In this document: in pieces, positions 1-64,000 of the stretch
Layout of the letters: every line of letters starts with the position of its first letter
How positions within the stretch are numbered: the first letter of the stretch is position 1
NCBI GenBank assembly: GCA_965231155.1
Contig: OZ246418.1
Coordinates: forward strand, 42,266 to 106,265
Length of the DNA: 64,000 nucleotides
Direction of reading: 5' to 3'
Source: an uncultured Candidatus Saccharibacteria bacterium
GTDB taxonomy: Bacteria > Patescibacteriota > Minisyncoccia > UBA6257 > 2-01-FULL-56-20
Program-made: the position numbers and the translations under genes
The notes under the pieces: model-generated
What the model was told of the DNA's origin: nothing
Seen by the model: the letters and a program-made list of their open reading frames with translations, nothing else
The model's database searches: none

Positions 1-274
1 AAACACACTTACTTTCGGAAAAATCTGGGAGGATTAAGATTTTAGCTTGATATCCACACCCCTCAGAGGCAATGGATAAATTCTCCAAGAGAGCACCGAG
101 GGCTACCCACGTTCCCCGATTTCTGTAATTCAAAATCGGATGATCCTTCTCAGGCAAGGCGAATATTTTCAATTTACTTTCCTTAAACTCAAATCGCCAT
201 GGCTGAGAGTTGCTTCCCGAGGGAGCATCCACGGCTATTTCGAGAATTTTTTTTATATCAGATACTGAGACCAT
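1..274 (-). CDS. Nitroreductase-family protein, N-terminal part only (gene continues beyond window start)
   Basis: Minus-strand translation from ATG at 272-274 gives MVSVSDIKKILEIAVDAPSGSNSQPWRFEF..., the classic nitroreductase/SagB-type N-terminal motif (SxSxxQPW). The ORF runs off the window edge. Confidence 0.55.
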   Translation of the reverse strand, partial: MVSVSDIKKILEIAVDAPSGSNSQPWRFEFKESKLKIFALPEKDHPILNYRNRGTWVALGALLENLSIASEGCGYQAKILILPDFSESKCV

Positions 275-295
275 TTTATCAGGCTCCAGTCTACC

Positions 296-2020
296 CTAAA
301 TTTTCCAGACGACATCATGGGCAAACTCCGCCATTTCTCGTTGACGATTTTTGATTTGTTCTTCTGTCCAGGAATCAATCTTCACGATCCTCTCAACGAG
401 TTCTTTGTTGATATGTAATTTTGATTGTTTGTACCACTCAACCTTCTTGATAAGCGATTGATTTCCCATTGAGCCATTAATTTTTTCAGAAATCAAAGTT
501 AAATTTCCTAAACTATCAACGTAGTCTTTGGTATCCTTCTTGAGCAATCCCCACTCAGTAGGGTCTTTTGGTAAGATATGCTCTATATTGACCTTAGAAA
601 AATTAATTACTTGTTCATCGCCGCCCTTAGCTCTCTCTATATTAGCCAGAATATAAACAACGAGAGCGTAGTTTTTATACTCAATATCCATAAACTTTTC
701 GATGAAGAATTCTCTATTAGGAACTTCTAGTCTGTTTTTAAACTCGCTGACTGCACTATTCACACCCGCAAGAATTCGCCCCTGGCTTCTAAGCTGTAAA
801 GATTCTTGAATTTTTCTGGCAGTCTGGAAATATAATTTCTCAACTCTATTTCCTGGTTGCTTGCAAACGGCAGAATAAACAAAATGATAATTCTCGATAG
901 TTTTAAATATTCCGCTCAAATCCATACCAATCTTCTCCCGATTTGCTAGTAAACATAATAAGAGAGGGAAGTTCTGTGTGATACCCATTACTTTAAGCCC
1001 TTGTAAGGCTTCAAATATTTTAGAACCACTCCTACGATCGCCAACTTCATCTTGCCAAACTTTAAGATTATCACTTGCTATTTTGAAATATAGATCGGAA
1101 GAATATTCTAGCTCCTTCAAGAAAGATTCTGGATCTGCAATATTCCTCTTTATTTCCCTGTAGAGATTTCTTTCTGAAACGAATGAGTACTTCGACAGCC
1201 AGTGATATCGAATGAATTTAGACACGCTCAGAGATTTTGCACTCTCGATATTGTTTTCAATATCAATCCAAGCCTCCTTTGCAGAATCAATACCTTCTTC
1301 TGTTCTATTGTGAATCTTGGAGAAAAGGTGATTTTTCAACAAGTCAGCAGCTGTTAGATCAGCTCCTCGAGCATTAACGGTTTCGAAGATAGAGTAAGCA
1401 TCATCGTCCCTATTGATCCTTATCCATATAATTCTAAGATTGGCAAGTTTTTTCTTGATCGAATCAAGGTAATTTATTTTCCTCACTCTTTCATCTATCT
1501 GTTCTAGCTCGTTGGATATTTGTTCTCTTAAGTATTCATAATTTTCTTTAACTCTCTTCTCTTCATTGCGCTTTGGACTGCTTGATAGAATTTGTGCATC
1601 TACAGACTGTATATTCTTTTCAAAAAACTTTACCAGGGTATCCCCGCATTTCAACCGATAAGTGGGTTCACCACTAATGGGATCTCTGAATTCTATTATG
1701 CTTGTCTGTGTCAGATCAGCCTTCTTCTCATCTTTTAATTCCCGATACAGATCTCTTAATACTGCGCTCAATATCGTAAAGGTAATTAAACGTTGCTGAC
1801 CATCAATGACCTCTATAAAGTTTTCCTTCTCTATAAACTCGTAATTAAAAACAAAGGAACCTAAAAAAGAGGTTTCTTCTTCTTTTAAATCATTCCAAAG
1901 ATCAGACACATGATCCTTAGTCCAAGAATATGGCCTCTGGTAGCGAGGAATTCTATATTTCTCTTTCCCAAAAAGTATATCTTGCAAACTCTTATCTTCT
2001 GCATCAAAGAAGTTTGACAT
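296..2020 (-). CDS. GmrSD-family DUF262/DUF1524 protein (type IV modification-dependent restriction endonuclease-like)
   Basis: N-terminal DGQQR motif (IDGQQRLITF) typical of DUF262 ParB-like NTPase domain; C-terminal NIEHILPK His-Me finger motif typical of DUF1524. Start placed at internal MSNFF (ORF-track start 2191 would overlap upstream gene by 100 nt). Confidence 0.7.
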   Translation of the reverse strand: MSNFFDAEDKSLQDILFGKEKYRIPRYQRPYSWTKDHVSDLWNDLKEEETSFLGSFVFNYEFIEKENFIEVIDGQQRLITFTILSAVLRDLYRELKDEKKADLTQTSIIEFRDPISGEPTYRLKCGDTLVKFFEKNIQSVDAQILSSSPKRNEEKRVKENYEYLREQISNELEQIDERVRKINYLDSIKKKLANLRIIWIRINRDDDAYSIFETVNARGADLTAADLLKNHLFSKIHNRTEEGIDSAKEAWIDIENNIESAKSLSVSKFIRYHWLSKYSFVSERNLYREIKRNIADPESFLKELEYSSDLYFKIASDNLKVWQDEVGDRRSGSKIFEALQGLKVMGITQNFPLLLCLLANREKIGMDLSGIFKTIENYHFVYSAVCKQPGNRVEKLYFQTARKIQESLQLRSQGRILAGVNSAVSEFKNRLEVPNREFFIEKFMDIEYKNYALVVYILANIERAKGGDEQVINFSKVNIEHILPKDPTEWGLLKKDTKDYVDSLGNLTLISEKINGSMGNQSLIKKVEWYKQSKLHINKELVERIVKIDSWTEEQIKNRQREMAEFAHDVVWKI

Positions 2021-2090
2021 GAGCTCAATTATATACTCTTTGAATAACAAATAACAACTTCCATCCCAATATGGAGGAAGGATACCCGAT

Positions 2091-3233
2091 CTAATCCTCA
2101 AGTCCAATAATCCCCAAAAAATTCCTCCTCTGTTCCTCTCTATCTTTTTCTGTCTCGGGCAAATGGTATTCAGGATCGAAAACTTCATCAAGATTCACTT
2201 CCATCTTCCCATTTTTCAGCTTTTCTCCAAGAGCTAGACGCTTCACCACATAAGCCACCGCCACGCCAGACAGAGTGGCGGCATCCCCTAGTTGTGGCCA
2301 AGAGTATAAAGTTCGGCCCACTTCTAAAAGCGACTGCTGCATCCGGGTCGTTACGAAGTGCTTCCCGGCGATTTTTGTCGCTAAACGAGGCAGTTCTTGC
2401 GGTGCCATCTTCTGAAACTCCTCCAACGTTAAATGACCGGCTACACCATTAAAGATTTCAAGATTCGGATCAAGATCGTATCGCTCAATATCGAAAATAA
2501 TATTGTCACCATTATCCGTAGCCATCACTACTGGGATACCGCGCTTCTTGGCCTCTATCCTCAATCTAATTTTTAGTTCTAAATTATCAAGCTCTTCAAC
2601 AAGTACATCTAAACCATCAAGAAATTCACCGATATTCTGATCCGTCACTCCCTCGGGATATACGCGTAGATCAGCATATGGATTCATCTGATACACCTGC
2701 TCAGTAACGACATCGCATTTATTCTTATTCACAAACGTAAAATCATACCGAAGACGATTTAAATTCGAACCAGAAATCACATCCGGATCAGCCAAGCGCA
2801 TGTGTTTTCCAGCACCCATCATAGCCAGGGTCAAAGCAGCGTGACTGCCCACACTCAAGCCGGCAACTCCAATCTTGAATTCATAAAACTTCTTTTGTTC
2901 TTCGGCGAGAATGATATTCCGGTTGCGCGCTGTTCGGAGCTCTTGATGCATCTCTTCTGGTAGATAATGCACAATAATTTTGTTCCAAGGAAAATAGAAC
3001 CAAACACCTAATTGTTCTAAGGGCCTACCCGCCGATTGTTCTGCTAAAAAGATTTCGAAATCAGCCTGATAGTCTTTATCAAACTTAAAACGAGGATTCC
3101 TAATCAAAAACAGTTCCTCGAGAAGTTCCCTGTATGCATCGAAAACCTGAGAAACTTCGTGAGATTTCCTAAATTGCTCCAGCGACTGTTCTTCTATGTT
3201 GATAATAATTGGCTTCATGCTTTTTCTACCCAT
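2091..3233 (-). CDS. ThiF/MoeB/E1-like adenylyltransferase with ~110-aa N-terminal extension
   Basis: Rossmann GxGxxG-like motif IGVAGLSVGSHAALTLAMMGAG followed by DPDVISGSNLNRL (E1 family signature D-x-D-x-V-x-x-S-N-L-N-R). The N-terminal extension resembles the architecture of MccB-type peptide-adenylating E1s (inference). Confidence 0.7.
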   Translation of the reverse strand: MGRKSMKPIIINIEEQSLEQFRKSHEVSQVFDAYRELLEELFLIRNPRFKFDKDYQADFEIFLAEQSAGRPLEQLGVWFYFPWNKIIVHYLPEEMHQELRTARNRNIILAEEQKKFYEFKIGVAGLSVGSHAALTLAMMGAGKHMRLADPDVISGSNLNRLRYDFTFVNKNKCDVVTEQVYQMNPYADLRVYPEGVTDQNIGEFLDGLDVLVEELDNLELKIRLRIEAKKRGIPVVMATDNGDNIIFDIERYDLDPNLEIFNGVAGHLTLEEFQKMAPQELPRLATKIAGKHFVTTRMQQSLLEVGRTLYSWPQLGDAATLSGVAVAYVVKRLALGEKLKNGKMEVNLDEVFDPEYHLPETEKDREEQRRNFLGIIGLED

Positions 3234-4732
3234 TTTTGTTTAATACCTGGCTTGAAATAACGACTATGTTCGGCTGGCCAGAAAACGAGATGAGGCAAGG
3301 CCCGCTCTCCAACATGTCGATATAACTCTCTGAACTCCGAGTTCTTATCTTTCATATCTTCAATAATAACCGTTAGAATCTTCTTCTCAAGTTGCTTAGT
3401 TAGCTTCTTCCCAGGTCGAAGTTCTAAGTTGAGTTCCCAGTACTGATCTTGCGAACGATCAAAACGAGTGAACATAGTCAACTTGCCTGTTAAATATTGA
3501 TTGATGGATTTCCTCAGTAATGCCTCTTTTACCACCTCCGGATATATCTGTAATCCATATATGGTGATAGAAAAATCCATCCGCTCATAGATATACACAA
3601 ACGGAAGTTTCTGCAGGTGATCACTAATCTTCGCCTTTTTTGCCTCTTTCTCGAAATCAATGCCATGAATTTTGAACTTGTCCATTATCTCACTAAACTC
3701 ATAGATTCCCCCATGATCTCCAATAGAATATCTGACCAATGGCACCGCACTATCACCAGTCAGCAAAATTTCTCCATTAGGAGCTTCAAACTTGATAAAT
3801 AGTGGATTGTACTGAGCAAGTGTCGGAGTCTTCTTTATTTTCGAAAAAATATCTTCAAAGACATTCCTCTCCTTCAGAGCGAGACGACGGATGAGGATGG
3901 AGGTTGGAGTTTCGTATCCCATTGTCCCAATATCGGCAGATCCATAAATATTCAACGTATCAAAATATGGGTCTTTCACATGAGCCTTCTTGGCCACATA
4001 GTCACGAAAATTCTCAGTAAAAGCCTCGGCTGCAAAAAGCAGTCTGAGATTTAGTTTCTTCAGATTCATCCCAGAAGCCTCTGCCTCATCGAGAACATCT
4101 TTAATAAACGGTGGGTAACCAACGAGTACTGTTTGATGGAATGAAGGCGACAGGCGACGCAAAGCCTTAATAATCTCCGCCTTATTGATACCTGTGGTAA
4201 TAATGGAAACTGGATAGTTTCCTCGCTGACTAGCCAGCTCGAATGCTTTGTATGTGATGAGTCCGGCAATCCAGACACCCATACCAAAACCCACAATCAC
4301 CAGTGTCGACTTATTCATTCTTTCTGAAGTTGCCTTCAGAAAGAATTCATGGAAGATAGAAGACTCCCAATCCAAATCATTGGAACGCAAGAAATAAAAA
4401 GGCTCCCCAGTTGAACCTGATGTCGATGTAAAAACAAATGGTTTATTAAGAGAGCCATCCCAGCACAATTTCTGAAGAGGATACTGCTGGAGATAGTTCT
4501 TCTTGCTTACAGGAGGAATATACTGAAAATCTTTGAAATGCTTGATCTTCTCGGGAGAAACTTTATGACGCTTCAAGAAGTCCTTATACGCAGGTACTCG
4601 TCGAGCCGCTTGATGGAATAAAGAAAGCGCCTTCTCTTCTCCTTGCTTCTTCCAAAATAACTCACCCTTATTTTCTAAAAAAGAGACAATCTGCTGAGCA
4701 GAGTACTCAGTCATATCGACCAATTGTACCAC
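3215..4732 (-). CDS. PaaK/CapK-like (phenylacetate-CoA ligase / F390 synthetase family) adenylate-forming enzyme
   Basis: FVFTSTSGSTGEPFYF P-loop-like adenylation motif (cf. SSGTTGKP of PaaK) and downstream YGSADIGTMGYE. Overlaps the E1-like gene by 19 nt, which suggests translational coupling. Confidence 0.6.
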   Translation of the reverse strand: MVQLVDMTEYSAQQIVSFLENKGELFWKKQGEEKALSLFHQAARRVPAYKDFLKRHKVSPEKIKHFKDFQYIPPVSKKNYLQQYPLQKLCWDGSLNKPFVFTSTSGSTGEPFYFLRSNDLDWESSIFHEFFLKATSERMNKSTLVIVGFGMGVWIAGLITYKAFELASQRGNYPVSIITTGINKAEIIKALRRLSPSFHQTVLVGYPPFIKDVLDEAEASGMNLKKLNLRLLFAAEAFTENFRDYVAKKAHVKDPYFDTLNIYGSADIGTMGYETPTSILIRRLALKERNVFEDIFSKIKKTPTLAQYNPLFIKFEAPNGEILLTGDSAVPLVRYSIGDHGGIYEFSEIMDKFKIHGIDFEKEAKKAKISDHLQKLPFVYIYERMDFSITIYGLQIYPEVVKEALLRKSINQYLTGKLTMFTRFDRSQDQYWELNLELRPGKKLTKQLEKKILTVIIEDMKDKNSEFRELYRHVGERALPHLVFWPAEHSRYFKPGIKQKWVEKA

Positions 4733-4758
4733 AACTCATAAGATTGGTAAGCAGGAAT

Positions 4759-5496
4759 CTATATCCTACTAGAATCAACCAGGAAAGGCTTGAGTATAAT
4801 AGGGCTCGAAAGAAAGGCTAAGAAAATTAAGCCCACTACTCCGATTATCAGATCCAAGCCGTATAAGTGATCACCTCTTGATTCTGAATACAATAAAACA
4901 AATCTCAAAAATACATCAAAAAAACCAAGCAAACCACCAACAACAAGAAATCTAGATAGAATTTTTACTTCACGAGTTTTCCCCTTCTGAGCAAGCTGAG
5001 AAAAAATGTAGATGAAAGATCCTATACTGGCAGCTAGAAGTAGAAAAGTTAATAGGGATACCCTATAGCTAATGTCCCAGTAGAGGCCGCCCTCCGGAGT
5101 TATTACTCCCCGAGGCGCAAAGATTAGGGTAACTAGAATTAATAAAAATCCTAATAAGCCGGTCGCTATCGGACCAAAGTGAAAAGGAAATCTGGGGAAA
5201 AAGATATAATAAACTGAATAAACTCCGAGAGTTGCATGTAACACTAGAGCTACATTCGTGAGAAGCAATACATAAAAAAGACCGACCTGACTGCCGGAGA
5301 AAAGTAATGAACCAAAGCCTAGAATCCCATTTTGTAAGGCTGATAAAAAAATGAATACGCTAATGACCAAACCGATATAACTACTTTGTTGGTTCTCGGT
5401 GGATCTACGGAAAGCTTGGAAGAACCAAAAACTACAAATACTTAAACCAACAAAAAGGAGGGTGAAGGCAATCGATGTAGAGGTGATAACCATCAA
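4759..5496 (-). CDS. Polytopic membrane protein, unknown function (first gene of the E1/PaaK operon)
   Basis: 245 aa dominated by hydrophobic helices (at least 6 predicted TM segments). No recognisable motif. Confidence 0.4.
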   Translation of the reverse strand: MMVITSTSIAFTLLFVGLSICSFWFFQAFRRSTENQQSSYIGLVISVFIFLSALQNGILGFGSLLFSGSQVGLFYVLLLTNVALVLHATLGVYSVYYIFFPRFPFHFGPIATGLLGFLLILVTLIFAPRGVITPEGGLYWDISYRVSLLTFLLLAASIGSFIYIFSQLAQKGKTREVKILSRFLVVGGLLGFFDVFLRFVLLYSESRGDHLYGLDLIIGVVGLIFLAFLSSPIILKPFLVDSSRI

Positions 5497-5512
5497 AGGT
5501 TTCTATGGTTTA

Positions 5513-6295
5513 CTACGCTCCGCCGAATGCAACGGAACCAGAACCAAAGAATGGCTTCTTGTGTGCTTTTTTAGCGTCCTCCCAAGAAAGATCAAAAGCT
5601 TTTTTCAGGGCTTCGGCCATCTCCTGACTCTCAATCACTAACGCGAATTTGTTAACTGGCGACATAAACACAATCTTATTGTCATAGACGCTAATCTCTG
5701 GAGAAACTTTTAATGGAGCGCTATCTTTACTAACTTTCGCGAACTCATGCATGGTCGCCGTCTCTGGAAACAACATCTTCACTTTGACATTTTTCTTGGC
5801 GAGACGATCGTAGTATTTTTCTGGGACAGTTCCTCCTTCATCTTTCGCGGCATAGGCACGAATTGTTTCCAGTGAGCTCAGCGCATCTTCATACACCGTT
5901 TTCATTCCTTCGACGCCTTCGAAGAGTTGTACCTTAGGCATCAAGGAGTTCTCCTTGCCGGCTTCGAGTTTCAGTTTTGGCAAAAGTTCTCGAGCCACAC
6001 TGGCCAGTTCGGTATATTCTTTAGCGCTCCCTTCGAGATACTGGACGAGTTGTTCGGGAGAAATCGAATTGTAGACCTTCACGCCACGTCGTTCGGTAAT
6101 GCTCACCAATCCACGCTTTGATAGGGCGTCTAAAATAACATAGGTGGTGCTACGATTGATGCCCGCTTTTTTGGAGATATCGCTCACAATCGAGGAACCA
6201 AGCTTTAAAAGCGCGGTATAGACCTCCGCTTCTTTCTCGGAAAAACCTGCTTTTCGCAAAACGCCGTCGAGGTTCATAGTGTTCTTATTATACAA
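5513..6295 (-). CDS. TrmB-family transcriptional regulator
   Basis: N-terminal winged HTH: LRKAGFSEKEAEVYTALLKLGSSIVSDISKKAGINRSTTYVILDALSKRGLV, characteristic of TrmB/sugar-specific regulators. Confidence 0.7.
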   Translation of the reverse strand: MYNKNTMNLDGVLRKAGFSEKEAEVYTALLKLGSSIVSDISKKAGINRSTTYVILDALSKRGLVSITERRGVKVYNSISPEQLVQYLEGSAKEYTELASVARELLPKLKLEAGKENSLMPKVQLFEGVEGMKTVYEDALSSLETIRAYAAKDEGGTVPEKYYDRLAKKNVKVKMLFPETATMHEFAKVSKDSAPLKVSPEISVYDNKIVFMSPVNKFALVIESQEMAEALKKAFDLSWEDAKKAHKKPFFGSGSVAFGGA

Positions 6296-6303
6296 TAACT
6301 AAA

Positions 6304-6327
6304 TTTATAATTGTTAATAATTATAAA
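6304..6327. promoter_or_regulatory. AT-rich inverted repeat (TTTATAATT-N6-AATTATAAA) immediately upstream of TrmB-family gene start; candidate operator/promoter element
   Basis: Perfect 9-bp inverted repeat seen directly in sequence, 9-30 nt upstream of the minus-strand start codon at 6295. Confidence 0.25.
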
Positions 6328-6375
6328 CAACAATAATAAACCTGTCAACAAGGGGACACCCGAGTCCAGAAAAGA

Positions 6376-6804
6376 CTATCCCCTGGCCTCGTCTAAGGCC
6401 TTATTGACCATCCGATCAGCAGCTTTATTCAGCTCTCGGGGAATGTGTTTGAACGTCACGCTCTTAAAGTCTAGTCGCAAGTTCCAGATCTGCATAAAAT
6501 AGGGCTGGAGTTTCTCATCTTCGATTTTATAAATTGCATTCATCTGCTTCACGATCAACTCACTATCCATTCTGACTTCAACATCTGTTTGTTTTGCTTT
6601 TGTTTTCCCAAGAAGTGCCTTGGCTTTCTTTAACGCGAAAACCAATGCCAAGTACTCAGCTTGGTTATTCGTCATAATTCCTAAGTACTCTCCGTATTCT
6701 TTTCCACCAACTACCGCGCCCAAAGCCGCTGGCCCAGGATTACCTCGCGATCCCCCATCGGTATAGATAAGAAATTTATTTTCTGTTGGAAAAAGTGAAC
6801 TCAT
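6376..6804 (-). CDS. rnhA: Ribonuclease HI
   Basis: FLIYTDGGSRGNPGPAALGAVV ... TNNQAEYLALVFALKKA: canonical RNase H catalytic D/E/D motifs. Confidence 0.85.
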   Translation of the reverse strand: MSSLFPTENKFLIYTDGGSRGNPGPAALGAVVGGKEYGEYLGIMTNNQAEYLALVFALKKAKALLGKTKAKQTDVEVRMDSELIVKQMNAIYKIEDEKLQPYFMQIWNLRLDFKSVTFKHIPRELNKAADRMVNKALDEARG

Positions 6805-7376
6805 TTGCCAATTAATCGTAAGAAAACCTGATATGTTGTCCGTGCATCATCAATCGCCCGGTGCGCTCGGCCACGATCAACACCAAAATAATTTGCTAAC
6901 TCTCGCAAAGAAAACCTCACTAACGACGGATCGTCCCGCAACTGCAACCAGGCCAACGCAAACGTATCTAGCGGTTTATAAAAATAGTTTCCTTCCAGGT
7001 CGTGATCCCAAAGTGCTTTTTCGAGATGAAGCATATCAACAGAAACATTGTGGCCAACAAGGATCGCGTCCTTGGTGTACCGCAGAAACTCTTCAAGCCC
7101 GGCCTTCATCTCTACTCCTTCCCGCTTCCACTCCTCCTCGTCGTAACCACTAATCTCTAAACCACTCGGATCAGCGTTCTCGATATGCTCTGGTTTAAGC
7201 TTAATGTCTCTCTCATTCAGAATCTCAAAACTACCGGCCTTGGCCTTAACAAGACCAATCTCGGTGATCTCGTGATCAAATCGAAGACCAGTAAACTCAC
7301 AATCAAAAAACACCAAATCGCGATCATGGATGAGGGGCTCGTATTCTGGCTGGATGATATCAGTTTCTTCTGGCAT
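6801..7376 (-). CDS. DEDDh 3'-5' exonuclease (DNA polymerase III epsilon/DnaQ-like)
   Basis: Exo I FFDCEFTGL, Exo II GHNVSVDMLHL, Exo III HRAIDDARTT motifs. Start set at MPEETD to avoid 100-nt overlap with the upstream paralog. Confidence 0.75.
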   Translation of the reverse strand: MPEETDIIQPEYEPLIHDRDLVFFDCEFTGLRFDHEITEIGLVKAKAGSFEILNERDIKLKPEHIENADPSGLEISGYDEEEWKREGVEMKAGLEEFLRYTKDAILVGHNVSVDMLHLEKALWDHDLEGNYFYKPLDTFALAWLQLRDDPSLVRFSLRELANYFGVDRGRAHRAIDDARTTYQVFLRLIGK

Positions 7377-7380
7377 AGAA

Positions 7381-9162
7381 TTAGGCAACTTCCGCCTGGT
7401 AGCACGCTTCGCAGTATACAATCTCCGGTCGATCAGGGCTATAGGAGGTCTGAAAAACATTAGAACACTGCGCTTCTCCATGAGGATGCACTGCCAAATT
7501 AAGATACACTCCTCCGTCTGAACACTTCCCGGAACACTGACAAGTCCGTGGCCATAGTTTAATCGGATTTCTTTCGGCTAAGCGTTCGTAGTGTCGACAG
7601 TTCGAACAGAGATGAGGAGCTGGTATATTCATCTGCCGATAAAACGCCAACTCAGTAGGAATAATCTTAAATACCGTTCCGCACTGATGATTGCACTGAC
7701 CTGCGTGTTCACATGAGACTGTCTGTTCGAGAATAGAGTCATCAATCTCGGTAATAGTATTCGGGAGGTTCTTTGATTGGACGGTTGCTTGGTAGTTTTT
7801 CTCTGTTGCTCCCTTCCACTTCACAGAACCGAGTTTGGCCTGCTCCTGGCTTAATGGTCGCAACTCCTGAGCCACTGTTTCGTTGTACGCAAAAGGAGAA
7901 ATCTGCGCAGGGAAAAACTCTCCGTACTTATACATACGACCACCCTGATCTACATACGGCATCGTATTCATGTGTTCGATAATCTTCGGAACCAGAGCTT
8001 CATACTCCTCTTTTGAGTATTGTTTATTCAAAATACAGTACTGTTTATTCCGTAACCCAACACACCCAAAAAGATAGGAGGAGTTGTGGCAGTTGTATGA
8101 GTACTGTACGTTGTGGCAGTTAAAAATAAATCGAGAGAAAACGGACTTGCTGCCTGGATAGATTGTCGAAATCTCATACGAGAGTTCTGATTTCAAACCA
8201 AAGTGATCACAATCAACACAATCCTTCACACTCGAATAGGCCAACCATAAATAACGGCAATCTTCGGCACCACCAAAAACATCGAACGTCATAAAACAAT
8301 TCTTGGTCTCCTCGAGATTATCACCGAGAGAGTTGATCCCTCTTAATATCCGCGCAAATTTTCGAGGATACTTCTGGGCATGGAGCTTAAACTCGGCTTT
8401 CAGTTTTTGAACAGCCTCATAGTTTCCTAAATCGAACTCCTTGATCTTCTTTTCATACTCCTCCTTTGAATACTGAACATTAAAAATGCAGTAGGATTGA
8501 TTCGAAAGATTGACGCACCCAAAACAATCATGGCAGTTTCTACAGTTCAGAAGAAAAGCAGAATTATAACAACCCTCACAGTACCGACTATAGAGAAGTT
8601 TCGAGCAGTTAATACAGTCGATCGTACTGTAGTTCCATTCACATTTCGTATCCCAGTAACAGTCGGAACATTCTTTACTCTGAAAAATAAATGCAGAGTA
8701 GTTTGTATTTTCATTAAAATCGCCACCAATAACCAAATAACAATTCTTGTTCCCTTCAGTAATGCTGCAATAGTCACTATTCACTGGATTAATATTTAGA
8801 AGGGCTATATCAGGAACCTCTCCCCAAAGTTCCTGTAGTTGAGTAAAAAATGGACGATTGAAATCGTACTCCCTAAAAAAAGTAGCGGCATCCCAAGAAT
8901 CGCTCCACCACTCCTTGTGATCGTACACTTTCTGAGAGTTGTCAGGAGAAAAAATTGAAATCACTTCCTCGGTGTGACCTGGAGCATCACATTTTCTTCG
9001 GTAGAGCGTCCTTTCATTACGGAAAGTCATTCGACGCACAAGCCGACACTCAAAACAGAAGGTTGGCGGAGGCACATCCATCTTCTTATAGAACTCGAAA
9101 TCAGCCGATTCAATCGTGAACGACTGTTTGCAGTTCTGACAGTTTTTAGTCTCTGAGTTCAT
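7381..9162 (-). CDS. Cysteine-rich ~590-aa protein, paralog 1 of 3 (zinc-ribbon-like N- and C-terminal modules, internally repeated Cys-rich core)
   Basis: N-terminal CQNCKQSF-I-DFEFYKKMDVPPPTFCFECR...RN.R.LY.RKC and matching C-terminal module (CNHQCGTVF-I-ELAFYRQMNIPAPHLCSNCR...RNP..L..R.C). The core has two copies of C..C..C..S..L.NC.NC.DCFGCV.L.N..YCI.N.QYSKEEYE. More than 35 Cys residues. Confidence 0.6.
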   Translation of the reverse strand: MNSETKNCQNCKQSFTIESADFEFYKKMDVPPPTFCFECRLVRRMTFRNERTLYRRKCDAPGHTEEVISIFSPDNSQKVYDHKEWWSDSWDAATFFREYDFNRPFFTQLQELWGEVPDIALLNINPVNSDYCSITEGNKNCYLVIGGDFNENTNYSAFIFQSKECSDCYWDTKCEWNYSTIDCINCSKLLYSRYCEGCYNSAFLLNCRNCHDCFGCVNLSNQSYCIFNVQYSKEEYEKKIKEFDLGNYEAVQKLKAEFKLHAQKYPRKFARILRGINSLGDNLEETKNCFMTFDVFGGAEDCRYLWLAYSSVKDCVDCDHFGLKSELSYEISTIYPGSKSVFSRFIFNCHNVQYSYNCHNSSYLFGCVGLRNKQYCILNKQYSKEEYEALVPKIIEHMNTMPYVDQGGRMYKYGEFFPAQISPFAYNETVAQELRPLSQEQAKLGSVKWKGATEKNYQATVQSKNLPNTITEIDDSILEQTVSCEHAGQCNHQCGTVFKIIPTELAFYRQMNIPAPHLCSNCRHYERLAERNPIKLWPRTCQCSGKCSDGGVYLNLAVHPHGEAQCSNVFQTSYSPDRPEIVYCEACYQAEVA

Positions 9163-10952
9163 GTAACTTCGCTATTATAGCATTGCTCACAGTAGATAAT
9201 CTCGGGGCGATCTGGCGCGTAAGAAGTCTGGAAAGTGTTCAGACATTGGGCATCTCCGTGAAAATGAGGCGAGGTATTCGCGAAGGCACCGTTTGAAGAC
9301 CAGGAGCCACTACACTGACACTGTCGTGAATAAAGCGCCAATGGATTTCTCCAGCTGATCCGGTCCACATGACGACAGTTAAAACAAAGTCGTGGCAGCG
9401 GTAGTTGCATCTGACGATAAAATGCGAGTTCTTCAGGCGTGATACGAAAAGCCGTAGTGCAGTTAGAACCACACATACCAGAGTGATTATTTATTTCATC
9501 GTGCATGCAATGAATAATCTCTTTCACTATCGAGTCATCCACCCCGGAAATAGTTTCAGGTAGGTCTTTTGATTCTTTCGTTATCTGATACTCTCTTTTT
9601 TTAGAAGCTTGCCAGCGATAGCCTTGTTCTTCGACTTCTTTTTGTGTGAGGGGAAAATATTCTTGCCCCTGGCTTTCGTTATATCCTATGGGATTTATAT
9701 CGAGCGGAAAAAACTCGCCATACTTATACGTTCTTCCTTTCGAATCGACGTAGGGCATCTCACTCATATGCTTGATAATTCTCGGCACAAGCTCTTCGTA
9801 TTCTTCTTTAGAATACTGCTTATTAAGAACGCAGTACTGCTTACTTTTTAAGCCAACAGAACCAAAGACGTTGCTCACACTTTTGCAGTCCATGATATAC
9901 TGGGAGTCTGTTGCCGTCTCACAGTTCACAGTAAAAAAAGATCGATGAAGACCAAGTCCCGAACAGGAAGTTTCATAAGCAAGCTCCGCATCAACTCCAG
10001 TTGATGTTATATCCATGCAGTCCTTGATAGGGTCAAAGATGATACTCTGGGAGTATGCGCAATTTTGAGCTTCGTTTGCAAAATAACAGTTCTTGAGCTC
10101 GGAGGAGTTATAAATGTAATCCCCCTTACACCCCGCATCCTTTACGCCATGTCGGAAACGAACCGGATTTTTTATCCAAAACTCTTCCGCTTGTTTTCGA
10201 GCTTGATGTACTCCCTCTCGAGATTTCAAGTCGAACTCCTCTAGCTTCTTAACATACCCTTCTTTTGAATAAGGCTGGTTGAAAATATAATAATTTTTAT
10301 TTCGAAGACCACTGCAACCAAAACAGTTAGAACAACCAACACAATCCTGACTCAGCCACACATCACTGCACGAGTTACAGTTTCGGGAATAGAAAGTCTT
10401 ATAGCATTGCGTAAGGTTGATAGAGTAGTAACAAAGCTCTGAATATTTGGTATTAATGGTATCAAAGCAGTTCTTTGCCTTCTGCAAAGTCACGTTATAG
10501 GCACTATCCTCACACTCACCTGAATCAAAACACATATACGAGTTTTTCATGTCTAATCCTTGACCATACTCGCTATTCACACTGTTCGTATTAAATACGC
10601 TCATCGTCGGAACTTTGAAGTAGAGCTCTTTAAACTGCGCAAAAAATGGTCGAGAAAAATCATAGTCAACGCCATATTCTAAAGAATCCCACGCATCACT
10701 GATCCAGTACTGCCGATCATAGACAGGCATCGGCGCGTCCTCGGGAATTAGTGAGAATATTTTTTTACCAGTGGCGTCACACACACGTTCATGCAATGTG
10801 CGCATATTCCGAAATGACATTCGTCGCATCGCGCGGCACCGCCAACACCAGGTCGGCGGTGGAACCTCAATTTTCTTATAGAAATCAAAATCGGCGGGTT
10901 CGATTACAAAATCTAATTTGCAATTCTGACAGCTGCGTGTTTCTAAGTTCAT
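9159..10952 (-). CDS. Cysteine-rich ~597-aa protein, paralog 2 of 3
   Basis: Same architecture as 7381-9162 (MNLETRSCQNCKLDFVIEPADFDFYKKIEVPPPTWCWRCR...). Shares a 4-nt ATGA start/stop overlap with paralog 1. Confidence 0.6.
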   Translation of the reverse strand: MNLETRSCQNCKLDFVIEPADFDFYKKIEVPPPTWCWRCRAMRRMSFRNMRTLHERVCDATGKKIFSLIPEDAPMPVYDRQYWISDAWDSLEYGVDYDFSRPFFAQFKELYFKVPTMSVFNTNSVNSEYGQGLDMKNSYMCFDSGECEDSAYNVTLQKAKNCFDTINTKYSELCYYSINLTQCYKTFYSRNCNSCSDVWLSQDCVGCSNCFGCSGLRNKNYYIFNQPYSKEGYVKKLEEFDLKSREGVHQARKQAEEFWIKNPVRFRHGVKDAGCKGDYIYNSSELKNCYFANEAQNCAYSQSIIFDPIKDCMDITSTGVDAELAYETSCSGLGLHRSFFTVNCETATDSQYIMDCKSVSNVFGSVGLKSKQYCVLNKQYSKEEYEELVPRIIKHMSEMPYVDSKGRTYKYGEFFPLDINPIGYNESQGQEYFPLTQKEVEEQGYRWQASKKREYQITKESKDLPETISGVDDSIVKEIIHCMHDEINNHSGMCGSNCTTAFRITPEELAFYRQMQLPLPRLCFNCRHVDRISWRNPLALYSRQCQCSGSWSSNGAFANTSPHFHGDAQCLNTFQTSYAPDRPEIIYCEQCYNSEVT

Positions 10953-11215
10953 AGAATTTGGAAATCTTTATAATGCTTATGCTCAGCATTTTCGACTTCA
11001 ATCTTCTCGACTCGCGCCTCTCGCGGGCCTTTCTTACACCAAGCAATAAACAAATCCAACTGATCATCATCTCCTTCAACTTCGGCCAAAACTGAACCGT
11101 CTGGCATATTCTTTACATAACCAAACACGCCAATAACTTCTGCCATCTTCTTCGTTGTGTCCCTAAAGAAAACATCCTGGACCTTGCCGTATACTTTAAT
11201 AACGAGATGGTTCAT
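10949..11215 (-). CDS. acyP: Acylphosphatase
   Basis: VKVYGKVQDVFFRDTTKK ... GYVKNMPDGSVLAEVEGDDD: acylphosphatase signatures (V-x-G-x-V-Q-G-V-x-F-R and G-x-V-x-N). Confidence 0.8.
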   Translation of the reverse strand: MNHLVIKVYGKVQDVFFRDTTKKMAEVIGVFGYVKNMPDGSVLAEVEGDDDQLDLFIAWCKKGPREARVEKIEVENAEHKHYKDFQIL

Positions 11216-11220
11216 AGCTC

Positions 11221-12993
11221 TTATACGATTTCGGCATTATAACACTGCTCGCAATACACTATCTCTGGGCGATCTGGGGTGTAGGTCGTTTCAAATTTAT
11301 TCAGGCATCGTCCACCGACATGAGAGGTGTGCTCTTTAGAATTCCTAAAAACTTTGCCATCACATACGCACTGACGACTACAAAGCTTGAATTTATTCCG
11401 CTCTCCAAGACGCTCGTAGTGGCGGCAATTGACGCATAGTTCAGGAATGGGGACACCAAGCTTCTTTAACAATTGAAGCTCTGGAGCGATTAGACGAAAT
11501 ACCTTGGTGCATTGATGATTACAAACTCCTTCATGTCGACACTGAATCAGTTCCTGAAGAATACCCTGGTCCACCTCTTGGATTGATGTAGGGATCTGTG
11601 AAAACTTCATCGTAAAAGTATTCGACTTATCCTTTGCCTCACGCCATATATATCCTCTCTTAACCGCCTCCTCCTTATCTAACGGAAAATATTCTTGAGC
11701 GATGGTTTCGTTGTAGGCAAAAAAAGACATCTCCATAGGGAAAAATTCACCGTAACGATATTCTTTCTTGTGTGAATCAACATATGGCATAGCCATCATA
11801 TGTTCTTTGATCTTTGGCAGAATAGCTTCATATTCTTCTTTGGAATACTGCTTATTCAGAATGCAGTACTGTTTATTCCGAATACCTACGGACCCAAAAC
11901 AATGCGGAGAATTTCGCACAAAATAACAATACTGAGTATCGTAGCTTTCCCAAACATTACCGCAAAAAGCGACATTATGAACCTTAAGTCCGGTATCCAT
12001 AATGTCGTAACTTGATTCAACGAGACCTACGGCGTAAGCGTCATAGAGATCTCTCATCTCAGTCACACCATAGACTAGAAAGCGCGAGTTCTCAGCAGGA
12101 CCTTCCACATCGAAACAATCCTTACAGTCTTTCACGCCATTCAGGTAATCTCCAGTAGAGTTGACGGCTCGACGAGAGTTAGAGAACTTTCTAGGCCGAG
12201 TAAGTAATAATTCTCGGAAACGCTTCTCCACGATAGCCCGACCTGTTTTAGTGTCTAGACGAAGTTCTTTAACTTTTTCCTTGTATTCTTCAGGAGAAAA
12301 CTGCTGATTGAAAATTGAATGTTTGGCGTTTCTTAACCCTACACAACCAATACAATCCTGAGAATTACGGCAGTCATAGCAATATTTTGAATTGATACAT
12401 CCCTCAGAAAGAATGAGGTGATCACTCTCGTAGCAAGCCTCCGAATCAACCAGTTGGTAACAGTGTTCATTTTTCCTAGAACCAAGCATATCAAAACAAT
12501 CTTTGTTTTCGATTGAGTGGTAGAGATACGCCGTGTCTTCGTTCATGTCACTCGCAAAATTCAGATAGCAGTTTTTTGATTCATAGGTAAAGTTGCAATA
12601 ATCGCTTTGAACATCGCTAATGTTAATGAGTGAGATAAGCGGGACTGAGTTTAGAAGCTCTTTCCATTGCTCAAAAAAAGGCCTCGAGAAATCATACTCA
12701 CGCCCATACTGCATAGGATCCCACTCGTCGCTCCACCAGTATTTTGTATCGTATACAGGAATAGCGAGCTCTGGCGGATACATAGTAATAATGGATTCCC
12801 CATGACCCGGAGCATCACATTTTCGCTTATAGAGATTCCTCTCATTCCTCCAGGTTAAACGGCGCATCAAACGACAGTCCGGACAAAAAGTCGGTGGTGG
12901 CACCTGCATTTTTTTGTAGAAATCAAAATCGACTGACTCTATCGTAAATTCTTGTTTACAGTTCTGACAGTTTTTTACTTCTTTTTCGGCCAT
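11221..12993 (-). CDS. Cysteine-rich ~590-aa protein, paralog 3 of 3
   Basis: MAEKEVKNCQNCKQEFTIESVDFDFYKKMQVPPPTFCPDCR... Colinear with paralogs 1 and 2 throughout. Confidence 0.6.
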   Translation of the reverse strand: MAEKEVKNCQNCKQEFTIESVDFDFYKKMQVPPPTFCPDCRLMRRLTWRNERNLYKRKCDAPGHGESIITMYPPELAIPVYDTKYWWSDEWDPMQYGREYDFSRPFFEQWKELLNSVPLISLINISDVQSDYCNFTYESKNCYLNFASDMNEDTAYLYHSIENKDCFDMLGSRKNEHCYQLVDSEACYESDHLILSEGCINSKYCYDCRNSQDCIGCVGLRNAKHSIFNQQFSPEEYKEKVKELRLDTKTGRAIVEKRFRELLLTRPRKFSNSRRAVNSTGDYLNGVKDCKDCFDVEGPAENSRFLVYGVTEMRDLYDAYAVGLVESSYDIMDTGLKVHNVAFCGNVWESYDTQYCYFVRNSPHCFGSVGIRNKQYCILNKQYSKEEYEAILPKIKEHMMAMPYVDSHKKEYRYGEFFPMEMSFFAYNETIAQEYFPLDKEEAVKRGYIWREAKDKSNTFTMKFSQIPTSIQEVDQGILQELIQCRHEGVCNHQCTKVFRLIAPELQLLKKLGVPIPELCVNCRHYERLGERNKFKLCSRQCVCDGKVFRNSKEHTSHVGGRCLNKFETTYTPDRPEIVYCEQCYNAEIV

Positions 12994-14081
12994 GGTCGTT
13001 TTAGAGCCTCAATACCCGGCAACTTCTCACCAGCCAAATAAGCTAACATCGCACCTCCACCAGTGGAAACAAAATTAAACGCCTTATCAAGCTTATTCTC
13101 CTTAATGAACATCACCGTCTCTCCACCACCGGCCAATCGAAAGGCTTTTTTATTTTTAGCGATTTCTTTTATCAGAGCACAGGTCCCATACGAAAACTTC
13201 TTTTTTTCGATAAAGCCGAACGGACCGTTCCAGATAATCGTCCCCGCAGTCTTAATTTTCGGGATAAACGATTTTACCGATTGAGGCCCGGAGTCGAGAA
13301 TTCTTTCTTTTTCCCAAATAAAATCTATAGGCAGTAAGAGATTTTTATAACGTGCAATTTCTTTAACCACTGCTCCGGGATCTTCATCGGCCACTGATCC
13401 CTCAATATCAACTCCCCGTTCTCGAAGAATTGTATTGGCTACTGCTCCACCGAGAATAAAGGTGTCGGCTCTCGTTTTAAAATACTTAATAACCGGTAGC
13501 TTGTCGTGTGCTTTTCCGCCTCCAAAAATAATAACCAGTGGCTTCTGGGCACGCCTCATTACATAGGAAAGATGTCCAATTTCTGACTCTAATTCCAGAC
13601 CACCAAAACTTGGTAAAATTTTTGTAATCGCAGATACCGAAGCGTTGGCTCGGTGTGAAACAGCAAAAGCATCATTAACGTAATAATCTGCCAGCGAGCC
13701 CAGTTGCTTAGCCAACTTGATATCATCCTTCTCCTCTCCTTTTAAAAACCTAAGATTCTCCAGTAGGAATATACTTCCTCTTGGGGATCTCTCTATCTCT
13801 TTTTTGATTTCAGCAAAACGAAAATGTGGAATAAAAGAAACTTTTTTCTTCAAAAGTTTCTCTAGATTCTTAGCGTCTTTCTTTAAACTAAATTTTTCAT
13901 CAACCTCCCGTGGACGACCGCGATGGCTCACAATTACAATCTTCGAAGCCTGCTTCAGAAGAAAATGAATAGTTGGTATTGTCGCCTCCATACGCCATTC
14001 GTCTTCGGTATTGAAATCTAAGCGAAGCAGCGCAGTCCCTCCTAGTTTCTCCGGACTGGCTTGCTTCAGATATTTAATCAT
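12975..14081 (-). CDS. pgk: Phosphoglycerate kinase
   Basis: LLRLDFN...VSHRGRP, AFAVSHRANASV, FIWNGPFGFIEKKKFSYGT, AGGGETV: canonical PGK motifs. Confidence 0.9.
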   Translation of the reverse strand: MIKYLKQASPEKLGGTALLRLDFNTEDEWRMEATIPTIHFLLKQASKIVIVSHRGRPREVDEKFSLKKDAKNLEKLLKKKVSFIPHFRFAEIKKEIERSPRGSIFLLENLRFLKGEEKDDIKLAKQLGSLADYYVNDAFAVSHRANASVSAITKILPSFGGLELESEIGHLSYVMRRAQKPLVIIFGGGKAHDKLPVIKYFKTRADTFILGGAVANTILRERGVDIEGSVADEDPGAVVKEIARYKNLLLPIDFIWEKERILDSGPQSVKSFIPKIKTAGTIIWNGPFGFIEKKKFSYGTCALIKEIAKNKKAFRLAGGGETVMFIKENKLDKAFNFVSTGGGAMLAYLAGEKLPGIEALKRPWPKKK

Positions 14082-14123
14082 TACGGTTTATTATACTCGA
14101 GGTTTTCTATATAATGAAAAGGT

Positions 14124-15389
14124 ATGGAAAGAAAGCGGATAGTCATTCTGGGAGGGGGGTTCGGCGGTCTCACGACCGCTTTTTCCATATCGAAAGAACT
14201 CCACAGCCTCCGACTCCTCGACTCATATGAACTCGTCCTTATTGATCGGAACGAACATCACACCTTTATTCCCCTCTTATATGAGGTGGCAACTACGGCC
14301 AAAGAGACAGCAAATCTTATTCACCTTCATGACCTGGTCACCCACAACCTGACTGAACTAACCACACACTCATCAATCCGTTTCATTCAGGATGAGGTAC
14401 AAAGAATCTCTCCCAAAGAGGGCCTCATCACCCTGAAGAAAAACGGCACTATGAAAGCTGAATACATTGTCCTGGCCTTAGGCTCAGAAGTGAACTACTT
14501 CAATATTCCTGGACTCAAAGAGTATTCCCTGACACTGAAATCATTTTTCGACGCCATCCATCTTCGAGACGCTATCGTCAATCTGGCCGAAAACAAATCA
14601 GTCATTGAAATAGTGGTGGGTGGGGCAGGACCGACAGGAGTTGAGCTGGCTGGAGAACTCACTAACTGGTGTTCACGCTCACTTGGCTGCCAGCTCCATG
14701 TCACACTCATTGAAGCCCAGCCGAATATTCTTTTCGGCTTTCCTTCCAATATTGCTGGCCGAGCAGAAAGACGCCTCCGCGATCTTGGGGTACATATAAA
14801 AACTCAGGCAAAAATTCTTCAACTATCTACTAAGGAAGTGGAACTGGGAAATGGTGAAAAAATACCGTTTGATCTTTTCGTGTGGAGTGGTGGCGTAAAA
14901 ACTCCCGACCTCCTCCTCAACCTCCCTTTAAAAACTGAGACTCGTGGTAGAATCGAAACCCACGAGACTATGGCCTGTCTTCCGCAAACCCCAGATCTAG
15001 AGCTAGGCTGTATGGTTTACGGTATTGGCGACAATGTCTGTTCTTATGATCCTCGCACCAATAAACCAGTTCCGGCGGTTGCTCCGGCAGCTATCGCACA
15101 AGCAGGCGTGGCCGCGCACAACATTATGCAGGATATTAGAAAAGCAGAAGGTCTGCCCCAAACTATTCGCCGAACGTATATTCCAGCCGACTATCCTTAC
15201 GTCATTCCAGTCGGCGGTAAGTACGTTATTGCAAAAATTGGTCCTATTGTCCTTGCCGGAATCTTCGGCTGGATATTTAAAGGACTTGTCGAGTTCTATT
15301 ATCTCACTTCGATTATGCCGAAATCAAAAGCCTTTCGTGTCTGGATTAAAGGACTCCTCGTTTTTATGAAAAACGACAAGCTAGGATAG
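14124..15389 (+). CDS. ndh: Type II NADH dehydrogenase-like FAD/NAD(P)-binding oxidoreductase
   Basis: N-terminal RIVILGGGFGGL dinucleotide-binding motif and second GGAGPTGVELAGEL Rossmann motif. Length and layout match NDH-2. Confidence 0.7.
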   Translation: MERKRIVILGGGFGGLTTAFSISKELHSLRLLDSYELVLIDRNEHHTFIPLLYEVATTAKETANLIHLHDLVTHNLTELTTHSSIRFIQDEVQRISPKEGLITLKKNGTMKAEYIVLALGSEVNYFNIPGLKEYSLTLKSFFDAIHLRDAIVNLAENKSVIEIVVGGAGPTGVELAGELTNWCSRSLGCQLHVTLIEAQPNILFGFPSNIAGRAERRLRDLGVHIKTQAKILQLSTKEVELGNGEKIPFDLFVWSGGVKTPDLLLNLPLKTETRGRIETHETMACLPQTPDLELGCMVYGIGDNVCSYDPRTNKPVPAVAPAAIAQAGVAAHNIMQDIRKAEGLPQTIRRTYIPADYPYVIPVGGKYVIAKIGPIVLAGIFGWIFKGLVEFYYLTSIMPKSKAFRVWIKGLLVFMKNDKLG

Positions 15390-15402
15390 AGAGTAAGACC
15401 TT

Positions 15403-17775
15403 CTACGCTCTTAAACGACGGTGAATCTCTGATTCGACAACTGCCCGATCGGCACCATACTTCAAACGTGAATACTCTTTCATCTTGGTGGCAAGATCAA
15501 CATCCCCTCCCCGCCAGGAGGTGGTGGAGACTTTCATATTGAATGGTCTGGCCGTCTGACCATTAATCAAAAGTTTCACATGGGCATTTAAGTTGTCGAT
15601 ATTAATAAGGTCATTTTCATCAAAAACAGGAGCGAATTGTTTTGCCAAGAACTCAGCGTCCTGGACGCCAACTCGCATGGCCACCTGGGAACCGACGTTT
15701 CCGAATATTGAATCTCGAATCTTCTCCTCGAGCTGGGCGATAAACTGGTGGGCCACTGTTAAATTGAGACGGTACTTTCTGGCCTCCGAAAGAATGGTGG
15801 AGATCGAATCGGTCGTGAAGTTCTGAAACTCGTCAATGTAAAGATAGAAATCACGACGCTTATTCATATCAGGAATGTCACCACGCGAAAGTGCGGCCAT
15901 CAGAATCTTTCCGGTGAAAATCATACCTAACAAACTAGCATTAATATCACCAATCTTTCCTTTCGAAAGATTAATAATCAGAATCTTTCCAGAATCCATT
16001 ACTTCTCTGAAATTAAAAGCTGACTTCGGCTGACCAATGATTGGACGCATATAATCATTGGCAATGAAGTTGTTAAATTTAGAAGTGATATACGGAGTCA
16101 TGTTTGCTAATGACGCCTCACCACCAGCCTTGGCGGCTTCCTTCTCCCAAAAATCAACAACCACAGGATTTTGAATACGCTGTAATTTTCGTTTTCGAAA
16201 TTCGGTATCTGTAAAAATTCGTGGCACCTCAACCAGGGTCGCGGGCTCATTCGGCATATCTTCCATTAAAAGCAACAAGGCATTCCTCATATACTGTTCA
16301 AACATCGGACCCATTGTTTCGGCCACGAATAATTTATTAAAAATGCTTTGCATCTCGTTTACAATAAACGTCTTCTCCTCTGGACGATCAAAGTTGTAGT
16401 CGATCATATTTAATCCTAATGGTCGTGCCAGATCACCAGGGTTGAAGTAGATAAGATCGTCTAAACGTTCTTTGGGAATATGCTCAATCACATTCTCCGC
16501 CACATCACCGTGAGGATCGATGATCGAAACTCCCCGACCAGCCTTAATATCCTCAATGAGCATACTAGCCAAAAGAGTTGTCTTACCAGTTCCAGTCTGA
16601 CCAACAACATAGACATGACGTCGACGATCTTCCTCCATAATGTAGACAGGATGCTCCTGTCCTCGAAAATTGGTCTGGCCCATTAAAAGTCCTGACTTTG
16701 GCAAATCAGCAGGCGGTGGAGCCTCTTTTGATTTCAACCACTTCACTTTTGGTGTCTCGGTTGTGGAAATGGGAAGATGGTAGAGGCTGGCCAGTTCTTC
16801 GGCATTCAGAATCATAGCTTTTTCTTTATCAAATTTTCGGAAGACATACTGGTGCAAAAGCGCTTGGACATTACGCGGTTTTACAATACGAAAACTATTC
16901 CGTCGTGGACTGGTGAACTGACTAAAGGGAGTAGCGATGCCATCAATAATTTCATCAGCCACACGGGTATTCGGGGCCGAAGCGATAATCCGCACGTTTA
17001 CCATAAATAAAGCTTTTTCAATTTTTTGTTCCAGCATTTTCAACCCCTCCTCGTCGACAAGACGTTCATTTTTCCTACGCTCCCGTCCTTCGGCATCGAG
17101 CGCGTGTTTGATTTCTTTTACGTTCCATGGCGTCTTCTGATGAAACACTTTACTTAAGGACTCTCCTCGTTTCATCTCTTTAATATAATTTTCAACCAGT
17201 CGACGAGAGTCGCTCGGCGCTGGCTGAATAATCACCTGCAAGGCAGCTCCCTCGCCAAGCTCCTGGATTTTTGCGAAGCCGTTCAAAATGCCATCGAACG
17301 CATCGGCGCCAATCTCCTCGTACGTTCGAATGGGAAGCGCAAAAGATTCCTTTTGCTCAAAGAAGGCGGCGGTAGTAATTCCCTGAGCATTGAATACATT
17401 GTAGTCGTCCGGCAAAGGCACCACGCTGGCATTCGTCCAAACTCCCTGGACCTGTTTAATCGCCGCCTCGCTCAACTCTCGAGGAATCGCCATATGAAAA
17501 TGAATCTCTTCGCCAATATGAGGCACCGCTACTTCGAAAACAAATGGAGCACGGAAAGAAGCAAGGGAAGCAAAAAGTTGTTCGGTTTTATTAATTTCTC
17601 GCTTGAAGTCGTCAGATGGCCCGCCTTCTTTTTTTGGTTCACGGGGGATTCTAATTAAGAAAAGTTCGAGAGAAAGGGAGGAGAGGAGGGCCTGAGTCTG
17701 CACTCGACGAAAGATAAAGTATCCCCCCGCAACAAGAATGAGACCGATGAGTAAAATGAGAATTATTTCAATCAT
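15403..17775 (-). CDS. TraD/VirD4/TrwB-like type IV coupling-protein ATPase with N-terminal TM anchor
   Basis: N-terminal hydrophobic segment; Walker A VVGQTGTGKTT; DEFQNF and HQFIAQL motifs typical of T4CP/TraG-D C-terminal region. Confidence 0.7.
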   Translation of the reverse strand: MIEIILILLIGLILVAGGYFIFRRVQTQALLSSLSLELFLIRIPREPKKEGGPSDDFKREINKTEQLFASLASFRAPFVFEVAVPHIGEEIHFHMAIPRELSEAAIKQVQGVWTNASVVPLPDDYNVFNAQGITTAAFFEQKESFALPIRTYEEIGADAFDGILNGFAKIQELGEGAALQVIIQPAPSDSRRLVENYIKEMKRGESLSKVFHQKTPWNVKEIKHALDAEGRERRKNERLVDEEGLKMLEQKIEKALFMVNVRIIASAPNTRVADEIIDGIATPFSQFTSPRRNSFRIVKPRNVQALLHQYVFRKFDKEKAMILNAEELASLYHLPISTTETPKVKWLKSKEAPPPADLPKSGLLMGQTNFRGQEHPVYIMEEDRRRHVYVVGQTGTGKTTLLASMLIEDIKAGRGVSIIDPHGDVAENVIEHIPKERLDDLIYFNPGDLARPLGLNMIDYNFDRPEEKTFIVNEMQSIFNKLFVAETMGPMFEQYMRNALLLLMEDMPNEPATLVEVPRIFTDTEFRKRKLQRIQNPVVVDFWEKEAAKAGGEASLANMTPYITSKFNNFIANDYMRPIIGQPKSAFNFREVMDSGKILIINLSKGKIGDINASLLGMIFTGKILMAALSRGDIPDMNKRRDFYLYIDEFQNFTTDSISTILSEARKYRLNLTVAHQFIAQLEEKIRDSIFGNVGSQVAMRVGVQDAEFLAKQFAPVFDENDLINIDNLNAHVKLLINGQTARPFNMKVSTTSWRGGDVDLATKMKEYSRLKYGADRAVVESEIHRRLRA

Positions 17776-17790
17776 GATGAGAGCCTCGAA

Positions 17791-18186
17791 CTACAACACT
17801 CCCCGCTCTTCTAGGTGTGGATATAGTTTCTTCACTAACGCATCATGGAAGGCATCAAGGACAAAGGGGTTGGCCTTTCTGGCTTCACGATCAGCTTTCA
17901 GAATGCCTTGATGAAAAGCGATATCGAGTAAGTATTCCACCTGAAGCTTCGTTTCTGCTGAGGCGTTATCCACATACTGAGGCAAAGGATTCTGTAGGTC
18001 GGTTGGGGTGACCACTGGACCATTGTTCGTATCCGTAAAAGACTGAATAGACTTCTTTAAAAGCGCTTCTCCAGTGAGATGTCTTGTTTCTGGTGCCTCC
18101 TGATGCTTCCCTACTTCACGGGCTAGATGGGTGAGATCATCTTCAAGCGCCTGGTGTTCAAATTCTGGTAGTAATTGTTCAGCCAT
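17791..18186 (-). CDS. Hypothetical acidic protein upstream of the coupling ATPase
   Basis: 131-aa ORF, 16 nt upstream of the ATPase on the same strand. No recognisable motif. Confidence 0.35.
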   Translation of the reverse strand: MAEQLLPEFEHQALEDDLTHLAREVGKHQEAPETRHLTGEALLKKSIQSFTDTNNGPVVTPTDLQNPLPQYVDNASAETKLQVEYLLDIAFHQGILKADREARKANPFVLDAFHDALVKKLYPHLEERGVL

Positions 18187-18205
18187 GTTGTTATTATAGT
18201 ATACA

Positions 18206-19825
18206 ATGACTCGTTATATTTTCGTAACTGGTGGCGTCATGTCGGGGATTGGAAAGGGAGTCTCCACAGCCTCTATCGCCCGCCTCTTACAAGACAAAGG
18301 TTTCAAGACGACAGCGGTAAAGATTGATCCCTATGTAAACGTCGATGCCGGTACAATGAACCCTCTCGAACACGGAGAGGTTTTTGTTACCGAGGATGGT
18401 TTAGAGTGTGATCAGGATATTGGTAACTACGAACGATTTCTTGGTACCAATATTTTTCGCGACAACTACATGACCACTGGCCTGGTCTATCAAACTGTTA
18501 TCAACCGCGAACGAAGCCTGGGATACAACGGACAGTGCGTTCAGGTTGTTCCGGCTATCCCTGACGAAGTGATTCGCCGACTGAAAATCGTTGGCCAAAA
18601 ACAGAAAGCTGATTTTGTACTAATCGAAATTGGTGGCACGGTTGGTGAATATGAGAACCTTCTCTTCCTCGAGGCGGCACGCATGCTCAAGTTGCAGAAC
18701 CCCGAGGCGGTGATGTTTGTCCTTGTGAGTTATCTCCCAATCCCCTCGAAGATTGGAGAGATGAAGACCAAGCCAACCCAGCACGCAGTTCGCAACCTGA
18801 ACGGTGCGGGTATTCAGCCAGATATCATCCTCGCTCGTTCAACGGAACCCATTGATGAACCCCGTAAGAAAAAAATTGCCATCTTTTGTAACGTCTCGGC
18901 AGAAGATATCATCTCTGCCCCCGATGTCGATTTTATCTACGACATTCCTCTGAACTTTGAAAAAGAAGGAATTAGTAATCGTATCCTTAAAAAGTTTGGC
19001 CTCAAACCGAAAAAGATAAATGGTCATGAGTGGAAGACTTTCACAGAGTCTATTCATCGCGCTAAAAAACCACTAAAAATTGCTATCGCAGGAAAGTACT
19101 TTACTACAGGGAACTTCACTCTGAGCGACTCTTATCTTTCAGTTATCGAAGCCATCAAACACGCGGCCTGGCGCGTCGGCCGAAAACCAGAGATTCACTG
19201 GATCGATACGGGGGTTTTTGAAAAATCAAAAGCCAATTTAAAACAATTATCTCAGTATGATGGTTTGATTGTTCCGGGAGGCTTCGGCACGCGCGGCATC
19301 GAAGGAAAGATTCTAGCCATTCAGTATGCCAGAGAGAAAAAGATTCCATTCCTGGGGCTGTGTTATGGCCTCCAGTTAGCCGTCGTAGAATTTGCTCGTA
19401 ATGTGGCTGGGCTGAAAAATGCCCACACCACCGAAGTGGATCCAAAAACTCCTTATCCAGTGATTCATATCCTCCCTGAACAGTTAGAGAATCTACAGAA
19501 ACATAATCTTGGGGGCTCAATGAGACTGGGCGCCTATCCTTGCGAGATTAAAAAGAATACCAAGGCTTTCAAGGCGTACGGCCAGGAGTTGATCACTGAA
19601 CGACATCGCCATCGCTATGAAGTGAATAATCAGTATCGCGACTTGATCGAGAAAAAAGGCCTGACGATTTCTGGAATTAATCCAGAGAAAAACTTAGTGG
19701 AGATTATCGAGATCAAAAACCACCCGTTCTTTATGGCCAGCCAGTTCCACCCTGAGTTAAAATCTCGGCCACTGACTCCTCATCCAATGTTTTTGGACTT
19801 CGTGAAAGCAGCAAGTAAGAAATAA
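18206..19825 (+). CDS. pyrG: CTP synthase
   Basis: YIFVTGGVMSGIGKG..., DPYVNVDAGTMNP, and C-terminal glutamine amidotransferase GLCYGLQ with catalytic Cys. Confidence 0.95.
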   Translation: MTRYIFVTGGVMSGIGKGVSTASIARLLQDKGFKTTAVKIDPYVNVDAGTMNPLEHGEVFVTEDGLECDQDIGNYERFLGTNIFRDNYMTTGLVYQTVINRERSLGYNGQCVQVVPAIPDEVIRRLKIVGQKQKADFVLIEIGGTVGEYENLLFLEAARMLKLQNPEAVMFVLVSYLPIPSKIGEMKTKPTQHAVRNLNGAGIQPDIILARSTEPIDEPRKKKIAIFCNVSAEDIISAPDVDFIYDIPLNFEKEGISNRILKKFGLKPKKINGHEWKTFTESIHRAKKPLKIAIAGKYFTTGNFTLSDSYLSVIEAIKHAAWRVGRKPEIHWIDTGVFEKSKANLKQLSQYDGLIVPGGFGTRGIEGKILAIQYAREKKIPFLGLCYGLQLAVVEFARNVAGLKNAHTTEVDPKTPYPVIHILPEQLENLQKHNLGGSMRLGAYPCEIKKNTKAFKAYGQELITERHRHRYEVNNQYRDLIEKKGLTISGINPEKNLVEIIEIKNHPFFMASQFHPELKSRPLTPHPMFLDFVKAASKK

Positions 19826-19827
19826 AA

Positions 19828-19854
19828 AGTCCCTACATCTTACGATGTGGGACT
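19828..19854. terminator. Hairpin between convergent pyrG and small membrane ORF (candidate bidirectional terminator)
   Basis: AGTCCCTACATC-ttacg-GATGTGGGACT stem-loop, flanked by A-run on the + strand (T-run for the minus strand). Confidence 0.45.
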
Positions 19855-20119
19855 AAAATTGTTCGGGCGAACCTGCGCTCCCGGAATCTTGGGACGGCCA
19901 GAGCATGGAAATCCCGTTCAGACTCACGAGTGCGCCGACAGCTCCGAGAAAAAACATGCTACTCACATAGCCTTTGAGCATGAAGCTACCACCAATAGCC
20001 ACGTAGGTCATCGAAACTAGCTTCGAATCCTTGCTCAAGATACCGATCTTTTCGAGTAGGAGTACCCCAGCTCCAGCGAACCCAATTGGTAGCACGACAT
20101 AATAGTCTGCCCAATTCAT
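19853..20119 (-). CDS. Small membrane protein (2 TM), unknown
   Basis: 88 aa, hydrophobic with GxxxG-like motifs. Confidence 0.35.
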   Translation of the reverse strand: MNWADYYVVLPIGFAGAGVLLLEKIGILSKDSKLVSMTYVAIGGSFMLKGYVSSMFFLGAVGALVSLNGISMLWPSQDSGSAGSPEQF

Positions 20120-20170
20120 AGATCCTCCTTTCAGAATCTGACTGAATTATATTCAGCTAGGGAGTACGTG

Positions 20171-20200
20171 TCAAAAAAATACCAGCGGTTAGGCTGGTAT
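20171..20200 (-). terminator. Rho-independent terminator downstream of rplU
   Basis: Minus-strand reading gives AATACCAGC-ctaac-GCTGGTATT followed by TTTTTTT. The hairpin overlaps the rplU stop codon. Confidence 0.6.
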
Positions 20201-20503
20201 TTTTGTAATTTCTACTTCGGTGAATGGTTGGCGATGACCCTTGCGACGACGCAAGCGAGTCTTTGAGTGATATTTGAAAATAAGCTTCTTTACTCCCCGG
20301 CCTTCAGAGACTACCTTTGCGGCAACGGTTGTTTTGAGGTATGGAGTGCCCACCTCAACCTTGTCGCCATCCGCCACCAGCAGTACTTTATCAAAAGAAA
20401 CCTCGCCGCCAGTAGTGGTTTCGAGCTTCTCGATCTTCAGTTTTTCGCCAGAGACAATCTTATACTGCTTGCCCCCAGTCTCAATAATTGCAAATTGTGC
20501 CAT
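20189..20503 (-). CDS. rplU: 50S ribosomal protein L21
   Basis: MAQFAIIETGGKQYKIVSGEKLKIEKL... matches L21. Start set at MAQF rather than the upstream ORF-track Met. Confidence 0.9.
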   Translation of the reverse strand: MAQFAIIETGGKQYKIVSGEKLKIEKLETTTGGEVSFDKVLLVADGDKVEVGTPYLKTTVAAKVVSEGRGVKKLIFKYHSKTRLRRRKGHRQPFTEVEITKIPA

Positions 20504-20504
20504 A

Positions 20505-20873
20505 TCAATTGACAGTGATAATAGCCCGAAAGGCGACAAAAAGCAAGATGGCCAGGCCTAAAGTAACCGCAGCCACGAACTTCCCCCAAAACCAGTCCCT
20601 ATCCTCCAGTTCTATGGCAATGAAATAGTTACTTATAACAATTACTAAACCAATCAAGCCATACCCCTCTAACTGCCAGAGACTTCCGAACTGATCGATG
20701 CCACTCTTCGTGAAATGAAGGACCAAAGGATCACTCTCGCCCCGAAGGAAGAAAAAAGCCAACCCCTGCGCAAGGAGAATTAACGCAAAGGCTGAACCAC
20801 AAAGCATATTAATCAAAGGATACCCCTGAGCTTTTTTCGCAAAGTCACTCAGTCGTTTTTTTTGTTTGATCAT
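20505..20873 (-). CDS. Membrane protein, unknown
   Basis: 122 aa with 3 hydrophobic helices. Confidence 0.4.
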   Translation of the reverse strand: MIKQKKRLSDFAKKAQGYPLINMLCGSAFALILLAQGLAFFFLRGESDPLVLHFTKSGIDQFGSLWQLEGYGLIGLVIVISNYFIAIELEDRDWFWGKFVAAVTLGLAILLFVAFRAIITVN

Positions 20874-21865
20874 CGTGAAGACTTGAGAAAAGCTGCTACC
20901 GCATCCGGATCGGCAGTATTAATATCTACGCCCGTGGACAACTCAAAACCTGCCGACGTCGAGAGCTGAGGGAATATCTCCATATGCCAGTGGTAGTAGT
21001 GATATTTATCCTGATTTTTGAGTGGTGAAGTGTGAATGAAAAAATTCAGATCTGGGTCATGGAGCTTTTTCCTAATAATAGCGAGACTTTTCTGTAGCAA
21101 GTCGGTCACTCCAGCTAATACTTGAGGCGAAGAACGTTCGAAATATGATAAATGTTTCTTAGGGAAAAGCCTTATCTCGTATGATCGACGAGACACATAG
21201 GGAGCCATTACAATTGCCTCTTCGTTTTCTAAAATGATTCTCTTTCCGATCTTCTTTTCATAAGTCAACATTTCGCAGTGGATACAGGCCTTATTCTTTT
21301 CATAGTATCGCTCTGAACCACTCAGTGAGTGATGAATGTCTGGTGGCACAATCGGTAGCGAAAGAATCTGATAATGCGGATGATAGACGGAAGCCCCAGC
21401 CTTCGGACCCCAGTTAAAAAAGGCAGAGGTATATACAATGCAAGGATCGTCAACAAGTTGCTGATAGCGCATCTGCAGTATTTCTAGTACTTCTCGAGCA
21501 TGTGCCGGAGTAAGCATCGAAATATTTTTATTGTGATCACGTGTAATAATGAGATCGTGATGCCCAATCCCCGTCCTCGCCGCATACGGTCCATCCTTAA
21601 AAACCTCTGAACACTGCTCAATATGGTTCAAGGCGGGAAAACGATTCGGGATAACAATCACTCGCCATTTCCTAGATTTTGGCAAACTTAAAATCGGTGG
21701 CCAGTTAGAAGCCAGAGATAATCTCTTCTCTTCGAAAGGACAGGTATCACGAGAAGCCGGCTTACGCTTTTCCTTCCCCTTACCAAACTCAGAAGGTCGA
21801 GCAGCTCGCTCTGGAGACATGAGTATCCAGTCTCCAGAAACAGGATCTTGTCGAAATTCACTCAT
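20870..21865 (-). CDS. galT: Galactose-1-phosphate uridylyltransferase (HIT family)
   Basis: Zinc-binding C-x-F-C...H motif region (DTCPFE), HCEM and active-site H-x-H-x-E/Q (YHWHMEIFPQ). Overall GalT length. Confidence 0.8.
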   Translation of the reverse strand: MSEFRQDPVSGDWILMSPERAARPSEFGKGKEKRKPASRDTCPFEEKRLSLASNWPPILSLPKSRKWRVIVIPNRFPALNHIEQCSEVFKDGPYAARTGIGHHDLIITRDHNKNISMLTPAHAREVLEILQMRYQQLVDDPCIVYTSAFFNWGPKAGASVYHPHYQILSLPIVPPDIHHSLSGSERYYEKNKACIHCEMLTYEKKIGKRIILENEEAIVMAPYVSRRSYEIRLFPKKHLSYFERSSPQVLAGVTDLLQKSLAIIRKKLHDPDLNFFIHTSPLKNQDKYHYYHWHMEIFPQLSTSAGFELSTGVDINTADPDAVAAFLKSSR

Positions 21866-21894
21866 GAATAGTTAGGATAAAAAATCTAGATGAA

Positions 21895-23829
21895 TCAATC
21901 TTTCGGGGGTCTGACTGTTTCTTTCCCCATCTTATGTAGATAGTACCACTCGAAAACATCTTTGGCGATTGGCAGGGCGTTCAAGCTCCCCTGTTTCGCA
22001 TTCTCTACCAGCACCAGAATAGCTATTTCCGGTTTCTCTATCGGAGCATACCCCACAAAGAAAGCGTTCTCGGCGCGATTGTTATTAATCTGAGCCGTTC
22101 CCGTTTTTCCTGCAACTTTTATAGGCAACTTCACCAAACTGTAACTTGATCCTATGGGCGAAGTCACCGCTAACTCCATTCCTTTCTGGGCCCAGCGAAT
22201 CTCCGGACCAAGATACGTTAGATCTTTCATCACTTCAGGTTCCAGCTCAGCTGAAAAATGAGGACGGTAGAGCGTCCCACCATTCGCCATGGCGGCAATA
22301 TAATTCAGAAGTTGAATTGGGGTGACCTGAAGATCTCCCTGGCCGATACTCACATTATACGTATCACCCAAAGTCCACGGTCGGTTCCGACGAGCCTGCG
22401 ACTCATCTGGTTCGGGAAGCTTGCCCTTGGCCTCACCCACAAAATCAACGCCGGTTAATTTACCTAATCCGAAAACATCCCACCACGCAAGCAGGTGCCC
22501 AATACCCAAACCTTTGATATCACCGAAACCACCGCCCACCTCATAGAAATAAACATTCGAAGACTGAGCAATGGCCGACATTACATTCACATACCCTTGA
22601 GGTCGCCAGTCTAAGAACCGAGAAGGCTTAGAAGGATTATAGGGGTTAGGAATATCGAGATATCCAGGAGAGTAGATAGTTCTCTGAGGCGTAATCACCT
22701 TCTCCTTTAAGGCCGCAACGGCCACCAACGGCTTTATAGTTGAACCAGGACTATAGAATCCAGAAATGACTCGGTTAAAAAAAGGATGGAAAGGCGAATT
22801 GAATATTTCTTGTTTCTCTTTGTTTCTCCCAGGAGAGGAGAGGATATTGTTATCATATGTTGGAAGACTGACCATAGCTAAGATCTCTCCATTTTGAGGA
22901 TTCATAATGAGGCCAGCGCCAGACTGCCGACCAAGAGACTGTAAACCGCTCACCATCCGATTATAAAAATACCGCTGTAGATCGCTATCAATAGTGAGCC
23001 TAAGTGTCTTTCCAGAAACGGGCGGTACTGACTCGGCCTGGTTCAAAGCAGTCCCCCGAGCATCCCGACGCTCAGCCCGATATCCATTCACTCCTCTGAG
23101 ATAGTCGTCATAGTAAGCTTCAATACCTACCTTACCAACCAAGAACTCATTCTTCAGCTTCGGATTTTTTTCTAAGCTCACGGCATCAACCCGGCCAGTA
23201 TAGCCAACAATAGAAGAAAAGATGGGGCCACCAACATAATGACGCTTAAATCCAGACTGCACAGTCACGGGCAAGTTCGGATGAGTTTCGAAGGCAACAA
23301 TCTGTGCTTCATCTAATGCTTCGGAAAGTAAGATCTGATCTTTTTCTTTTTCCAGTCCTTCCACAATCTGATTTTCAATTTCTGCGATGGGAAGATTAAT
23401 TATTCCACTAATCCCCTCGAGAATAGCCTGCTGATCAGAAGTTGGCGCCAGAAAATCTTTCACTCGCAAAAAGGCAAGAAAACTGGGCGCGTTATCAACT
23501 AAGACTACGCCATTCCGATCAGTAATCACTCCCCGAGGAGCAGGATCAATTTTCCTTGCTTCCAAATTAGATTTTGCCCGTACTGAATAATCTTCATAAG
23601 AGAATGGTCCTAAAAATATCACCCGCCCTACCACAATAGTAAGCACTAACACTACCCAAAAACCAAGAACAACAAAAACTCGATTGCGAAGTGGCACTTC
23701 AACGAGTCCAAAACTCCCCAGCGACTCAGTCGCGGAGAGGTCTTCAAAAGCAAAATCAAAATCTGATTTTCTAGAAAAACGCTTCATATGGCTCAGCATT
23801 AAATGTATACCAGGAAGCCGTGTACGCAA
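21895..23829 (-). CDS. mrdA: Penicillin-binding protein 2 (class B transpeptidase)
   Basis: SxxK (SPGSTIKP), SxN, KTG (KTGTAQ) motifs. Follows mreBCD. Confidence 0.85.
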   Translation of the reverse strand: MRTRLPGIHLMLSHMKRFSRKSDFDFAFEDLSATESLGSFGLVEVPLRNRVFVVLGFWVVLVLTIVVGRVIFLGPFSYEDYSVRAKSNLEARKIDPAPRGVITDRNGVVLVDNAPSFLAFLRVKDFLAPTSDQQAILEGISGIINLPIAEIENQIVEGLEKEKDQILLSEALDEAQIVAFETHPNLPVTVQSGFKRHYVGGPIFSSIVGYTGRVDAVSLEKNPKLKNEFLVGKVGIEAYYDDYLRGVNGYRAERRDARGTALNQAESVPPVSGKTLRLTIDSDLQRYFYNRMVSGLQSLGRQSGAGLIMNPQNGEILAMVSLPTYDNNILSSPGRNKEKQEIFNSPFHPFFNRVISGFYSPGSTIKPLVAVAALKEKVITPQRTIYSPGYLDIPNPYNPSKPSRFLDWRPQGYVNVMSAIAQSSNVYFYEVGGGFGDIKGLGIGHLLAWWDVFGLGKLTGVDFVGEAKGKLPEPDESQARRNRPWTLGDTYNVSIGQGDLQVTPIQLLNYIAAMANGGTLYRPHFSAELEPEVMKDLTYLGPEIRWAQKGMELAVTSPIGSSYSLVKLPIKVAGKTGTAQINNNRAENAFFVGYAPIEKPEIAILVLVENAKQGSLNALPIAKDVFEWYYLHKMGKETVRPPKD

Positions 23830-24224
23830 ATACTGACTAATAGACTCATTACAAGAATCTCAAAAAGAAAAAGAGGGGCCGTGAAAAATGCTATCCCTAC
23901 AGTTCCAAGATAAAATAGGCTCACCCCTAGGCTGGCGAGCAAAGGAGAAAGTAAGGGAGAATGCCCTAACACAAATAGTCGCAAAAAGTGACTAAAAGAG
24001 ACTATCACTAAGATTGTAATCAACTCCACAGAGATGACAGGACCGGCCACTACAAGAAATCCACAAAGTGTAAGAATTAATAGATTGATAATTGGAATCC
24101 CCCCCGAAAGAGCAATCAGGCCCATGAGTAAAAGATCGGGCGCATAACCAGACCAGAGAACCATCTTCAACTGAAGGAGTGCGAGGAGAATGGTGAGGAA
24201 AAGTAATATAAAGCCTTTCTTCAT
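23799..24224 (-). CDS. mreD: Rod shape-determining protein MreD (membrane)
   Basis: 141-aa polytopic membrane protein directly between mreC and PBP2. Confidence 0.5.
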   Translation of the reverse strand: MKKGFILLFLTILLALLQLKMVLWSGYAPDLLLMGLIALSGGIPIINLLILTLCGFLVVAGPVISVELITILVIVSFSHFLRLFVLGHSPLLSPLLASLGVSLFYLGTVGIAFFTAPLFLFEILVMSLLVSICVHGFLVYI

Positions 24225-24913
24225 ATCTCAGATTCAACGACAACCTTCAGTAGGTTATTAATATCATACGGAAATTCGATATCAGCTTCCCTGAAAAGTT
24301 GATCGGAAGAAAGGCGAACCTCTCTAAGGCGCCCGATGACGGCGCCATATGGCATTTCAGGAGCAGCGCTCACAATAATATCGCCGGGAGATACTTTCGA
24401 TTCTTTTGGGAGAGTGGTAATTATTGGACTGAGCCCCCCAACGAATAACCCTGATGTTTTTTGATTACCAATTCGAACTGCACTTTTAAAATTATGATCG
24501 AAGACTGTCTTTACAAAACTTTTCGTAGCGGTTGTCTTTGAAATCGTACCAACAAAAAATATACCCGATGAAGATGGTTTTCTTTCAGTTCCGCTTAAAA
24601 ACGCCATAACAGCCGCTCCCTCTTTCACGCCACCACGAGTACCTTTGTCGATAATTAACTCGTGCTTAAAGTTAAGCGGATAGTGCGAGTATACATTCGC
24701 AACAATACCCTCGACACCTGAGACGCGATCGTCATTTTTCATTAACTGATTCTTAAGATAGGCGTTCTCGCCTCGTAGCAGATCAATCTCGTCCTGCACT
24801 GGACTCAGTTGTTGGCCAAAACTATGAAACCGCCAGAGCGTATTTGGAGACCAGGCAACGAGAATAACAAGGAGAATGAGAAAGGCTCCTGGAAGCCAGC
24901 CGTATTCTCTCAT
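24221..24913 (-). CDS. mreC: Rod shape-determining protein MreC
   Basis: N-terminal TM, coiled-coil, then beta-rich domain. Position between mreB and mreD. Confidence 0.7.
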   Translation of the reverse strand: MREYGWLPGAFLILLVILVAWSPNTLWRFHSFGQQLSPVQDEIDLLRGENAYLKNQLMKNDDRVSGVEGIVANVYSHYPLNFKHELIIDKGTRGGVKEGAAVMAFLSGTERKPSSSGIFFVGTISKTTATKSFVKTVFDHNFKSAVRIGNQKTSGLFVGGLSPIITTLPKESKVSPGDIIVSAAPEMPYGAVIGRLREVRLSSDQLFREADIEFPYDINNLLKVVVESEI

Positions 24914-25992
24914 GAAACGCGAATTTCTAACGCTCTTTGAGGGTTATCGAAAAGTGGACGATTTTGATCGATATCCTCGATTAACTGACCCAAACCACGA
25001 GCCACACACAACAATGGATCCTCAACAACTACCGTTTTCACTGACGTCTCTTTCTCAATCAGTCGATCCAGACCCCACAGAAGTGCCCCGCCACCACAAA
25101 GGTGGATACCACGCTCTAAGAGATCGCCGGCCAGTTCCGGAGGAGTTGACTCAATCACTTCCTCGACGCTCTCAACGATGGTTTTCAAGGAACGTTGGAG
25201 AGCTGTTCTCACCTGAGAACTTTTCATTACCACCTCCCGAGGAAGACCAGTTGAAACATCTCGTCCCTTAATAGAAAGCTCGTGTTGTCCTCCGGGCCGA
25301 TGCTCTCCTGGAAGAGCCGAACCAACCATCATTTTTGCCAACTCAGCAGTTGGTTCACCAATAATCAACTTAAACTCGTCTCGAACAAAACGAATAATAT
25401 CATCGTTGAACTTATCCCCCGCAGTCTTCAAAGTCTTCGAGATAACCATACCGCCCATAGAAATAACAGCGATATCGGTGGTGCCTCCACCGATATCAAC
25501 TATCAGACTGGCGGTTGGTGAGTAGATAGGAAGATTTGCCCCAAGTGCGGCGGCGACTGGCGAATCTACTAGATATACCCGAGAGCAACCAGAGTTTAAG
25601 GCGGCATCCTCTACGGACTTTCGTTCTACTTCAGTCAGTCCGTCGGGAATGGCGAGCACTGCACGACGAAATCCAAAAGAAAATCCCTGACTAAATCGTT
25701 TGAAAAAATGACGCAAAAGTTCCTGAGTCATCTCAAAATCAGAAATCACGCCATTCACTAGTGGTCGGATGACTTCGATATGTCCCGGAGTTCGCGCCAG
25801 CATCTTTTTGGCATCATCGCCAACCGCCACAATCTGATTTGCTTTTCGATTAATCGCCGTGACCGATGGTTCGTTCACCACCACACCTCTTCCCTTCACG
25901 TAGATCACGACGTTCGCGGTGCCAAGATCGATACCTATATCGGTGAAAAAATAGTTTAAATAATTCCGAGACATATTCTTTTGAGAAACCAA
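24910..25992 (-). CDS. mreB: Rod shape-determining actin homolog MreB
   Basis: DIGIDLGTANVVIYV..., DIGGGTTDIAV actin-fold phosphate motifs. Confidence 0.9.
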   Translation of the reverse strand: MVSQKNMSRNYLNYFFTDIGIDLGTANVVIYVKGRGVVVNEPSVTAINRKANQIVAVGDDAKKMLARTPGHIEVIRPLVNGVISDFEMTQELLRHFFKRFSQGFSFGFRRAVLAIPDGLTEVERKSVEDAALNSGCSRVYLVDSPVAAALGANLPIYSPTASLIVDIGGGTTDIAVISMGGMVISKTLKTAGDKFNDDIIRFVRDEFKLIIGEPTAELAKMMVGSALPGEHRPGGQHELSIKGRDVSTGLPREVVMKSSQVRTALQRSLKTIVESVEEVIESTPPELAGDLLERGIHLCGGGALLWGLDRLIEKETSVKTVVVEDPLLCVARGLGQLIEDIDQNRPLFDNPQRALEIRVS

Positions 25993-25994
25993 GA

Positions 25995-27257
25995 CTACTC
26001 TCCCTTAATCAATTTTAAAGCTTCTTCGTACGAAACAATTTGCACCTCCTCGCTATTCCGTTTTTTTAGTTCCACTTTATCTCCCAGTTTCGGACTGACG
26101 ACTGCTCGCCAGGGTAGACCAATAAGATCGGCATCGGCGAACTTTTCTCCCGCACTGACCTCTCTGTCGTCATAGAGTACTTCAACGCTCGCAGCTTGTA
26201 AATCTGCATAAAAATCCTCTCCCGAAGCCCCGCCAAGCGCGAGAATATGCACCTTAAATGGAGCCACCGATTCTGGCCAGATAATGCCCTTCTCATCGTG
26301 CCACTTCTCCACAATCACACCCATTAATCGGGAGATACCAATACCATAGCAACCCATAATCACTTCTTTTTCTGAACCATCCTGGTCTTTGTAGGTGAGA
26401 TTAAACGGTGCCGAGTACTTAGTTTTTAGTTTGAAGATATTCCCCACTTCGGCGGCCACATCTTCTTTTAAGTCAGTCGTTCCGCATGAAGGACAGGTTG
26501 ATTGCTCTTCGATAATTTCTTTGTTGATTGCGATCTTGCAGGACTGACAGATATAGATAGTATCCTCACCGGCCGAAGTGAGTGTCTGGAACTCGTGAGA
26601 GTATTTGGCAAAAGTGCCTCCTGATGCAAAGGTAAAATATGTCGACTCTCCTAGGCCCACCGCTTCATAGATGCGAGTATACGCCTCTCTCACTTTTTCA
26701 TAATACTCATCGAGATCGGTTTCGTTCGTATGGAAAGAATAGAGGTCTTTCATTAAGAATTCACGACCACGAAGCAATCCAGACTTGGCACGCTTCTCAT
26801 CGCGGAACTTAGTCTGTACCTGAAAGACGTATTTTGGTAAATCCTGATAAGAAAGAATACTTCGTTTACCCAGTGGCGAGACAATTTCTTCGTGAGTCGG
26901 TCCAAGCGCATACTCGCTTTGTGAGTAGTGACTCGTGAACCGGAATAACGTGTCATAAGTTTCCCATCGTCCAGTTGTCTCCCAGTTCGTTTTTGACTGC
27001 AATGCCGGCATCAAAATTTCCTGGCCTCCGACTGCCTCAATTTCTGTGCGAACAATATTTTCAATATTTCTTAAAGTCCTCAAACCTAATGGTAAAAAAG
27101 TGTAGACACCAGCCATCAACTTATCGACGAAACCAGCGCGCATCAATAACTGCGCATTTAAAGCCAACTCATCCTTCGGAGCCTGTCGTTCTGTTTTTGA
27201 AAAAAGTGTGGACTGTCGCATGAATACTAGGGTATCACGCGAGGCTAGGCTTGGCAA
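25995..27257 (-). CDS. proS: Proline--tRNA ligase (short form)
   Basis: N-terminal MRQSTLFSKTERQAPKD typical of ProRS; class II aaRS motifs; C-terminal anticodon-binding region. Confidence 0.7.
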   Translation of the reverse strand: MPSLASRDTLVFMRQSTLFSKTERQAPKDELALNAQLLMRAGFVDKLMAGVYTFLPLGLRTLRNIENIVRTEIEAVGGQEILMPALQSKTNWETTGRWETYDTLFRFTSHYSQSEYALGPTHEEIVSPLGKRSILSYQDLPKYVFQVQTKFRDEKRAKSGLLRGREFLMKDLYSFHTNETDLDEYYEKVREAYTRIYEAVGLGESTYFTFASGGTFAKYSHEFQTLTSAGEDTIYICQSCKIAINKEIIEEQSTCPSCGTTDLKEDVAAEVGNIFKLKTKYSAPFNLTYKDQDGSEKEVIMGCYGIGISRLMGVIVEKWHDEKGIIWPESVAPFKVHILALGGASGEDFYADLQAASVEVLYDDREVSAGEKFADADLIGLPWRAVVSPKLGDKVELKKRNSEEVQIVSYEEALKLIKGE

Positions 27258-27284
27258 AAACTGATTTCCTCGTAATAGGAGAAG

Positions 27285-27887
27285 TTAGGAGAAATCTCTG
27301 AGTAGAATCTCCCTCGCTCTTCGCAATGCCTGACCACGATGACTCACACTATTCTTCTCTTCAAAAGTAGCCTGAGCCCCTGTCTTTTTTAAGACACTAC
27401 TATAAAACACCGGGTCATAGCCAAAGCCATTTATGCCAACTGGTTCTCTGACGATGACCCCTTCGTACGAACCCTCACAAGTCCTCACTTTATCGTTTTC
27501 TGGATTATAGATCGCTACCACTGCTCGAAAACGCGCTGTCCTTTTTTCATCTGGGATATCTTTCAGTTCTTCTAAAAGTTTTCTGTAACGATCCTCGTCT
27601 GTGCCTGGAGCGTACCGAGCAGTATAGACTCCGGGCCGACCATTCAACGCATCGACTTCCAAACCAGCATCTTCGGCCAGAGTTAAAAGGCCAGTCTTTT
27701 TTCCAATGGTCATAGCTTTAACAATGGCGTTTCCTTCAAAGGTCATGCCGGGTTCTTCCACTTCATAGCCGGGAGGGAGGCCGGAAATATTATTTAAACT
27801 TAAAAATTCGAAAGGGAGATCTTTTAAAAGCGCCACAATCTCTGGAAATTTTCCCTGATTCCGCGTGGCAATTAAAAGTTGCTTCAT
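27285..27887 (-). CDS. rdgB: Non-canonical purine NTP pyrophosphatase (RdgB/HAM1 ITPase)
   Basis: LIATRNQGKFPE and FGYDPVF motifs. Confidence 0.85.
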   Translation of the reverse strand: MKQLLIATRNQGKFPEIVALLKDLPFEFLSLNNISGLPPGYEVEEPGMTFEGNAIVKAMTIGKKTGLLTLAEDAGLEVDALNGRPGVYTARYAPGTDEDRYRKLLEELKDIPDEKRTARFRAVVAIYNPENDKVRTCEGSYEGVIVREPVGINGFGYDPVFYSSVLKKTGAQATFEEKNSVSHRGQALRRAREILLRDFS

Positions 27888-27893
27888 ACCAAA

Positions 27894-28988
27894 CTACAGC
27901 AAAAGAAACTTATCAAGGAAAAATACGACCAGTCCCAAACCACAAGCCAAGGCTGAAATAATCCAAAAACGCATAGTAATCTTCGACTCATGCCAACCGA
28001 CTGCCTCAAAGTGATGATGGAGTGGCGTGGATATAAAAATCTTTTTCTTAAATAGCTTTTTACTGGCGATCTGCACTAATACCGAAATCGACTCAACGAC
28101 AGGAATAAACATGAAAAGTGGAAGAAGTAACGTAGTGTTAGTTAGCATGGCAATCACTCCTAAGGTGATACCCAGCGACATCGAGCCAGTGTCTCCCATA
28201 AACAACTTTGCCGGAAAAATGTTGTGCCAAAGAAATGCCAATAGGCTTCCCATCATTACCCCACCGAATGCTGCGAGGTGATACCGACCAAGCACAAAGG
28301 CAACTGTCGTTAAGGCACCGAACGCAAACAAAGAAACACCGCCCAGGAGACCATCAAGACCATCCGTCTCGTTCGCTGAAAAAGCTGAAGCAATAATAAT
28401 GAAAATAAAAAGTGGGATATACCAAGGACCAATCTCGAAGGTGCCAAACAAAGGAATCGCAATCTGACTAATCCCTAAACGCACATAAAACCACCAAGCC
28501 CCCACAAGCGCGATGACTGCATAAAGCACAAGTTTATAGCGAATTTTTACTCCGCCACCATCTGTGCCAATTCTCATCACACCAAGGCCATCATCAATAA
28601 GTCCCAGCACCGCAGCGATGAATAAAGTGGCGAGAGGAAGATAAGTTTCTCCTCGATCGATAAAATTAATAAAAGAAAATTGTGGCCATAAATGTCCAAA
28701 CAAAATGTCTAGTACCGCAAAAATAAGTGCCAAAGAGATGACTGTTCCCCAGATGACCACTCCACCAGCGGTTGGCGTACCCGCCTTTTTCTGATGAAGC
28801 CCGTGAAACACAGGAGCATTTTCCGGAGGTCGAATCTGCTTCCCAATATGATATTTATTCAGAATCTTAAACCAAGCTGGAGTTATAAAAAGAGTAACGA
28901 TAAAAGCCACTGCCATAAGTCCAATGATCCGAATGGATTCAAGAGGAATGAGTAAACGAGTGATACCAGTAAAATTCTCAGGACTCAT
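27894..28988 (-). CDS. mraY: MraY/WecA-family phospho-sugar transferase (likely phospho-MurNAc-pentapeptide translocase)
   Basis: NETDGLDGL motif and a 10-TM-type profile. Located in a cell-wall gene neighbourhood. Confidence 0.6.
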   Translation of the reverse strand: MSPENFTGITRLLIPLESIRIIGLMAVAFIVTLFITPAWFKILNKYHIGKQIRPPENAPVFHGLHQKKAGTPTAGGVVIWGTVISLALIFAVLDILFGHLWPQFSFINFIDRGETYLPLATLFIAAVLGLIDDGLGVMRIGTDGGGVKIRYKLVLYAVIALVGAWWFYVRLGISQIAIPLFGTFEIGPWYIPLFIFIIIASAFSANETDGLDGLLGGVSLFAFGALTTVAFVLGRYHLAAFGGVMMGSLLAFLWHNIFPAKLFMGDTGSMSLGITLGVIAMLTNTTLLLPLFMFIPVVESISVLVQIASKKLFKKKIFISTPLHHHFEAVGWHESKITMRFWIISALACGLGLVVFFLDKFLLL

Positions 28989-28996
28989 TTTTTTAT

Positions 28997-30046
28997 TTAT
29001 TCATAGTTTTGCTTAAACCAATCAAGAAGCGTTGAGGTGTCATCAAAACGATTAGAACTATTCAAAACTACAATCAACACCGGCCGTCTTTTCACTGAAA
29101 AAATAGAAAGGAGATTACCTCCAGCTTCGTCAATAAACCCGGTCTTGCCACCAATAAAATCAGATCGGCCTGCAAAGACATTAATGGGTAAGATACTTCG
29201 TTCCCGTTTTGATTTTTGCTCAACCACTCGAACACCAGACTGATGTGTAATATCCAAGATATCTTCATGGTGACTCACCAACTGGAAGGCCAACTTCTCC
29301 AAGTCGGTAACTGACGACTGATTCACTGGAGAAAGGCCAGAAGGATCATAATAGTAGGTCTGTGTCATTCCCCAGATCTTTGCCTGATCATTCATCTTTG
29401 AAAGAAAATCCTCTCGTCCATATGCCTGAGCGAGGGCCTCGGCTGCAGCATTGTCTGAGGCGATAAGCATAATTTCCATGAGATCGCGAACAGTGAACTC
29501 ATCCCCTGCCTTGAGTGCTCGCGTACTCGAACCTTCTTCTTTTGGAAAATTCTCTGGACTTATCGTGATGACTGTCTCTGGCGATAGAACCTTACTGGCG
29601 ATGACTGCAGTCATCAACTTCGTGATAGAAGCAATCGGCCAGTGCCGACTAATTCCCTTCTCAAGATAGTGCGTACCGCTATTCAGATCACCAACCAAAG
29701 CAATCCCTGCCTGTATTTCTGGTGGGTAGATTTCAGCACGCTGGATGAATGGTGATGTAAACGCATTCGTTGACGCAGCCAAGGCACCAACCATCAGTGC
29801 CTCCGTATTACCACCATCCTTGAGTCGGTTGCTATGAATACCCACAGCCATCTCTTTGTCAGACGTTTCGAGTGTAGGGATAGCGGCAGCCTGACTCTGA
29901 AGAGATGATAGAGAGGCGACTCCTGGATTAGTTTGTAACTTATCATTAGCAGTGATCGTCTTACCTTTTTGAGGGACCGTGTTAGCCCAAAAAGCAACAA
30001 GAACCATTACGACGAGCAAAGCAATTTTTTTATGAGTGATAATCAT
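28997..30046 (-). CDS. D-alanyl-D-alanine carboxypeptidase (S11 low-MW PBP)
   Basis: SITKLMT (SxxK), SDN, KTG motifs. N-terminal signal/TM. Confidence 0.8.
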   Translation of the reverse strand: MIITHKKIALLVVMVLVAFWANTVPQKGKTITANDKLQTNPGVASLSSLQSQAAAIPTLETSDKEMAVGIHSNRLKDGGNTEALMVGALAASTNAFTSPFIQRAEIYPPEIQAGIALVGDLNSGTHYLEKGISRHWPIASITKLMTAVIASKVLSPETVITISPENFPKEEGSSTRALKAGDEFTVRDLMEIMLIASDNAAAEALAQAYGREDFLSKMNDQAKIWGMTQTYYYDPSGLSPVNQSSVTDLEKLAFQLVSHHEDILDITHQSGVRVVEQKSKRERSILPINVFAGRSDFIGGKTGFIDEAGGNLLSIFSVKRRPVLIVVLNSSNRFDDTSTLLDWFKQNYE

Positions 30047-30057
30047 GAGCGATAAGG

Positions 30058-30594
30058 CTACCCGGAAAATGAAGCAAGAAGTTCTCGGAATTTTTCATAC
30101 TCAGGAAGTTGCACTTGTTTCTCAAGTCCTAGATGTTTCAGCGTATCAAAACTGGCCTGATATACAAAAGAATTCGCTCGGCTAGGATCCGAAGAACGCT
30201 CAACCAGTCCTCGCACTAAAAGTGAACGAAGGATGAACATAGAGTTCACTCCGCGCAGATACTCAATTCGTGTTCGAGAGATTGGTCCAAGATAAAGAAT
30301 AATAGAAAGCGTCTCAAGGCTGGCAGGAGTCAGATCTTCGCTCAACTCTTTTTTCATAAACACCTCGAGAAGTTTATGGAATTCTGGCTTGGTTACCAAC
30401 TGGACCTTGCCCTCATGACGAATCAGTCGCACACCACGCTCGGCGCGTTTTAACTCTTCTTCAAACTGATCAAGAAGCGTCTCACATTCTTCAAGTGGCA
30501 AGTTTAAAACCTCGCTCATCTTTTTCAGAGAGAGTGGTTCACCGTGTAAAAAAAGAAGGGCCTCGCATTCGGCGAGTAAATTTCTTGAGCTCAT
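30058..30594 (-). CDS. scpB: Segregation and condensation protein B
   Basis: ALLFLHGEPLSLKKMSEVL winged-helix ScpB signature. Confidence 0.8.
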   Translation of the reverse strand: MSSRNLLAECEALLFLHGEPLSLKKMSEVLNLPLEECETLLDQFEEELKRAERGVRLIRHEGKVQLVTKPEFHKLLEVFMKKELSEDLTPASLETLSIILYLGPISRTRIEYLRGVNSMFILRSLLVRGLVERSSDPSRANSFVYQASFDTLKHLGLEKQVQLPEYEKFRELLASFSG

Positions 30595-31340
30595 AGATTT
30601 TGAGAATTACGCGTAATGATTATATCAGAAAAATGTTCAGATTGTTCAAGGGTAATCGCCTGCTCACGAGCCAAGTGGAGAATAGCCAAAAAAGAAACGA
30701 CTATTTCCGAACGATCAGCGGTGGCGGAAAGTTCTGAGAAAGTTGTGTTTTCGATCTGTCGCAAACGCCCCAAAATAGTGTGCATCTGCTCTTCGAGGGT
30801 AACGACGGCTTCGCGCATCGTCTCCTCTTCTAAAATAATTTTTTCTAGAGATTGCGCCAGTCGCCCGAGGCCAGTTAATAAATTTTCCAGAGATAAGGTC
30901 TGGCCAGGATAAAAAAGTTTCTGTTCTGCTTCTCTTGGTAAATTTTTTGCAATAGAAAGAAAGTAAGGACGGCTGGCCTCATAGGCATCTTTCTGCCAGA
31001 GTTTCTGCACGAGCTTACTGGCCTCCTTAAACTCTCGATAGGCTTTCAGTCTCTCTTCTAGTTGATCTAAACTCCCCTCCTCTTCGGAAGTGAGCGGTAG
31101 TTCGGGTAAAAGGGATTTTGATTTGAGGAGAATCAACTGACTACCCACAACAATAAAATCAGCCAGAAGGGCCGGCGGAGTGTGTTCCAGTTTTTCGATA
31201 TGACGCAAGAAGTCGTCAGTGACCTTGGCCAGACTCAGACGACTGACATCAAGTTTTTCAGATTCGATAAGTTGCAGGAGTTTATCCAGTGGTCCGGAAA
31301 ACTCTCCGAGGCGTAATTCGTAGGGAGATAGTGGCGTCAT
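30591..31340 (-). CDS. scpA: Segregation and condensation protein A (kleisin)
   Basis: YELRLGEFSGPLDKLLQLIESEKLDV N-terminal ScpA signature. 4-nt overlap with scpB. Confidence 0.8.
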   Translation of the reverse strand: MTPLSPYELRLGEFSGPLDKLLQLIESEKLDVSRLSLAKVTDDFLRHIEKLEHTPPALLADFIVVGSQLILLKSKSLLPELPLTSEEEGSLDQLEERLKAYREFKEASKLVQKLWQKDAYEASRPYFLSIAKNLPREAEQKLFYPGQTLSLENLLTGLGRLAQSLEKIILEEETMREAVVTLEEQMHTILGRLRQIENTTFSELSATADRSEIVVSFLAILHLAREQAITLEQSEHFSDIIITRNSQNL

Positions 31341-31433
31341 ACGTTAGTGGCATTATAGGAAAAAATGCCAATGAAATCAAAGAAAAAATGAAATAATTTG
31401 TCTCGTCTTTGAAATACCCCTATAATCCTTTTT

Positions 31434-32570
31434 ATGGCTCTCGCATATCACCGTAAGTATCGACCGAAAAAACTCGACGAACTCGTCGGACAGGAAGAAA
31501 ATATTGAGATTCTCAGAAACGCCGCCAAAGAAGATCGTCTTGGTCAGGCCTACCTTTTTTATGGTTCACGTGGCACAGGCAAAACCACCACCGCACGCTT
31601 GGTGGCAAAACTCCTCAACTGCGAGAAACGCGTCAGCGATCCGAAGTTTGCCAAACTCGGCGAGCCTTGTGGCGAGTGTCAGTCATGCTTAGAGATTGAT
31701 TCGGCCAATGCCATCGACCTTATTGAAATCGACGCCGCTTCAAATCGTGGTATCGACGAGATTCGAAATCTCAAAGAGAATATTCGCACTGCTCCCACCT
31801 CAAGTAAGTACAAGGTCTACATTATAGATGAAGCGCACATGCTCACTCGTGAGGCTTCGAACGCACTCCTCAAAACACTCGAGGAACCTCCGGCGCACAC
31901 TACTATTATCCTCGCCACCACTGAATACGAAAAACTCCCTCCGACCATCACCTCGCGCACGCAACGCTTCCTCTTTAAAAAACTGACCAAACCAAAAATT
32001 ATTGAAAAACTTCAACGCATCGTTGATGAAGAAAAAATTAATATTGAGCCTGACGCCTTAGAGCTCATCGCCGCGCTCGGCGAAGGCAGTCTCCGCGACG
32101 CCGAATCGCTCCTTGATCAGATGGCGTCTTTCTCTGGTGCACTGGCTAAAAAGAAAGAGGATCTTCTGACCGTTGCCTTAGTTGAAAAACTTACTGGCCG
32201 AGTGGGTATGAAAAAAATTCACGGTCTCTCGGAGCTGATCTTAAAAAACGACGCCAAAACTGTAGTCGAATATCTGGAAAAAGTTGACGAAGAAGGACAC
32301 GACTTGGTGCGATTTACCAAAGATTTAATCCACTATCTTCGCAAAGTCATCGCCCTCAATGTGAGCGCGGAATTAGAGAAAGATTTCCAGTCAGAAATGA
32401 CCGACGAGGAGATTAAAAAACTGAAAAGCCTGGCCAGCCTTATTCATCGAGAAAAACATATCGCTCTGCTACGCAATCTCATTCGAGCCTATGCCGATAT
32501 GCGATACTCACCTTTTGCGCTGATTCCCTTGGAGATTACCCTTGTCGAACACTTGGAATCGAAGAAATAA
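31434..32570 (+). CDS. dnaX: DNA polymerase III subunit gamma/tau (short form)
   Basis: YRPKKLDELVGQE, Walker A GSRGTGKTT, zinc module CGECQSC, sensor motifs. Confidence 0.85.
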   Translation: MALAYHRKYRPKKLDELVGQEENIEILRNAAKEDRLGQAYLFYGSRGTGKTTTARLVAKLLNCEKRVSDPKFAKLGEPCGECQSCLEIDSANAIDLIEIDAASNRGIDEIRNLKENIRTAPTSSKYKVYIIDEAHMLTREASNALLKTLEEPPAHTTIILATTEYEKLPPTITSRTQRFLFKKLTKPKIIEKLQRIVDEEKINIEPDALELIAALGEGSLRDAESLLDQMASFSGALAKKKEDLLTVALVEKLTGRVGMKKIHGLSELILKNDAKTVVEYLEKVDEEGHDLVRFTKDLIHYLRKVIALNVSAELEKDFQSEMTDEEIKKLKSLASLIHREKHIALLRNLIRAYADMRYSPFALIPLEITLVEHLESKK

Positions 32571-32600
32571 AAAGAGCGATTCTGTAAAAAGATCGCCCTA

Positions 32601-34025
32601 TTAGATAGAAAGCCTTTTCGTGATGATTGTGCGTCGGAGAGCAAATGCCCGATGCACAATCTCAGCGCCAGATTCTGAAGCATCCCTCGCGTGAGGTTGG
32701 AGTGAGTAGCGTCCTCCTTCCGTTCCCGCGTTGTCGTTCTTCAGAACAACACCGAGCTGGACAAGTCGGAGAATGGTCTTCCGAGTCGGTTCCCGCTCTA
32801 AGCCATGAGCTGATGCCGCCTTCAAGAGATCTCGTTCCCCAATTCGACGCATCCCGACATATGGTTCGTGACGGCCGGGACGAAGAAGAATGAGAATGAT
32901 CTCCTTAGCTAGACCCTCATCAACATCCTCAGGCAAGAGGCCTGCGACATCAAAGAGATCGAAGATCCTTACCCGTTCTTCGGAAGAGTGGATGATTTCT
33001 TCGACTGCATCAGAATGAGGGAGTTCCTCCGGCATCTCGTCTGGCCAGACGAGACTTCTGGCATCGAGAATACGATGTCGAGCTTTCCGCAGTCGTCGCA
33101 TTGTATCTGGAAGATCAAGCTCTGCGATGTATCCACGGATTTGCTCCTCAGACTCCTCTGAGGGTGCAAGAAAGAGGAGTCTTCTCAATTCCTCGATGAT
33201 GCCCTCACACTCAGAGTGAATCTCCTCAGGAGTAATCTCTGGCGTAGGTTCGGGATGTGGGCAAGGAGGACCCGCGAAAGGAATCCTCTGTCTCTTTGGT
33301 CTTGGCAAAGAAGGCGAAGGTGGTCGATACACCTGTCGAGCTGGTTTTACAATTCGCCTCTGCTTTCTCCTCCTCACCATAATGAAACCGAGCACAGTGA
33401 GCGCCGACAGTCCGCCGGTCATTGAAGCAATGACAAACGGGAAATCGGTGATTAGTGGTTCGATCTTCGGAGTCAGGAGAGTCTGAATCTCCTCATCTCC
33501 AAGTTTCAGAATGGAAACAAGCTCAGAAACACCGACTGGCGTCTTCACGTATAAATTGAAGGCGACCTGATAGGATCTCTCTCCGTGATCATGGAGACCT
33601 GTTCGGTCGATATACTCCTTGCCTTCCGGAGACACTCGCCTGAAACCAAGGTAGGGGCTCCCGGGGGCGGTGGGTGGAAGCAGGACTTCGAACTGAATGT
33701 ATGCTTCCCGTTTCCGGAGCGTATCGCCCGAAGACCCTTCATTCAACCAGATGATATGCGCCAACCGAAGATCGAAAGAAGAGAGACTCACTCCTTGCGG
33801 AGCAGGCACTCGCTTCTCCTGCTGATCCTTGAGCTGTTTCTGATCTTCCTCGGGAACATTGTCTTCCAGCGTTCCCACCTCAGCAACAACTCTGAGTTTC
33901 CTCGCCTGCAAAACCTCCTCGAGACGAGAAAGATTTTCCAGAACCTTGACCTCTCCAGCTATCGCCCGGTTAGACCCCGCACAAAGGAGCCAGCCGAACA
34001 AAAAAGCTGAAACCAACCTTTTCAT
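32601..34025 (-). CDS. Secreted/membrane-anchored hypothetical protein, compositionally GC-rich
   Basis: Signal peptide MKRLVSAFLFGWLLCAGSNRAIAG, one internal TM, Arg/Pro/Glu-rich C-terminal half. Codon usage is visibly more GC-rich than neighbours. Confidence 0.4.
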   Translation of the reverse strand: MKRLVSAFLFGWLLCAGSNRAIAGEVKVLENLSRLEEVLQARKLRVVAEVGTLEDNVPEEDQKQLKDQQEKRVPAPQGVSLSSFDLRLAHIIWLNEGSSGDTLRKREAYIQFEVLLPPTAPGSPYLGFRRVSPEGKEYIDRTGLHDHGERSYQVAFNLYVKTPVGVSELVSILKLGDEEIQTLLTPKIEPLITDFPFVIASMTGGLSALTVLGFIMVRRRKQRRIVKPARQVYRPPSPSLPRPKRQRIPFAGPPCPHPEPTPEITPEEIHSECEGIIEELRRLLFLAPSEESEEQIRGYIAELDLPDTMRRLRKARHRILDARSLVWPDEMPEELPHSDAVEEIIHSSEERVRIFDLFDVAGLLPEDVDEGLAKEIILILLRPGRHEPYVGMRRIGERDLLKAASAHGLEREPTRKTILRLVQLGVVLKNDNAGTEGGRYSLQPHARDASESGAEIVHRAFALRRTIITKRLSI

Positions 34026-34160
34026 ACCCTACCCCTTTCTCCCATATGGGAATGACTATGATCTACCCGCAGTATAGCAGAGAACTAATCCCCTTCAAGG
34101 TTCCTCGAAAAATAGTCCGAAGGTTGAAAAATATCCAATTTCTTACTACCATACGAAAGC

Positions 34161-34187
34161 TACACTATATTCTTGCAATATAGTGTT
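34161..34187. repeat. Perfect 9-bp inverted repeat (ACACTATAT-N7-ATATAGTGT) just upstream of tRNA-Gln
   Basis: Seen directly in sequence; located in the divergent region between the 32601-34025 gene start and the tRNA. Confidence 0.3.
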
Positions 34188-34195
34188 TTCTTACT

Positions 34196-34266
34196 TGCCG
34201 GGTCGTCTAATGGTAGGACAACGGACTCTGAATCCGTTTATCTTGGTTCGAATCCAGGCCCGGCAG
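34196..34266 (+). tRNA. tRNA-Gln (anticodon CTG)
   Basis: Manual cloverleaf: acceptor TGCCGGG/CCCGGCA, D-arm GTCT-AATGGTA-GGAC, anticodon arm ACGGA-CTCTGAA-TCCGT (anticodon CTG), T-arm CTTGG-TTCGAAT-CCAGG, discriminator G. Confidence 0.8.
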
Positions 34267-34360
34267 CAGTCTAGTTTAGTATCGATGGACCAGGAGCTGT
34301 AATAAATGACACCCAATAACCTGGACGGGTTATTAAGAAAACTATACTCTTGTTCTCATA

Positions 34361-37300
34361 ATGTTTGACGCTTCTGACTTACAGCTTAATCCCAAAGAAA
34401 TAGATCCTCCCGGAAGTCCGGATAAGTTCGAAGCTTTCTGTTGCGCACTAGTACGAGAAGTCTGGAAGGATCCTACAGCTGGACGCATTGGACGATCAGG
34501 ACAGAAGCAGAACGGGCTCGATGTTATTGCCCGTTACAACATGGGAGCAGAATATTGGGGACTACAGAGCAAGAACAAGGATTCTTTAACAGGCTCCCTC
34601 TCAAGGAGCGATGTAGAAGTAGAAGTGGAAAAAGCTAAAGGATTCACACCCCCACTGAAATGTTTTTACATTGTAACCACTCTTCCACGAGATCAAGCCC
34701 TTCAAGCTATCGCACGAGATATTACATCTAAGAATCTTTCTCTTGGACTTTTTTCTGTACACTTTTGGTTTTGGGAAGATATTTGCGAGCACCTTCTCGA
34801 ACATCGAGAGCTTCTTTACATCTATTGGCCTCATTTACGTCCTGGGACACAAACTAATCCGAGCAGTGCTCCTTCTTCTATCAAGAAAGGTACCGAGAAG
34901 ATTCTTGAAGATGAGGCAAATCTTCGGGAAACCAATATCACGAACTCTGGAACTGGCACCATTAACATCGCCATCGGAGATGGCGGGACCGTTACTGTTA
35001 TCCCCGACGAAAAGAAAGAGATCCACGCCAAACTCGATATAATTCGAAATTACATCGATGAAAATATCCCCATAACAGCCCTGCGTGAATTGGAGCAGAT
35101 CAAAAAGGATCACTGGGTAACCGCAGATAGTATATTGAAATTCAGAATTCTAACTAACATTGCCGCTTCAGAATCGAAGGTAGGCAAAGAAAGTGACGCT
35201 GGGAAACATTTCATCGAAGCTCTTCAATACAATCCTAATGACGAAAAGGCTTTATGCAATGCGGCAACCGGTTATCTTATTCAAGAAGATAAAGAAGAAG
35301 CACGGAAATATATTCAGAAGGCATTGATGATAAACCCAGCTAGCGACCGTGCTTTTTCTTTAACGATTTACGCTGCGCCTACTGGTGCATTTATCGAAGA
35401 ACTTCAAAAGAATATCCCTTCGATAAACCTAAGGTCTGCCCCTGTTTCTTATGCCATTGGATTCGTCTTAAGAGCTAGGGGTGAACTTGAGGAATCAATC
35501 CCATGGTTCAGACAAGCAGCCGATATGGCACCTACGGATATAGAGATGAGCACTTCGTTAGCTGAGACATTACTTCAGACAATTATTGATGATCAGTCTG
35601 TTGTGTTCGGCCAACAATTGACTGAAAAAACACGAAACCTCTTAAACGAGATTGATGACATATTTAAGAAAGCGTGGAATACAGTGTCCAACAAAGAGAT
35701 AAAAGTATATAGAACAAGCTGGCTTTTGAATCGCAGTCTCGTAAATAAATTATTGAGCAACTACGATATTGCAATTCGGACAGTAGACGAGGCGCTTGAG
35801 TTAAGACCAGATGATCTGAGTGTGATTAAGCAAAAAGCGATTCTTCTCTTTGAAGGCGGAAGGAAAGATGAAGCTCTTGTGTTTATTAAGGATATAATCA
35901 AAGATACCTCAAAACCGGAGATGGTTATCCCGGCCGCTGCGCTCCTTGCAAGCACATCTCATTATGATGAGGCGCTCGAGATACTTAATAGTTTAAAAAA
36001 TAAAACTGACGACAAGAAAGCTATCGCCGAAGCAAACCGGATGCTCGTTGATTTACTAGGAGCGGTGGGCAAATTTGAGGATGCTAGAATCTTGTCTGAC
36101 CAAATAATGATTGCGGAACCTGATAATATTGGATATTACATTGATCGAGCGAATCTTCACTCAGCAATAAAAGATACGGACGGAGTCCAAAAATATATTG
36201 ACCAAGCAAAAATTCGGGCAAATGAAAGTTCTTCCAAAAGAGAGCTGATCGAACTAGCCAATGCCTTATATAAATTTGAGAAATTTGCTGATGCAAGTGA
36301 TATCTTCACTTTGGTTGCTGATAAAAACACAGACTCCGATCTCACGCGAAAGCTACTTAATAGTTATTACCGCGCCGGCAAACTGGGGGAAGCTCTGAAA
36401 GTGATCCAAGCTCTTAAGGCCGGAACTGTGTCTTCCAATAAATATCTTGTAGAAATGGAATCCTCAATTTATGAGGAGATTGGAAACTGGCAAAAGGCGA
36501 AAGAAATATGCCTCGAATTCTTCAAAAAGAATCCCGAAGACAACGAGATTAAGATTCGATATGCCGCTGCCTTATTGAGGAGTAGCACCACGGAAGACCT
36601 AAAAGAACTTGATGAACTACTCGACTCGGAAATTGATACTTCTGATTTCTCTTTTAATTTATGGATGCAACTGATAAATCTATATGAATTTCGGGGACGA
36701 GTAGGACGTGCGATTGCTTCAGCATATGAAGCCCGAAGAAAGTTCTTCAATATGCCCGAAGCACATATTCAATACGTTGGTGTTTTTTTCCGGCGCGAGA
36801 AAGTCCTCGACCCAGAGCTTAACTGTTTGGAAGCACAGGAGAATTCAGCGATCCTTTTGGGAGATGGCTTATCCAACGACTGGTTTATACTTGAAAAACG
36901 AAAAGATTCTGACTTAAATAAAAAAGAAATAAATCCCGATCATCCTCTATTTTCTCTTTTACTTGGGAAGAAGACTGGTGATGAAATTATTGTGCAAAAC
37001 ACGGGACCAATCCCTGACAAGAGAAAGATACAAGAGATTAAACATAAATTTGTTTATGCCCTGCACGATAGTTTAAATAATTTCAGTTCTAGATTCCCTA
37101 CGGCTGGTGGTCTTTGGGGTATTAAAGTAGGCACTACAACAGACTCCTCTGAGGGAGAGGCGCCTAACGGGATAAAGCTAATACTTGATCAAGTTTCTAA
37201 GCATGACAATTTCATCCATAAGGTAGAGGATTATTACAATAAGGGTCGGCTCACTCTTGGGGCATTCGGCAAGTTAATTGGGAAAGATGTATTGACTGTC

Positions 37301-38335
37301 TGGGGCGGTATCATTTCTTCTCAAGGCTCTGGAATCCAAGCTTCTCTTGGAACTCCTCAAGAACTTAAAGAAAGCACCCTACTCCTAAGACGCGTCCCTC
37401 CATTGAAACTAGTTATTGATCCTGTTTCTATTATGACAATTCACGGTATGGGAATGGCCGATAGTCTGATAAAGATATTTGGACGACCGATAGTTACTTC
37501 CTCAACAGTTGATCTCATTCGAGTTGCTATTGCAGAGAAAGGAGGTCTCGGCTCAGACGGCTATATGAGCATCGCTAAGGAAGGAGACAAGTTCGTTAGA
37601 AACGAAGTTACTCCTGAGCAAATGACAAAACATATTCAGTATCTCGATTCGATTGCGAAATGGATTGAGAATAATTGCGACATACTTCCTTGTGAACCCG
37701 CTCTCTCTATAGACAGAGATATCCGAAAAAAGAACGAAGAGATTCTAGGCAGAGAATCCTATGAAACAATATTACTTGCGGCTCAACCTGGAAACCTTTT
37801 ATATTCTGACGATGAACGACTTCGCGCGCTCGCTCGGAATGACTACAATTGTACTCCTGGTGTTTGGACTCAACTCTTGATGATGGAGATGCGAGAGAAG
37901 AATGTCATTACAAAAGAAGCGTACGCACAAGCTATTCTTAAACTACTCAACTCTAAATATCGACACACAAGTGTTAGCAAGGAAGTGATGGTAGAAGCAG
38001 CAATTCAGGCCTCATGGAAGATCCGGGAGCCACTCACAAGCGTCCTCGCAAAACTTAAAGAAGGAGATGCTGATACCAAATCAGCCGCGGCAGTAAGCGC
38101 AGAGTTTCTTTTAGAGATTTGGAATAAAGAAAATGCTATGTCTCCCGAAGAGAAGGAAAATATGACGAGTTATCTAGCTGGAGTTCTGGTAGAGAATCGG
38201 TCGTTCACAGATGTGCTCTTCCAATTGAGAGCCGAGCTTGCACGAGTTTTCAAGAGTAATTCTCTTGAAAAAGAAGAGGTGATGTCGGCATTACGTGCTT
38301 GGGCCAAAGAGAGCGGTATCACTTACGAAATTTAG
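34361..38335 (+). CDS. Giant multi-domain protein: N-terminal Mrr-cat-like (PD-D/ExK) nuclease domain, central TPR array, C-terminal alpha/beta domain of unknown function (possibly PIN-like)
   Basis: N-terminus FEAFCCALVREVW...GRSGQKQNGLDVIA...EYWGLQSKNK matches Mrr_cat pattern (FE..L...G....RSG..DgGiDvia....vQcK). More than 12 TPR-like helical repeats in residues 230-760. C-terminal LKLVIDPVSI...LYSDDERL is suggestive of a PIN-like acidic pattern. No Walker A found. Confidence 0.55.
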   Translation: MFDASDLQLNPKEIDPPGSPDKFEAFCCALVREVWKDPTAGRIGRSGQKQNGLDVIARYNMGAEYWGLQSKNKDSLTGSLSRSDVEVEVEKAKGFTPPLKCFYIVTTLPRDQALQAIARDITSKNLSLGLFSVHFWFWEDICEHLLEHRELLYIYWPHLRPGTQTNPSSAPSSIKKGTEKILEDEANLRETNITNSGTGTINIAIGDGGTVTVIPDEKKEIHAKLDIIRNYIDENIPITALRELEQIKKDHWVTADSILKFRILTNIAASESKVGKESDAGKHFIEALQYNPNDEKALCNAATGYLIQEDKEEARKYIQKALMINPASDRAFSLTIYAAPTGAFIEELQKNIPSINLRSAPVSYAIGFVLRARGELEESIPWFRQAADMAPTDIEMSTSLAETLLQTIIDDQSVVFGQQLTEKTRNLLNEIDDIFKKAWNTVSNKEIKVYRTSWLLNRSLVNKLLSNYDIAIRTVDEALELRPDDLSVIKQKAILLFEGGRKDEALVFIKDIIKDTSKPEMVIPAAALLASTSHYDEALEILNSLKNKTDDKKAIAEANRMLVDLLGAVGKFEDARILSDQIMIAEPDNIGYYIDRANLHSAIKDTDGVQKYIDQAKIRANESSSKRELIELANALYKFEKFADASDIFTLVADKNTDSDLTRKLLNSYYRAGKLGEALKVIQALKAGTVSSNKYLVEMESSIYEEIGNWQKAKEICLEFFKKNPEDNEIKIRYAAALLRSSTTEDLKELDELLDSEIDTSDFSFNLWMQLINLYEFRGRVGRAIASAYEARRKFFNMPEAHIQYVGVFFRREKVLDPELNCLEAQENSAILLGDGLSNDWFILEKRKDSDLNKKEINPDHPLFSLLLGKKTGDEIIVQNTGPIPDKRKIQEIKHKFVYALHDSLNNFSSRFPTAGGLWGIKVGTTTDSSEGEAPNGIKLILDQVSKHDNFIHKVEDYYNKGRLTLGAFGKLIGKDVLTVWGGIISSQGSGIQASLGTPQELKESTLLLRRVPPLKLVIDPVSIMTIHGMGMADSLIKIFGRPIVTSSTVDLIRVAIAEKGGLGSDGYMSIAKEGDKFVRNEVTPEQMTKHIQYLDSIAKWIENNCDILPCEPALSIDRDIRKKNEEILGRESYETILLAAQPGNLLYSDDERLRALARNDYNCTPGVWTQLLMMEMREKNVITKEAYAQAILKLLNSKYRHTSVSKEVMVEAAIQASWKIREPLTSVLAKLKEGDADTKSAAAVSAEFLLEIWNKENAMSPEEKENMTSYLAGVLVENRSFTDVLFQLRAELARVFKSNSLEKEEVMSALRAWAKESGITYEI

Positions 38336-38340
38336 ATTCA

Positions 38341-39627
38341 CTATTCTAGGGTTAACTTCTTGTCTATTAAGATCAACTTACTTCTAAATGATTGCATCAA
38401 CTCTCGCTTCTCTTCTAAGATTCCATCTTTAAGTAGGTATTTCGCATACGATCGCAAGTCAGTTTTGTTTTGCTCTAACCTTTCTTTCTCGTCTAGGCCA
38501 AGCACCTTATTTCGAAAGTGACCGAACCGCTCCATCTCTTTTTCCAACTTCTGTCTTATGCCAATAGAATTGAGATCAATTTTATCCATAAGCTCCAAGA
38601 GTTGGGCAATTAAGACTTTTTCTTCAATATATCCGCCCTTGCAATTTCTATCTTTGAACCGAGTACAGCCATAATAGATATATTTTGCTATTGTTCCATC
38701 TTTAAGATTCTTATACTTCTCCTCTGCCGATATCCCCGAACCACAAAGCCCGCAGGACATAAGACGAGTGAATGCAAACTCTCCATGCTTTGTCCTGACT
38801 TTCCGCTGAAGCTGCAATTGCTTCTGTGTTGAGTCAAATAGTTCTTTTGTAATAATCGGAATGTGTTTTCCTTGAAACCATCTTCCACTCCCCCGAGGAT
38901 ATTCGTATCTTCCGTAGTAGAAAGTATTGTTAAAAAGAATGTACACATTACTCAACGTAAATGGTTTCCCATTTCTTGATACAAATTTTATTTCACGAAG
39001 CCATTCGTAAACTTTTCTGCCGCTCCAACCCGTTAAAGCAACTTTCTCGAACATTTCTTTTACAATAGGAGCGCGCTCAGGATCAATGAAAATATGGCCC
39101 TTCTCGTCGACATTTTTTGAATTCAGATAGCCAGTAGGCGCTACCGATGGCCAAAGCCCCATCTCGCACTTGGTTTTCAATCCCCTTTTTACATTTATGC
39201 TCTTATTGTCATTCTCTAGTTTTGCCTGGGAGCCAAGAATCATGAGGAGAAATTTCTCATTAGGATTATCAGTGAACCTCTGACTGTAAGTCTTGATCTC
39301 AACTAGTTTCTTTTGATCAAAGAGGTCAACAATTGCTCCGAGATCGCCTGCGTTGCGACTCAGTCGATCTGGATGCCAGACTAGGATACCATTGAACTTA
39401 TCCTCCCGAATGTCGTTAAGAAGCTTGTTGAATACTGGACGTTGTCCACAGTCTTTAGCTGAGTGTGATTCTCTGTAAATATCAGTAACGTTCAGATTGT
39501 CTCGCTGCGCCACCAACAACATCTCCTTTGTTTGAGAGTCTATCGAAAGAGCCTGCTTCTCCTCTGCTTCGCTAGATTTCCTCGCATAGAGGCAGTAACG
39601 GACCTCCTGAGCTATTTCTGTATCCAT
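38341..39627 (-). CDS. Large serine recombinase (resolvase N-domain + recombinase domain + zinc ribbon)
   Basis: YCLYARKSSEAEEKQALSIDSQ catalytic Ser region, then recombinase domain and C-terminal CGLCG...C..C zinc ribbon. 428 aa. Confidence 0.85.
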   Translation of the reverse strand: MDTEIAQEVRYCLYARKSSEAEEKQALSIDSQTKEMLLVAQRDNLNVTDIYRESHSAKDCGQRPVFNKLLNDIREDKFNGILVWHPDRLSRNAGDLGAIVDLFDQKKLVEIKTYSQRFTDNPNEKFLLMILGSQAKLENDNKSINVKRGLKTKCEMGLWPSVAPTGYLNSKNVDEKGHIFIDPERAPIVKEMFEKVALTGWSGRKVYEWLREIKFVSRNGKPFTLSNVYILFNNTFYYGRYEYPRGSGRWFQGKHIPIITKELFDSTQKQLQLQRKVRTKHGEFAFTRLMSCGLCGSGISAEEKYKNLKDGTIAKYIYYGCTRFKDRNCKGGYIEEKVLIAQLLELMDKIDLNSIGIRQKLEKEMERFGHFRNKVLGLDEKERLEQNKTDLRSYAKYLLKDGILEEKRELMQSFRSKLILIDKKLTLE

Positions 39628-39669
39628 ACCCCAATGGATGACGCAGACCTCCGAGGAAGTCCAGGGCTC

Positions 39670-40344
39670 TCAAGAACCCTTTATCAGCCTCACTAATTCG
39701 GCAAACTGATTTGCTCCAATATTTCCTTCGCTAATATATGGCTTTTGAGGATTGCATGTGGCGTATGGAATCTTGGTTAAAAAAGGAACAGCTTCTCTCC
39801 AAATCCGTTCACCGCGCATAACGATGACGACTGGGTTTCTTTTTAAGGCATTCCCAACAAGATGCACCGAGTAACGCTGCGAGGGTAGTAGCTCTCCTTT
39901 CCATTGATACTTAACCGAGTGATAAGGAAAGTACTCAACGCAAAATATCTTTTTGGATAGCTCTTCCCACCCTACATTCACTGCACGCATGAGCGGCCCA
40001 ACCCTTCCTTTCCACCACTCATGCCCGGCTTGCGATACCTCAGCGAGTGCCGGGTTGAAGGGATAAAAAGGATAGTCATCAAACTGATGTAAGAAGTTTG
40101 ATCGAGCAATACTACTGAATAATTCACAGGCTTTTTCTGACCCAGTTTCTAATCCATATCCAGGATTGAGGTTAAGGAGAATAATTGGCGCGTCTGGATT
40201 ACCGACATAAGGAGATGGCAGCTGATCTAATAATATCTTCCCTTTGGGATCACGACATCGATCATTGAAGACTTCGATTGCCTTTTCATCTTCAGAAAAG
40301 ATAAATGGCGGAACTGTAGGCAGATGCGTCCAAGGATTTCTCAT
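39670..40344 (-). CDS. Hypothetical protein (weak uracil-DNA-glycosylase-superfamily-like N-terminal motif)
   Basis: PYVGNPDAPIILLNLNPGYG loosely resembles UDG family motif A. Otherwise ORFan. Confidence 0.35.
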   Translation of the reverse strand: MRNPWTHLPTVPPFIFSEDEKAIEVFNDRCRDPKGKILLDQLPSPYVGNPDAPIILLNLNPGYGLETGSEKACELFSSIARSNFLHQFDDYPFYPFNPALAEVSQAGHEWWKGRVGPLMRAVNVGWEELSKKIFCVEYFPYHSVKYQWKGELLPSQRYSVHLVGNALKRNPVVIVMRGERIWREAVPFLTKIPYATCNPQKPYISEGNIGANQFAELVRLIKGS

Positions 40345-40365
40345 AGCCCGAGGGGATAGGAGTCG

Positions 40366-41178
40366 CTACTCCCCAAATCCATTTTCGACCTTTTCAATAA
40401 ACCCTTCCTTTATAAATGTTTTTCCAGACTCTACCCCAATGCCACTTAGTTTATAGTGGAATTCTCCGAATCCAGGCACGCGATTACAATACTGTCTCTC
40501 CCCTTTTTTAAGATTGTAGAGAGAATGAGATGAAGCTCTTAGTGGGTCATCGAACTCAAAAAGAAAGTTATGAGTCATCAGCCTCCAAAGAGTCCCATTT
40601 TCACTAATACTGAATTCGATATTCTTAATATCCTCAGTCCCATCGTTAAAAAGTTCGAGCATCTTATAACTACGATTAAGACCAAATCTAACATCCACAC
40701 TCGGAATCCGATCGAATTGCAATCCCGCCGTAATAGCTGGAAAATCAGGGTGAATCTGGGAGTGTTTCATAAATAACGGAGCTAACACTTGAGCGGTTAA
40801 AGTCCCCGAGCTCCACTTGTACGAAGCGGCTTCTTCTCGAATAAGATCAATGACCTCAACCGGCAAATCATCTGGAGTGATGAACATCCACTCCTTAATT
40901 CGTAGGCCAATCTTTTTTTGACTTATAGCTTCAGCTAGCTTGCCGATATCTTCTCTTATTTTATTCCGATACTGAGAAAGTTCTTTACGCTCGGGATACA
41001 TCGGACAGTAAACTGCGCAAACAATCTGCTCATTTTTAATGTAACCGTCCACTCCCGAATCATGCCACTCTTTAAGACTTTGAAAGTTCTTTCCGTACTC
41101 AGCTCCTAAGACAGTATTTACCAATCTTTTAAACTCAATCGGATCTTCTATTTTCCGGATACGTGCGTATATATTCAT
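40366..41178 (-). CDS. Hypothetical protein with Mrr-cat-like N-terminal segment
   Basis: EFKRLVNTVLGAEYGKNF...HDSGVDGYI resembles restriction-endonuclease-like core (FE..l...G....DgGiDg). Remainder unknown. Confidence 0.35.
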   Translation of the reverse strand: MNIYARIRKIEDPIEFKRLVNTVLGAEYGKNFQSLKEWHDSGVDGYIKNEQIVCAVYCPMYPERKELSQYRNKIREDIGKLAEAISQKKIGLRIKEWMFITPDDLPVEVIDLIREEAASYKWSSGTLTAQVLAPLFMKHSQIHPDFPAITAGLQFDRIPSVDVRFGLNRSYKMLELFNDGTEDIKNIEFSISENGTLWRLMTHNFLFEFDDPLRASSHSLYNLKKGERQYCNRVPGFGEFHYKLSGIGVESGKTFIKEGFIEKVENGFGE

Positions 41179-41339
41179 AGGTTGGAGTGATTATATTCCT
41201 ACCCCATCTCAATATCCAGTTGAAAGACTGGACGAAGAGCTGTCGACAACTCCCCCTTCGCAAGGTCCCAGATCTAAGCTAGGAATGGACAAGAAAGGTC
41301 GAAAATCGGTACAATTCCTTTACAACTAAATAGCCGTAA

Positions 41340-41545
41340 GGCAGAGACCTAAACCCTCGGAGCAATCCGGCGGCATGGTCTACGAAGTCCCTTGGAAGAC
41401 ACTGAACCCCGCGTTCAGCGACTCTTCCAAGGGCCATACTGGGAAACTGGTATGGGGTCGTAAGACCTAGCTGATGCGGGGTTTAGTGTTTCTCCACCCC
41501 GCAAGACATAAACCACCTCTGTCGGGGTGAATACTATTTATTAAT
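41340..41545. ncRNA. Candidate structured non-coding RNA (nested hairpins, two GNRA tetraloops), strand undetermined
   Basis: Perfect 11-bp stem CCCTTGGAAGA...TCTTCCAAGGG enclosing inner 6-bp stem CTGAAC/GTTCAG (41389-41433); CCATACTGG-GAAA-CTGGTATGG (41434-41456); GGTC-GTAA-GACC; GCGGGGT...ACCCCGC. No ORF of at least 60 aa in a 370-bp gap between divergent genes. Confidence 0.3.
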
Positions 41546-41548
41546 TTT

Positions 41549-42229
41549 ATGCGTCTCATCTACGAAGAACCGCAGTCCATGGGAGGAGTTCTCAAAATCT
41601 ACGAGGACAAGATCGTCTACAAATCCGCCTATCTCAACCCAGAACAAACAATCCTTACCAAGCAAATTGTTTCCGTAAATCTTTCTGCTTTGCTACCTCA
41701 AGTGATTTTGGAAATGACGGGTAATCAGAAAGTTTCCATCACCACTAGCGACAAAGAAAAGATCCGAGAAACTATTCTGGATGTCATTAGTGGGACCGCC
41801 AAACCCCACCACGCAGAAGAAGTTTCTCCAGTCAGTGAACCAGAGCAACAGGAAGAAAAACCAGAACATGATGCTACCAAGAAGAAATGGGCGATATTTG
41901 GATTTGTCATTATCCTCATATGCGTAGTCGGAATATTCACAAGCGGGAGTAATTCATCACTAGTCTCTTCACTTCAAGGGAATAGATTTATGGCCGCCGC
42001 CGAAGCCGAGGGCTACGCCAAAGATCTACTTCGAAAAGAAGGATACTTAAATATAAAGCTTGGATCTTTCCCGACGATTAACGAGAATCCAGAAAAGACC
42101 ACATTCTATATCGAAAATACCTTCTCGGCAGAGATCTATGCCCGAGGTATACAAGGGACTTATGTAGCCATCGTTTCCTTCGCCCATGGTTCATATGAAG
42201 TAACAGATATCGCTTTCGAGAGAGACTAA
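41549..42229 (+). CDS. Single-pass membrane protein, unknown (N-terminal PH-like beta region, acidic linker, TM, C-terminal domain)
   Basis: TM segment WAIFGFVIILICVVGIF. No catalytic motif. Confidence 0.4.
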   Translation: MRLIYEEPQSMGGVLKIYEDKIVYKSAYLNPEQTILTKQIVSVNLSALLPQVILEMTGNQKVSITTSDKEKIRETILDVISGTAKPHHAEEVSPVSEPEQQEEKPEHDATKKKWAIFGFVIILICVVGIFTSGSNSSLVSSLQGNRFMAAAEAEGYAKDLLRKEGYLNIKLGSFPTINENPEKTTFYIENTFSAEIYARGIQGTYVAIVSFAHGSYEVTDIAFERD

Positions 42230-42233
42230 TTTC

Positions 42234-42620
42234 TTAAGAGATTGGAGGATCATCTCTATCCTTATCCAGTCGCGCCACATCTTCGAGAAGTTTCTTGAAC
42301 AATTCAGTTGCCTCTCTCATCTGCGAATTATTTTCCTCCCGGGATCTCATGTAGCGAGGATGGTTGTTATCGAGATAATACTTCGTCGCGGGAAAACTCC
42401 CTTTTTGAGCCATGACTAAGAGATTCCCTTCCATGAGATCGTTCTTATTATCCCTGCCACGTCCTAGGGCCTTGCCCATCTCCCTATCAAATCGAGAATC
42501 CCCATCTCTCCATCGGTAAATATGCGCTCGCGAGATACCGGCACGCTTCGAAGCAATACTGATATTGGCAGTTTCCTCTAGGACCTCCAGAAACTTCTTT
42601 TTATCCGCATGGCTTTTCAT
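42234..42620 (-). CDS. HTH protein resembling phage terminase small subunit
   Basis: SIASKRAGISRAHIYRWRDGD helix-turn-helix. Size, basic charge and position directly downstream of a ParB-methylase are typical of phage packaging modules. Confidence 0.4.
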   Translation of the reverse strand: MKSHADKKKFLEVLEETANISIASKRAGISRAHIYRWRDGDSRFDREMGKALGRGRDNKNDLMEGNLLVMAQKGSFPATKYYLDNNHPRYMRSREENNSQMREATELFKKLLEDVARLDKDRDDPPIS

Positions 42621-43956
42621 CTATTTTTACCGCTTTTTCTCCCGTTAGTTTTTCCCATCTTTTCTTGATCACCTCGGCGTAGATTGGCTGCTTCTCCATG
42701 AGATAGCATCGTCGCTTCATCCGGGTGGCGGCAATAAGCGTACTGCCACTTCCTCCAAAGGGTTCAACGATCAGATCGCCACGCTTGGTAAGGACTTTGA
42801 TGTAGGGAATAAGAATCTCCAATGGCTTTGTCCCGAATATAATCCCCTGTCCCGAGCTTTTCTCATCTGATGCCTTGTACCCTATGAAATCAGTTGGCTG
42901 GATCTTCTTCCCATGTTCGTAGCCTTCCCACTGGGGCTTCCCGGAGATGGCATAGAGGGCCGTTTCATATTCTTCTTGGAGGAGCTGATCTTCTGGTTCC
43001 ATGTGCATGTTCTCTTTGTCTTCTGAACTTCCAACCATAGCGATATCGTGCTTAGAGAAGAACTTGTACTTGGCCGCGAACCCTTGGGTACGGTTAGGTA
43101 GGTGCCACACGATCATGTTTTTGACCTTCCAGTACTTTTCCATCTCACCCCAGATGATCCGGAGATTCTTCCAATTCTCGTAGACAATGATGTGGAAGTT
43201 CGGCTTGGCAATCTCGGCGATGTTCGCCATCCAGAGTTCAGTGAAGTTGGATGGCAAGGTATCGGTGCCAATATATCTACGATCACGCTTCAAGCCAAAG
43301 CCTTCGATTGCTTCACCATGCTTCTTCTTGCCCTTCAGATAGTCGAGAATGTACGGTGGGTCAGTGAAACACATGTCGGCTCGTTCCTCCCCCATGAGCT
43401 TCAAGACGTCATCTCTCTCCATACTGTCCCCGCACATGAGACGCGAACCGCCAAGATCATAAACATCACCAAGCTTGGTCTCGATACTGTTGATATCCAA
43501 CTTCTCTAGTTCTTTCTGGATATCAAAGACTTCTGGCGTTTCTTCTTCCGGAAAGATGTCATCTAACTCTTCACTTGAGAAACCAATGTCCTTCAGTAAC
43601 GACTCATCGAACTCGGCCAACAAGGAGAGGTCGAACTCTCCGGTATTCTTGTTGAGCCGGATGATCAACTCTTCTTCTTTCTTCAGATCAGCAATGTGGA
43701 CATAAACGACGGGGATCTCCTCGAGGCCCATCGACTTCGCAACCTCGAAACGGAAGTTGCCGCCCACGATCACCCCCTCCCGACCCTCGGCCGAGTTGAC
43801 GATCAAAGGATCAACTAACCCATGCTGCTCGATACTTTCCCTCAACTGCGCCGTGGCCTCCTTAGACCAGACTCGTGGATTCCGTTCCGGATGTCGAAGG
43901 GACGACAAGGGAACATAACTAACCTGCAGCTTATCGCTGCTTTGTGTTGTGTACAT
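42601..43956 (-). CDS. ParB-like nuclease domain fused to beta-class N4/N6 DNA methyltransferase
   Basis: N-terminal ParB/Srx motif (GGNFRFEVAKSMG); MTase motif IV FTDPPY precedes motif I VEPFGGSGST (beta-class order). Confidence 0.8.
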   Translation of the reverse strand: MYTTQSSDKLQVSYVPLSSLRHPERNPRVWSKEATAQLRESIEQHGLVDPLIVNSAEGREGVIVGGNFRFEVAKSMGLEEIPVVYVHIADLKKEEELIIRLNKNTGEFDLSLLAEFDESLLKDIGFSSEELDDIFPEEETPEVFDIQKELEKLDINSIETKLGDVYDLGGSRLMCGDSMERDDVLKLMGEERADMCFTDPPYILDYLKGKKKHGEAIEGFGLKRDRRYIGTDTLPSNFTELWMANIAEIAKPNFHIIVYENWKNLRIIWGEMEKYWKVKNMIVWHLPNRTQGFAAKYKFFSKHDIAMVGSSEDKENMHMEPEDQLLQEEYETALYAISGKPQWEGYEHGKKIQPTDFIGYKASDEKSSGQGIIFGTKPLEILIPYIKVLTKRGDLIVEPFGGSGSTLIAATRMKRRCYLMEKQPIYAEVIKKRWEKLTGEKAVKIDEKPCG

Positions 43957-44297
43957 AAGTTTATATGAACTATTACTTTTTTCCGACAGATATCTACAAC
44001 TGAAAGAACAACCTAGACACCATTTTCAATTTTTTAATTAGCAACCTACCAACGAAGATGTCCGCAATGTAAAAAAGCATTACCAGACATAAATTTTCCA
44101 TTTTCCATATTTATTTTGTCTGTACAATGCTCCTTTACGCTGCAGGCATATAAAGAAGCTATCTCGCGTGCTCTTCCGATAAGGAAGCGCTCTATGATTC
44201 ACGTTACTTTTATTCGACCTTTAGGGTTATTATAGTGTGCTAGATAGTTCTGGCAAGTGCTATTGTGCACAACTCTCCCCCGTGATACTCTTATCCC

Positions 44298-44639
44298 ATG
44301 AAGCTTTCTGAGCTTACCGCTAAGATACGGAGTCTTCCGGCCAAACAACAAGTTGGCTTATGGGTCATCCTCAATAAATTCCACAAAGAAAAGGGAACTT
44401 GGTTTACGACGGGCGACTTCTCTCTAGAAATGCAGAACTACCTCACTCCCGATGATCCTAATCGGTTAGCCAGGATTATGGGTGGCATTATGAGTAGCTT
44501 GTTAAGAAACGGAGTTATTGAACAATTCACCGGCGGACAGAAACCAGTCTGGACGGTCTCCCCTCAAATCCATAAGTATGCAAAAGAAATAAAAGATTCT
44601 ATCTTCCCTGTAATCACCTACTGGGAAGAAGGACGGTAG
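44298..44639 (+). CDS. Hypothetical protein
   Basis: 113-aa ORF after an AT-rich 340-bp gap. No motif. Confidence 0.3.
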   Translation: MKLSELTAKIRSLPAKQQVGLWVILNKFHKEKGTWFTTGDFSLEMQNYLTPDDPNRLARIMGGIMSSLLRNGVIEQFTGGQKPVWTVSPQIHKYAKEIKDSIFPVITYWEEGR

Positions 44640-44643
44640 ATTC

Positions 44644-45117
44644 TTACCAAACTTTCTTACTGGCTAGCTTCGGAAACGCTAACGTGAAGAGTCCCAGTAA
44701 GACGCTGGTAATTAAAAAATAAAACAAGAAAGACGGTAGGATCATTATGATCCATATCGAATTAACGTAGGCGGCGGTGTTCACCTGAAGTGAAAACTGA
44801 GACATCGGTATTGGGCCCTTCGCAACTAGCGTAAATAACGTCGGGATACAAAAACTTGCAATCCCAAGAAGCAATAACCAATTCAGTGTCTGTAAAACCA
44901 ACTTAAGTGGTGGAAGCAACTTCACTATCTGGAAGCAAACATAACTCCCAATATAGAATCCGATTAATGGAGAAAATATAAACGCATTCTTCTTTTCTTC
45001 TGGAGAACCTCCGACGATATCGAAATAAGTGAGCATGAGGACTGCAAAAAACATCGCGATAGTCAGTGAAACCTCGAATCGCTTTTCCACGCCTTCGGTG
45101 AGCTCTTTCGTAGACAT
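44644..45117 (-). CDS. Membrane protein, unknown
   Basis: Four hydrophobic helices. Start set at MSTKEL to avoid overlap. Confidence 0.35.
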   Translation of the reverse strand: MSTKELTEGVEKRFEVSLTIAMFFAVLMLTYFDIVGGSPEEKKNAFIFSPLIGFYIGSYVCFQIVKLLPPLKLVLQTLNWLLLLGIASFCIPTLFTLVAKGPIPMSQFSLQVNTAAYVNSIWIIMILPSFLFYFLITSVLLGLFTLAFPKLASKKVW

Positions 45118-45131
45118 CAAAGTGTTGGATG

Positions 45132-45332
45132 CTAGAACCACCGTTTCACCCCCTTGTGATGAGAACAAGTTCCTTGGCGAGTTTTACTCGTGCTGTACGT
45201 TCCATCTTTACACTGGGCGGTAATACGCGGCTGTTTATATACGGGAATGGAAGTCTTAGCCTGCACCGGAGAGGAAGCTGCTGGGATTAAGAGCATGCCA
45301 AGTGCCATGCCGAAAAACAACTTATTCTTCAT
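45132..45332 (-). CDS. Small secreted DUF3761-like protein
   Basis: Signal peptide, then CKDGTYSTSKTRQGTCSHHKGVKRW, matching the DUF3761 C-DG-YS-S...GTCS-HGGV-W pattern. Confidence 0.55.
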   Translation of the reverse strand: MKNKLFFGMALGMLLIPAASSPVQAKTSIPVYKQPRITAQCKDGTYSTSKTRQGTCSHHKGVKRWF

Positions 45333-45431
45333 GCCCTCATCCTACTCCTTTAAGGCTTCCTGACAAGCTGTGTCGCACAATCATATGTTGTATGACCACA
45401 CAATAAGCTATTAGAATGGTCCTATAAGGGC

Positions 45432-46025
45432 ATGGAAATTGATATAAGATTTTACTTAGGAATTATTGCGGGGGTAATTTCATTTGGTGCGTACCTTATT
45501 TATTTCCGCTCAATACTAAAAGGTGAGTCAAAGCCTAACCGCGTTACCTGGTGGATCTGGACATTTATGGGAGCGATTCTTGCTTTGAGTTACTACTATT
45601 CTGGAGCAGAAAACACCATCTGGACGCCGATAGTTGAATTTATCGGTCCTTTCTTAACGGCGCTCCTCTCAATTAAATATGGAGAGGGAGGAACGGTGGA
45701 TAAGACAGATATAGTTTGCCTCTGTGGAGGGATAGTCAGCATCTTACTTTGGATTGTTACCGGAAATCCTGTCCTCGCTCTTATATTAAATCTTGCAATA
45801 GATCAGTTTGCGTTGATTCCCACGATGAAGAAATCATATCTACGACCCGAGGGAGAAAGCTTTTGGGCATGGGTTGGCACCAGCTTGGGAGATTTCGTAA
45901 ATATATTAGCGATAGAGAAATTTACCTTTGCTGTTGTGGTTTACCCAATCTGGATGTTTATTGATGATGTGATTATCGTATGGTTCCTGGGAATGGGTAA
46001 AAGAAAAGCAAGAAATAGAACATGA
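45432..46025 (+). CDS. Membrane protein, unknown
   Basis: 197 aa with 5-6 TM segments. Confidence 0.35.
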   Translation: MEIDIRFYLGIIAGVISFGAYLIYFRSILKGESKPNRVTWWIWTFMGAILALSYYYSGAENTIWTPIVEFIGPFLTALLSIKYGEGGTVDKTDIVCLCGGIVSILLWIVTGNPVLALILNLAIDQFALIPTMKKSYLRPEGESFWAWVGTSLGDFVNILAIEKFTFAVVVYPIWMFIDDVIIVWFLGMGKRKARNRT

Positions 46026-46046
46026 AACTTGCGGAACCGAGAGTGA

Positions 46047-47264
46047 TCACTGACGCTTCACTCCCGCTCTCCAAAATAGTCCTAGAAGAATTGTGCCTAC
46101 TCCCGCAACGATAAGGGCAGTAGTAGAAAAACCCATAATATCAAGCAGGATACCAAGAAGAAGTGGGGCAGTCAGATCGCCAAGGTTAATAATCCCTTCG
46201 AAGGCACTCCCCCGTTCGCCGTAGGTAGCCGGTGAACTGAATGATGTTACCAAACCTTTCTGGATGATAGCGAACCACTCAAGAACAATTCCCAAAATAA
46301 AGCTGGCCAGAAGCTTGAACCCATAATCCGGAAAAAGCACGAGACCGATCGTAACTCCTACAATGGTTACCAAGCCCAGAGCAATCAACTGATATTTATT
46401 ATGATGATCGGCAACTTTTCCCAGTGCATATCCAAATAGTGATGGGATAGTCCCTACGATACCCAACAGAATCACCATGGCCGGTTGAGCACCATCAATA
46501 TAAGCATCGATCGGAATAAAGAAGGAGATCAAAGTGCCAATAAGGGAAGAAAAGAACATAAGGGTACCCAGAAGGCGCAGATCTCCATTCCAACTGATCC
46601 ATTCCTGAATGGCCATCCGATAGGAAGCGAGCACTGAAGCTTTTCCGGATTCCGCAACCGGAGGTACTACATCGTCTGGAGCTTTCAAGGCTATAAAGAA
46701 GGCCAGCAATGCAAACGGAATAATTCCCCCAAGTAAGTAGTAAATTGGTACAAATTTGACTAGGGCCATACCAATCAAGGCTGAGCCGATCCAACCAAAG
46801 TTAGCGACCATATCCATGTATCCAAAAGATGAGTTCACATCAGTCGAATCGGTACTCCGGCGATAATAGGTATCCACCCCAATATTATTCATGCTCCACC
46901 CTATGCCGTTCACTACCCGAGCAAATACCACAAAGATTGCCATCCCAGTCATCCCCGCAAGCAGATAACCAAAACCTACCAACGGATATAGGAGTAAAGA
47001 AAAAAGGATTATTTTCTTGGCGGAACTCCGGTCGGCCCACTCACCGACTAAAGGAAGACATAGCAAACCGGTAATGTCTATAAGGGAACGAAAAAGCCCC
47101 GCTTCCGCGAATGTCTGAGAAAAATGGAATAAAAAAAGCGGGATAAGAGACTCGCCAAATCCCCAGCCAATCCAATGAGCCGTACGAGCCCAAGCAATGA
47201 TCCGCACCCCTTGGGATAGTGATCCTTTCTTGTGTTTGCGGGAGAAGGCACCGTGCAGTGACAT
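46047..47264 (-). CDS. MFS transporter
   Basis: 12-TM profile with MFS-type loop motif between TM2 and TM3 (GEWADRSSAKK). Confidence 0.65.
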   Translation of the reverse strand: MSLHGAFSRKHKKGSLSQGVRIIAWARTAHWIGWGFGESLIPLFLFHFSQTFAEAGLFRSLIDITGLLCLPLVGEWADRSSAKKIILFSLLLYPLVGFGYLLAGMTGMAIFVVFARVVNGIGWSMNNIGVDTYYRRSTDSTDVNSSFGYMDMVANFGWIGSALIGMALVKFVPIYYLLGGIIPFALLAFFIALKAPDDVVPPVAESGKASVLASYRMAIQEWISWNGDLRLLGTLMFFSSLIGTLISFFIPIDAYIDGAQPAMVILLGIVGTIPSLFGYALGKVADHHNKYQLIALGLVTIVGVTIGLVLFPDYGFKLLASFILGIVLEWFAIIQKGLVTSFSSPATYGERGSAFEGIINLGDLTAPLLLGILLDIMGFSTTALIVAGVGTILLGLFWRAGVKRQ

Positions 47265-47272
47265 AGCCTCGA

Positions 47273-47914
47273 TTATATCATCTGTTCCGTATATCCCAAT
47301 TCGATAAGTCGCTCATAAGCTTTCCAAATATCGTCTGGAATTTCCTGAGCAATTTGGAATCCATTTTCGCCATAGAGTTTGATTCGCTGAAGATCGCCAA
47401 CCATAATGTTTATAACATCTTCTTTGGAGCGAAGATGGTCGGGATACTCTTCGAATGATATCGGCGGCGAAGTCACAATGACATCTTTCTCCGGCCATCG
47501 TTTTCTGAAAGTAGCATACGATCGTCGCTCCATGTACGGTTTCTGGACGACAATAAACTTTTGTAGGTCAATTCCTTTTTCTTCTAAGAGCTTCCTTGTG
47601 AATAAAATATTCTCTCCGGTATTCGTAGACTTGTTTTCTACGATGATCTTATCTTCGGGAACTCCCATTTTGATTGCAATTTCTGCGAACCTATCCCCTT
47701 CTGTTTTATCCCATAATCCTTCGGTTAGTCTGCCTAGACCACCGGAGAAGATAATCAGCGGTGCCCAGTCTTCGAGAAGCAGTTTGCTGGCATATTCCGC
47801 CACTCGTTCGTCGTGACTCCCGAGGACTAAAATACATTCAGCTTTTTCGAGCTTCTGATTCATGTGGTGGTAGTCCCAAATCTTTTTGGCGAGAGTCTCA
47901 ATTTCGGATTCCAT
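47273..47914 (-). CDS. DUF218 (YdcF/SanA-family) protein
   Basis: ILVLGSHDERV...IFSGG...TNTGENI pattern of DUF218. Confidence 0.55.
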   Translation of the reverse strand: MESEIETLAKKIWDYHHMNQKLEKAECILVLGSHDERVAEYASKLLLEDWAPLIIFSGGLGRLTEGLWDKTEGDRFAEIAIKMGVPEDKIIVENKSTNTGENILFTRKLLEEKGIDLQKFIVVQKPYMERRSYATFRKRWPEKDVIVTSPPISFEEYPDHLRSKEDVINIMVGDLQRIKLYGENGFQIAQEIPDDIWKAYERLIELGYTEQMI

Positions 47915-47916
47915 AT

Positions 47917-48243
47917 CTATTTCTGATTTTCTAATCTGTCCATTTCTTGCATAATCAAGCCATAAAGATCCTCCTCTCCTTCCTGATGAGCTTGGAGTCT
48001 GGTCTCTTCATAGGTTTCCAATGCTTCTTCCTTGTAGCCAGCCGAGGCAAGCACAAAAGCTCGTTCGATATTCACAATGATGTTTGCTCTGCTGGTATTC
48101 ACTGCATCAGCAATTCTTTCTTGCTGGATGATGTAGTCGACAAATAATTGCCTTGCTTCAAGGTCTTCGATTTTCTTATTTCGAAGAGTCTCAATGACTT
48201 TCTCCTGACTAATGGTTTCCTGATTAGGAATGGATTCTTTCAT
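47917..48243 (-). CDS. Hypothetical protein
   Basis: 108-aa acidic helical ORF. Confidence 0.3.
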   Translation of the reverse strand: MKESIPNQETISQEKVIETLRNKKIEDLEARQLFVDYIIQQERIADAVNTSRANIIVNIERAFVLASAGYKEEALETYEETRLQAHQEGEEDLYGLIMQEMDRLENQK

Positions 48244-48506
48244 TAGACGTGGCTGATGGATTGATGGCTCTCTTTACGCCATTCTCTCCGTAAAGATACA
48301 AGGTCGAGGTTCTGTTTTTCTAATTCAAACTGTTGTACAAAAACCGGAAACCAATTATCGGAAGAAGTAGGTCTACCTTCTCCATCGTAGGCTGCGTTTC
48401 CTTTTCTTTTGCTTTGAAAGTTCATGGTTCCGAAACTCTCTGAGTCGGTATTAGTAAAGAAGACTTCTCCTTGTTGAGTTTCGGGATGCATGAACTCTTT
48501 AACCAT
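48243..48506 (-). CDS. Hypothetical protein
   Basis: 87-aa ORF. Confidence 0.3.
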   Translation of the reverse strand: MVKEFMHPETQQGEVFFTNTDSESFGTMNFQSKRKGNAAYDGEGRPTSSDNWFPVFVQQFELEKQNLDLVSLRREWRKESHQSISHV

Positions 48507-48558
48507 TCCCCTATTATATCACTGGTTCAACTCCGAGCATCTAAACAAATAAAAAAAC

Positions 48559-49224
48559 CTATACCCGATTTCCAAATATAGGCTTTTTCTTTTTTGCCAC
48601 AATGAAATTATTTAAACGATAAGAAAATACTCTCTCTATATTAAATCCTGCCCCTTCTAAGAGCTTGCCCAACTCAGTTTGATCGTACACATGTTTTTGA
48701 ATCTCGAAAATTGGTCCCAGATATCGGAAAATAAGTTTTCCCAAAAAAGTATCGGCTCCGGGATCGGCCAAAAGAAATCTCCCCTCCCCTCGTAATACGC
48801 GAAATATTTCTCGAAGCGTCTGCTCCGGATTCCAAAAGTGGTGAAAAGCCTCGGATGAAATAACAAGATCGAATGATTCTTTTTCAAAGGGCATAGACTC
48901 CACACCGCCCAGGACGAAGGAAGTAGTGGCGGTGCCCTCTGTCTTCCTCTTTGCCTCGGCGACCATCTGAGGCGAGGCGTCGATTCCCACAAACTGACTC
49001 TCTGGATATGCCCTTGCTAAACGGGCAAGAACCTCTCCCGTACCACAAGCCACATCAAGCACGCGAGACTGCCTGTGAATCAAATGCTCCCCCTCGATTA
49101 TTTCAATTAGTTTCTTATACAAAGGTTCAAAATAAAACCTGGAAATACGTGAGTCGTACTGGCTAGCCATGCGATTAAATAACGCCGTGGTCTTACTTTC
49201 AAATTTTATTTTTTGGTCGTCCAT
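48559..49224 (-). CDS. Class I SAM-dependent methyltransferase
   Basis: Motif I VLDVACGTGEV, motif post-I GIDASPQMV. Confidence 0.75.
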   Translation of the reverse strand: MDDQKIKFESKTTALFNRMASQYDSRISRFYFEPLYKKLIEIIEGEHLIHRQSRVLDVACGTGEVLARLARAYPESQFVGIDASPQMVAEAKRKTEGTATTSFVLGGVESMPFEKESFDLVISSEAFHHFWNPEQTLREIFRVLRGEGRFLLADPGADTFLGKLIFRYLGPIFEIQKHVYDQTELGKLLEGAGFNIERVFSYRLNNFIVAKKKKPIFGNRV

Positions 49225-49227
49225 GTT

Positions 49228-49662
49228 TTACCAGTTTTTACAGCACTCAATAATTTTTTGACCAATTCTCCGCCAACGAGGATGCGCGTATAAAACAAAG
49301 ATGCCACCGAATATTATCCATAACCCGACAAGGAGAGGCATGGTTAAATTTATATCCGTCGTTTGCTTTCCGATCAGCCAGTAGGCAGTCGCAAAGAAAG
49401 TAAGGAGTGTCGGAAATTTGAAGATCTGATACTTCTCGGAAGCCTTAGAAAAAAGATAGTACATTCCCCCGACTGCGCTTCCCCCGAGGAGAATACCAAG
49501 AAGAATCGGATCGCCCTCTTCGTAAAACCAGTAATTATAGAGGAGAATGAGCCACGTCAAACTAACCGAAATACAAAGGGCGCATATTTTTTTACTAACA
49601 ATCTCTCGGGCAAGTAACCCCAGAAGAAAAAAACCGATAAGAATGACGACGGCAAAGGTCAT
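49228..49662 (-). CDS. Membrane protein with CxxC (CALC) and C-terminal CC motifs
   Basis: Four TM segments. Cys pairs possibly metal/thiol-active. Adjacent to copper cluster. Confidence 0.35.
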   Translation of the reverse strand: MTFAVVILIGFFLLGLLAREIVSKKICALCISVSLTWLILLYNYWFYEEGDPILLGILLGGSAVGGMYYLFSKASEKYQIFKFPTLLTFFATAYWLIGKQTTDINLTMPLLVGLWIIFGGIFVLYAHPRWRRIGQKIIECCKNW

Positions 49663-50180
49663 AGGAAGATTTGGATGAGCGCTGAGACTATGATCAAGAG
49701 CGCGAAGGTAATGCTTACTCCTTGATACGGCAAGAACTTTCCCTTTCTTAAAGTGGTTACAAGTCGGCTCACGTACGGCGCGATCAGAATGATTACCGCA
49801 CCAATCGCCACCCCCACCAAGAAAAGATCGATGGTATAGGTATTATGAAATAACGTTCCATATTTTCCCCACCAACTGATGTAGAGCGGATCGTAATCCC
49901 GGATCAATGGCATGATGGGGATAATCGTGCCCAAGAAAATTAAAATGGAAAGGATACAATACTGCGCCGGAATATACTTTTTCTTTGGCAGCCCAGCAAG
50001 CCACATACCCAAGGCTAACGCGAACGCCCCAATCATGACGCCAACAATCACCGAAGAAATTCCCAGAGATACCGCGAGAACCGCGAGCACGCCGGCTCCA
50101 GCTGTACACAAGGGACAGTGGGCCAGAGCCAACTTAGGGAAAAACAACAACGATAGAGGTAGCCAAAGAAATTTCTTCAT
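49659..50180 (-). CDS. Membrane protein with N-terminal HCPLC motif
   Basis: Signal/TM then CPLC. Four further TM segments. 4-nt overlap with preceding gene. Confidence 0.35.
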   Translation of the reverse strand: MKKFLWLPLSLLFFPKLALAHCPLCTAGAGVLAVLAVSLGISSVIVGVMIGAFALALGMWLAGLPKKKYIPAQYCILSILIFLGTIIPIMPLIRDYDPLYISWWGKYGTLFHNTYTIDLFLVGVAIGAVIILIAPYVSRLVTTLRKGKFLPYQGVSITFALLIIVSALIQIFL

Positions 50181-50182
50181 AG

Positions 50183-50674
50183 TTAGTATTTCATGAACTC
50201 ACCGATCGAACCGTCTTTTCCCAGGGCAAAGATAGTCCACTCTCCGGTTTTCTGACCAGGCATACCAGGTGATCCCGCAGGCATGCCGGGCAAAGCGATA
50301 CCCTTGATATCCGGCTTTTCGGTCAGTAGTTTATTAATGATCTCAAGCGGAATATGGCCTTCGATCACATAGTCTCCGATCACCGTCGTATGACAGCTCT
50401 GTAGATTGGCTGGAATACCATACTGGTTTTTGATCGGAGTAAGATCAGGAAGATTTTCTATTTTCACCGACAGGCCTTCGTGCTTCAGATATTCAGCGTA
50501 GACCTGACAACAGCCGCAGGTGGGAGTTTTGTAGACGGTCGCCTGAAGGGCTAATCCCACAGTACCAGTTTTTGGAGCCTCCTGACTATTCGTAAAGGTA
50601 CCGATAAGAACCAGACCGCCGATCACCACCACCGCTCCGAGAAACAAGATTTTGTTTGTAGCATATTTTTTCAT
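50183..50674 (-). CDS. DUF411-like periplasmic metal-binding protein
   Basis: Signal anchor, then TCGCC motif characteristic of DUF411 proteins, often found in copper-resistance loci. Met/Pro/Gly-rich GMPAGSPGMPG segment. Confidence 0.5.
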   Translation of the reverse strand: MKKYATNKILFLGAVVVIGGLVLIGTFTNSQEAPKTGTVGLALQATVYKTPTCGCCQVYAEYLKHEGLSVKIENLPDLTPIKNQYGIPANLQSCHTTVIGDYVIEGHIPLEIINKLLTEKPDIKGIALPGMPAGSPGMPGQKTGEWTIFALGKDGSIGEFMKY

Positions 50675-50687
50675 GAGTGAGTGATTT

Positions 50688-51290
50688 TTATTTGGACCAA
50701 GCCTTTTCCCAACTCCGCATCATCTCAATCTCTTTGGACTGCGAGGTGATAATCTGATCGGCCAATTCTTTCATCTCCGCCCGATCGGTTGTCGAGGCAA
50801 GCATCCGGGCCATCATCACCGCCATCTCGTGATGCGGAATCATCTGTCGGATAAACTCTAAGTCAAAATCTTTGGCGCTACTTAAAACATCTAAATCTCC
50901 ACTCATACTATCCATATGCATCATACCGCCACCCATCATACCCATACTTTGATTCGTTGCCGGAACCTGCGCGCCAAACCAATTCTCGTACCATCCTTTC
51001 ATACTCACGATCTCGCGCTGTTGTGCTTCAATAATTCCATTCGCCAAAGAAAGTATCTCCGGCCGTTTTGATTTTTTGAGCGCCAGTTCGGCCATCGCGA
51101 TCGCCCCGTCGTGATGCGGAATCATCTGCTCAATGAAATGCTGATCGATATTTCCCATCATTGATCCGCTTGAACCTCGATAGAAACCTCCCATCATTCC
51201 TCTCATTCCCCATCCACCGAAGAGCAGTGGCGTAAGAAGTACGCCGACTAACACTCCTCCTAAACCAACGATTATGTTTTCTTTTGTCAT
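50688..51290 (-). CDS. DUF305 protein (tandem duplicated, copper-resistance associated)
   Basis: Two copies of the MIPHHxxA...M motif (MIPHHDGAIAMA and MIPHHEMAVMMA). Met/Gly-rich linker. Confidence 0.7.
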   Translation of the reverse strand: MTKENIIVGLGGVLVGVLLTPLLFGGWGMRGMMGGFYRGSSGSMMGNIDQHFIEQMIPHHDGAIAMAELALKKSKRPEILSLANGIIEAQQREIVSMKGWYENWFGAQVPATNQSMGMMGGGMMHMDSMSGDLDVLSSAKDFDLEFIRQMIPHHEMAVMMARMLASTTDRAEMKELADQIITSQSKEIEMMRSWEKAWSK

Positions 51291-51301
51291 GTTTTTATTA
51301 T

Positions 51302-53287
51302 TTATAAAGTTTTCTGTCGCAGTAGCACAGCATTCACCGCCACAATTACTGTGGAGAGGGACATGAGTGCTGCTGCTAATGCTGGCTCAAGAAACAATCC
51401 CCACGTCGCGAATACTCCAGCAGCTAACGGAATGGCAATCACGTTGTACCCCGTAGCCCAGAAAAGATTCTGGATCATCTTCCGATAGGTCAGACGAGAA
51501 AGTTTGATGATCTTCACAATGTCTCTCGGATCATTTCTGACGAGAATTATTCCCGCTGATTCAATGGCCACATTCGTTCCTGCGCCAATTGCTATCCCCA
51601 AGTCTGCTTGTGTGAGCGCCGGAGCGTCATTGATCCCATCCCCCACCATAGCGACCTTTTTGCCCTGTTCTTGAAGCAGTTTCACTTTTTCCGATTTATC
51701 TTTCGGCATAACGCGGGCAAAGTAGTCATCAAGGTTCAATTCTTTGGCCACCCAGCGAGCGACATCCTCAGCATCTCCCGTAATCATCATCACCTTTACT
51801 CCTGTGCTCTGAAGGTCACGGACCGCATCCCGGGATTCTTCGCGAATAATATCGGCGAGAGCGATAGCACCAACAAGCGCATCATTTTGGATAACATACA
51901 CAACAGTTTTTCCTTCTTCGGAAAGCGTGGCGACTTTCCGCTTGAACTCCTCTCCTCCTGCAATATGCTTACCTAGAATCAACGACTCGCTCCCCACCAC
52001 TACTTTATTTCCGCCGACTGTCGCGGCCGATCCCTGTCCGGGTAAACGAGTAAATTCTTCGATTCGCGGCAAAGAAATGTTTCTCTTCTCGGCTTCGCGA
52101 ATGATTGACTTGGCGATGGGATGCTCCGACTGGCTATCAACGGCGGCGGCCAAAGCGAGAACTTCTTCCTCGCTCTTGCTTTCTGCGGGAATGATATTAG
52201 AAACTCCGAACTCACCGCGAGTGAGCGTTCCTGTCTTATCGAATAGAACCGTATCAATATTTCTGGCCGCTTCGAGCGCCAAACGTTGCTTTACCAAAAA
52301 TCCATTCTGAGCAGCTTTCGTTGTAGATATAGAAGCCACTAACGGAATGGCCAAACCAAGTGCATGGGGACAAGCGATGACCAAAACCGCGACCATCCGC
52401 TCGATCGCAAACGAAGGCTCGGCAAAGAAAAGCCAAGCAATTAAAGTAGCTAAGCCGGTCGCGATAGCAATGATCGTGAGGTAATATGCGGCTCTATCTG
52501 AAAGTATCTGCAAGCGAGACTTCGAGGCTTGAGCTTCGGAAACAAGCCGCATCACTCCAGCTAAAAATGTATGCTCACCAATTTTATTTATTTTAACGGT
52601 GAGGGAGCCATCACCATTTACTGTTCCAGCGATTACCTCATCTCCTTCTTTTTTAGAGACTGGCTTTGATTCTCCGGTCGCTACTGACTCGTTTACTTCG
52701 GAGGTTCCTTCTAGGACCATACCATCAGCAGGAATTGTGCTTCCAGGTCGGACCAAAACCATATCTCCTTCCTTGAGTTGATCGAGAGGAATCACCACTG
52801 TCTTACCATCACGAATAACCTCGGCTTGATCCGGCAGAAGTTTAGAAAGCTCCTTCAAAGCACCTTGAGCACCGGAGACTGCTCGCATTTCGATCCAGTG
52901 TCCAAGAAGCATGATCGTAATCAGAGTTGCTAGTTCCCAGAAAAGAGTATGCGATTCTCCTCTTAAGAAAATGTAAAGACTATAGATATATGCTACCGAA
53001 ATCGCGAGAGAAATCAGGGTCATCATTCCCGGCAGTTTGGCCTTGATTTCGTTCTGGGCGCTTTTTATAAATACCCACCCTCCATACAAGAAGATGATTG
53101 AAGAAAGTATCGGAGAAATAAACTGCCACCCAGGAAACAAAGGTGGTTGCCAGTTAAAAAGCATCGGGACGATATCCGAGTAAAGTAATACCGGAATCGT
53201 TAATACAAAAGATACGAGGAATTTCTTTTTGAAGGCTTCCGTATGATGCCCAGCGTGCTTATTGAACTTATGTATATTGTGGTCCAT
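51302..53287 (-). CDS. copB: Copper-translocating P1B-type ATPase (CopB-like, His-rich N-terminus, no HMA domain)
   Basis: CPH motif in TM6 (IACPHALGLA), DKTGTLT phosphorylation site, GDGINDAP hinge. N-terminal HKFNKHAGHH. Confidence 0.9.
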   Translation of the reverse strand: MDHNIHKFNKHAGHHTEAFKKKFLVSFVLTIPVLLYSDIVPMLFNWQPPLFPGWQFISPILSSIIFLYGGWVFIKSAQNEIKAKLPGMMTLISLAISVAYIYSLYIFLRGESHTLFWELATLITIMLLGHWIEMRAVSGAQGALKELSKLLPDQAEVIRDGKTVVIPLDQLKEGDMVLVRPGSTIPADGMVLEGTSEVNESVATGESKPVSKKEGDEVIAGTVNGDGSLTVKINKIGEHTFLAGVMRLVSEAQASKSRLQILSDRAAYYLTIIAIATGLATLIAWLFFAEPSFAIERMVAVLVIACPHALGLAIPLVASISTTKAAQNGFLVKQRLALEAARNIDTVLFDKTGTLTRGEFGVSNIIPAESKSEEEVLALAAAVDSQSEHPIAKSIIREAEKRNISLPRIEEFTRLPGQGSAATVGGNKVVVGSESLILGKHIAGGEEFKRKVATLSEEGKTVVYVIQNDALVGAIALADIIREESRDAVRDLQSTGVKVMMITGDAEDVARWVAKELNLDDYFARVMPKDKSEKVKLLQEQGKKVAMVGDGINDAPALTQADLGIAIGAGTNVAIESAGIILVRNDPRDIVKIIKLSRLTYRKMIQNLFWATGYNVIAIPLAAGVFATWGLFLEPALAAALMSLSTVIVAVNAVLLRQKTL

Positions 53288-53299
53288 AGATCTAAAAAT

Positions 53300-53569
53300 T
53301 TATTTCTTCTTTGATCGTTTATAGACGGTCATAATCTCCTTCATAGCCTGTGCCTCCTTACCACTCTTCATCTGCTCAACCACATGAGTCGTGAGGTGAT
53401 TTTCTAATAAAAGATCTTCGACACTCGATAAGGCCTCTTTGATCGCCGAAGACTGAGTGATGATGTCTATGCAATATTTCTCCTCATCGACCATGCGCTC
53501 CAATCCCCGTACCTGTCCCTCGATCCGATGCAACCGAGAAGTTAATTTATTTTTAATGTCTTTTCTCAT
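53300..53569 (-). CDS. csoR: CsoR/RcnR-family metal-sensing repressor
   Basis: RLHRIEGQVRGLERMVDEEKYCIDIITQSSAIKEA: CsoR signature with Cys (C-x-D-I) and the His/Cys ligand set. Confidence 0.8.
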   Translation of the reverse strand: MRKDIKNKLTSRLHRIEGQVRGLERMVDEEKYCIDIITQSSAIKEALSSVEDLLLENHLTTHVVEQMKSGKEAQAMKEIMTVYKRSKKK

Positions 53570-53574
53570 AACCC

Positions 53575-53599
53575 CATTATACCCCCCTAGGGTATAATG
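53575..53599. promoter_or_regulatory. 25-bp palindrome CATTATACCCCCCTAGGGTATAATG: CsoR-box-like operator (ATACCC-N-GGGTAT) with symmetric -10 TATAAT hexamers on both strands (divergent promoter)
   Basis: Perfect 10-bp arms around a CCCTAGGG core, seen directly. Sits 6 nt upstream of the csoR start and about 180 nt upstream of the first cassette gene on the + strand. Confidence 0.5.
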
Positions 53600-53616
53600 T
53601 CAACATCCTGTTAAAA

Positions 53617-53756
53617 CTGTCTCATTTGTCTCATTTAGCCCTAGACCGAGACGGGTCAGTTATTACCCTATTCTGACCCCCAAAGAACCCTTATACTGAT
53701 TGAAAGTTCCTGGTACTAGACCGAGGAACACAGCCACCTTGAGATAGGTTCCTCGG
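53617..53756 (+). repeat. Leader repeat copy 1 (modules W gtctcatttgtctcattt, X gaccgagacgggtcag, Z tatactgattgaaagttcctggtactagaccgaggaacacag...ccaccttgagataggtt) upstream of gene 53777
   Basis: Roughly 140 nt, highly similar to 59288-59470 upstream of unrelated gene 59515. Ends in hairpin CCTCGG-gtc-CGAGG that pairs with the GAGGAG RBS. Confidence 0.5.
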
Positions 53757-53776
53757 GTCCGAGGAGCATTAAAGAT

Positions 53777-54439
53777 ATGTTTGAATGGCTAAAAGATAAA
53801 ACAATCGGAAAGTTCAGGCGCTGGAAGTCTCGACTATTTCTACGTATTATCGGAGAACTACATAAAGAACGCATGCGCGAACGCTTAAAAGACGTCCCCG
53901 CAGAACTGAAAGAGTATCATGCCAGAGAGACCATAATGAATGGAAATAGCACCGCACTGCATAATCTTTATAGAAAGGCCAAAGATAGCAAAAAGTTTCA
54001 GGAGGCATTTTTGTATTTTTTCTATGAGTTTGAAATAAATCTTAAGCATATGATCATGTCCGAGATGATGGTTGCAAACAGCATGGAGGCACTCAAACGT
54101 GACGAGAATAATCATTTCCCCATATATTCGGAAGATGAGGTATTAAAAATTCAAAAAATTGGACATATTTCCACTCTGATAGAAAAATTTTCCTCCGTTC
54201 ATGGTGATGAGATTGAAGATAGCTTAAAGGCCATCAACGACGCAAGAAATTTCATCATTCACAACATGCTAAAGGAGGAAATGAACGAAGGGCAGATTGA
54301 AAAATCATTTGAATACTTCTTCGTAGCCACCAATGGTCACATCAATAAAGCTTATAGATTTTTTGATAAAACGCTCGAAGAAAGACCCGAAAAAATACTG
54401 GCTACAGTGAAAAAGATTGCAGTAGAGAAGATACGCTAG
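53777..54439 (+). CDS. Hypothetical alpha-helical protein with HEPN-type R-N-x3-H motif
   Basis: C-terminal KAINDARNFIIHNML (RNxxxH). Mostly helical composition. Cassette 1 of the array. Confidence 0.4.
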   Translation: MFEWLKDKTIGKFRRWKSRLFLRIIGELHKERMRERLKDVPAELKEYHARETIMNGNSTALHNLYRKAKDSKKFQEAFLYFFYEFEINLKHMIMSEMMVANSMEALKRDENNHFPIYSEDEVLKIQKIGHISTLIEKFSSVHGDEIEDSLKAINDARNFIIHNMLKEEMNEGQIEKSFEYFFVATNGHINKAYRFFDKTLEERPEKILATVKKIAVEKIR

Positions 54440-54463
54440 AATTCCGTCCGAGGAGCATCAGAA

Positions 54464-54823
54464 ATGGAAGATTCAATATCATTGCAACTCGCAAAACAGT
54501 ATCTCGGAAAAGAGGTTGAGGTGACTATGGACCGACCGCTTGGAACTAAACATCCCAAGCATGGCTTTATATATGAAGCGAACTACGGTTTTATTGAAGG
54601 AGTAGAAGCTCCTGACGGAGAAGATCTGGACGCCTACTACCTGGGAGTGCAAACACCTCTTCAACAAGCAAAAGGAGTTTGTATTGCAATAGCCCATCGC
54701 AGAGACAATGACGACGACAAACTGATTGTCGTTCCCAAAGGAACTAAATTAACAGATGAGCAGATTATGCTTGCAATCCATTTCCAAGAGCAGTGGTTTG
54801 ATACAGGAATCGTTAGAAAATGA
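54464..54823 (+). CDS. Small protein with degenerate inorganic-pyrophosphatase-like acidic motif
   Basis: APDGEDLDAYY resembles family I PPase D-x-D-x-x-D signature in degenerate form. 119 aa. Confidence 0.3.
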   Translation: MEDSISLQLAKQYLGKEVEVTMDRPLGTKHPKHGFIYEANYGFIEGVEAPDGEDLDAYYLGVQTPLQQAKGVCIAIAHRRDNDDDKLIVVPKGTKLTDEQIMLAIHFQEQWFDTGIVRK

Positions 54824-54868
54824 CCCGTCCGAGGAGGGTCAAAAGGTAAGATAAAGAAACTTAAGAAA

Positions 54869-54914
54869 AGCCTCTGGTGGTCTCACTTTTTAAATATCCG
54901 AGACCGAGGAGGCC
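54869..54914 (+). repeat. Y-module hairpin copy 1 (CCTCTGGTGGTCTC-actttttaaatatcc-GAGACCGAGGAGG) pairing RBS with upstream CCTC
   Basis: One of three near-identical copies (also at about 55605-55650 and 56735-56773), each 10-20 nt upstream of a different start codon. Confidence 0.5.
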
Positions 54915-54922
54915 AGACGGCC

Positions 54923-55558
54923 ATGGGCCTTGAACAACGTAATAACGGAAGCGATATACTTAAGCTAATGGAACCAGAAATTAAACTTGTAGTCGAAGAA
55001 TCATTAACAAAAGTAAAGCGCATTTTCAACGTGGAAGATGTTTCAGCTCAAGTCGAAGAAGATCCCTCCCAGGTGATTCCTGAAACCGGCGCAGGCGGCT
55101 CCACTCCCGACTCACATACCATCTGCGTCTATTACGACTCCAACAATAAAAATCTTAGGAAAAATTTTCGGGAGGAAATCAAGAGCACGGTAACGCATGA
55201 ATTCCACCATGCAATCAGGAATAGGACCTACAACTGGAAGGAAGATACACTGCTTGGCGCGATAATCAGCGAAGGACTTGCCGATCACTTTGATATAGAA
55301 GTAAACAGTGGAAAACCAAAACCTTGGTCTGTTGCCCTAACTGATACTGAGCTAGAAAGAGTTGAAGAAATTGCTACCCCTGAATTGAATAGTCGCGAAT
55401 ACAACCACGCGGATTGGTTCTTCGGTTCGAAAAAAAGAAATATTCCCAGATGGGCAGGGTATGCGATGGGTTTTAAACTTGTGGGCGAATACCTGAAAAA
55501 GACCGGCAAGAAAGCTTCTGCGTTAGTTGCCGAACCTGCGAGATCTTTCTTTGACTAG
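54923..55558 (+). CDS. Putative zincin-like metallopeptidase (HExxH)
   Basis: THEFHHAIRN HExxH motif with downstream Glu/Asp-rich segment. Roughly DUF2268-like arrangement (inference). Confidence 0.35.
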   Translation: MGLEQRNNGSDILKLMEPEIKLVVEESLTKVKRIFNVEDVSAQVEEDPSQVIPETGAGGSTPDSHTICVYYDSNNKNLRKNFREEIKSTVTHEFHHAIRNRTYNWKEDTLLGAIISEGLADHFDIEVNSGKPKPWSVALTDTELERVEEIATPELNSREYNHADWFFGSKKRNIPRWAGYAMGFKLVGEYLKKTGKKASALVAEPARSFFD

Positions 55559-55604
55559 TGCTCGAGATGGATTGGAACGGTAGCATAAAGAAACCTCAGA
55601 AAAA

Positions 55605-55650
55605 CCTCTGGTGGTCTCACTTTTAAAATATCCGAGATCGAGGAGGCCAG
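55605..55650 (+). repeat. Y-module hairpin copy 2
   Basis: cctctggtggtctcacttttaaaatatccgagatcgaggaggccag; followed by an X-like gagaccgagacggatca segment. Confidence 0.5.
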
Positions 55651-55727
55651 CACGAGTCAGCGCGGTATCGTATGAGACCGAGACGGATCATATTTTGCTA
55701 ATTCTTGAAAAAGATTAGAATGGGAGC

Positions 55728-56156
55728 ATGTCTCAGGATTTGCCACAAAAAGAATTGATAATCGCCGTAGTGGAAAAAGACAGCGCTTTATTAATGCGAA
55801 AAAAGCCAGCTGGATCTCCTCCGTATGTAGAAACCTGGTATTCGCTGGGATGCGATCGAATTCCCGGCCAGGATGATCCAACCACTATAAAGAATTATTT
55901 GAAATCAGAAGTTGGCATCGACGTTGAAGTTGATCCTAAATCGATTCCCTTTGGAACTGAAATTAAAGAAGATCACGATGGCATTACCAAGAATTTTATC
56001 TACGTTAACCTCCTTTGTCATTATCTCGGCGGCACACCCAAGATACCCAAAGGCGCTGAAAAAATTGAATGGCTACCAAAAAATAGTTTGGGATCATTTG
56101 ATATCGTACCACCCTCAATAAATCTTTTTAAATCTCTTGGGTATCTAAATTCTTAA
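55728..56156 (+). CDS. Hypothetical protein, weak NUDIX-like layout
   Basis: ELIIAVVEKDSALLMRKK...G(x5)...SEVGI weakly resembles a Nudix fold start. Low confidence. Confidence 0.25.
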   Translation: MSQDLPQKELIIAVVEKDSALLMRKKPAGSPPYVETWYSLGCDRIPGQDDPTTIKNYLKSEVGIDVEVDPKSIPFGTEIKEDHDGITKNFIYVNLLCHYLGGTPKIPKGAEKIEWLPKNSLGSFDIVPPSINLFKSLGYLNS

Positions 56157-56157
56157 A

Positions 56158-56688
56158 ATGCGCAAAAGAAATCTTGGGAAGCTTGAACAATACGATTATA
56201 TCGATGACGAATTTATTGGAGAAACCAGCCCTGATTATATCGAAGCTATCGGCCTATTTGTGCTTGAATTTAGCGCTCTGGAACATGAAATAAATTTACG
56301 AATTGCAGATCAAATTAACGATAGAGCACACTTTCAAGGATATCAGGTCATTGAACTTTTATCCTCAAAAGATAAGATTGATTTATTTTCGAGATGGGTT
56401 GGCGCTTATATGGTCATGGGCAATAGTAAAAAGAAAACTCGATTTAATCGCCTCGTTCAAAAGCTTCGAGAATTAAATGCATTTCGAAATAAAGTTCTGC
56501 ATGCCAATTGGATGTCTGCGGCTAAGGATGGCACAGTTAGAACTCGTATCGTCATCAACGAGGGAGAAGGCGCTGTTCGCTTCGAGAGAACAAAAATCAC
56601 TCCAACATTAATTAATAAAAAATCGGAAGAATGCTCCAGGGCGAGAGATGAGCTCGATGAGATTATGGAGGGAGCTTATAACAGCTAG
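56158..56688 (+). CDS. Hypothetical protein with HEPN-type R-N-x3-H motif
   Basis: LRELNAFRNKVLHANWM (RNxxxH), very similar in local context to the motif in gene 53777 (N-[DA]-[AF]-R-N-x-[IV]-[IL]-H-[NA]-N). Start codon overlaps previous stop (TAAAATG). Confidence 0.4.
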   Translation: MRKRNLGKLEQYDYIDDEFIGETSPDYIEAIGLFVLEFSALEHEINLRIADQINDRAHFQGYQVIELLSSKDKIDLFSRWVGAYMVMGNSKKKTRFNRLVQKLRELNAFRNKVLHANWMSAAKDGTVRTRIVINEGEGAVRFERTKITPTLINKKSEECSRARDELDEIMEGAYNS

Positions 56689-56734
56689 ACCGAGACGGGT
56701 CAGTTACTCCCCTACTACGACCCTCAGAAAACCC

Positions 56735-56773
56735 TTTGGTGGTCTCACTTTTTAAATATCCGAGACCGAGGAG
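56735..56773 (+). repeat. Y-module hairpin copy 3, preceded by X-module copy (56686-56736)
   Basis: tagaccgagacgggtcagttactcccc...aaccctttggtggtctcactttttaaatatccgagaccgaggag. Confidence 0.5.
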
Positions 56774-56877
56774 TCCCATTATAAAAAACGGCGTATTCAG
56801 GTTTTGAATGACTAGACTTAATGTCATTTATATCTCATAATTTCCCCAGCTTTTCCAAAACCTTAGGGAGGACACTC

Positions 56878-58188
56878 ATGGCACAAGAAAACACTGCGGT
56901 TCAAGACGCTGGAGCTTCCCCAATGGAAGCGGATCTTCGAAACATTCCCATTGATCTCATCGATCCAGATCCTCGTCAACCCCGCACCGACTTCGACGAA
57001 GAAGCCCTAAATGCGCTGGCCGAGAACATAGAGGCAGTAGGGGGCTTACTCCAAACCGTTGTAGTTCGTCCATCACCTACTGATCCGGGTCGCTTCATGC
57101 TGATCGGTGGCGAACGGCGATACCGTGCTTCGAAAAAAGCCGGGTCAAGCACTCTTCCTTGCATCGTCCGGCAGGGCGATAGGATTCCCTTCGTCATGTC
57201 TATGGTTGAGAACATGCTCCGGGCAAGTCTCAACCCCATCGAAGAGGCGCGCGCCTTTAGACGATGCCACGACGAGTATGGGATGTCGTATCACGAGATT
57301 GACCGAACTTTCAAATTCAAACGAAAGAAATCGGAAAACGTGGTGCGCCTTCTGGAACTGCCGGAAGAAATTCAGCAAATGGTGGAGAACGGCACATTGC
57401 CGCCAAGCTATGCGCTGGGTTTACATCAGTACGCTGAAACCCGAGACGTCGTCGCCATGGCCTACGCCCTTGCCGATGGACGTGATCCCGGGGTTGTCTT
57501 GCCAAAACGGAAGACAAAATATGTTAAAGGTGAGCCGAAACCAACGGAGTTTCGAGAGTATTTCCTGTTAGCCAAACAGAGTGATCGTGTGAGAAGACTC
57601 GCCGATGCACTTCTGGCACACGACACAGGGATACAGCGTCGGGCGTGGATGAAGAACTCACGCACGAGCAGAACGAACCTTCAACTCAATCTTCGTGCCA
57701 TGGCAATTGCCTTCGGGCAAATGACTGCTCGACTCGAAGATCTCGAGAAACCATCAACAGTAACGTTCTCGCCTGCGTCAGAAGCCAAGTCGAGCCCTCT
57801 TACTCGGCCGACAACTCCGCCCAAGAAACCGACGCAGGAAAAATGGTTACCTCTCCCGGACGAAAGCACCTTCGAAAAAATCGCTGGAGTAATTCGATTG
57901 GTCTCCTTTGATCGCAGGGGAGGTAGACTTGCCTACCTGAGCGAAGAACGTCTCAAGCGGAAGGGATGCTCACCGGAACTCCTCCTCGAAGCCTTACGAG
58001 TTTTTCGAGATCAGTGGAATCGAGAACCGGCCACAGGGAATACTCAGGTAGAACGAGAATTCCTGGGGTTTCTCAAGGGAACTCGCGAAAATTCCGGGTG
58101 TAACCAGTTTTTCAGTTTTATCGGAAAACTCAGAGATCTAGATACCTCCGAAGATCCAGTTCCTCTGAGCCCCCTATCAGACGACTAA
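56878..58188 (+). CDS. ParB/Srx-domain protein with long Pro/Thr/Arg-rich C-terminal extension (GC-rich gene)
   Basis: LIDPDPRQPR...LLQTVVVRP...LIGGERRYRASKKAG: ParB N-terminal domain with GERRxRA motif. RBS AGGGAGG 7 nt upstream of ATG at 56878. Codon usage distinctly GC-rich. Confidence 0.65.
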   Translation: MAQENTAVQDAGASPMEADLRNIPIDLIDPDPRQPRTDFDEEALNALAENIEAVGGLLQTVVVRPSPTDPGRFMLIGGERRYRASKKAGSSTLPCIVRQGDRIPFVMSMVENMLRASLNPIEEARAFRRCHDEYGMSYHEIDRTFKFKRKKSENVVRLLELPEEIQQMVENGTLPPSYALGLHQYAETRDVVAMAYALADGRDPGVVLPKRKTKYVKGEPKPTEFREYFLLAKQSDRVRRLADALLAHDTGIQRRAWMKNSRTSRTNLQLNLRAMAIAFGQMTARLEDLEKPSTVTFSPASEAKSSPLTRPTTPPKKPTQEKWLPLPDESTFEKIAGVIRLVSFDRRGGRLAYLSEERLKRKGCSPELLLEALRVFRDQWNREPATGNTQVEREFLGFLKGTRENSGCNQFFSFIGKLRDLDTSEDPVPLSPLSDD

Positions 58189-58212
58189 AACCCTCATCGT
58201 GAGGGTTTTTTA
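58188..58212. terminator. Rho-independent terminator shared by convergent ParB-like and sigma54-activator genes
   Basis: AAAACCCTCA-tcg-TGAGGGTTTT followed by TTATT. Begins at the ParB-like stop codon. Confidence 0.8.
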
Positions 58213-58240
58213 TTACTGAAAATAAAAATCCGTCATAAGG

Positions 58241-59206
58241 TTATGACGGAAGTTGAACTGGTGAACCGCTACTTTGATACTCACTCAAACGGTTATAAAG
58301 AGTCTTCAAAGAAATTCCCAGGCTTGCTGATGCCGCTTGCTTATTGCCTTTATGGTATTCAAGCGCTGCCAAGATGTGTTCTCTCTCGATATCAACCAGC
58401 GGGCGCGGGGTATGAGATGGTGCAAGTTGATTCTTAACCGGAGAGCCTCCTCGAACACGATCCGGAATATGCTCAAGACCAACTTCCCTTTCAGAAAGTA
58501 CGGTTGCCCGCTCCATAACGTTCAGCAGCTCCCGAACATTGCCGGGCCAGCTGTAACGCAGGAGATGAGTCAAGGCATCCTTGGCGATAGTCTTCCGATA
58601 GATCTCGAGTCTGTTCCTGATCAAGACTTCAATATCTTCTGGACGATCGCGCAACGCAGGCATGGTCAGATCGAGAACGCTCAGACGATAAAAGAGATCT
58701 TCTCGGAACGTTTGTTCTCGGACCATTTTCCACAGATCCCGATTTGTTGCTGCAATAATACGAACATCGGTCTTCTGCGCCTGATCGCTGCCCAAGGCGA
58801 AAATCTCACCATTATCTAGGAAGCGAAGTAGCTTTGATTGAAGCGACAAGGACAACTCCCCTATCTCTTCCAACAAAACCGTACCCCCATTAGCAGTCAT
58901 CAATACTCCTGGCCTATTTTCTAACGCTCCGGTGAACGACCCTCGAGTATGACCAAAAGCCATGGAATGCCAGAGATCTTCTTGGTGGATATATGTTCCA
59001 TCAACCACGGCCAGTGATTTGTGCTCTTGCCCTCGAGGACTTTTTTCGTGGATAAACTGAGCCAGTGCGGACTTGCCTGTGCCCGTTTCTCCGCCAATCA
59101 GTATGACACTACCAGTTTGAGCAAAACGTTCTGCTCGTGCCAAAGCTTCCTGCATGAGACGACTCGCCGCAACCCATTTCATATGAACTCCCCTCTCATC
59201 GAACAA
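58241..59206 (-). CDS. Sigma-54-dependent transcriptional activator, AAA+ core plus Fis-type HTH, no sensory/receiver domain (PspF-like)
   Basis: GETGTGKSALAQ Walker A, GSFTGAL (GAFTGA equivalent), GTVLLEEIGEL Walker B, RIIAATN, FREDLFYRL, WPGNVREL, C-terminal ASLGISLKTLYNRL HTH. Probable true start at internal MKWVAASR (59182). Confidence 0.85.
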   Translation of the reverse strand: MFDERGVHMKWVAASRLMQEALARAERFAQTGSVILIGGETGTGKSALAQFIHEKSPRGQEHKSLAVVDGTYIHQEDLWHSMAFGHTRGSFTGALENRPGVLMTANGGTVLLEEIGELSLSLQSKLLRFLDNGEIFALGSDQAQKTDVRIIAATNRDLWKMVREQTFREDLFYRLSVLDLTMPALRDRPEDIEVLIRNRLEIYRKTIAKDALTHLLRYSWPGNVRELLNVMERATVLSEREVGLEHIPDRVRGGSPVKNQLAPSHTPRPLVDIEREHILAALEYHKGNKQAASASLGISLKTLYNRLSEYQSSGSPVQLPS

Positions 59207-59287
59207 CTGCCTCTATCTAAGAGGAAATACTTTCTCCTGTCAAACACAAAGAGTCACTCAGTGTCGATATCGTTGCAAGTCTCAAAA

Positions 59288-59470
59288 ACCGTCTCGTTTG
59301 TCTCATTTTTACCCGACCAAGGTGGGTCAGCAACTCCCCTGTTCCTACCCAAAAAACCCTTACACTGATTGAAAGTTCCCAGTACTAGACCAAGGAACAC
59401 AGTAACTGAGCGAGAGCGAAGGAGTACTGAGGTTAGTAGGCCGAATGTGCCACCTTGAGATAGGTTTCCA
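59288..59470 (+). repeat. Leader repeat copy 2 (W-X-Z modules with a ~45-nt insertion) upstream of gene 59515
   Basis: gtctcgtttgtctcattttt...gggtcag...aacccttacactgattgaaagttcccagtactagaccaaggaacacag...ccaccttgagataggtt; compare 53617-53756. Confidence 0.5.
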
Positions 59471-59514
59471 GTGCTTCTATTCGGGAACGGGCTCTTCTAA
59501 ACTATAATGGAAGA

Positions 59515-59784
59515 ATGAAAGAAACTGCCAAATCATTCCCTGATGCAGAAATGAACCCCCGTCAAAAAGATTCTCAGGGGTTAGACTTCTGGGCTACCAG
59601 CCTACTCGAAAACAACCTTATTAGTAAAAGGGAATATGACGAGTTCATCGAAAAAAATAATTCGAAGGAAAAAATGATGGAAGAGAGAAGGTTGCCCCAG
59701 CTCAAACACTATGGAGAATTTACTTCGACCGAACAAATAAGAAAAAAGATTAGACCGCAAGAGGAAGAAAAATTTATTATATGA
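59515..59784 (+). CDS. Hypothetical small charged protein
   Basis: 89-aa Lys/Glu-rich ORF behind leader repeat copy 2. Confidence 0.3.
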   Translation: MKETAKSFPDAEMNPRQKDSQGLDFWATSLLENNLISKREYDEFIEKNNSKEKMMEERRLPQLKHYGEFTSTEQIRKKIRPQEEEKFII

Positions 59785-59895
59785 TGCACCTCAAAGAAAA
59801 ATGGAGAGATCAAAAGACTAATCGACGCAAACCTAGATGAAGTTTGCGACTTCGCAGACAAACTTCCTGGTGGATTTGAATATTGGGATGTCGAG

Positions 59896-60246
59896 GTGAA
59901 AGAATTCGTCAAAAGTATTGCAGCTGGCACGATCATTGTCTCCCCAAACGGCAGGACAATAATTGAAACGTGGCATGGTCCACATTATCTGAATACTACA
60001 AATGTTCCAAAGTATCATGCCGAGTTTGATCCCGATCAATTCCATATGCACTTTAATTGGAAAGGGCCAGAAGAAGCTCGTGATCTGCCCGAGATGCAGA
60101 ACTATGCCTTAAAAGCATTGCGCTATTTTTTCCGGCATCTAAAACCAAGAGAGAACGAACCTATATACGCAGAGTATGGAGTGAAAGCTAGTGGGGAGAT
60201 TTATTTTATTGAAGCAAACGACTCCTCCTTGTTAACTGGAAAATAA
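59896..60246 (+). CDS. Hypothetical protein
   Basis: 116-aa ORF. No motif. Confidence 0.3.
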   Translation: MKEFVKSIAAGTIIVSPNGRTIIETWHGPHYLNTTNVPKYHAEFDPDQFHMHFNWKGPEEARDLPEMQNYALKALRYFFRHLKPRENEPIYAEYGVKASGEIYFIEANDSSLLTGK

Positions 60247-60287
60247 AACTGAACGGCCAAGATGGGGCAACTTCTCTCCCTAATCTC

Positions 60288-60776
60288 CTAACCCCGACGG
60301 GCTGCGTCTATGGTAGCGACGTCAATCTTCTTCATTGTCATCATCGCTTTAAATGCACGTTCTGTTGCTGCGCCACCAACAGCGAGAGCTTCAATAAGCG
60401 TTCGTGGAGTAATCTGCCAGGATACTCCCCAACGATCCTTACACCACCCACACGCACTCTCCTGTCCACCGTTTCCAACAATTGCATTCCAGTAGCGATC
60501 TGTTTCCTCCTGATTATCAGTAGCGATCTGGAAAGAAAATGCTTCACTTTGTTTAAACGCTGGTCCGCCGTTCAGACCAATACAGGGAATTCCACAGACC
60601 GTGAAATCCACCGTGAGCGCGTCGCCTTTCTTGCCATCCGGGAAATCACTGGGTGCATAAAAAACAGCGTTCACCTTACTATCAGGAAAAGTCGCCGCGT
60701 AAAAGTTTGCCGCTGCTTCCGCATCCTTATCAAACCAGAGACAGATCGTGTTTTTAGGTATTTGATTCATATGCAA
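60288..60776 (-). CDS. VOC-superfamily (PhnB/3-demethylubiquinone-9 3-methyltransferase-like glyoxalase fold) protein
   Basis: ICLWFDKDAEAAANFY...GDALTVDFTV...RWGVSWQI pattern typical of PhnB-like VOC proteins. Confidence 0.65.
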   Translation of the reverse strand: MHMNQIPKNTICLWFDKDAEAAANFYAATFPDSKVNAVFYAPSDFPDGKKGDALTVDFTVCGIPCIGLNGGPAFKQSEAFSFQIATDNQEETDRYWNAIVGNGGQESACGWCKDRWGVSWQITPRTLIEALAVGGAATERAFKAMMTMKKIDVATIDAARRG

Positions 60777-60864
60777 CTATCTTAACGCACCCCCGAATAG
60801 CTCACAAATAAAAATCCCACCATCGGATTCTTCCTTTGGTGGGATTGGATAAATTGTTTTGTAC

Positions 60865-61500
60865 TCACAGAAGGAAGGCGCCTCCCCTAGCCTTCTCTTC
60901 GCTGGTCATCCAAGCGTCGTAGGCAGCTGCGACACAACCGTCGACAACCATGCCAGCGATCATCTTGTCATACCAAGACTGAACGCCAGAACAAGCGACG
61001 ACCAAACCACTACGCTTCACCCCTCCCCAGAAAGGTGTGTCGCCGGGGAAGAGGAGATGCGGCATGACGTCGGTACGGTCGTCATTCCGATCGTGCCAGA
61101 GCTGAAGCGCCTTACAACGAGCGATATCGCTATAGGGGTGCTCCCACTCCTTCGGGTTACCGAACGAGCGCTCGTAAAGCGCCATCGGCTCGATGACGTA
61201 GTTCGGCCACTTCGGATAATCTCCAGCCCGATCATTTTCCATCGAGGGAACAAGAATCACAACGTGGCAGTGTTGCCGTTTCGGACCGAAGGGGCTGGGT
61301 CGACTCTCGGTACCCATGGCCAACCTCAGAACCTCCTCGACGACAACCTCCGCAACCTCTCGGTTGAGGAACCGAGGAACAAGCTTACCGGACATACAGC
61401 TCCTTTCAATCACTCCCAGATCCTGAGAGTTACTAATTAATTTTATAATACACAAATAAACATTTGTCAATTCTGAAAGACGCGGAGTTTTCTCCCTCAC
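60865..61500 (-). CDS. Hypothetical protein (GC-rich)
   Basis: 211-aa ORF with GC-rich codon usage. No recognisable motif. Start uncertain (several internal Met). Confidence 0.3.
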   Translation of the reverse strand: MREKTPRLSELTNVYLCIIKLISNSQDLGVIERSCMSGKLVPRFLNREVAEVVVEEVLRLAMGTESRPSPFGPKRQHCHVVILVPSMENDRAGDYPKWPNYVIEPMALYERSFGNPKEWEHPYSDIARCKALQLWHDRNDDRTDVMPHLLFPGDTPFWGGVKRSGLVVACSGVQSWYDKMIAGMVVDGCVAAAYDAWMTSEEKARGGAFLL

Positions 61501-61594
61501 TCTAATTTATCCTTGTATAAATTTGGATACTTTTCTGGAAATAGTCTGAAATATTTTCCATCCTACGTGTTAAAGTTATTGTATATTTAGTTAA

Positions 61595-61831
61595 ATGAGC
61601 AAAATGCACATCCTTCCTCCAGATCTCAAAAAAGCTATTCAGTCGAATAAAAAAGTAAAAAATCTTTGGGAAGATATCACACCGCTCGCTCGCAATGAAT
61701 GGATCTGCTGGGTGACTTCGGGGAAAAAATCTGAAACGCGAAATATACGAATTGCAAAAGCGCTCTCTAAAATGCAGACGGGTATGCGTCGTCCTTGTTG
61801 TTGGGCAGGTTGTCCGCATCGAAATACTTAA
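61595..61831 (+). CDS. YdeI/OmdA-family small protein
   Basis: WEDITPLARNEWICWVTSGKKSETRNIRIAKA matches the YdeI/OmpD-associated C-terminal domain pattern (NEWI.WV.SAKK.ETR..RI). Confidence 0.55.
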   Translation: MSKMHILPPDLKKAIQSNKKVKNLWEDITPLARNEWICWVTSGKKSETRNIRIAKALSKMQTGMRRPCCWAGCPHRNT

Positions 61832-61892
61832 AAAATAACCTGTGCGGAAAATAAAAGATTTCATATGACTTGAGTTGCGGTATACTTAATCT

Positions 61893-63608
61893 ATGAATCT
61901 CAGCGTATTCGCCGAAATTGGAATACTGATCAGCATCGCCACCCTCGTTTCTCTCTTGATGCGGTTGTTGCGACAACCACTCATCATCGGACACATCTTT
62001 ACCGGACTCCTCGTTGGTAGTTTTGCCCTAGAACTTTTTGATAGCACCGAAACCTTAGAACTTTTTAGTCAGCTCGGTATCGCCTTCCTATTATTTAGCG
62101 TTGGCCTCACCCTGAATCCAAAAATACTACGCGATTACGGCAAAGCCTCTCTCGTTACGGGGTTCGGTCAGGTCCTTCTCACCGGCAGTGTTGGTATCAT
62201 CGCCTGCCTCCTACTAGGGTTCAACTGGATAACTTCTCTGTATGTTGGTGTCGCCCTGGCTTTCTCGAGCACCGTTATCGTCCTTAAACTTCTTTCAGAT
62301 AAGGGCGATCTGGACAAGCTCTATGTAAAACTTTCGATCGGCTCACTCCTCCTCCAAGACATCATTGCTATTGTTCTTCTGTTTATTATTCCTTTTATTA
62401 CCGGCTCTCAAGGAAGTGGCTTTGAACTCATACGAACAATTGGCTTGGGAGTGACGACTGGTTTTGGAGTCTTCCTCTTCGCTCATTACATTATCCGCCA
62501 CCTTCATTCTTACCTCACCCGCTCACAAGAACTACTCTTTTTATTTGCCAACGCCTGGGGCATGGGCGTCGCCGCCTTATTCGCACAAGTTGGCTTCTCT
62601 CTCGAAGGTGGTGCCTTGATTGCCGGTGTGGCTCTTTCCACACTCCCGAGTCGCCATGAAATTAGTGCTCGACTGGCGCCACTCCGCGACTTCTTCATTG
62701 TCGCTTTCTTCATTCTCCTCGGCACACGAATGGTGGTCGGAAACTTCAGCGAGATCCTCGTCCCGGCGCTCATCCTCTCTGCGTTTGTTCTTATCGTGAA
62801 TCCCTTGCTCCAGTTAATTGTTATGGGAGCTCTTGGATATCGTCGAAAGACAAGTTTCCAAACTGGAATGATGGCTGCGCAGATCAGCGAGTTCTCGCTT
62901 ATCCTCATTGCACTCGGTGTTTCTCTTGGTCAGGTCGCACCGGCCGTTCTCTCGATGGTAACGCTCGTTGGACTCATCACAATTTTCATCTCCAGTTATC
63001 TCATTCTATATTCCGATATCCTCTACCGTTACGTCGCTCCCTACCTCCGCATCTTCGAACGTAAAGGATTATCTGCTGAACGTTCTCCTCGTACCAAGGC
63101 CTACGCCGCACTCCTTATAGGAAGTAATCGTATTGGTTTTGATTTCATTAAACTCTTCAAGGAAAGAAAACTAAGATTCTTGGTTCTTGATCATGATCCA
63201 GAAGTCATCGGCCAACTCGCTCATGAAAAAATAGCGCACGAGTATGGTGATGCGCAGGATCCTGATTTACTCGAAGAACTAAAAATTCACAAAACGAAAC
63301 TGGTTGTCTCGACCATCCCCGACCTCGAAACCAATCTCGTCATTCTTTCCTGTGCAAAACGGAATGGCCAGGGACCTATTGTGATGATGGTGGCTCATAG
63401 TATCTCCAACGCACTCGCACTCTATGAAGCAGGTGCTGACTATGTCATCCTTCCACACTTCCTCGGAGGAACACACGGTGCCTCGCTGGCTCGTCGGTTT
63501 GCTGAAGATGCAACCGAGATACGATCAATCAAAGTAGATCACATTAGCGATCTACAAACTCGTTTGGCTCATGGTCATGAGCATCCTCAACTTGAACGGT
63601 GGCGATAA
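61893..63608 (+). CDS. Cation:proton antiporter (CPA2/Kef-type) with C-terminal RCK/TrkA-N domain
   Basis: 12-13 TM antiporter core followed by IGSNRIGFDFIKLF Rossmann-like RCK motif. Confidence 0.8.
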   Translation: MNLSVFAEIGILISIATLVSLLMRLLRQPLIIGHIFTGLLVGSFALELFDSTETLELFSQLGIAFLLFSVGLTLNPKILRDYGKASLVTGFGQVLLTGSVGIIACLLLGFNWITSLYVGVALAFSSTVIVLKLLSDKGDLDKLYVKLSIGSLLLQDIIAIVLLFIIPFITGSQGSGFELIRTIGLGVTTGFGVFLFAHYIIRHLHSYLTRSQELLFLFANAWGMGVAALFAQVGFSLEGGALIAGVALSTLPSRHEISARLAPLRDFFIVAFFILLGTRMVVGNFSEILVPALILSAFVLIVNPLLQLIVMGALGYRRKTSFQTGMMAAQISEFSLILIALGVSLGQVAPAVLSMVTLVGLITIFISSYLILYSDILYRYVAPYLRIFERKGLSAERSPRTKAYAALLIGSNRIGFDFIKLFKERKLRFLVLDHDPEVIGQLAHEKIAHEYGDAQDPDLLEELKIHKTKLVVSTIPDLETNLVILSCAKRNGQGPIVMMVAHSISNALALYEAGADYVILPHFLGGTHGASLARRFAEDATEIRSIKVDHISDLQTRLAHGHEHPQLERWR

Positions 63609-63615
63609 CTTATCT

Positions 63616-64000
63616 ATGTTCCTCGAATTTATTGATCAGAAAACAATCTATCTCATCGCTCATATCTTCGGCGTAGCACTTGGCGCCGGCGGTGCTTTCG
63701 CGAGCGACACAATGTTTTTCAGTACCATAAAAGACGGGCGTATCCAGAAACACGAACTCCGTTTTATGAAACTGGGTGGCAGACTTGTTTGGCTGGGACT
63801 CGCAGTTCTTTTTGTCTCAGGAATACTTCTTGTTCTCACTGATCCCACTGGATATCTTTCTTCAAGCAAATTCCTGGCCAAAATCTCTATCGTTGGCGTG
63901 ATCGTCTTAAACGGCATCATCTTCCACTTCATACATATTCCCCACATTCATAATCATCTTGGTCTCAAGTTTGCCGACTCTCCCACGTTCGTAAAAAGAG
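63616..64000 (+). CDS. Membrane protein, partial (continues beyond window end)
   Basis: ATG at 63616, then MFLEFIDQKTIYLIAHIFGVALGAGGAFASD... with multiple TM segments. No stop before window end. Confidence 0.35.
   Translation, partial: MFLEFIDQKTIYLIAHIFGVALGAGGAFASDTMFFSTIKDGRIQKHELRFMKLGGRLVWLGLAVLFVSGILLVLTDPTGYLSSSKFLAKISIVGVIVLNGIIFHFIHIPHIHNHLGLKFADSPTFVKR

Follow-up and report, generated by a model that had tools for sequence, protein, structure and literature searches.

A ParB-like protein with an orphan C-terminal domain encoded beside a sensor-less sigma-54-type activator in a Candidatus Saccharibacteria bacterium resembles part of a transferred gene-regulation unit

Results

Organisation of the locus

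We report the computational analysis of two convergent genes from an uncultured Candidatus Saccharibacteria bacterium (GCA_965231155.1, contig OZ246418.1), one encoding a protein of the ParB-CTPase family and the other a sigma-54-type activator that has no sensor domain (Table 1). They were studied within a stretch of 64 kb, referred to throughout as the window. The convergence had been noted in the original prediction, made from the sequence, and is borne out by the coordinates and strands of the open reading frames. The ParB-like gene probably starts at the ATG at 56878, which has GGGAGG upstream and matches public gene calls, and the activator gene at the ATG at 59182, which has GGGGAG upstream. 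Small uncharacterised genes flank the pair, which lies inside an accessory stretch of about 30 kb following tRNA-Gln, together with a serine recombinase and a ParB_N-methylase fusion; the window further encodes GmrSD and a PIN-TPR protein, both far from the pair. The position of the pair between X/Y modules and leader copy 2 of a repeat array is likewise as first described, the repeats being real: modules X2 and Y3 start at the stop codon of a 176-aa gene upstream of the ParB-like gene, and the array is adjoined by a copper ATPase and a csoR-like gene.

Table 1. Coordinates of the genes, protein segments and non-coding features at the locus
Feature	Position	Strand	Description
Left flank, X2 and Y3 modules	56685-56778	+	Direct repeats D8 (85% to 53641-53692) and D4 (71-89% to 54842, 55576)
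Candidate sigma-70-type promoter of ParB-like gene	56813-56841	+	TAGACT-17-CATAAT, from consensus scan
ParB-like gene	56878-58188	+	436 aa; ORF 56821-58188
ParB-like residues 1-204	56878-57489	+	ParB-CTPase fold and ParB-type HTH
ParB-like residues 205-319	57490-57834	+	Long helices, then Pro-rich stretch with predicted disorder
ParB-like residues 320-436	57835-58188	+	Predicted compact five-helix C-terminal domain and acidic tail, LRDLDTSEDPVPLSPLSDD
Intrinsic terminator of ParB-like gene	58187-58209	+	10-bp stem, then T run
Intrinsic terminator of activator gene	58229-58250 (58250-58229)	-	9-bp stem, then T run; overlaps activator stop codon
Activator gene	58241-59182	-	313 aa; AAA+ sigma-54-interaction domain, lid, Fis-type HTH; ORF 58241-59206
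Candidate sigma-70-type promoter of activator gene	59214-59243	-	TTGACA, 17-18 nt, TAGATA; read from sequence
Right flank, degenerate X3 and leader copy 2	59305-59402	+	D7, 91% to 53679-53733
Z element	59403-59450	+	Conserved non-coding, about 48 nt, ..GGAGTACTGA..AG.AG..CGAA.GTGC

The pair was found in one other lineage (L005), where the genes are again convergent. In place of the single textbook terminator that the genes were first thought to share, there are two strand-specific hairpins, arranged back to back and 19 nt apart with an A/T tract in common, and both are kept in L005 with compensatory changes. The candidate promoter of the ParB-like gene has the same arrangement (TGGACT...CATAAT) 5' of the L005 orthologue. 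That of the activator gene is not listed by our strict promoter scan; in L005 and in a further locus, L006, its TTGACA is kept, as is an A/T-rich -10 element. Each gene has a promoter and a terminator of its own, and hence the two do not form an operon.

One copy of the Z element is present at this locus, inserted in leader copy 2 when compared with copy 1. In L005 three copies occur no more than 1 kb from the pair, including a tandem of two 5' of the ParB gene, and there is none in 80 other Patescibacteria loci, so far as the sequence examined extends; in both genomes the copies are seen near the pair only. The element is non-palindromic, and the side of the pair on which it lies differs between the two genomes. 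We consider it a candidate cis-acting site to which one or other of the two proteins may bind.

A ParB-like protein without the features of partition

The CTPase boxes of the ParB-like protein (Box I IDPDPRQPR, Box II GERRYRA and Box III ENMLRA) and its HTH are conserved, with Pfam scores of 77 bits for ParB_N and 45 bits for HTH_ParB (PF17762), and the TIGR00180 score of 117 bits exceeds the cut-off of 58. Chromosomal ParB, Spo0J and Noc are the closest relatives by sequence and structure: the best PDB matches of residues 19-200 are the ParB proteins of M. xanthus and Caulobacter, Spo0J and Noc, the HTH being alignable to ParB structures up to residue 200 or so, and the E-values against chromosomal ParB are 1e-29 to 1e-30, with a weaker match to KorB (6e-12). 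The N-terminal half also matches phage ParB-like PHROGs.

The protein differs from these chromosomal relatives in being 140 aa longer, in its orphan C-terminal domain and in the absence of features associated with partition. The LG(R/K)GL ParA-binding motif, found in 106 of 118 canonical ParB matches, is present in none of the four members of its family, and neither the PF23552 dimerisation domain nor any other Pfam match was found past residue 210. There is no parA among the neighbouring genes; with the canonical parS consensus, the only one used, no parS-like site was found closer than 25 kb to the gene, and three weak matches in the window are at chance level. On these grounds we reject the identity of a partition ParB, despite the intact CTPase boxes and HTH, and read the protein as a ParB-CTPase family member that does not serve partition.

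The family is defined by the C-terminal domain, an all-helical orphan. Only four members were recovered when 1.84 billion representatives were searched exhaustively by HMMER and 5.8 billion clusters with a profile; one further hit, P0242, matched in 13 separate, uninspected stretches of a 2,027-aa protein, is not counted among them. A scan of JGI metagenomes with the C-terminal profile returned just one contig, already known, a scan of IMG/VR returned nothing viral, and tblastn with the C-terminal half gave no match in 72,556 plasmids and 50,697 phage records. In the AF2 model of the 232-aa C-terminal half, helices occupy residues 18-86 and residues 90-116 of the fragment have a pLDDT below 50. 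For the domain we found no fold relative, the Foldseek result against the PDB being meaningless with a model of pLDDT 57. It is the most constrained segment of the protein, residues 205-319 being the least conserved (pN 0.34), and the acidic tail is identical between the two orthologues. Such conservation of an orphan domain and the invariance of its tail suggest a specific partner. A distant member of the family, P0243, is encoded convergently with a sigma-70-family factor.

A sensor-less activator with atypical catalytic motifs

The activator consists of a Sigma54_activat domain (PF00158, 178 bits), AAA_lid_14 and HTH_8 (PF02954, 49 bits). Since residue 31 is the first of Walker A and the frame could be extended upstream by no more than 8 codons, there is no N-terminal sensor domain; the limits of the open reading frame thus agree with the regulatory domain having been called absent. 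The complete AAA+ core and Fis HTH of the original description stand at the level of domains, but both Walker motifs are atypical. When compared with 118 homologues, GKE has become GKS in Walker A (E in 115) and DE has become EE in Walker B (D in all 118), C62 is replaced by G (C in all 118) and ESELFGH reads HSMAFGH, the two E positions being held by E in 113 and 115 of the homologues. The GSFTGA loop is common to 70/118, and FREDLFYRL and GNVRELLN (arginine fingers, sensor II) are intact. Because these substitutions fall at near-invariant catalytic positions, the ATPase activity or its coupling may be unusual. The L005 orthologue carries the identical GKS, EE, C62G and HSMAFGH changes.

A PspF-like type had been proposed, which holds for the sensor-less architecture but not for identity: TIGR02974 (PspF) gives the activator 181 bits, below its cut-off of 443.55, and there is no PspA domain among the neighbours, so that we reject a PspF orthologue. 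The closest AAA+/HTH cores in the PDB are those of ZraR (1OJL, 198 bits) and NtrC4 (4L4U, 194 bits). No other homologue exceeds 47% identity, and those that are named come from non-CPR phyla. The activator matches PHROG 7998; tblastn against phage records gave only matches of about 40% identity, several of them in records named or annotated as bacterial genomes, and is uninformative. Two other sensor-less bEBPs, P0077 and P0009, have no ParB neighbour.

No rpoN was found in the window, as originally noted, nor in L001 or L005; no Sigma54 domain occurs in window ORFs of at least 349 aa and no RpoN-box peptide in any frame of the window. Our scan of the 64 kb for -24/-12 (GG-N10-GC) promoters, a check proposed with the original prediction, found none that is credible: ten sites have at least 8 of 10 matches, as against 14.3 +/- 3.1 in shuffled sequence, and none is near the pair. 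Two sites reach 9 of 10, the better placed at 45307-45293 inside a signal-peptide ORF (45132-45332) and the other at 7874 inside a gene. Literature searches on sigma-54 or rpoN in CPR/Patescibacteria and on ParB-bEBP pairs returned nothing relevant.

Base composition and conservation of the pair

The GC content of the ParB-like gene is 52.3% (z 2.5) and that of the activator gene 49.2% (z 1.5), compared with a mean of 44.1% in the 60 other ORFs of the window and 38-44% in the small flanking genes; three further ORFs of the window are equally GC-rich. At third codon positions the values are 51.0% (z 1.2) and 45.5% (z 0.25), hardly raised, so the excess lies mostly in positions 1 and 2. The description of the pair as markedly richer in GC than the array is therefore correct for raw GC, but barely for GC3.

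Between the two copies of the pair the ParB-like proteins are 59% and the activators 69% identical, and the neighbouring genes differ. In L005 the pair has a GC3 of 58-62% against 34-47% in its neighbours and lies 1.1 kb from a tRNA-Gln gene. A scan of 185,579 GTDB species representatives with the ParB-like alignment gave no relative. Synonymous sites are saturated (pS 0.71-0.88), whereas the proteins are conserved (pN 0.17-0.34): purifying selection on the two genes is strong, and the unit is an old one. Linkage of the pair is known from two independent loci only, together with the one locus at which a ParB-like gene meets a sigma factor gene.

The host is, as supposed, a CPR bacterium (Patescibacteria). 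Horizontal acquisition of the pair is plausible, given the GC3 and the different neighbours in L005, the want of a GTDB relative and the non-CPR source of the named homologues, and no relatives with the pair in conserved synteny at normal GC came to light when they were looked for. A recent capture, on the other hand, is unlikely in view of the saturated synonymous divergence.

Discussion

Relation to known systems

Several known systems bear on the pair. The extra domain of BisD, encoded by ICEclc of Pseudomonas, activates promoters only jointly with an ICE-encoded partner, BisC (PMC12409273). To judge by its described architecture, BisD resembles our protein in its ParB CTPase/HTH half, in a long linker that is disordered and in a C-terminal domain that is all-alpha and has no known homologues, and also in having a transcription factor gene in the same locus and no ParA role. 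The partner is an AAA+ bEBP here, whereas BisC is FlhC-like; the genes here are convergent, the protein has 436 aa where BisD has 550, and the ICE context belongs to BisD. KorB of RK2 (with KorA/TrbA) and VirB of Shigella are transcription-regulating ParB-family CTPases (PMC11790492, PMC13584720, PMC10770331), in which a ParB-CTPase and HTH similarly serve gene regulation and not segregation, KorB needing a small partner protein; they differ in the C-terminal domain and the class of partner, and KorB is the weaker match when compared with chromosomal ParB. For the activator, the precedent is that bEBPs without a cis-regulatory domain are controlled in trans by PspA or HrpV (PMC7057263). Like PspF and HrpS it is AAA+ and HTH only, with a conserved neighbour as the obvious candidate regulator; unlike them it has no PspA or HrpV homologue here, its catalytic motifs are atypical and no sigma-54 gene or target promoter was found. 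From the ZraR/NtrC-family response regulators, closest in their AAA+/HTH cores, it is set apart by the absent receiver domain and the four catalytic changes. A ParB-CTPase fold fused to Sigma70 domains has also been reported (PMC12704722).

A proposed partnership

We tentatively favour, at somewhat less than even confidence, the explanation that the pair is a conserved module of the BisD/BisC or PspA/PspF kind, with the ParB-like protein as partner of the activator. The two genes would make up a regulatory module complete in itself, about 2.5 kb long, horizontally gained and now residing in accessory DNA of a Patescibacteria chromosome. The ParB-like protein would recognise a particular DNA site through its N-terminal half and close as a CTP-dependent clamp, like KorB, VirB and BisD, while the C-terminal domain and acidic tail would stand in for the dimerisation domain, most likely as a protein-protein interface through which the activator could be contacted. 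Lacking any sensor, the receiver-less NtrC/ZraR-type activator would be controlled in trans or via its abundance. Either the C-terminal domain would tether the activator or deliver it along the DNA to target promoters, after the BisD-BisC model, or it would restrain it, as in the models of PspA-PspF and HrpV-HrpS; at putative target promoters the activator would go on to remodel RNA polymerase, presumably in dependence on sigma-54.

The retention in L005 of the convergent layout, of both terminators and of both sigma-70-like promoters, with the neighbours changed, is consistent with such a partnership, as may be the proximity of Z to the pair in both genomes and the position of P0243 next to a factor that is likewise RNA-polymerase-directed. 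Against it, adjacency at two pair loci could reflect co-transfer and not cooperation, the genes are not an operon, the 64 kb hold no rpoN, RpoN box or credible -24/-12 promoter, and P0077 and P0009 do without a ParB neighbour; the substitutions at catalytic positions of the activator and the non-palindromic, side-switching Z would also fit the model poorly. A bolder version, to which we give a low probability, is that a ParB-family CTP clamp carries or gates an RNA-polymerase-remodelling factor via a dedicated C-terminal domain, with sliding delivery replacing enhancer looping; the factor would be a sensor-less bEBP here and a sigma-70-family factor in a distant relative, and the host a CPR bacterium whose ultra-small genome has no known use of sigma-54.

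Alternative explanations

It is possible, if on the unlikely side, that two independent regulators have co-travelled on a transferred fragment of small size: a stand-alone ParB-like regulator of the KorB/VirB type, or a silencer, acting on nearby genes, and a constitutively active bEBP controlled solely by way of its expression. The separate promoters and terminators of convergent genes, the linkage in two lineages only and the other sensor-less bEBPs without a ParB neighbour would all follow from this. Independent regulators do not so readily account for an adjacency and orientation that have outlasted synonymous saturation with all other neighbours replaced, for the highest conservation falling on an orphan domain with an invariant tail, or for a distant family member that is again convergent with an RNA-polymerase-directed factor.

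We think it improbable that the pair is the cargo of an integron-like cassette array with the X, Y and leader repeats as recombination sites, and the capture by the array suggested in the original prediction fares poorly. X-type direct repeats do bracket the pair (56685-56736 and 59305-59350), similar modules part the neighbouring small same-strand genes and the pair is GC-richer than the array. Short-read assemblies, moreover, break exactly at the repeats, Logan contigs ending there and one of 2,612 bp containing the pair alone, but repeats are expected to break assemblies anyway. No integrase or recombinase adjoins the array, the repeats contain no attC-type R/L boxes (R''/L''-L'/R') and fold no better than shuffled sequence (z -1.8 to +0.2), and we accordingly reject a classical integron; Rfam gave no match to the repeats. 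A search via the flanking genes for an empty-site variant found only the same arrangement, and the divergence from L005 speaks against recent capture. These are local intergenic repeats lying directly 5' of genes, and the Y module, which ends with a Shine-Dalgarno sequence right before start codons, fits a leader or promoter module; since L005 has related modules, the X, Y and leader modules may be shared promoter or leader sequence.

Very doubtful, in our estimation, is a remnant of a plasmid, ICE or prophage maintenance region, made up of a centromere-binding protein and an element regulator that no longer serve the host. The serine recombinase and ParB_N-methylase fusion in the accessory stretch after tRNA-Gln, the nearness of the L005 pair to a tRNA-Gln gene and the PHROG matches of the ParB-like N-terminal half and the activator are what one would look for in such a remnant, but the strong purifying selection on both genes, the missing parA, ParA-binding motif and parS, and the failure of the C-terminal domain to match any of the plasmids, phage records or IMG/VR argue otherwise. 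An anti-phage defence module with the ParB-like protein as sensor or nuclease, a context raised at the outset, is scarcely credible, for although the ParB fold is found in some defence systems and GmrSD and the PIN-TPR protein lie, distantly, in the window, PADLOC has no match for the ParB-like protein and matches the activator only through the generic AAA+HTH part of RtcR models, which leads us to reject a known defence system, the eight small flanking genes tested gave one marginal match and otherwise none, and the ParB-like architecture is of the HTH_ParB clamp type and not the nuclease type.

Conclusion

What is new here is a ParB-type protein with a previously unseen tail domain encoded beside a stripped-down sigma-54-type activator, a rare conserved two-gene unit that looks like a transferred unit of gene regulation. 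ParB-CTPase proteins such as KorB, VirB and BisD are increasingly seen as regulators outside chromosome segregation, and the control of sensor-less AAA+ activators is known in a few cases only, such as PspA and HrpV; the favoured partnership would unite both themes, setting a clamp of the ParB type, with its unique partner domain, beside a bEBP or, in a distant relative, a sigma factor. The pair would also represent rare sigma-54-type machinery in the Patescibacteria, whose regulatory repertoire is minimal. Should the interaction prove false, the genes would be simply an uncommon pair of transferred regulators; should it prove true, two proteins and an element of about 48 nt would make a small and tractable system for clamp-mediated delivery of an activator.

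Organisation and conservation of the gene pair

The ParB-like gene and the activator gene are convergent, and the likely start of each is preceded by a purine-rich stretch: ATG 56878 of the ParB-like gene has GGGAGG upstream and gives a product of 436 aa, the same as in public assemblies, and ATG 59182 of the activator gene has GGGGAG upstream and gives a product of 313 aa. Pfam assigns ParB_N (residues 38-132) and HTH_ParB (136-210, both in the numbering of the 455-aa ORF translated from 56821) to the former, with no further assignment beyond HTH_ParB, and Sigma54_activat, AAA_lid_14 and HTH_8 to the latter. Since Walker A begins at residue 31 of the activator and the reading frame extends upstream by at most eight more codons, there is no sensor domain and the sensor-less architecture proposed in the original prediction holds. 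The 52-bp gap between the genes does contain terminator hairpins, though not the single shared textbook terminator that had been described: there are two, back to back, one per strand, with a common A/T tract.

Coordinates of features in the window
Feature	Position	Strand	Remarks
GmrSD-type restriction endonuclease	296-2191	-	
Three tandem paralogous ORFs	7381-12993	-	~590 aa each; repeat families D1-D3, D6; without Pfam match
VirD4/TraG-like coupling ATPase	15403-17775	-	among housekeeping genes
CTP synthase	18206-19825		
tRNA-Gln(CTG)	34196		boundary from housekeeping to accessory genes
TPR-PIN (PIN-TPR-GreABC) giant protein	within 34196-43956		1324 aa; after tRNA-Gln
Large serine recombinase	38341-39627		accessory region
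LOOT RNA (Rfam RF03000)	41346-41468	+	77.5 bits; accessory region, between genes of unknown function
ParB_N + N6_N4 methyltransferase fusion	42601-43956		accessory region
Copper-resistance-like cluster	50183-53603		DUF411, DUF305, P-type ATPase (51302-53287), csoR-like ORF
csoR-like small ORF	~53300-53569	-	
X1 + leader 1	53641-53733		repeat search and motif scans
Y modules	54842-54916, 55576-55650		
X2 + Y3	56685-56778		directly before the pair
ParB-like ORF	56821-58188	+	likely start ATG 56878
Activator ORF	58241-59206	-	likely start ATG 59182
X3 + leader 2 + Z	59305-59450		X3 + leader 2, 59305-59402; Z, 59403-59450; then genes F, G

In a search of 5.8 billion protein clusters, the sole close relative of the activator was P0001, at 69% identity; no other match exceeds 47%, and those with names belong to Oligoflexia, Nitrospirota, Bacteroidota and Planctomycetota, which makes a foreign origin of the pair plausible. 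For the ParB-like protein the sole full-length relative is P0122 (59%), and the remaining matches span only the N-terminal 37-55%. P0001 and P0122 are adjacent and likewise convergent on ENA contig k141_284899 (L005, a related locus in another lineage), where both terminator hairpins are retained with compensatory changes; the sigma-70-like promoter elements upstream of both genes are also conserved. The neighbours at L005 differ: they encode a patatin, a DUF218 protein and a GIY-YIG protein, and 1.1 kb away there is a tRNA-Gln gene. Between the two copies of the pair synonymous sites are saturated (pS 0.71-0.88) and pN is low (0.19 for the activator; for the ParB-like protein, 0.29 in the N-terminal, 0.34 in the middle and 0.17 in the C-terminal part), and both genes are therefore under purifying selection. 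The linkage of the two genes has outlasted every other neighbour, and a recent capture of the pair is unlikely.

Composition and genomic setting

In raw GC content the pair does exceed the surrounding array, as had been noted (52.3% for the ParB-like gene and 49.2% for the activator, against a mean of 44.1%, sd 3.3, for 60 other window ORFs and 38-44% for the small genes flanking the pair on both sides), but GC3 reaches only 51.0% (z 1.2) and 45.5% (z 0.25), respectively. With GC3 barely raised, most of the excess is therefore due to amino-acid composition. At L005 the pair has 54-57% GC and 58-62% GC3, against 34-47% GC3 in its neighbours, a pattern that would fit a donor of higher GC content, followed by stronger amelioration in the genome of the window. 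Other GC-rich ORFs without a Pfam family occur in the window at 60865-61500 (-; 53.9% GC, 60% GC3) and 32601-34025 (-; 52.2% GC, 51% GC3); another such ORF, at L005 10309-11277 (59% GC, 70% GC3), lies 2.5 kb from the pair and downstream of a weak -24/-12-like site (L005 9857-9871).

The CTP synthase of the window matches mainly Patescibacteria genomes among GTDB species representatives (best 87% identical), a few matches carrying other or generic names. It is one of several housekeeping genes at 12-34 kb (PGK, pyrG, PBP2, mreB, a class II tRNA synthetase, dnaX). The accessory genes that follow tRNA-Gln also include an MFS transporter and a DUF218 protein, and the region 34196-43956 may be an integrated element. 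The copper cluster has a perfect TTGACA-16-TATAAT promoter overlapping a C/G-rich palindrome (53576-53603).

The ParB-like protein

The N-terminal half is nearest to chromosomal ParB (M. xanthus, Caulobacter, Thermus, Bacillus Spo0J), then to Noc and then to KorB; the protein exceeds the TIGR00180 domain cut-off and retains Box I (IDPDPRQPR), Box II (GERRYRA) and Box III (ENMLRA). The protein is not a partition ParB: the LG(R/K)GL ParA-binding motif, present in 106 of 118 canonical hits, is missing, no parA gene adjoins it, and neither the PF23552 dimerisation domain nor any parS site close by is present.

Residues 205-436 have no family match in Pfam, PHROGs or NCBIfam. When a profile of this C-terminal half was searched exhaustively against 1.84 billion representatives, it returned its own cluster and two distant members, P0243 (422 aa) and P0244 (500 aa), besides one further match set aside as a repetitive artefact; a second profile search and scans of JGI metagenomes and IMG/VR gave no additional members. 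All four members combine a ParB half with a C-terminal domain that ends in the tail (K/R)(D/N)xD(T/N)SxDP(V/I)xL, and the final 19 residues are identical between the two close orthologues. The P0244 contig stops at the gene. On its 1.9-kb contig (L088), P0243 (22-1290, +) is convergent with a sigma-70-family gene (1331-1912, -) whose product has Sigma70_r3 and Sigma70_r4 in its C-terminal 193 residues, again a factor acting on RNA polymerase, though as a single case this is only a hint. Fusion of the ParB-CTPase fold to Sigma70 domains has been reported in a recent survey (PMC12704722).

The activator and sigma-54

The nearest solved structures are ZraR, NtrC4, FlrC, NtrC1 and FleQ, with PspF farther (127 bits), and no NCBIfam equivalog was reached; 'PspF-like' is thus apt for the architecture but not for the sequence, which scores 181 against the PspF cut-off of 443.55. 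Similarly, the AAA+ core had been called complete, and GSFTGA (common among homologues), the arginine fingers and sensors I and II are indeed intact, but the catalytic motifs are altered at positions that are near-invariant in an alignment with 118 homologues. Both orthologues carry GKS for GKE in Walker A (E in 115/118), C62G (C in 118/118), N61D, HSMAFGH for ESELFGH (E in 113/118 and 115/118), EE for DE in Walker B (D in 118/118) and two small insertions, and E95 is replaced by M or V. The 'glutamate switch', formed by the Walker B glutamate and a switch asparagine, couples the ATP state to the GAFTGA loop (PMC7175178). The coupling network of the activator therefore appears, from its sequence, to be remodelled.

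As had been noted, no rpoN is visible in the window: there is no Sigma54 domain in window ORFs of at least 349 aa, and the window, L001 and L005 have no RpoN-box peptide in any of their frames. A check for GG-N10-GC promoters gave no support, since TGGCAC-N5-TTGC-like sites in the window are not enriched (10 observed, 14.3 +/- 3.1 in shuffles) and none lies near the pair. The two 9/10-position sites lie inside a gene at 7874 and, better placed (45307-45293, TGGCAC-N5-ATGC), inside ORF 45132-45332 (-), which encodes a small secreted protein of 66 aa with a signal peptide; the latter is a reminder that chance matches arise in coding sequence. The literature searched held nothing on sigma-54 in Patescibacteria.

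The Z element

The Z element, of ~48 nt (GGAGTACTGA..AG.AG..CGAA.GTGC), has a single window copy, inserted into leader copy 2 as judged against copy 1. L005 has three, all within ~1 kb of the pair (7866-7943 and 8743-8790), two of which form a tandem that immediately precedes the ParB promoter, and the third precedes the next gene. Every copy is 50-130 nt ahead of a start codon and shares the strand of ParB, and the element is absent from 80 other Patescibacteria loci (~0.4 Mb in total). Z may serve one or the other protein of the pair as a binding site.

Possible roles of the pair

The best analogy is the BisD-BisC system of ICEclc. In BisD, a ParB half that binds CTP and bisS sites is followed by a long disordered linker and then by an all-alpha domain that has no homologues; this extra domain activates promoters only with BisC, encoded in the same locus (PMC12409273). 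Further ParB-family regulators are KorB, with KorA or TrbA, and VirB. For bacterial enhancer-binding proteins (bEBPs) that lack a cis-regulatory domain, control comes from a protein acting in trans, PspA for PspF and HrpV for HrpS (PMC7057263). On the strength of this analogy and of such trans control we propose, tentatively and at somewhat less than even confidence, that the activator has its trans partner in the ParB-like protein, which would be loaded onto DNA, with Z as a possible site, and would use its C-terminal domain to bring in the AAA+ activator or else to hold it back. The main rival, that these are two independent regulators which were co-transferred, can point to other sensor-less bEBPs that have no ParB neighbour; we consider it rather unlikely.

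Capture of the pair as cargo of the repeat array is less probable again. Downstream of the copper cluster, small same-strand genes are interleaved with repeats: after leader 1 come genes A and B, Y1, gene C, Y2 and genes D and E, the X, Y and leader modules separating genes of unknown function. X-type direct repeats bracket the pair; short-read assemblies break at them, and one 2,612-bp Logan contig consists of the pair alone. No recombinase flanks the array, however, a search for empty-site contigs found none, and the modules have no likeness to attC sites, do not exceed shuffled sequence in folding (z -1.8 to +0.2) and match nothing in Rfam. Y terminates in GAGGAGG, a Shine-Dalgarno sequence, immediately upstream of start codons. 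We take the modules to be promoter or leader sequence common to the intergenic regions, a reading with which recombination between modules is compatible.

That the pair is a mobile-element remnant is improbable; the C-terminal half of the ParB-like protein has no match in plasmid or phage records. A defence module, as once suggested, is very improbable and receives no support from PADLOC.

The original observation is confirmed, with corrections on terminator, GC3 and catalytic motifs, and its interpretation is supported in part, in that foreign origin and sensor-less architecture stand, but neither capture by the array nor a role in defence does. All the evidence is genomic, from two loci and one suggestive distant locus. 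Each protein adds a new member to a known superfamily; what is new, among regulators of the 'ParB-type clamp plus partner' kind, is the combination and the orphan C-terminal domain.
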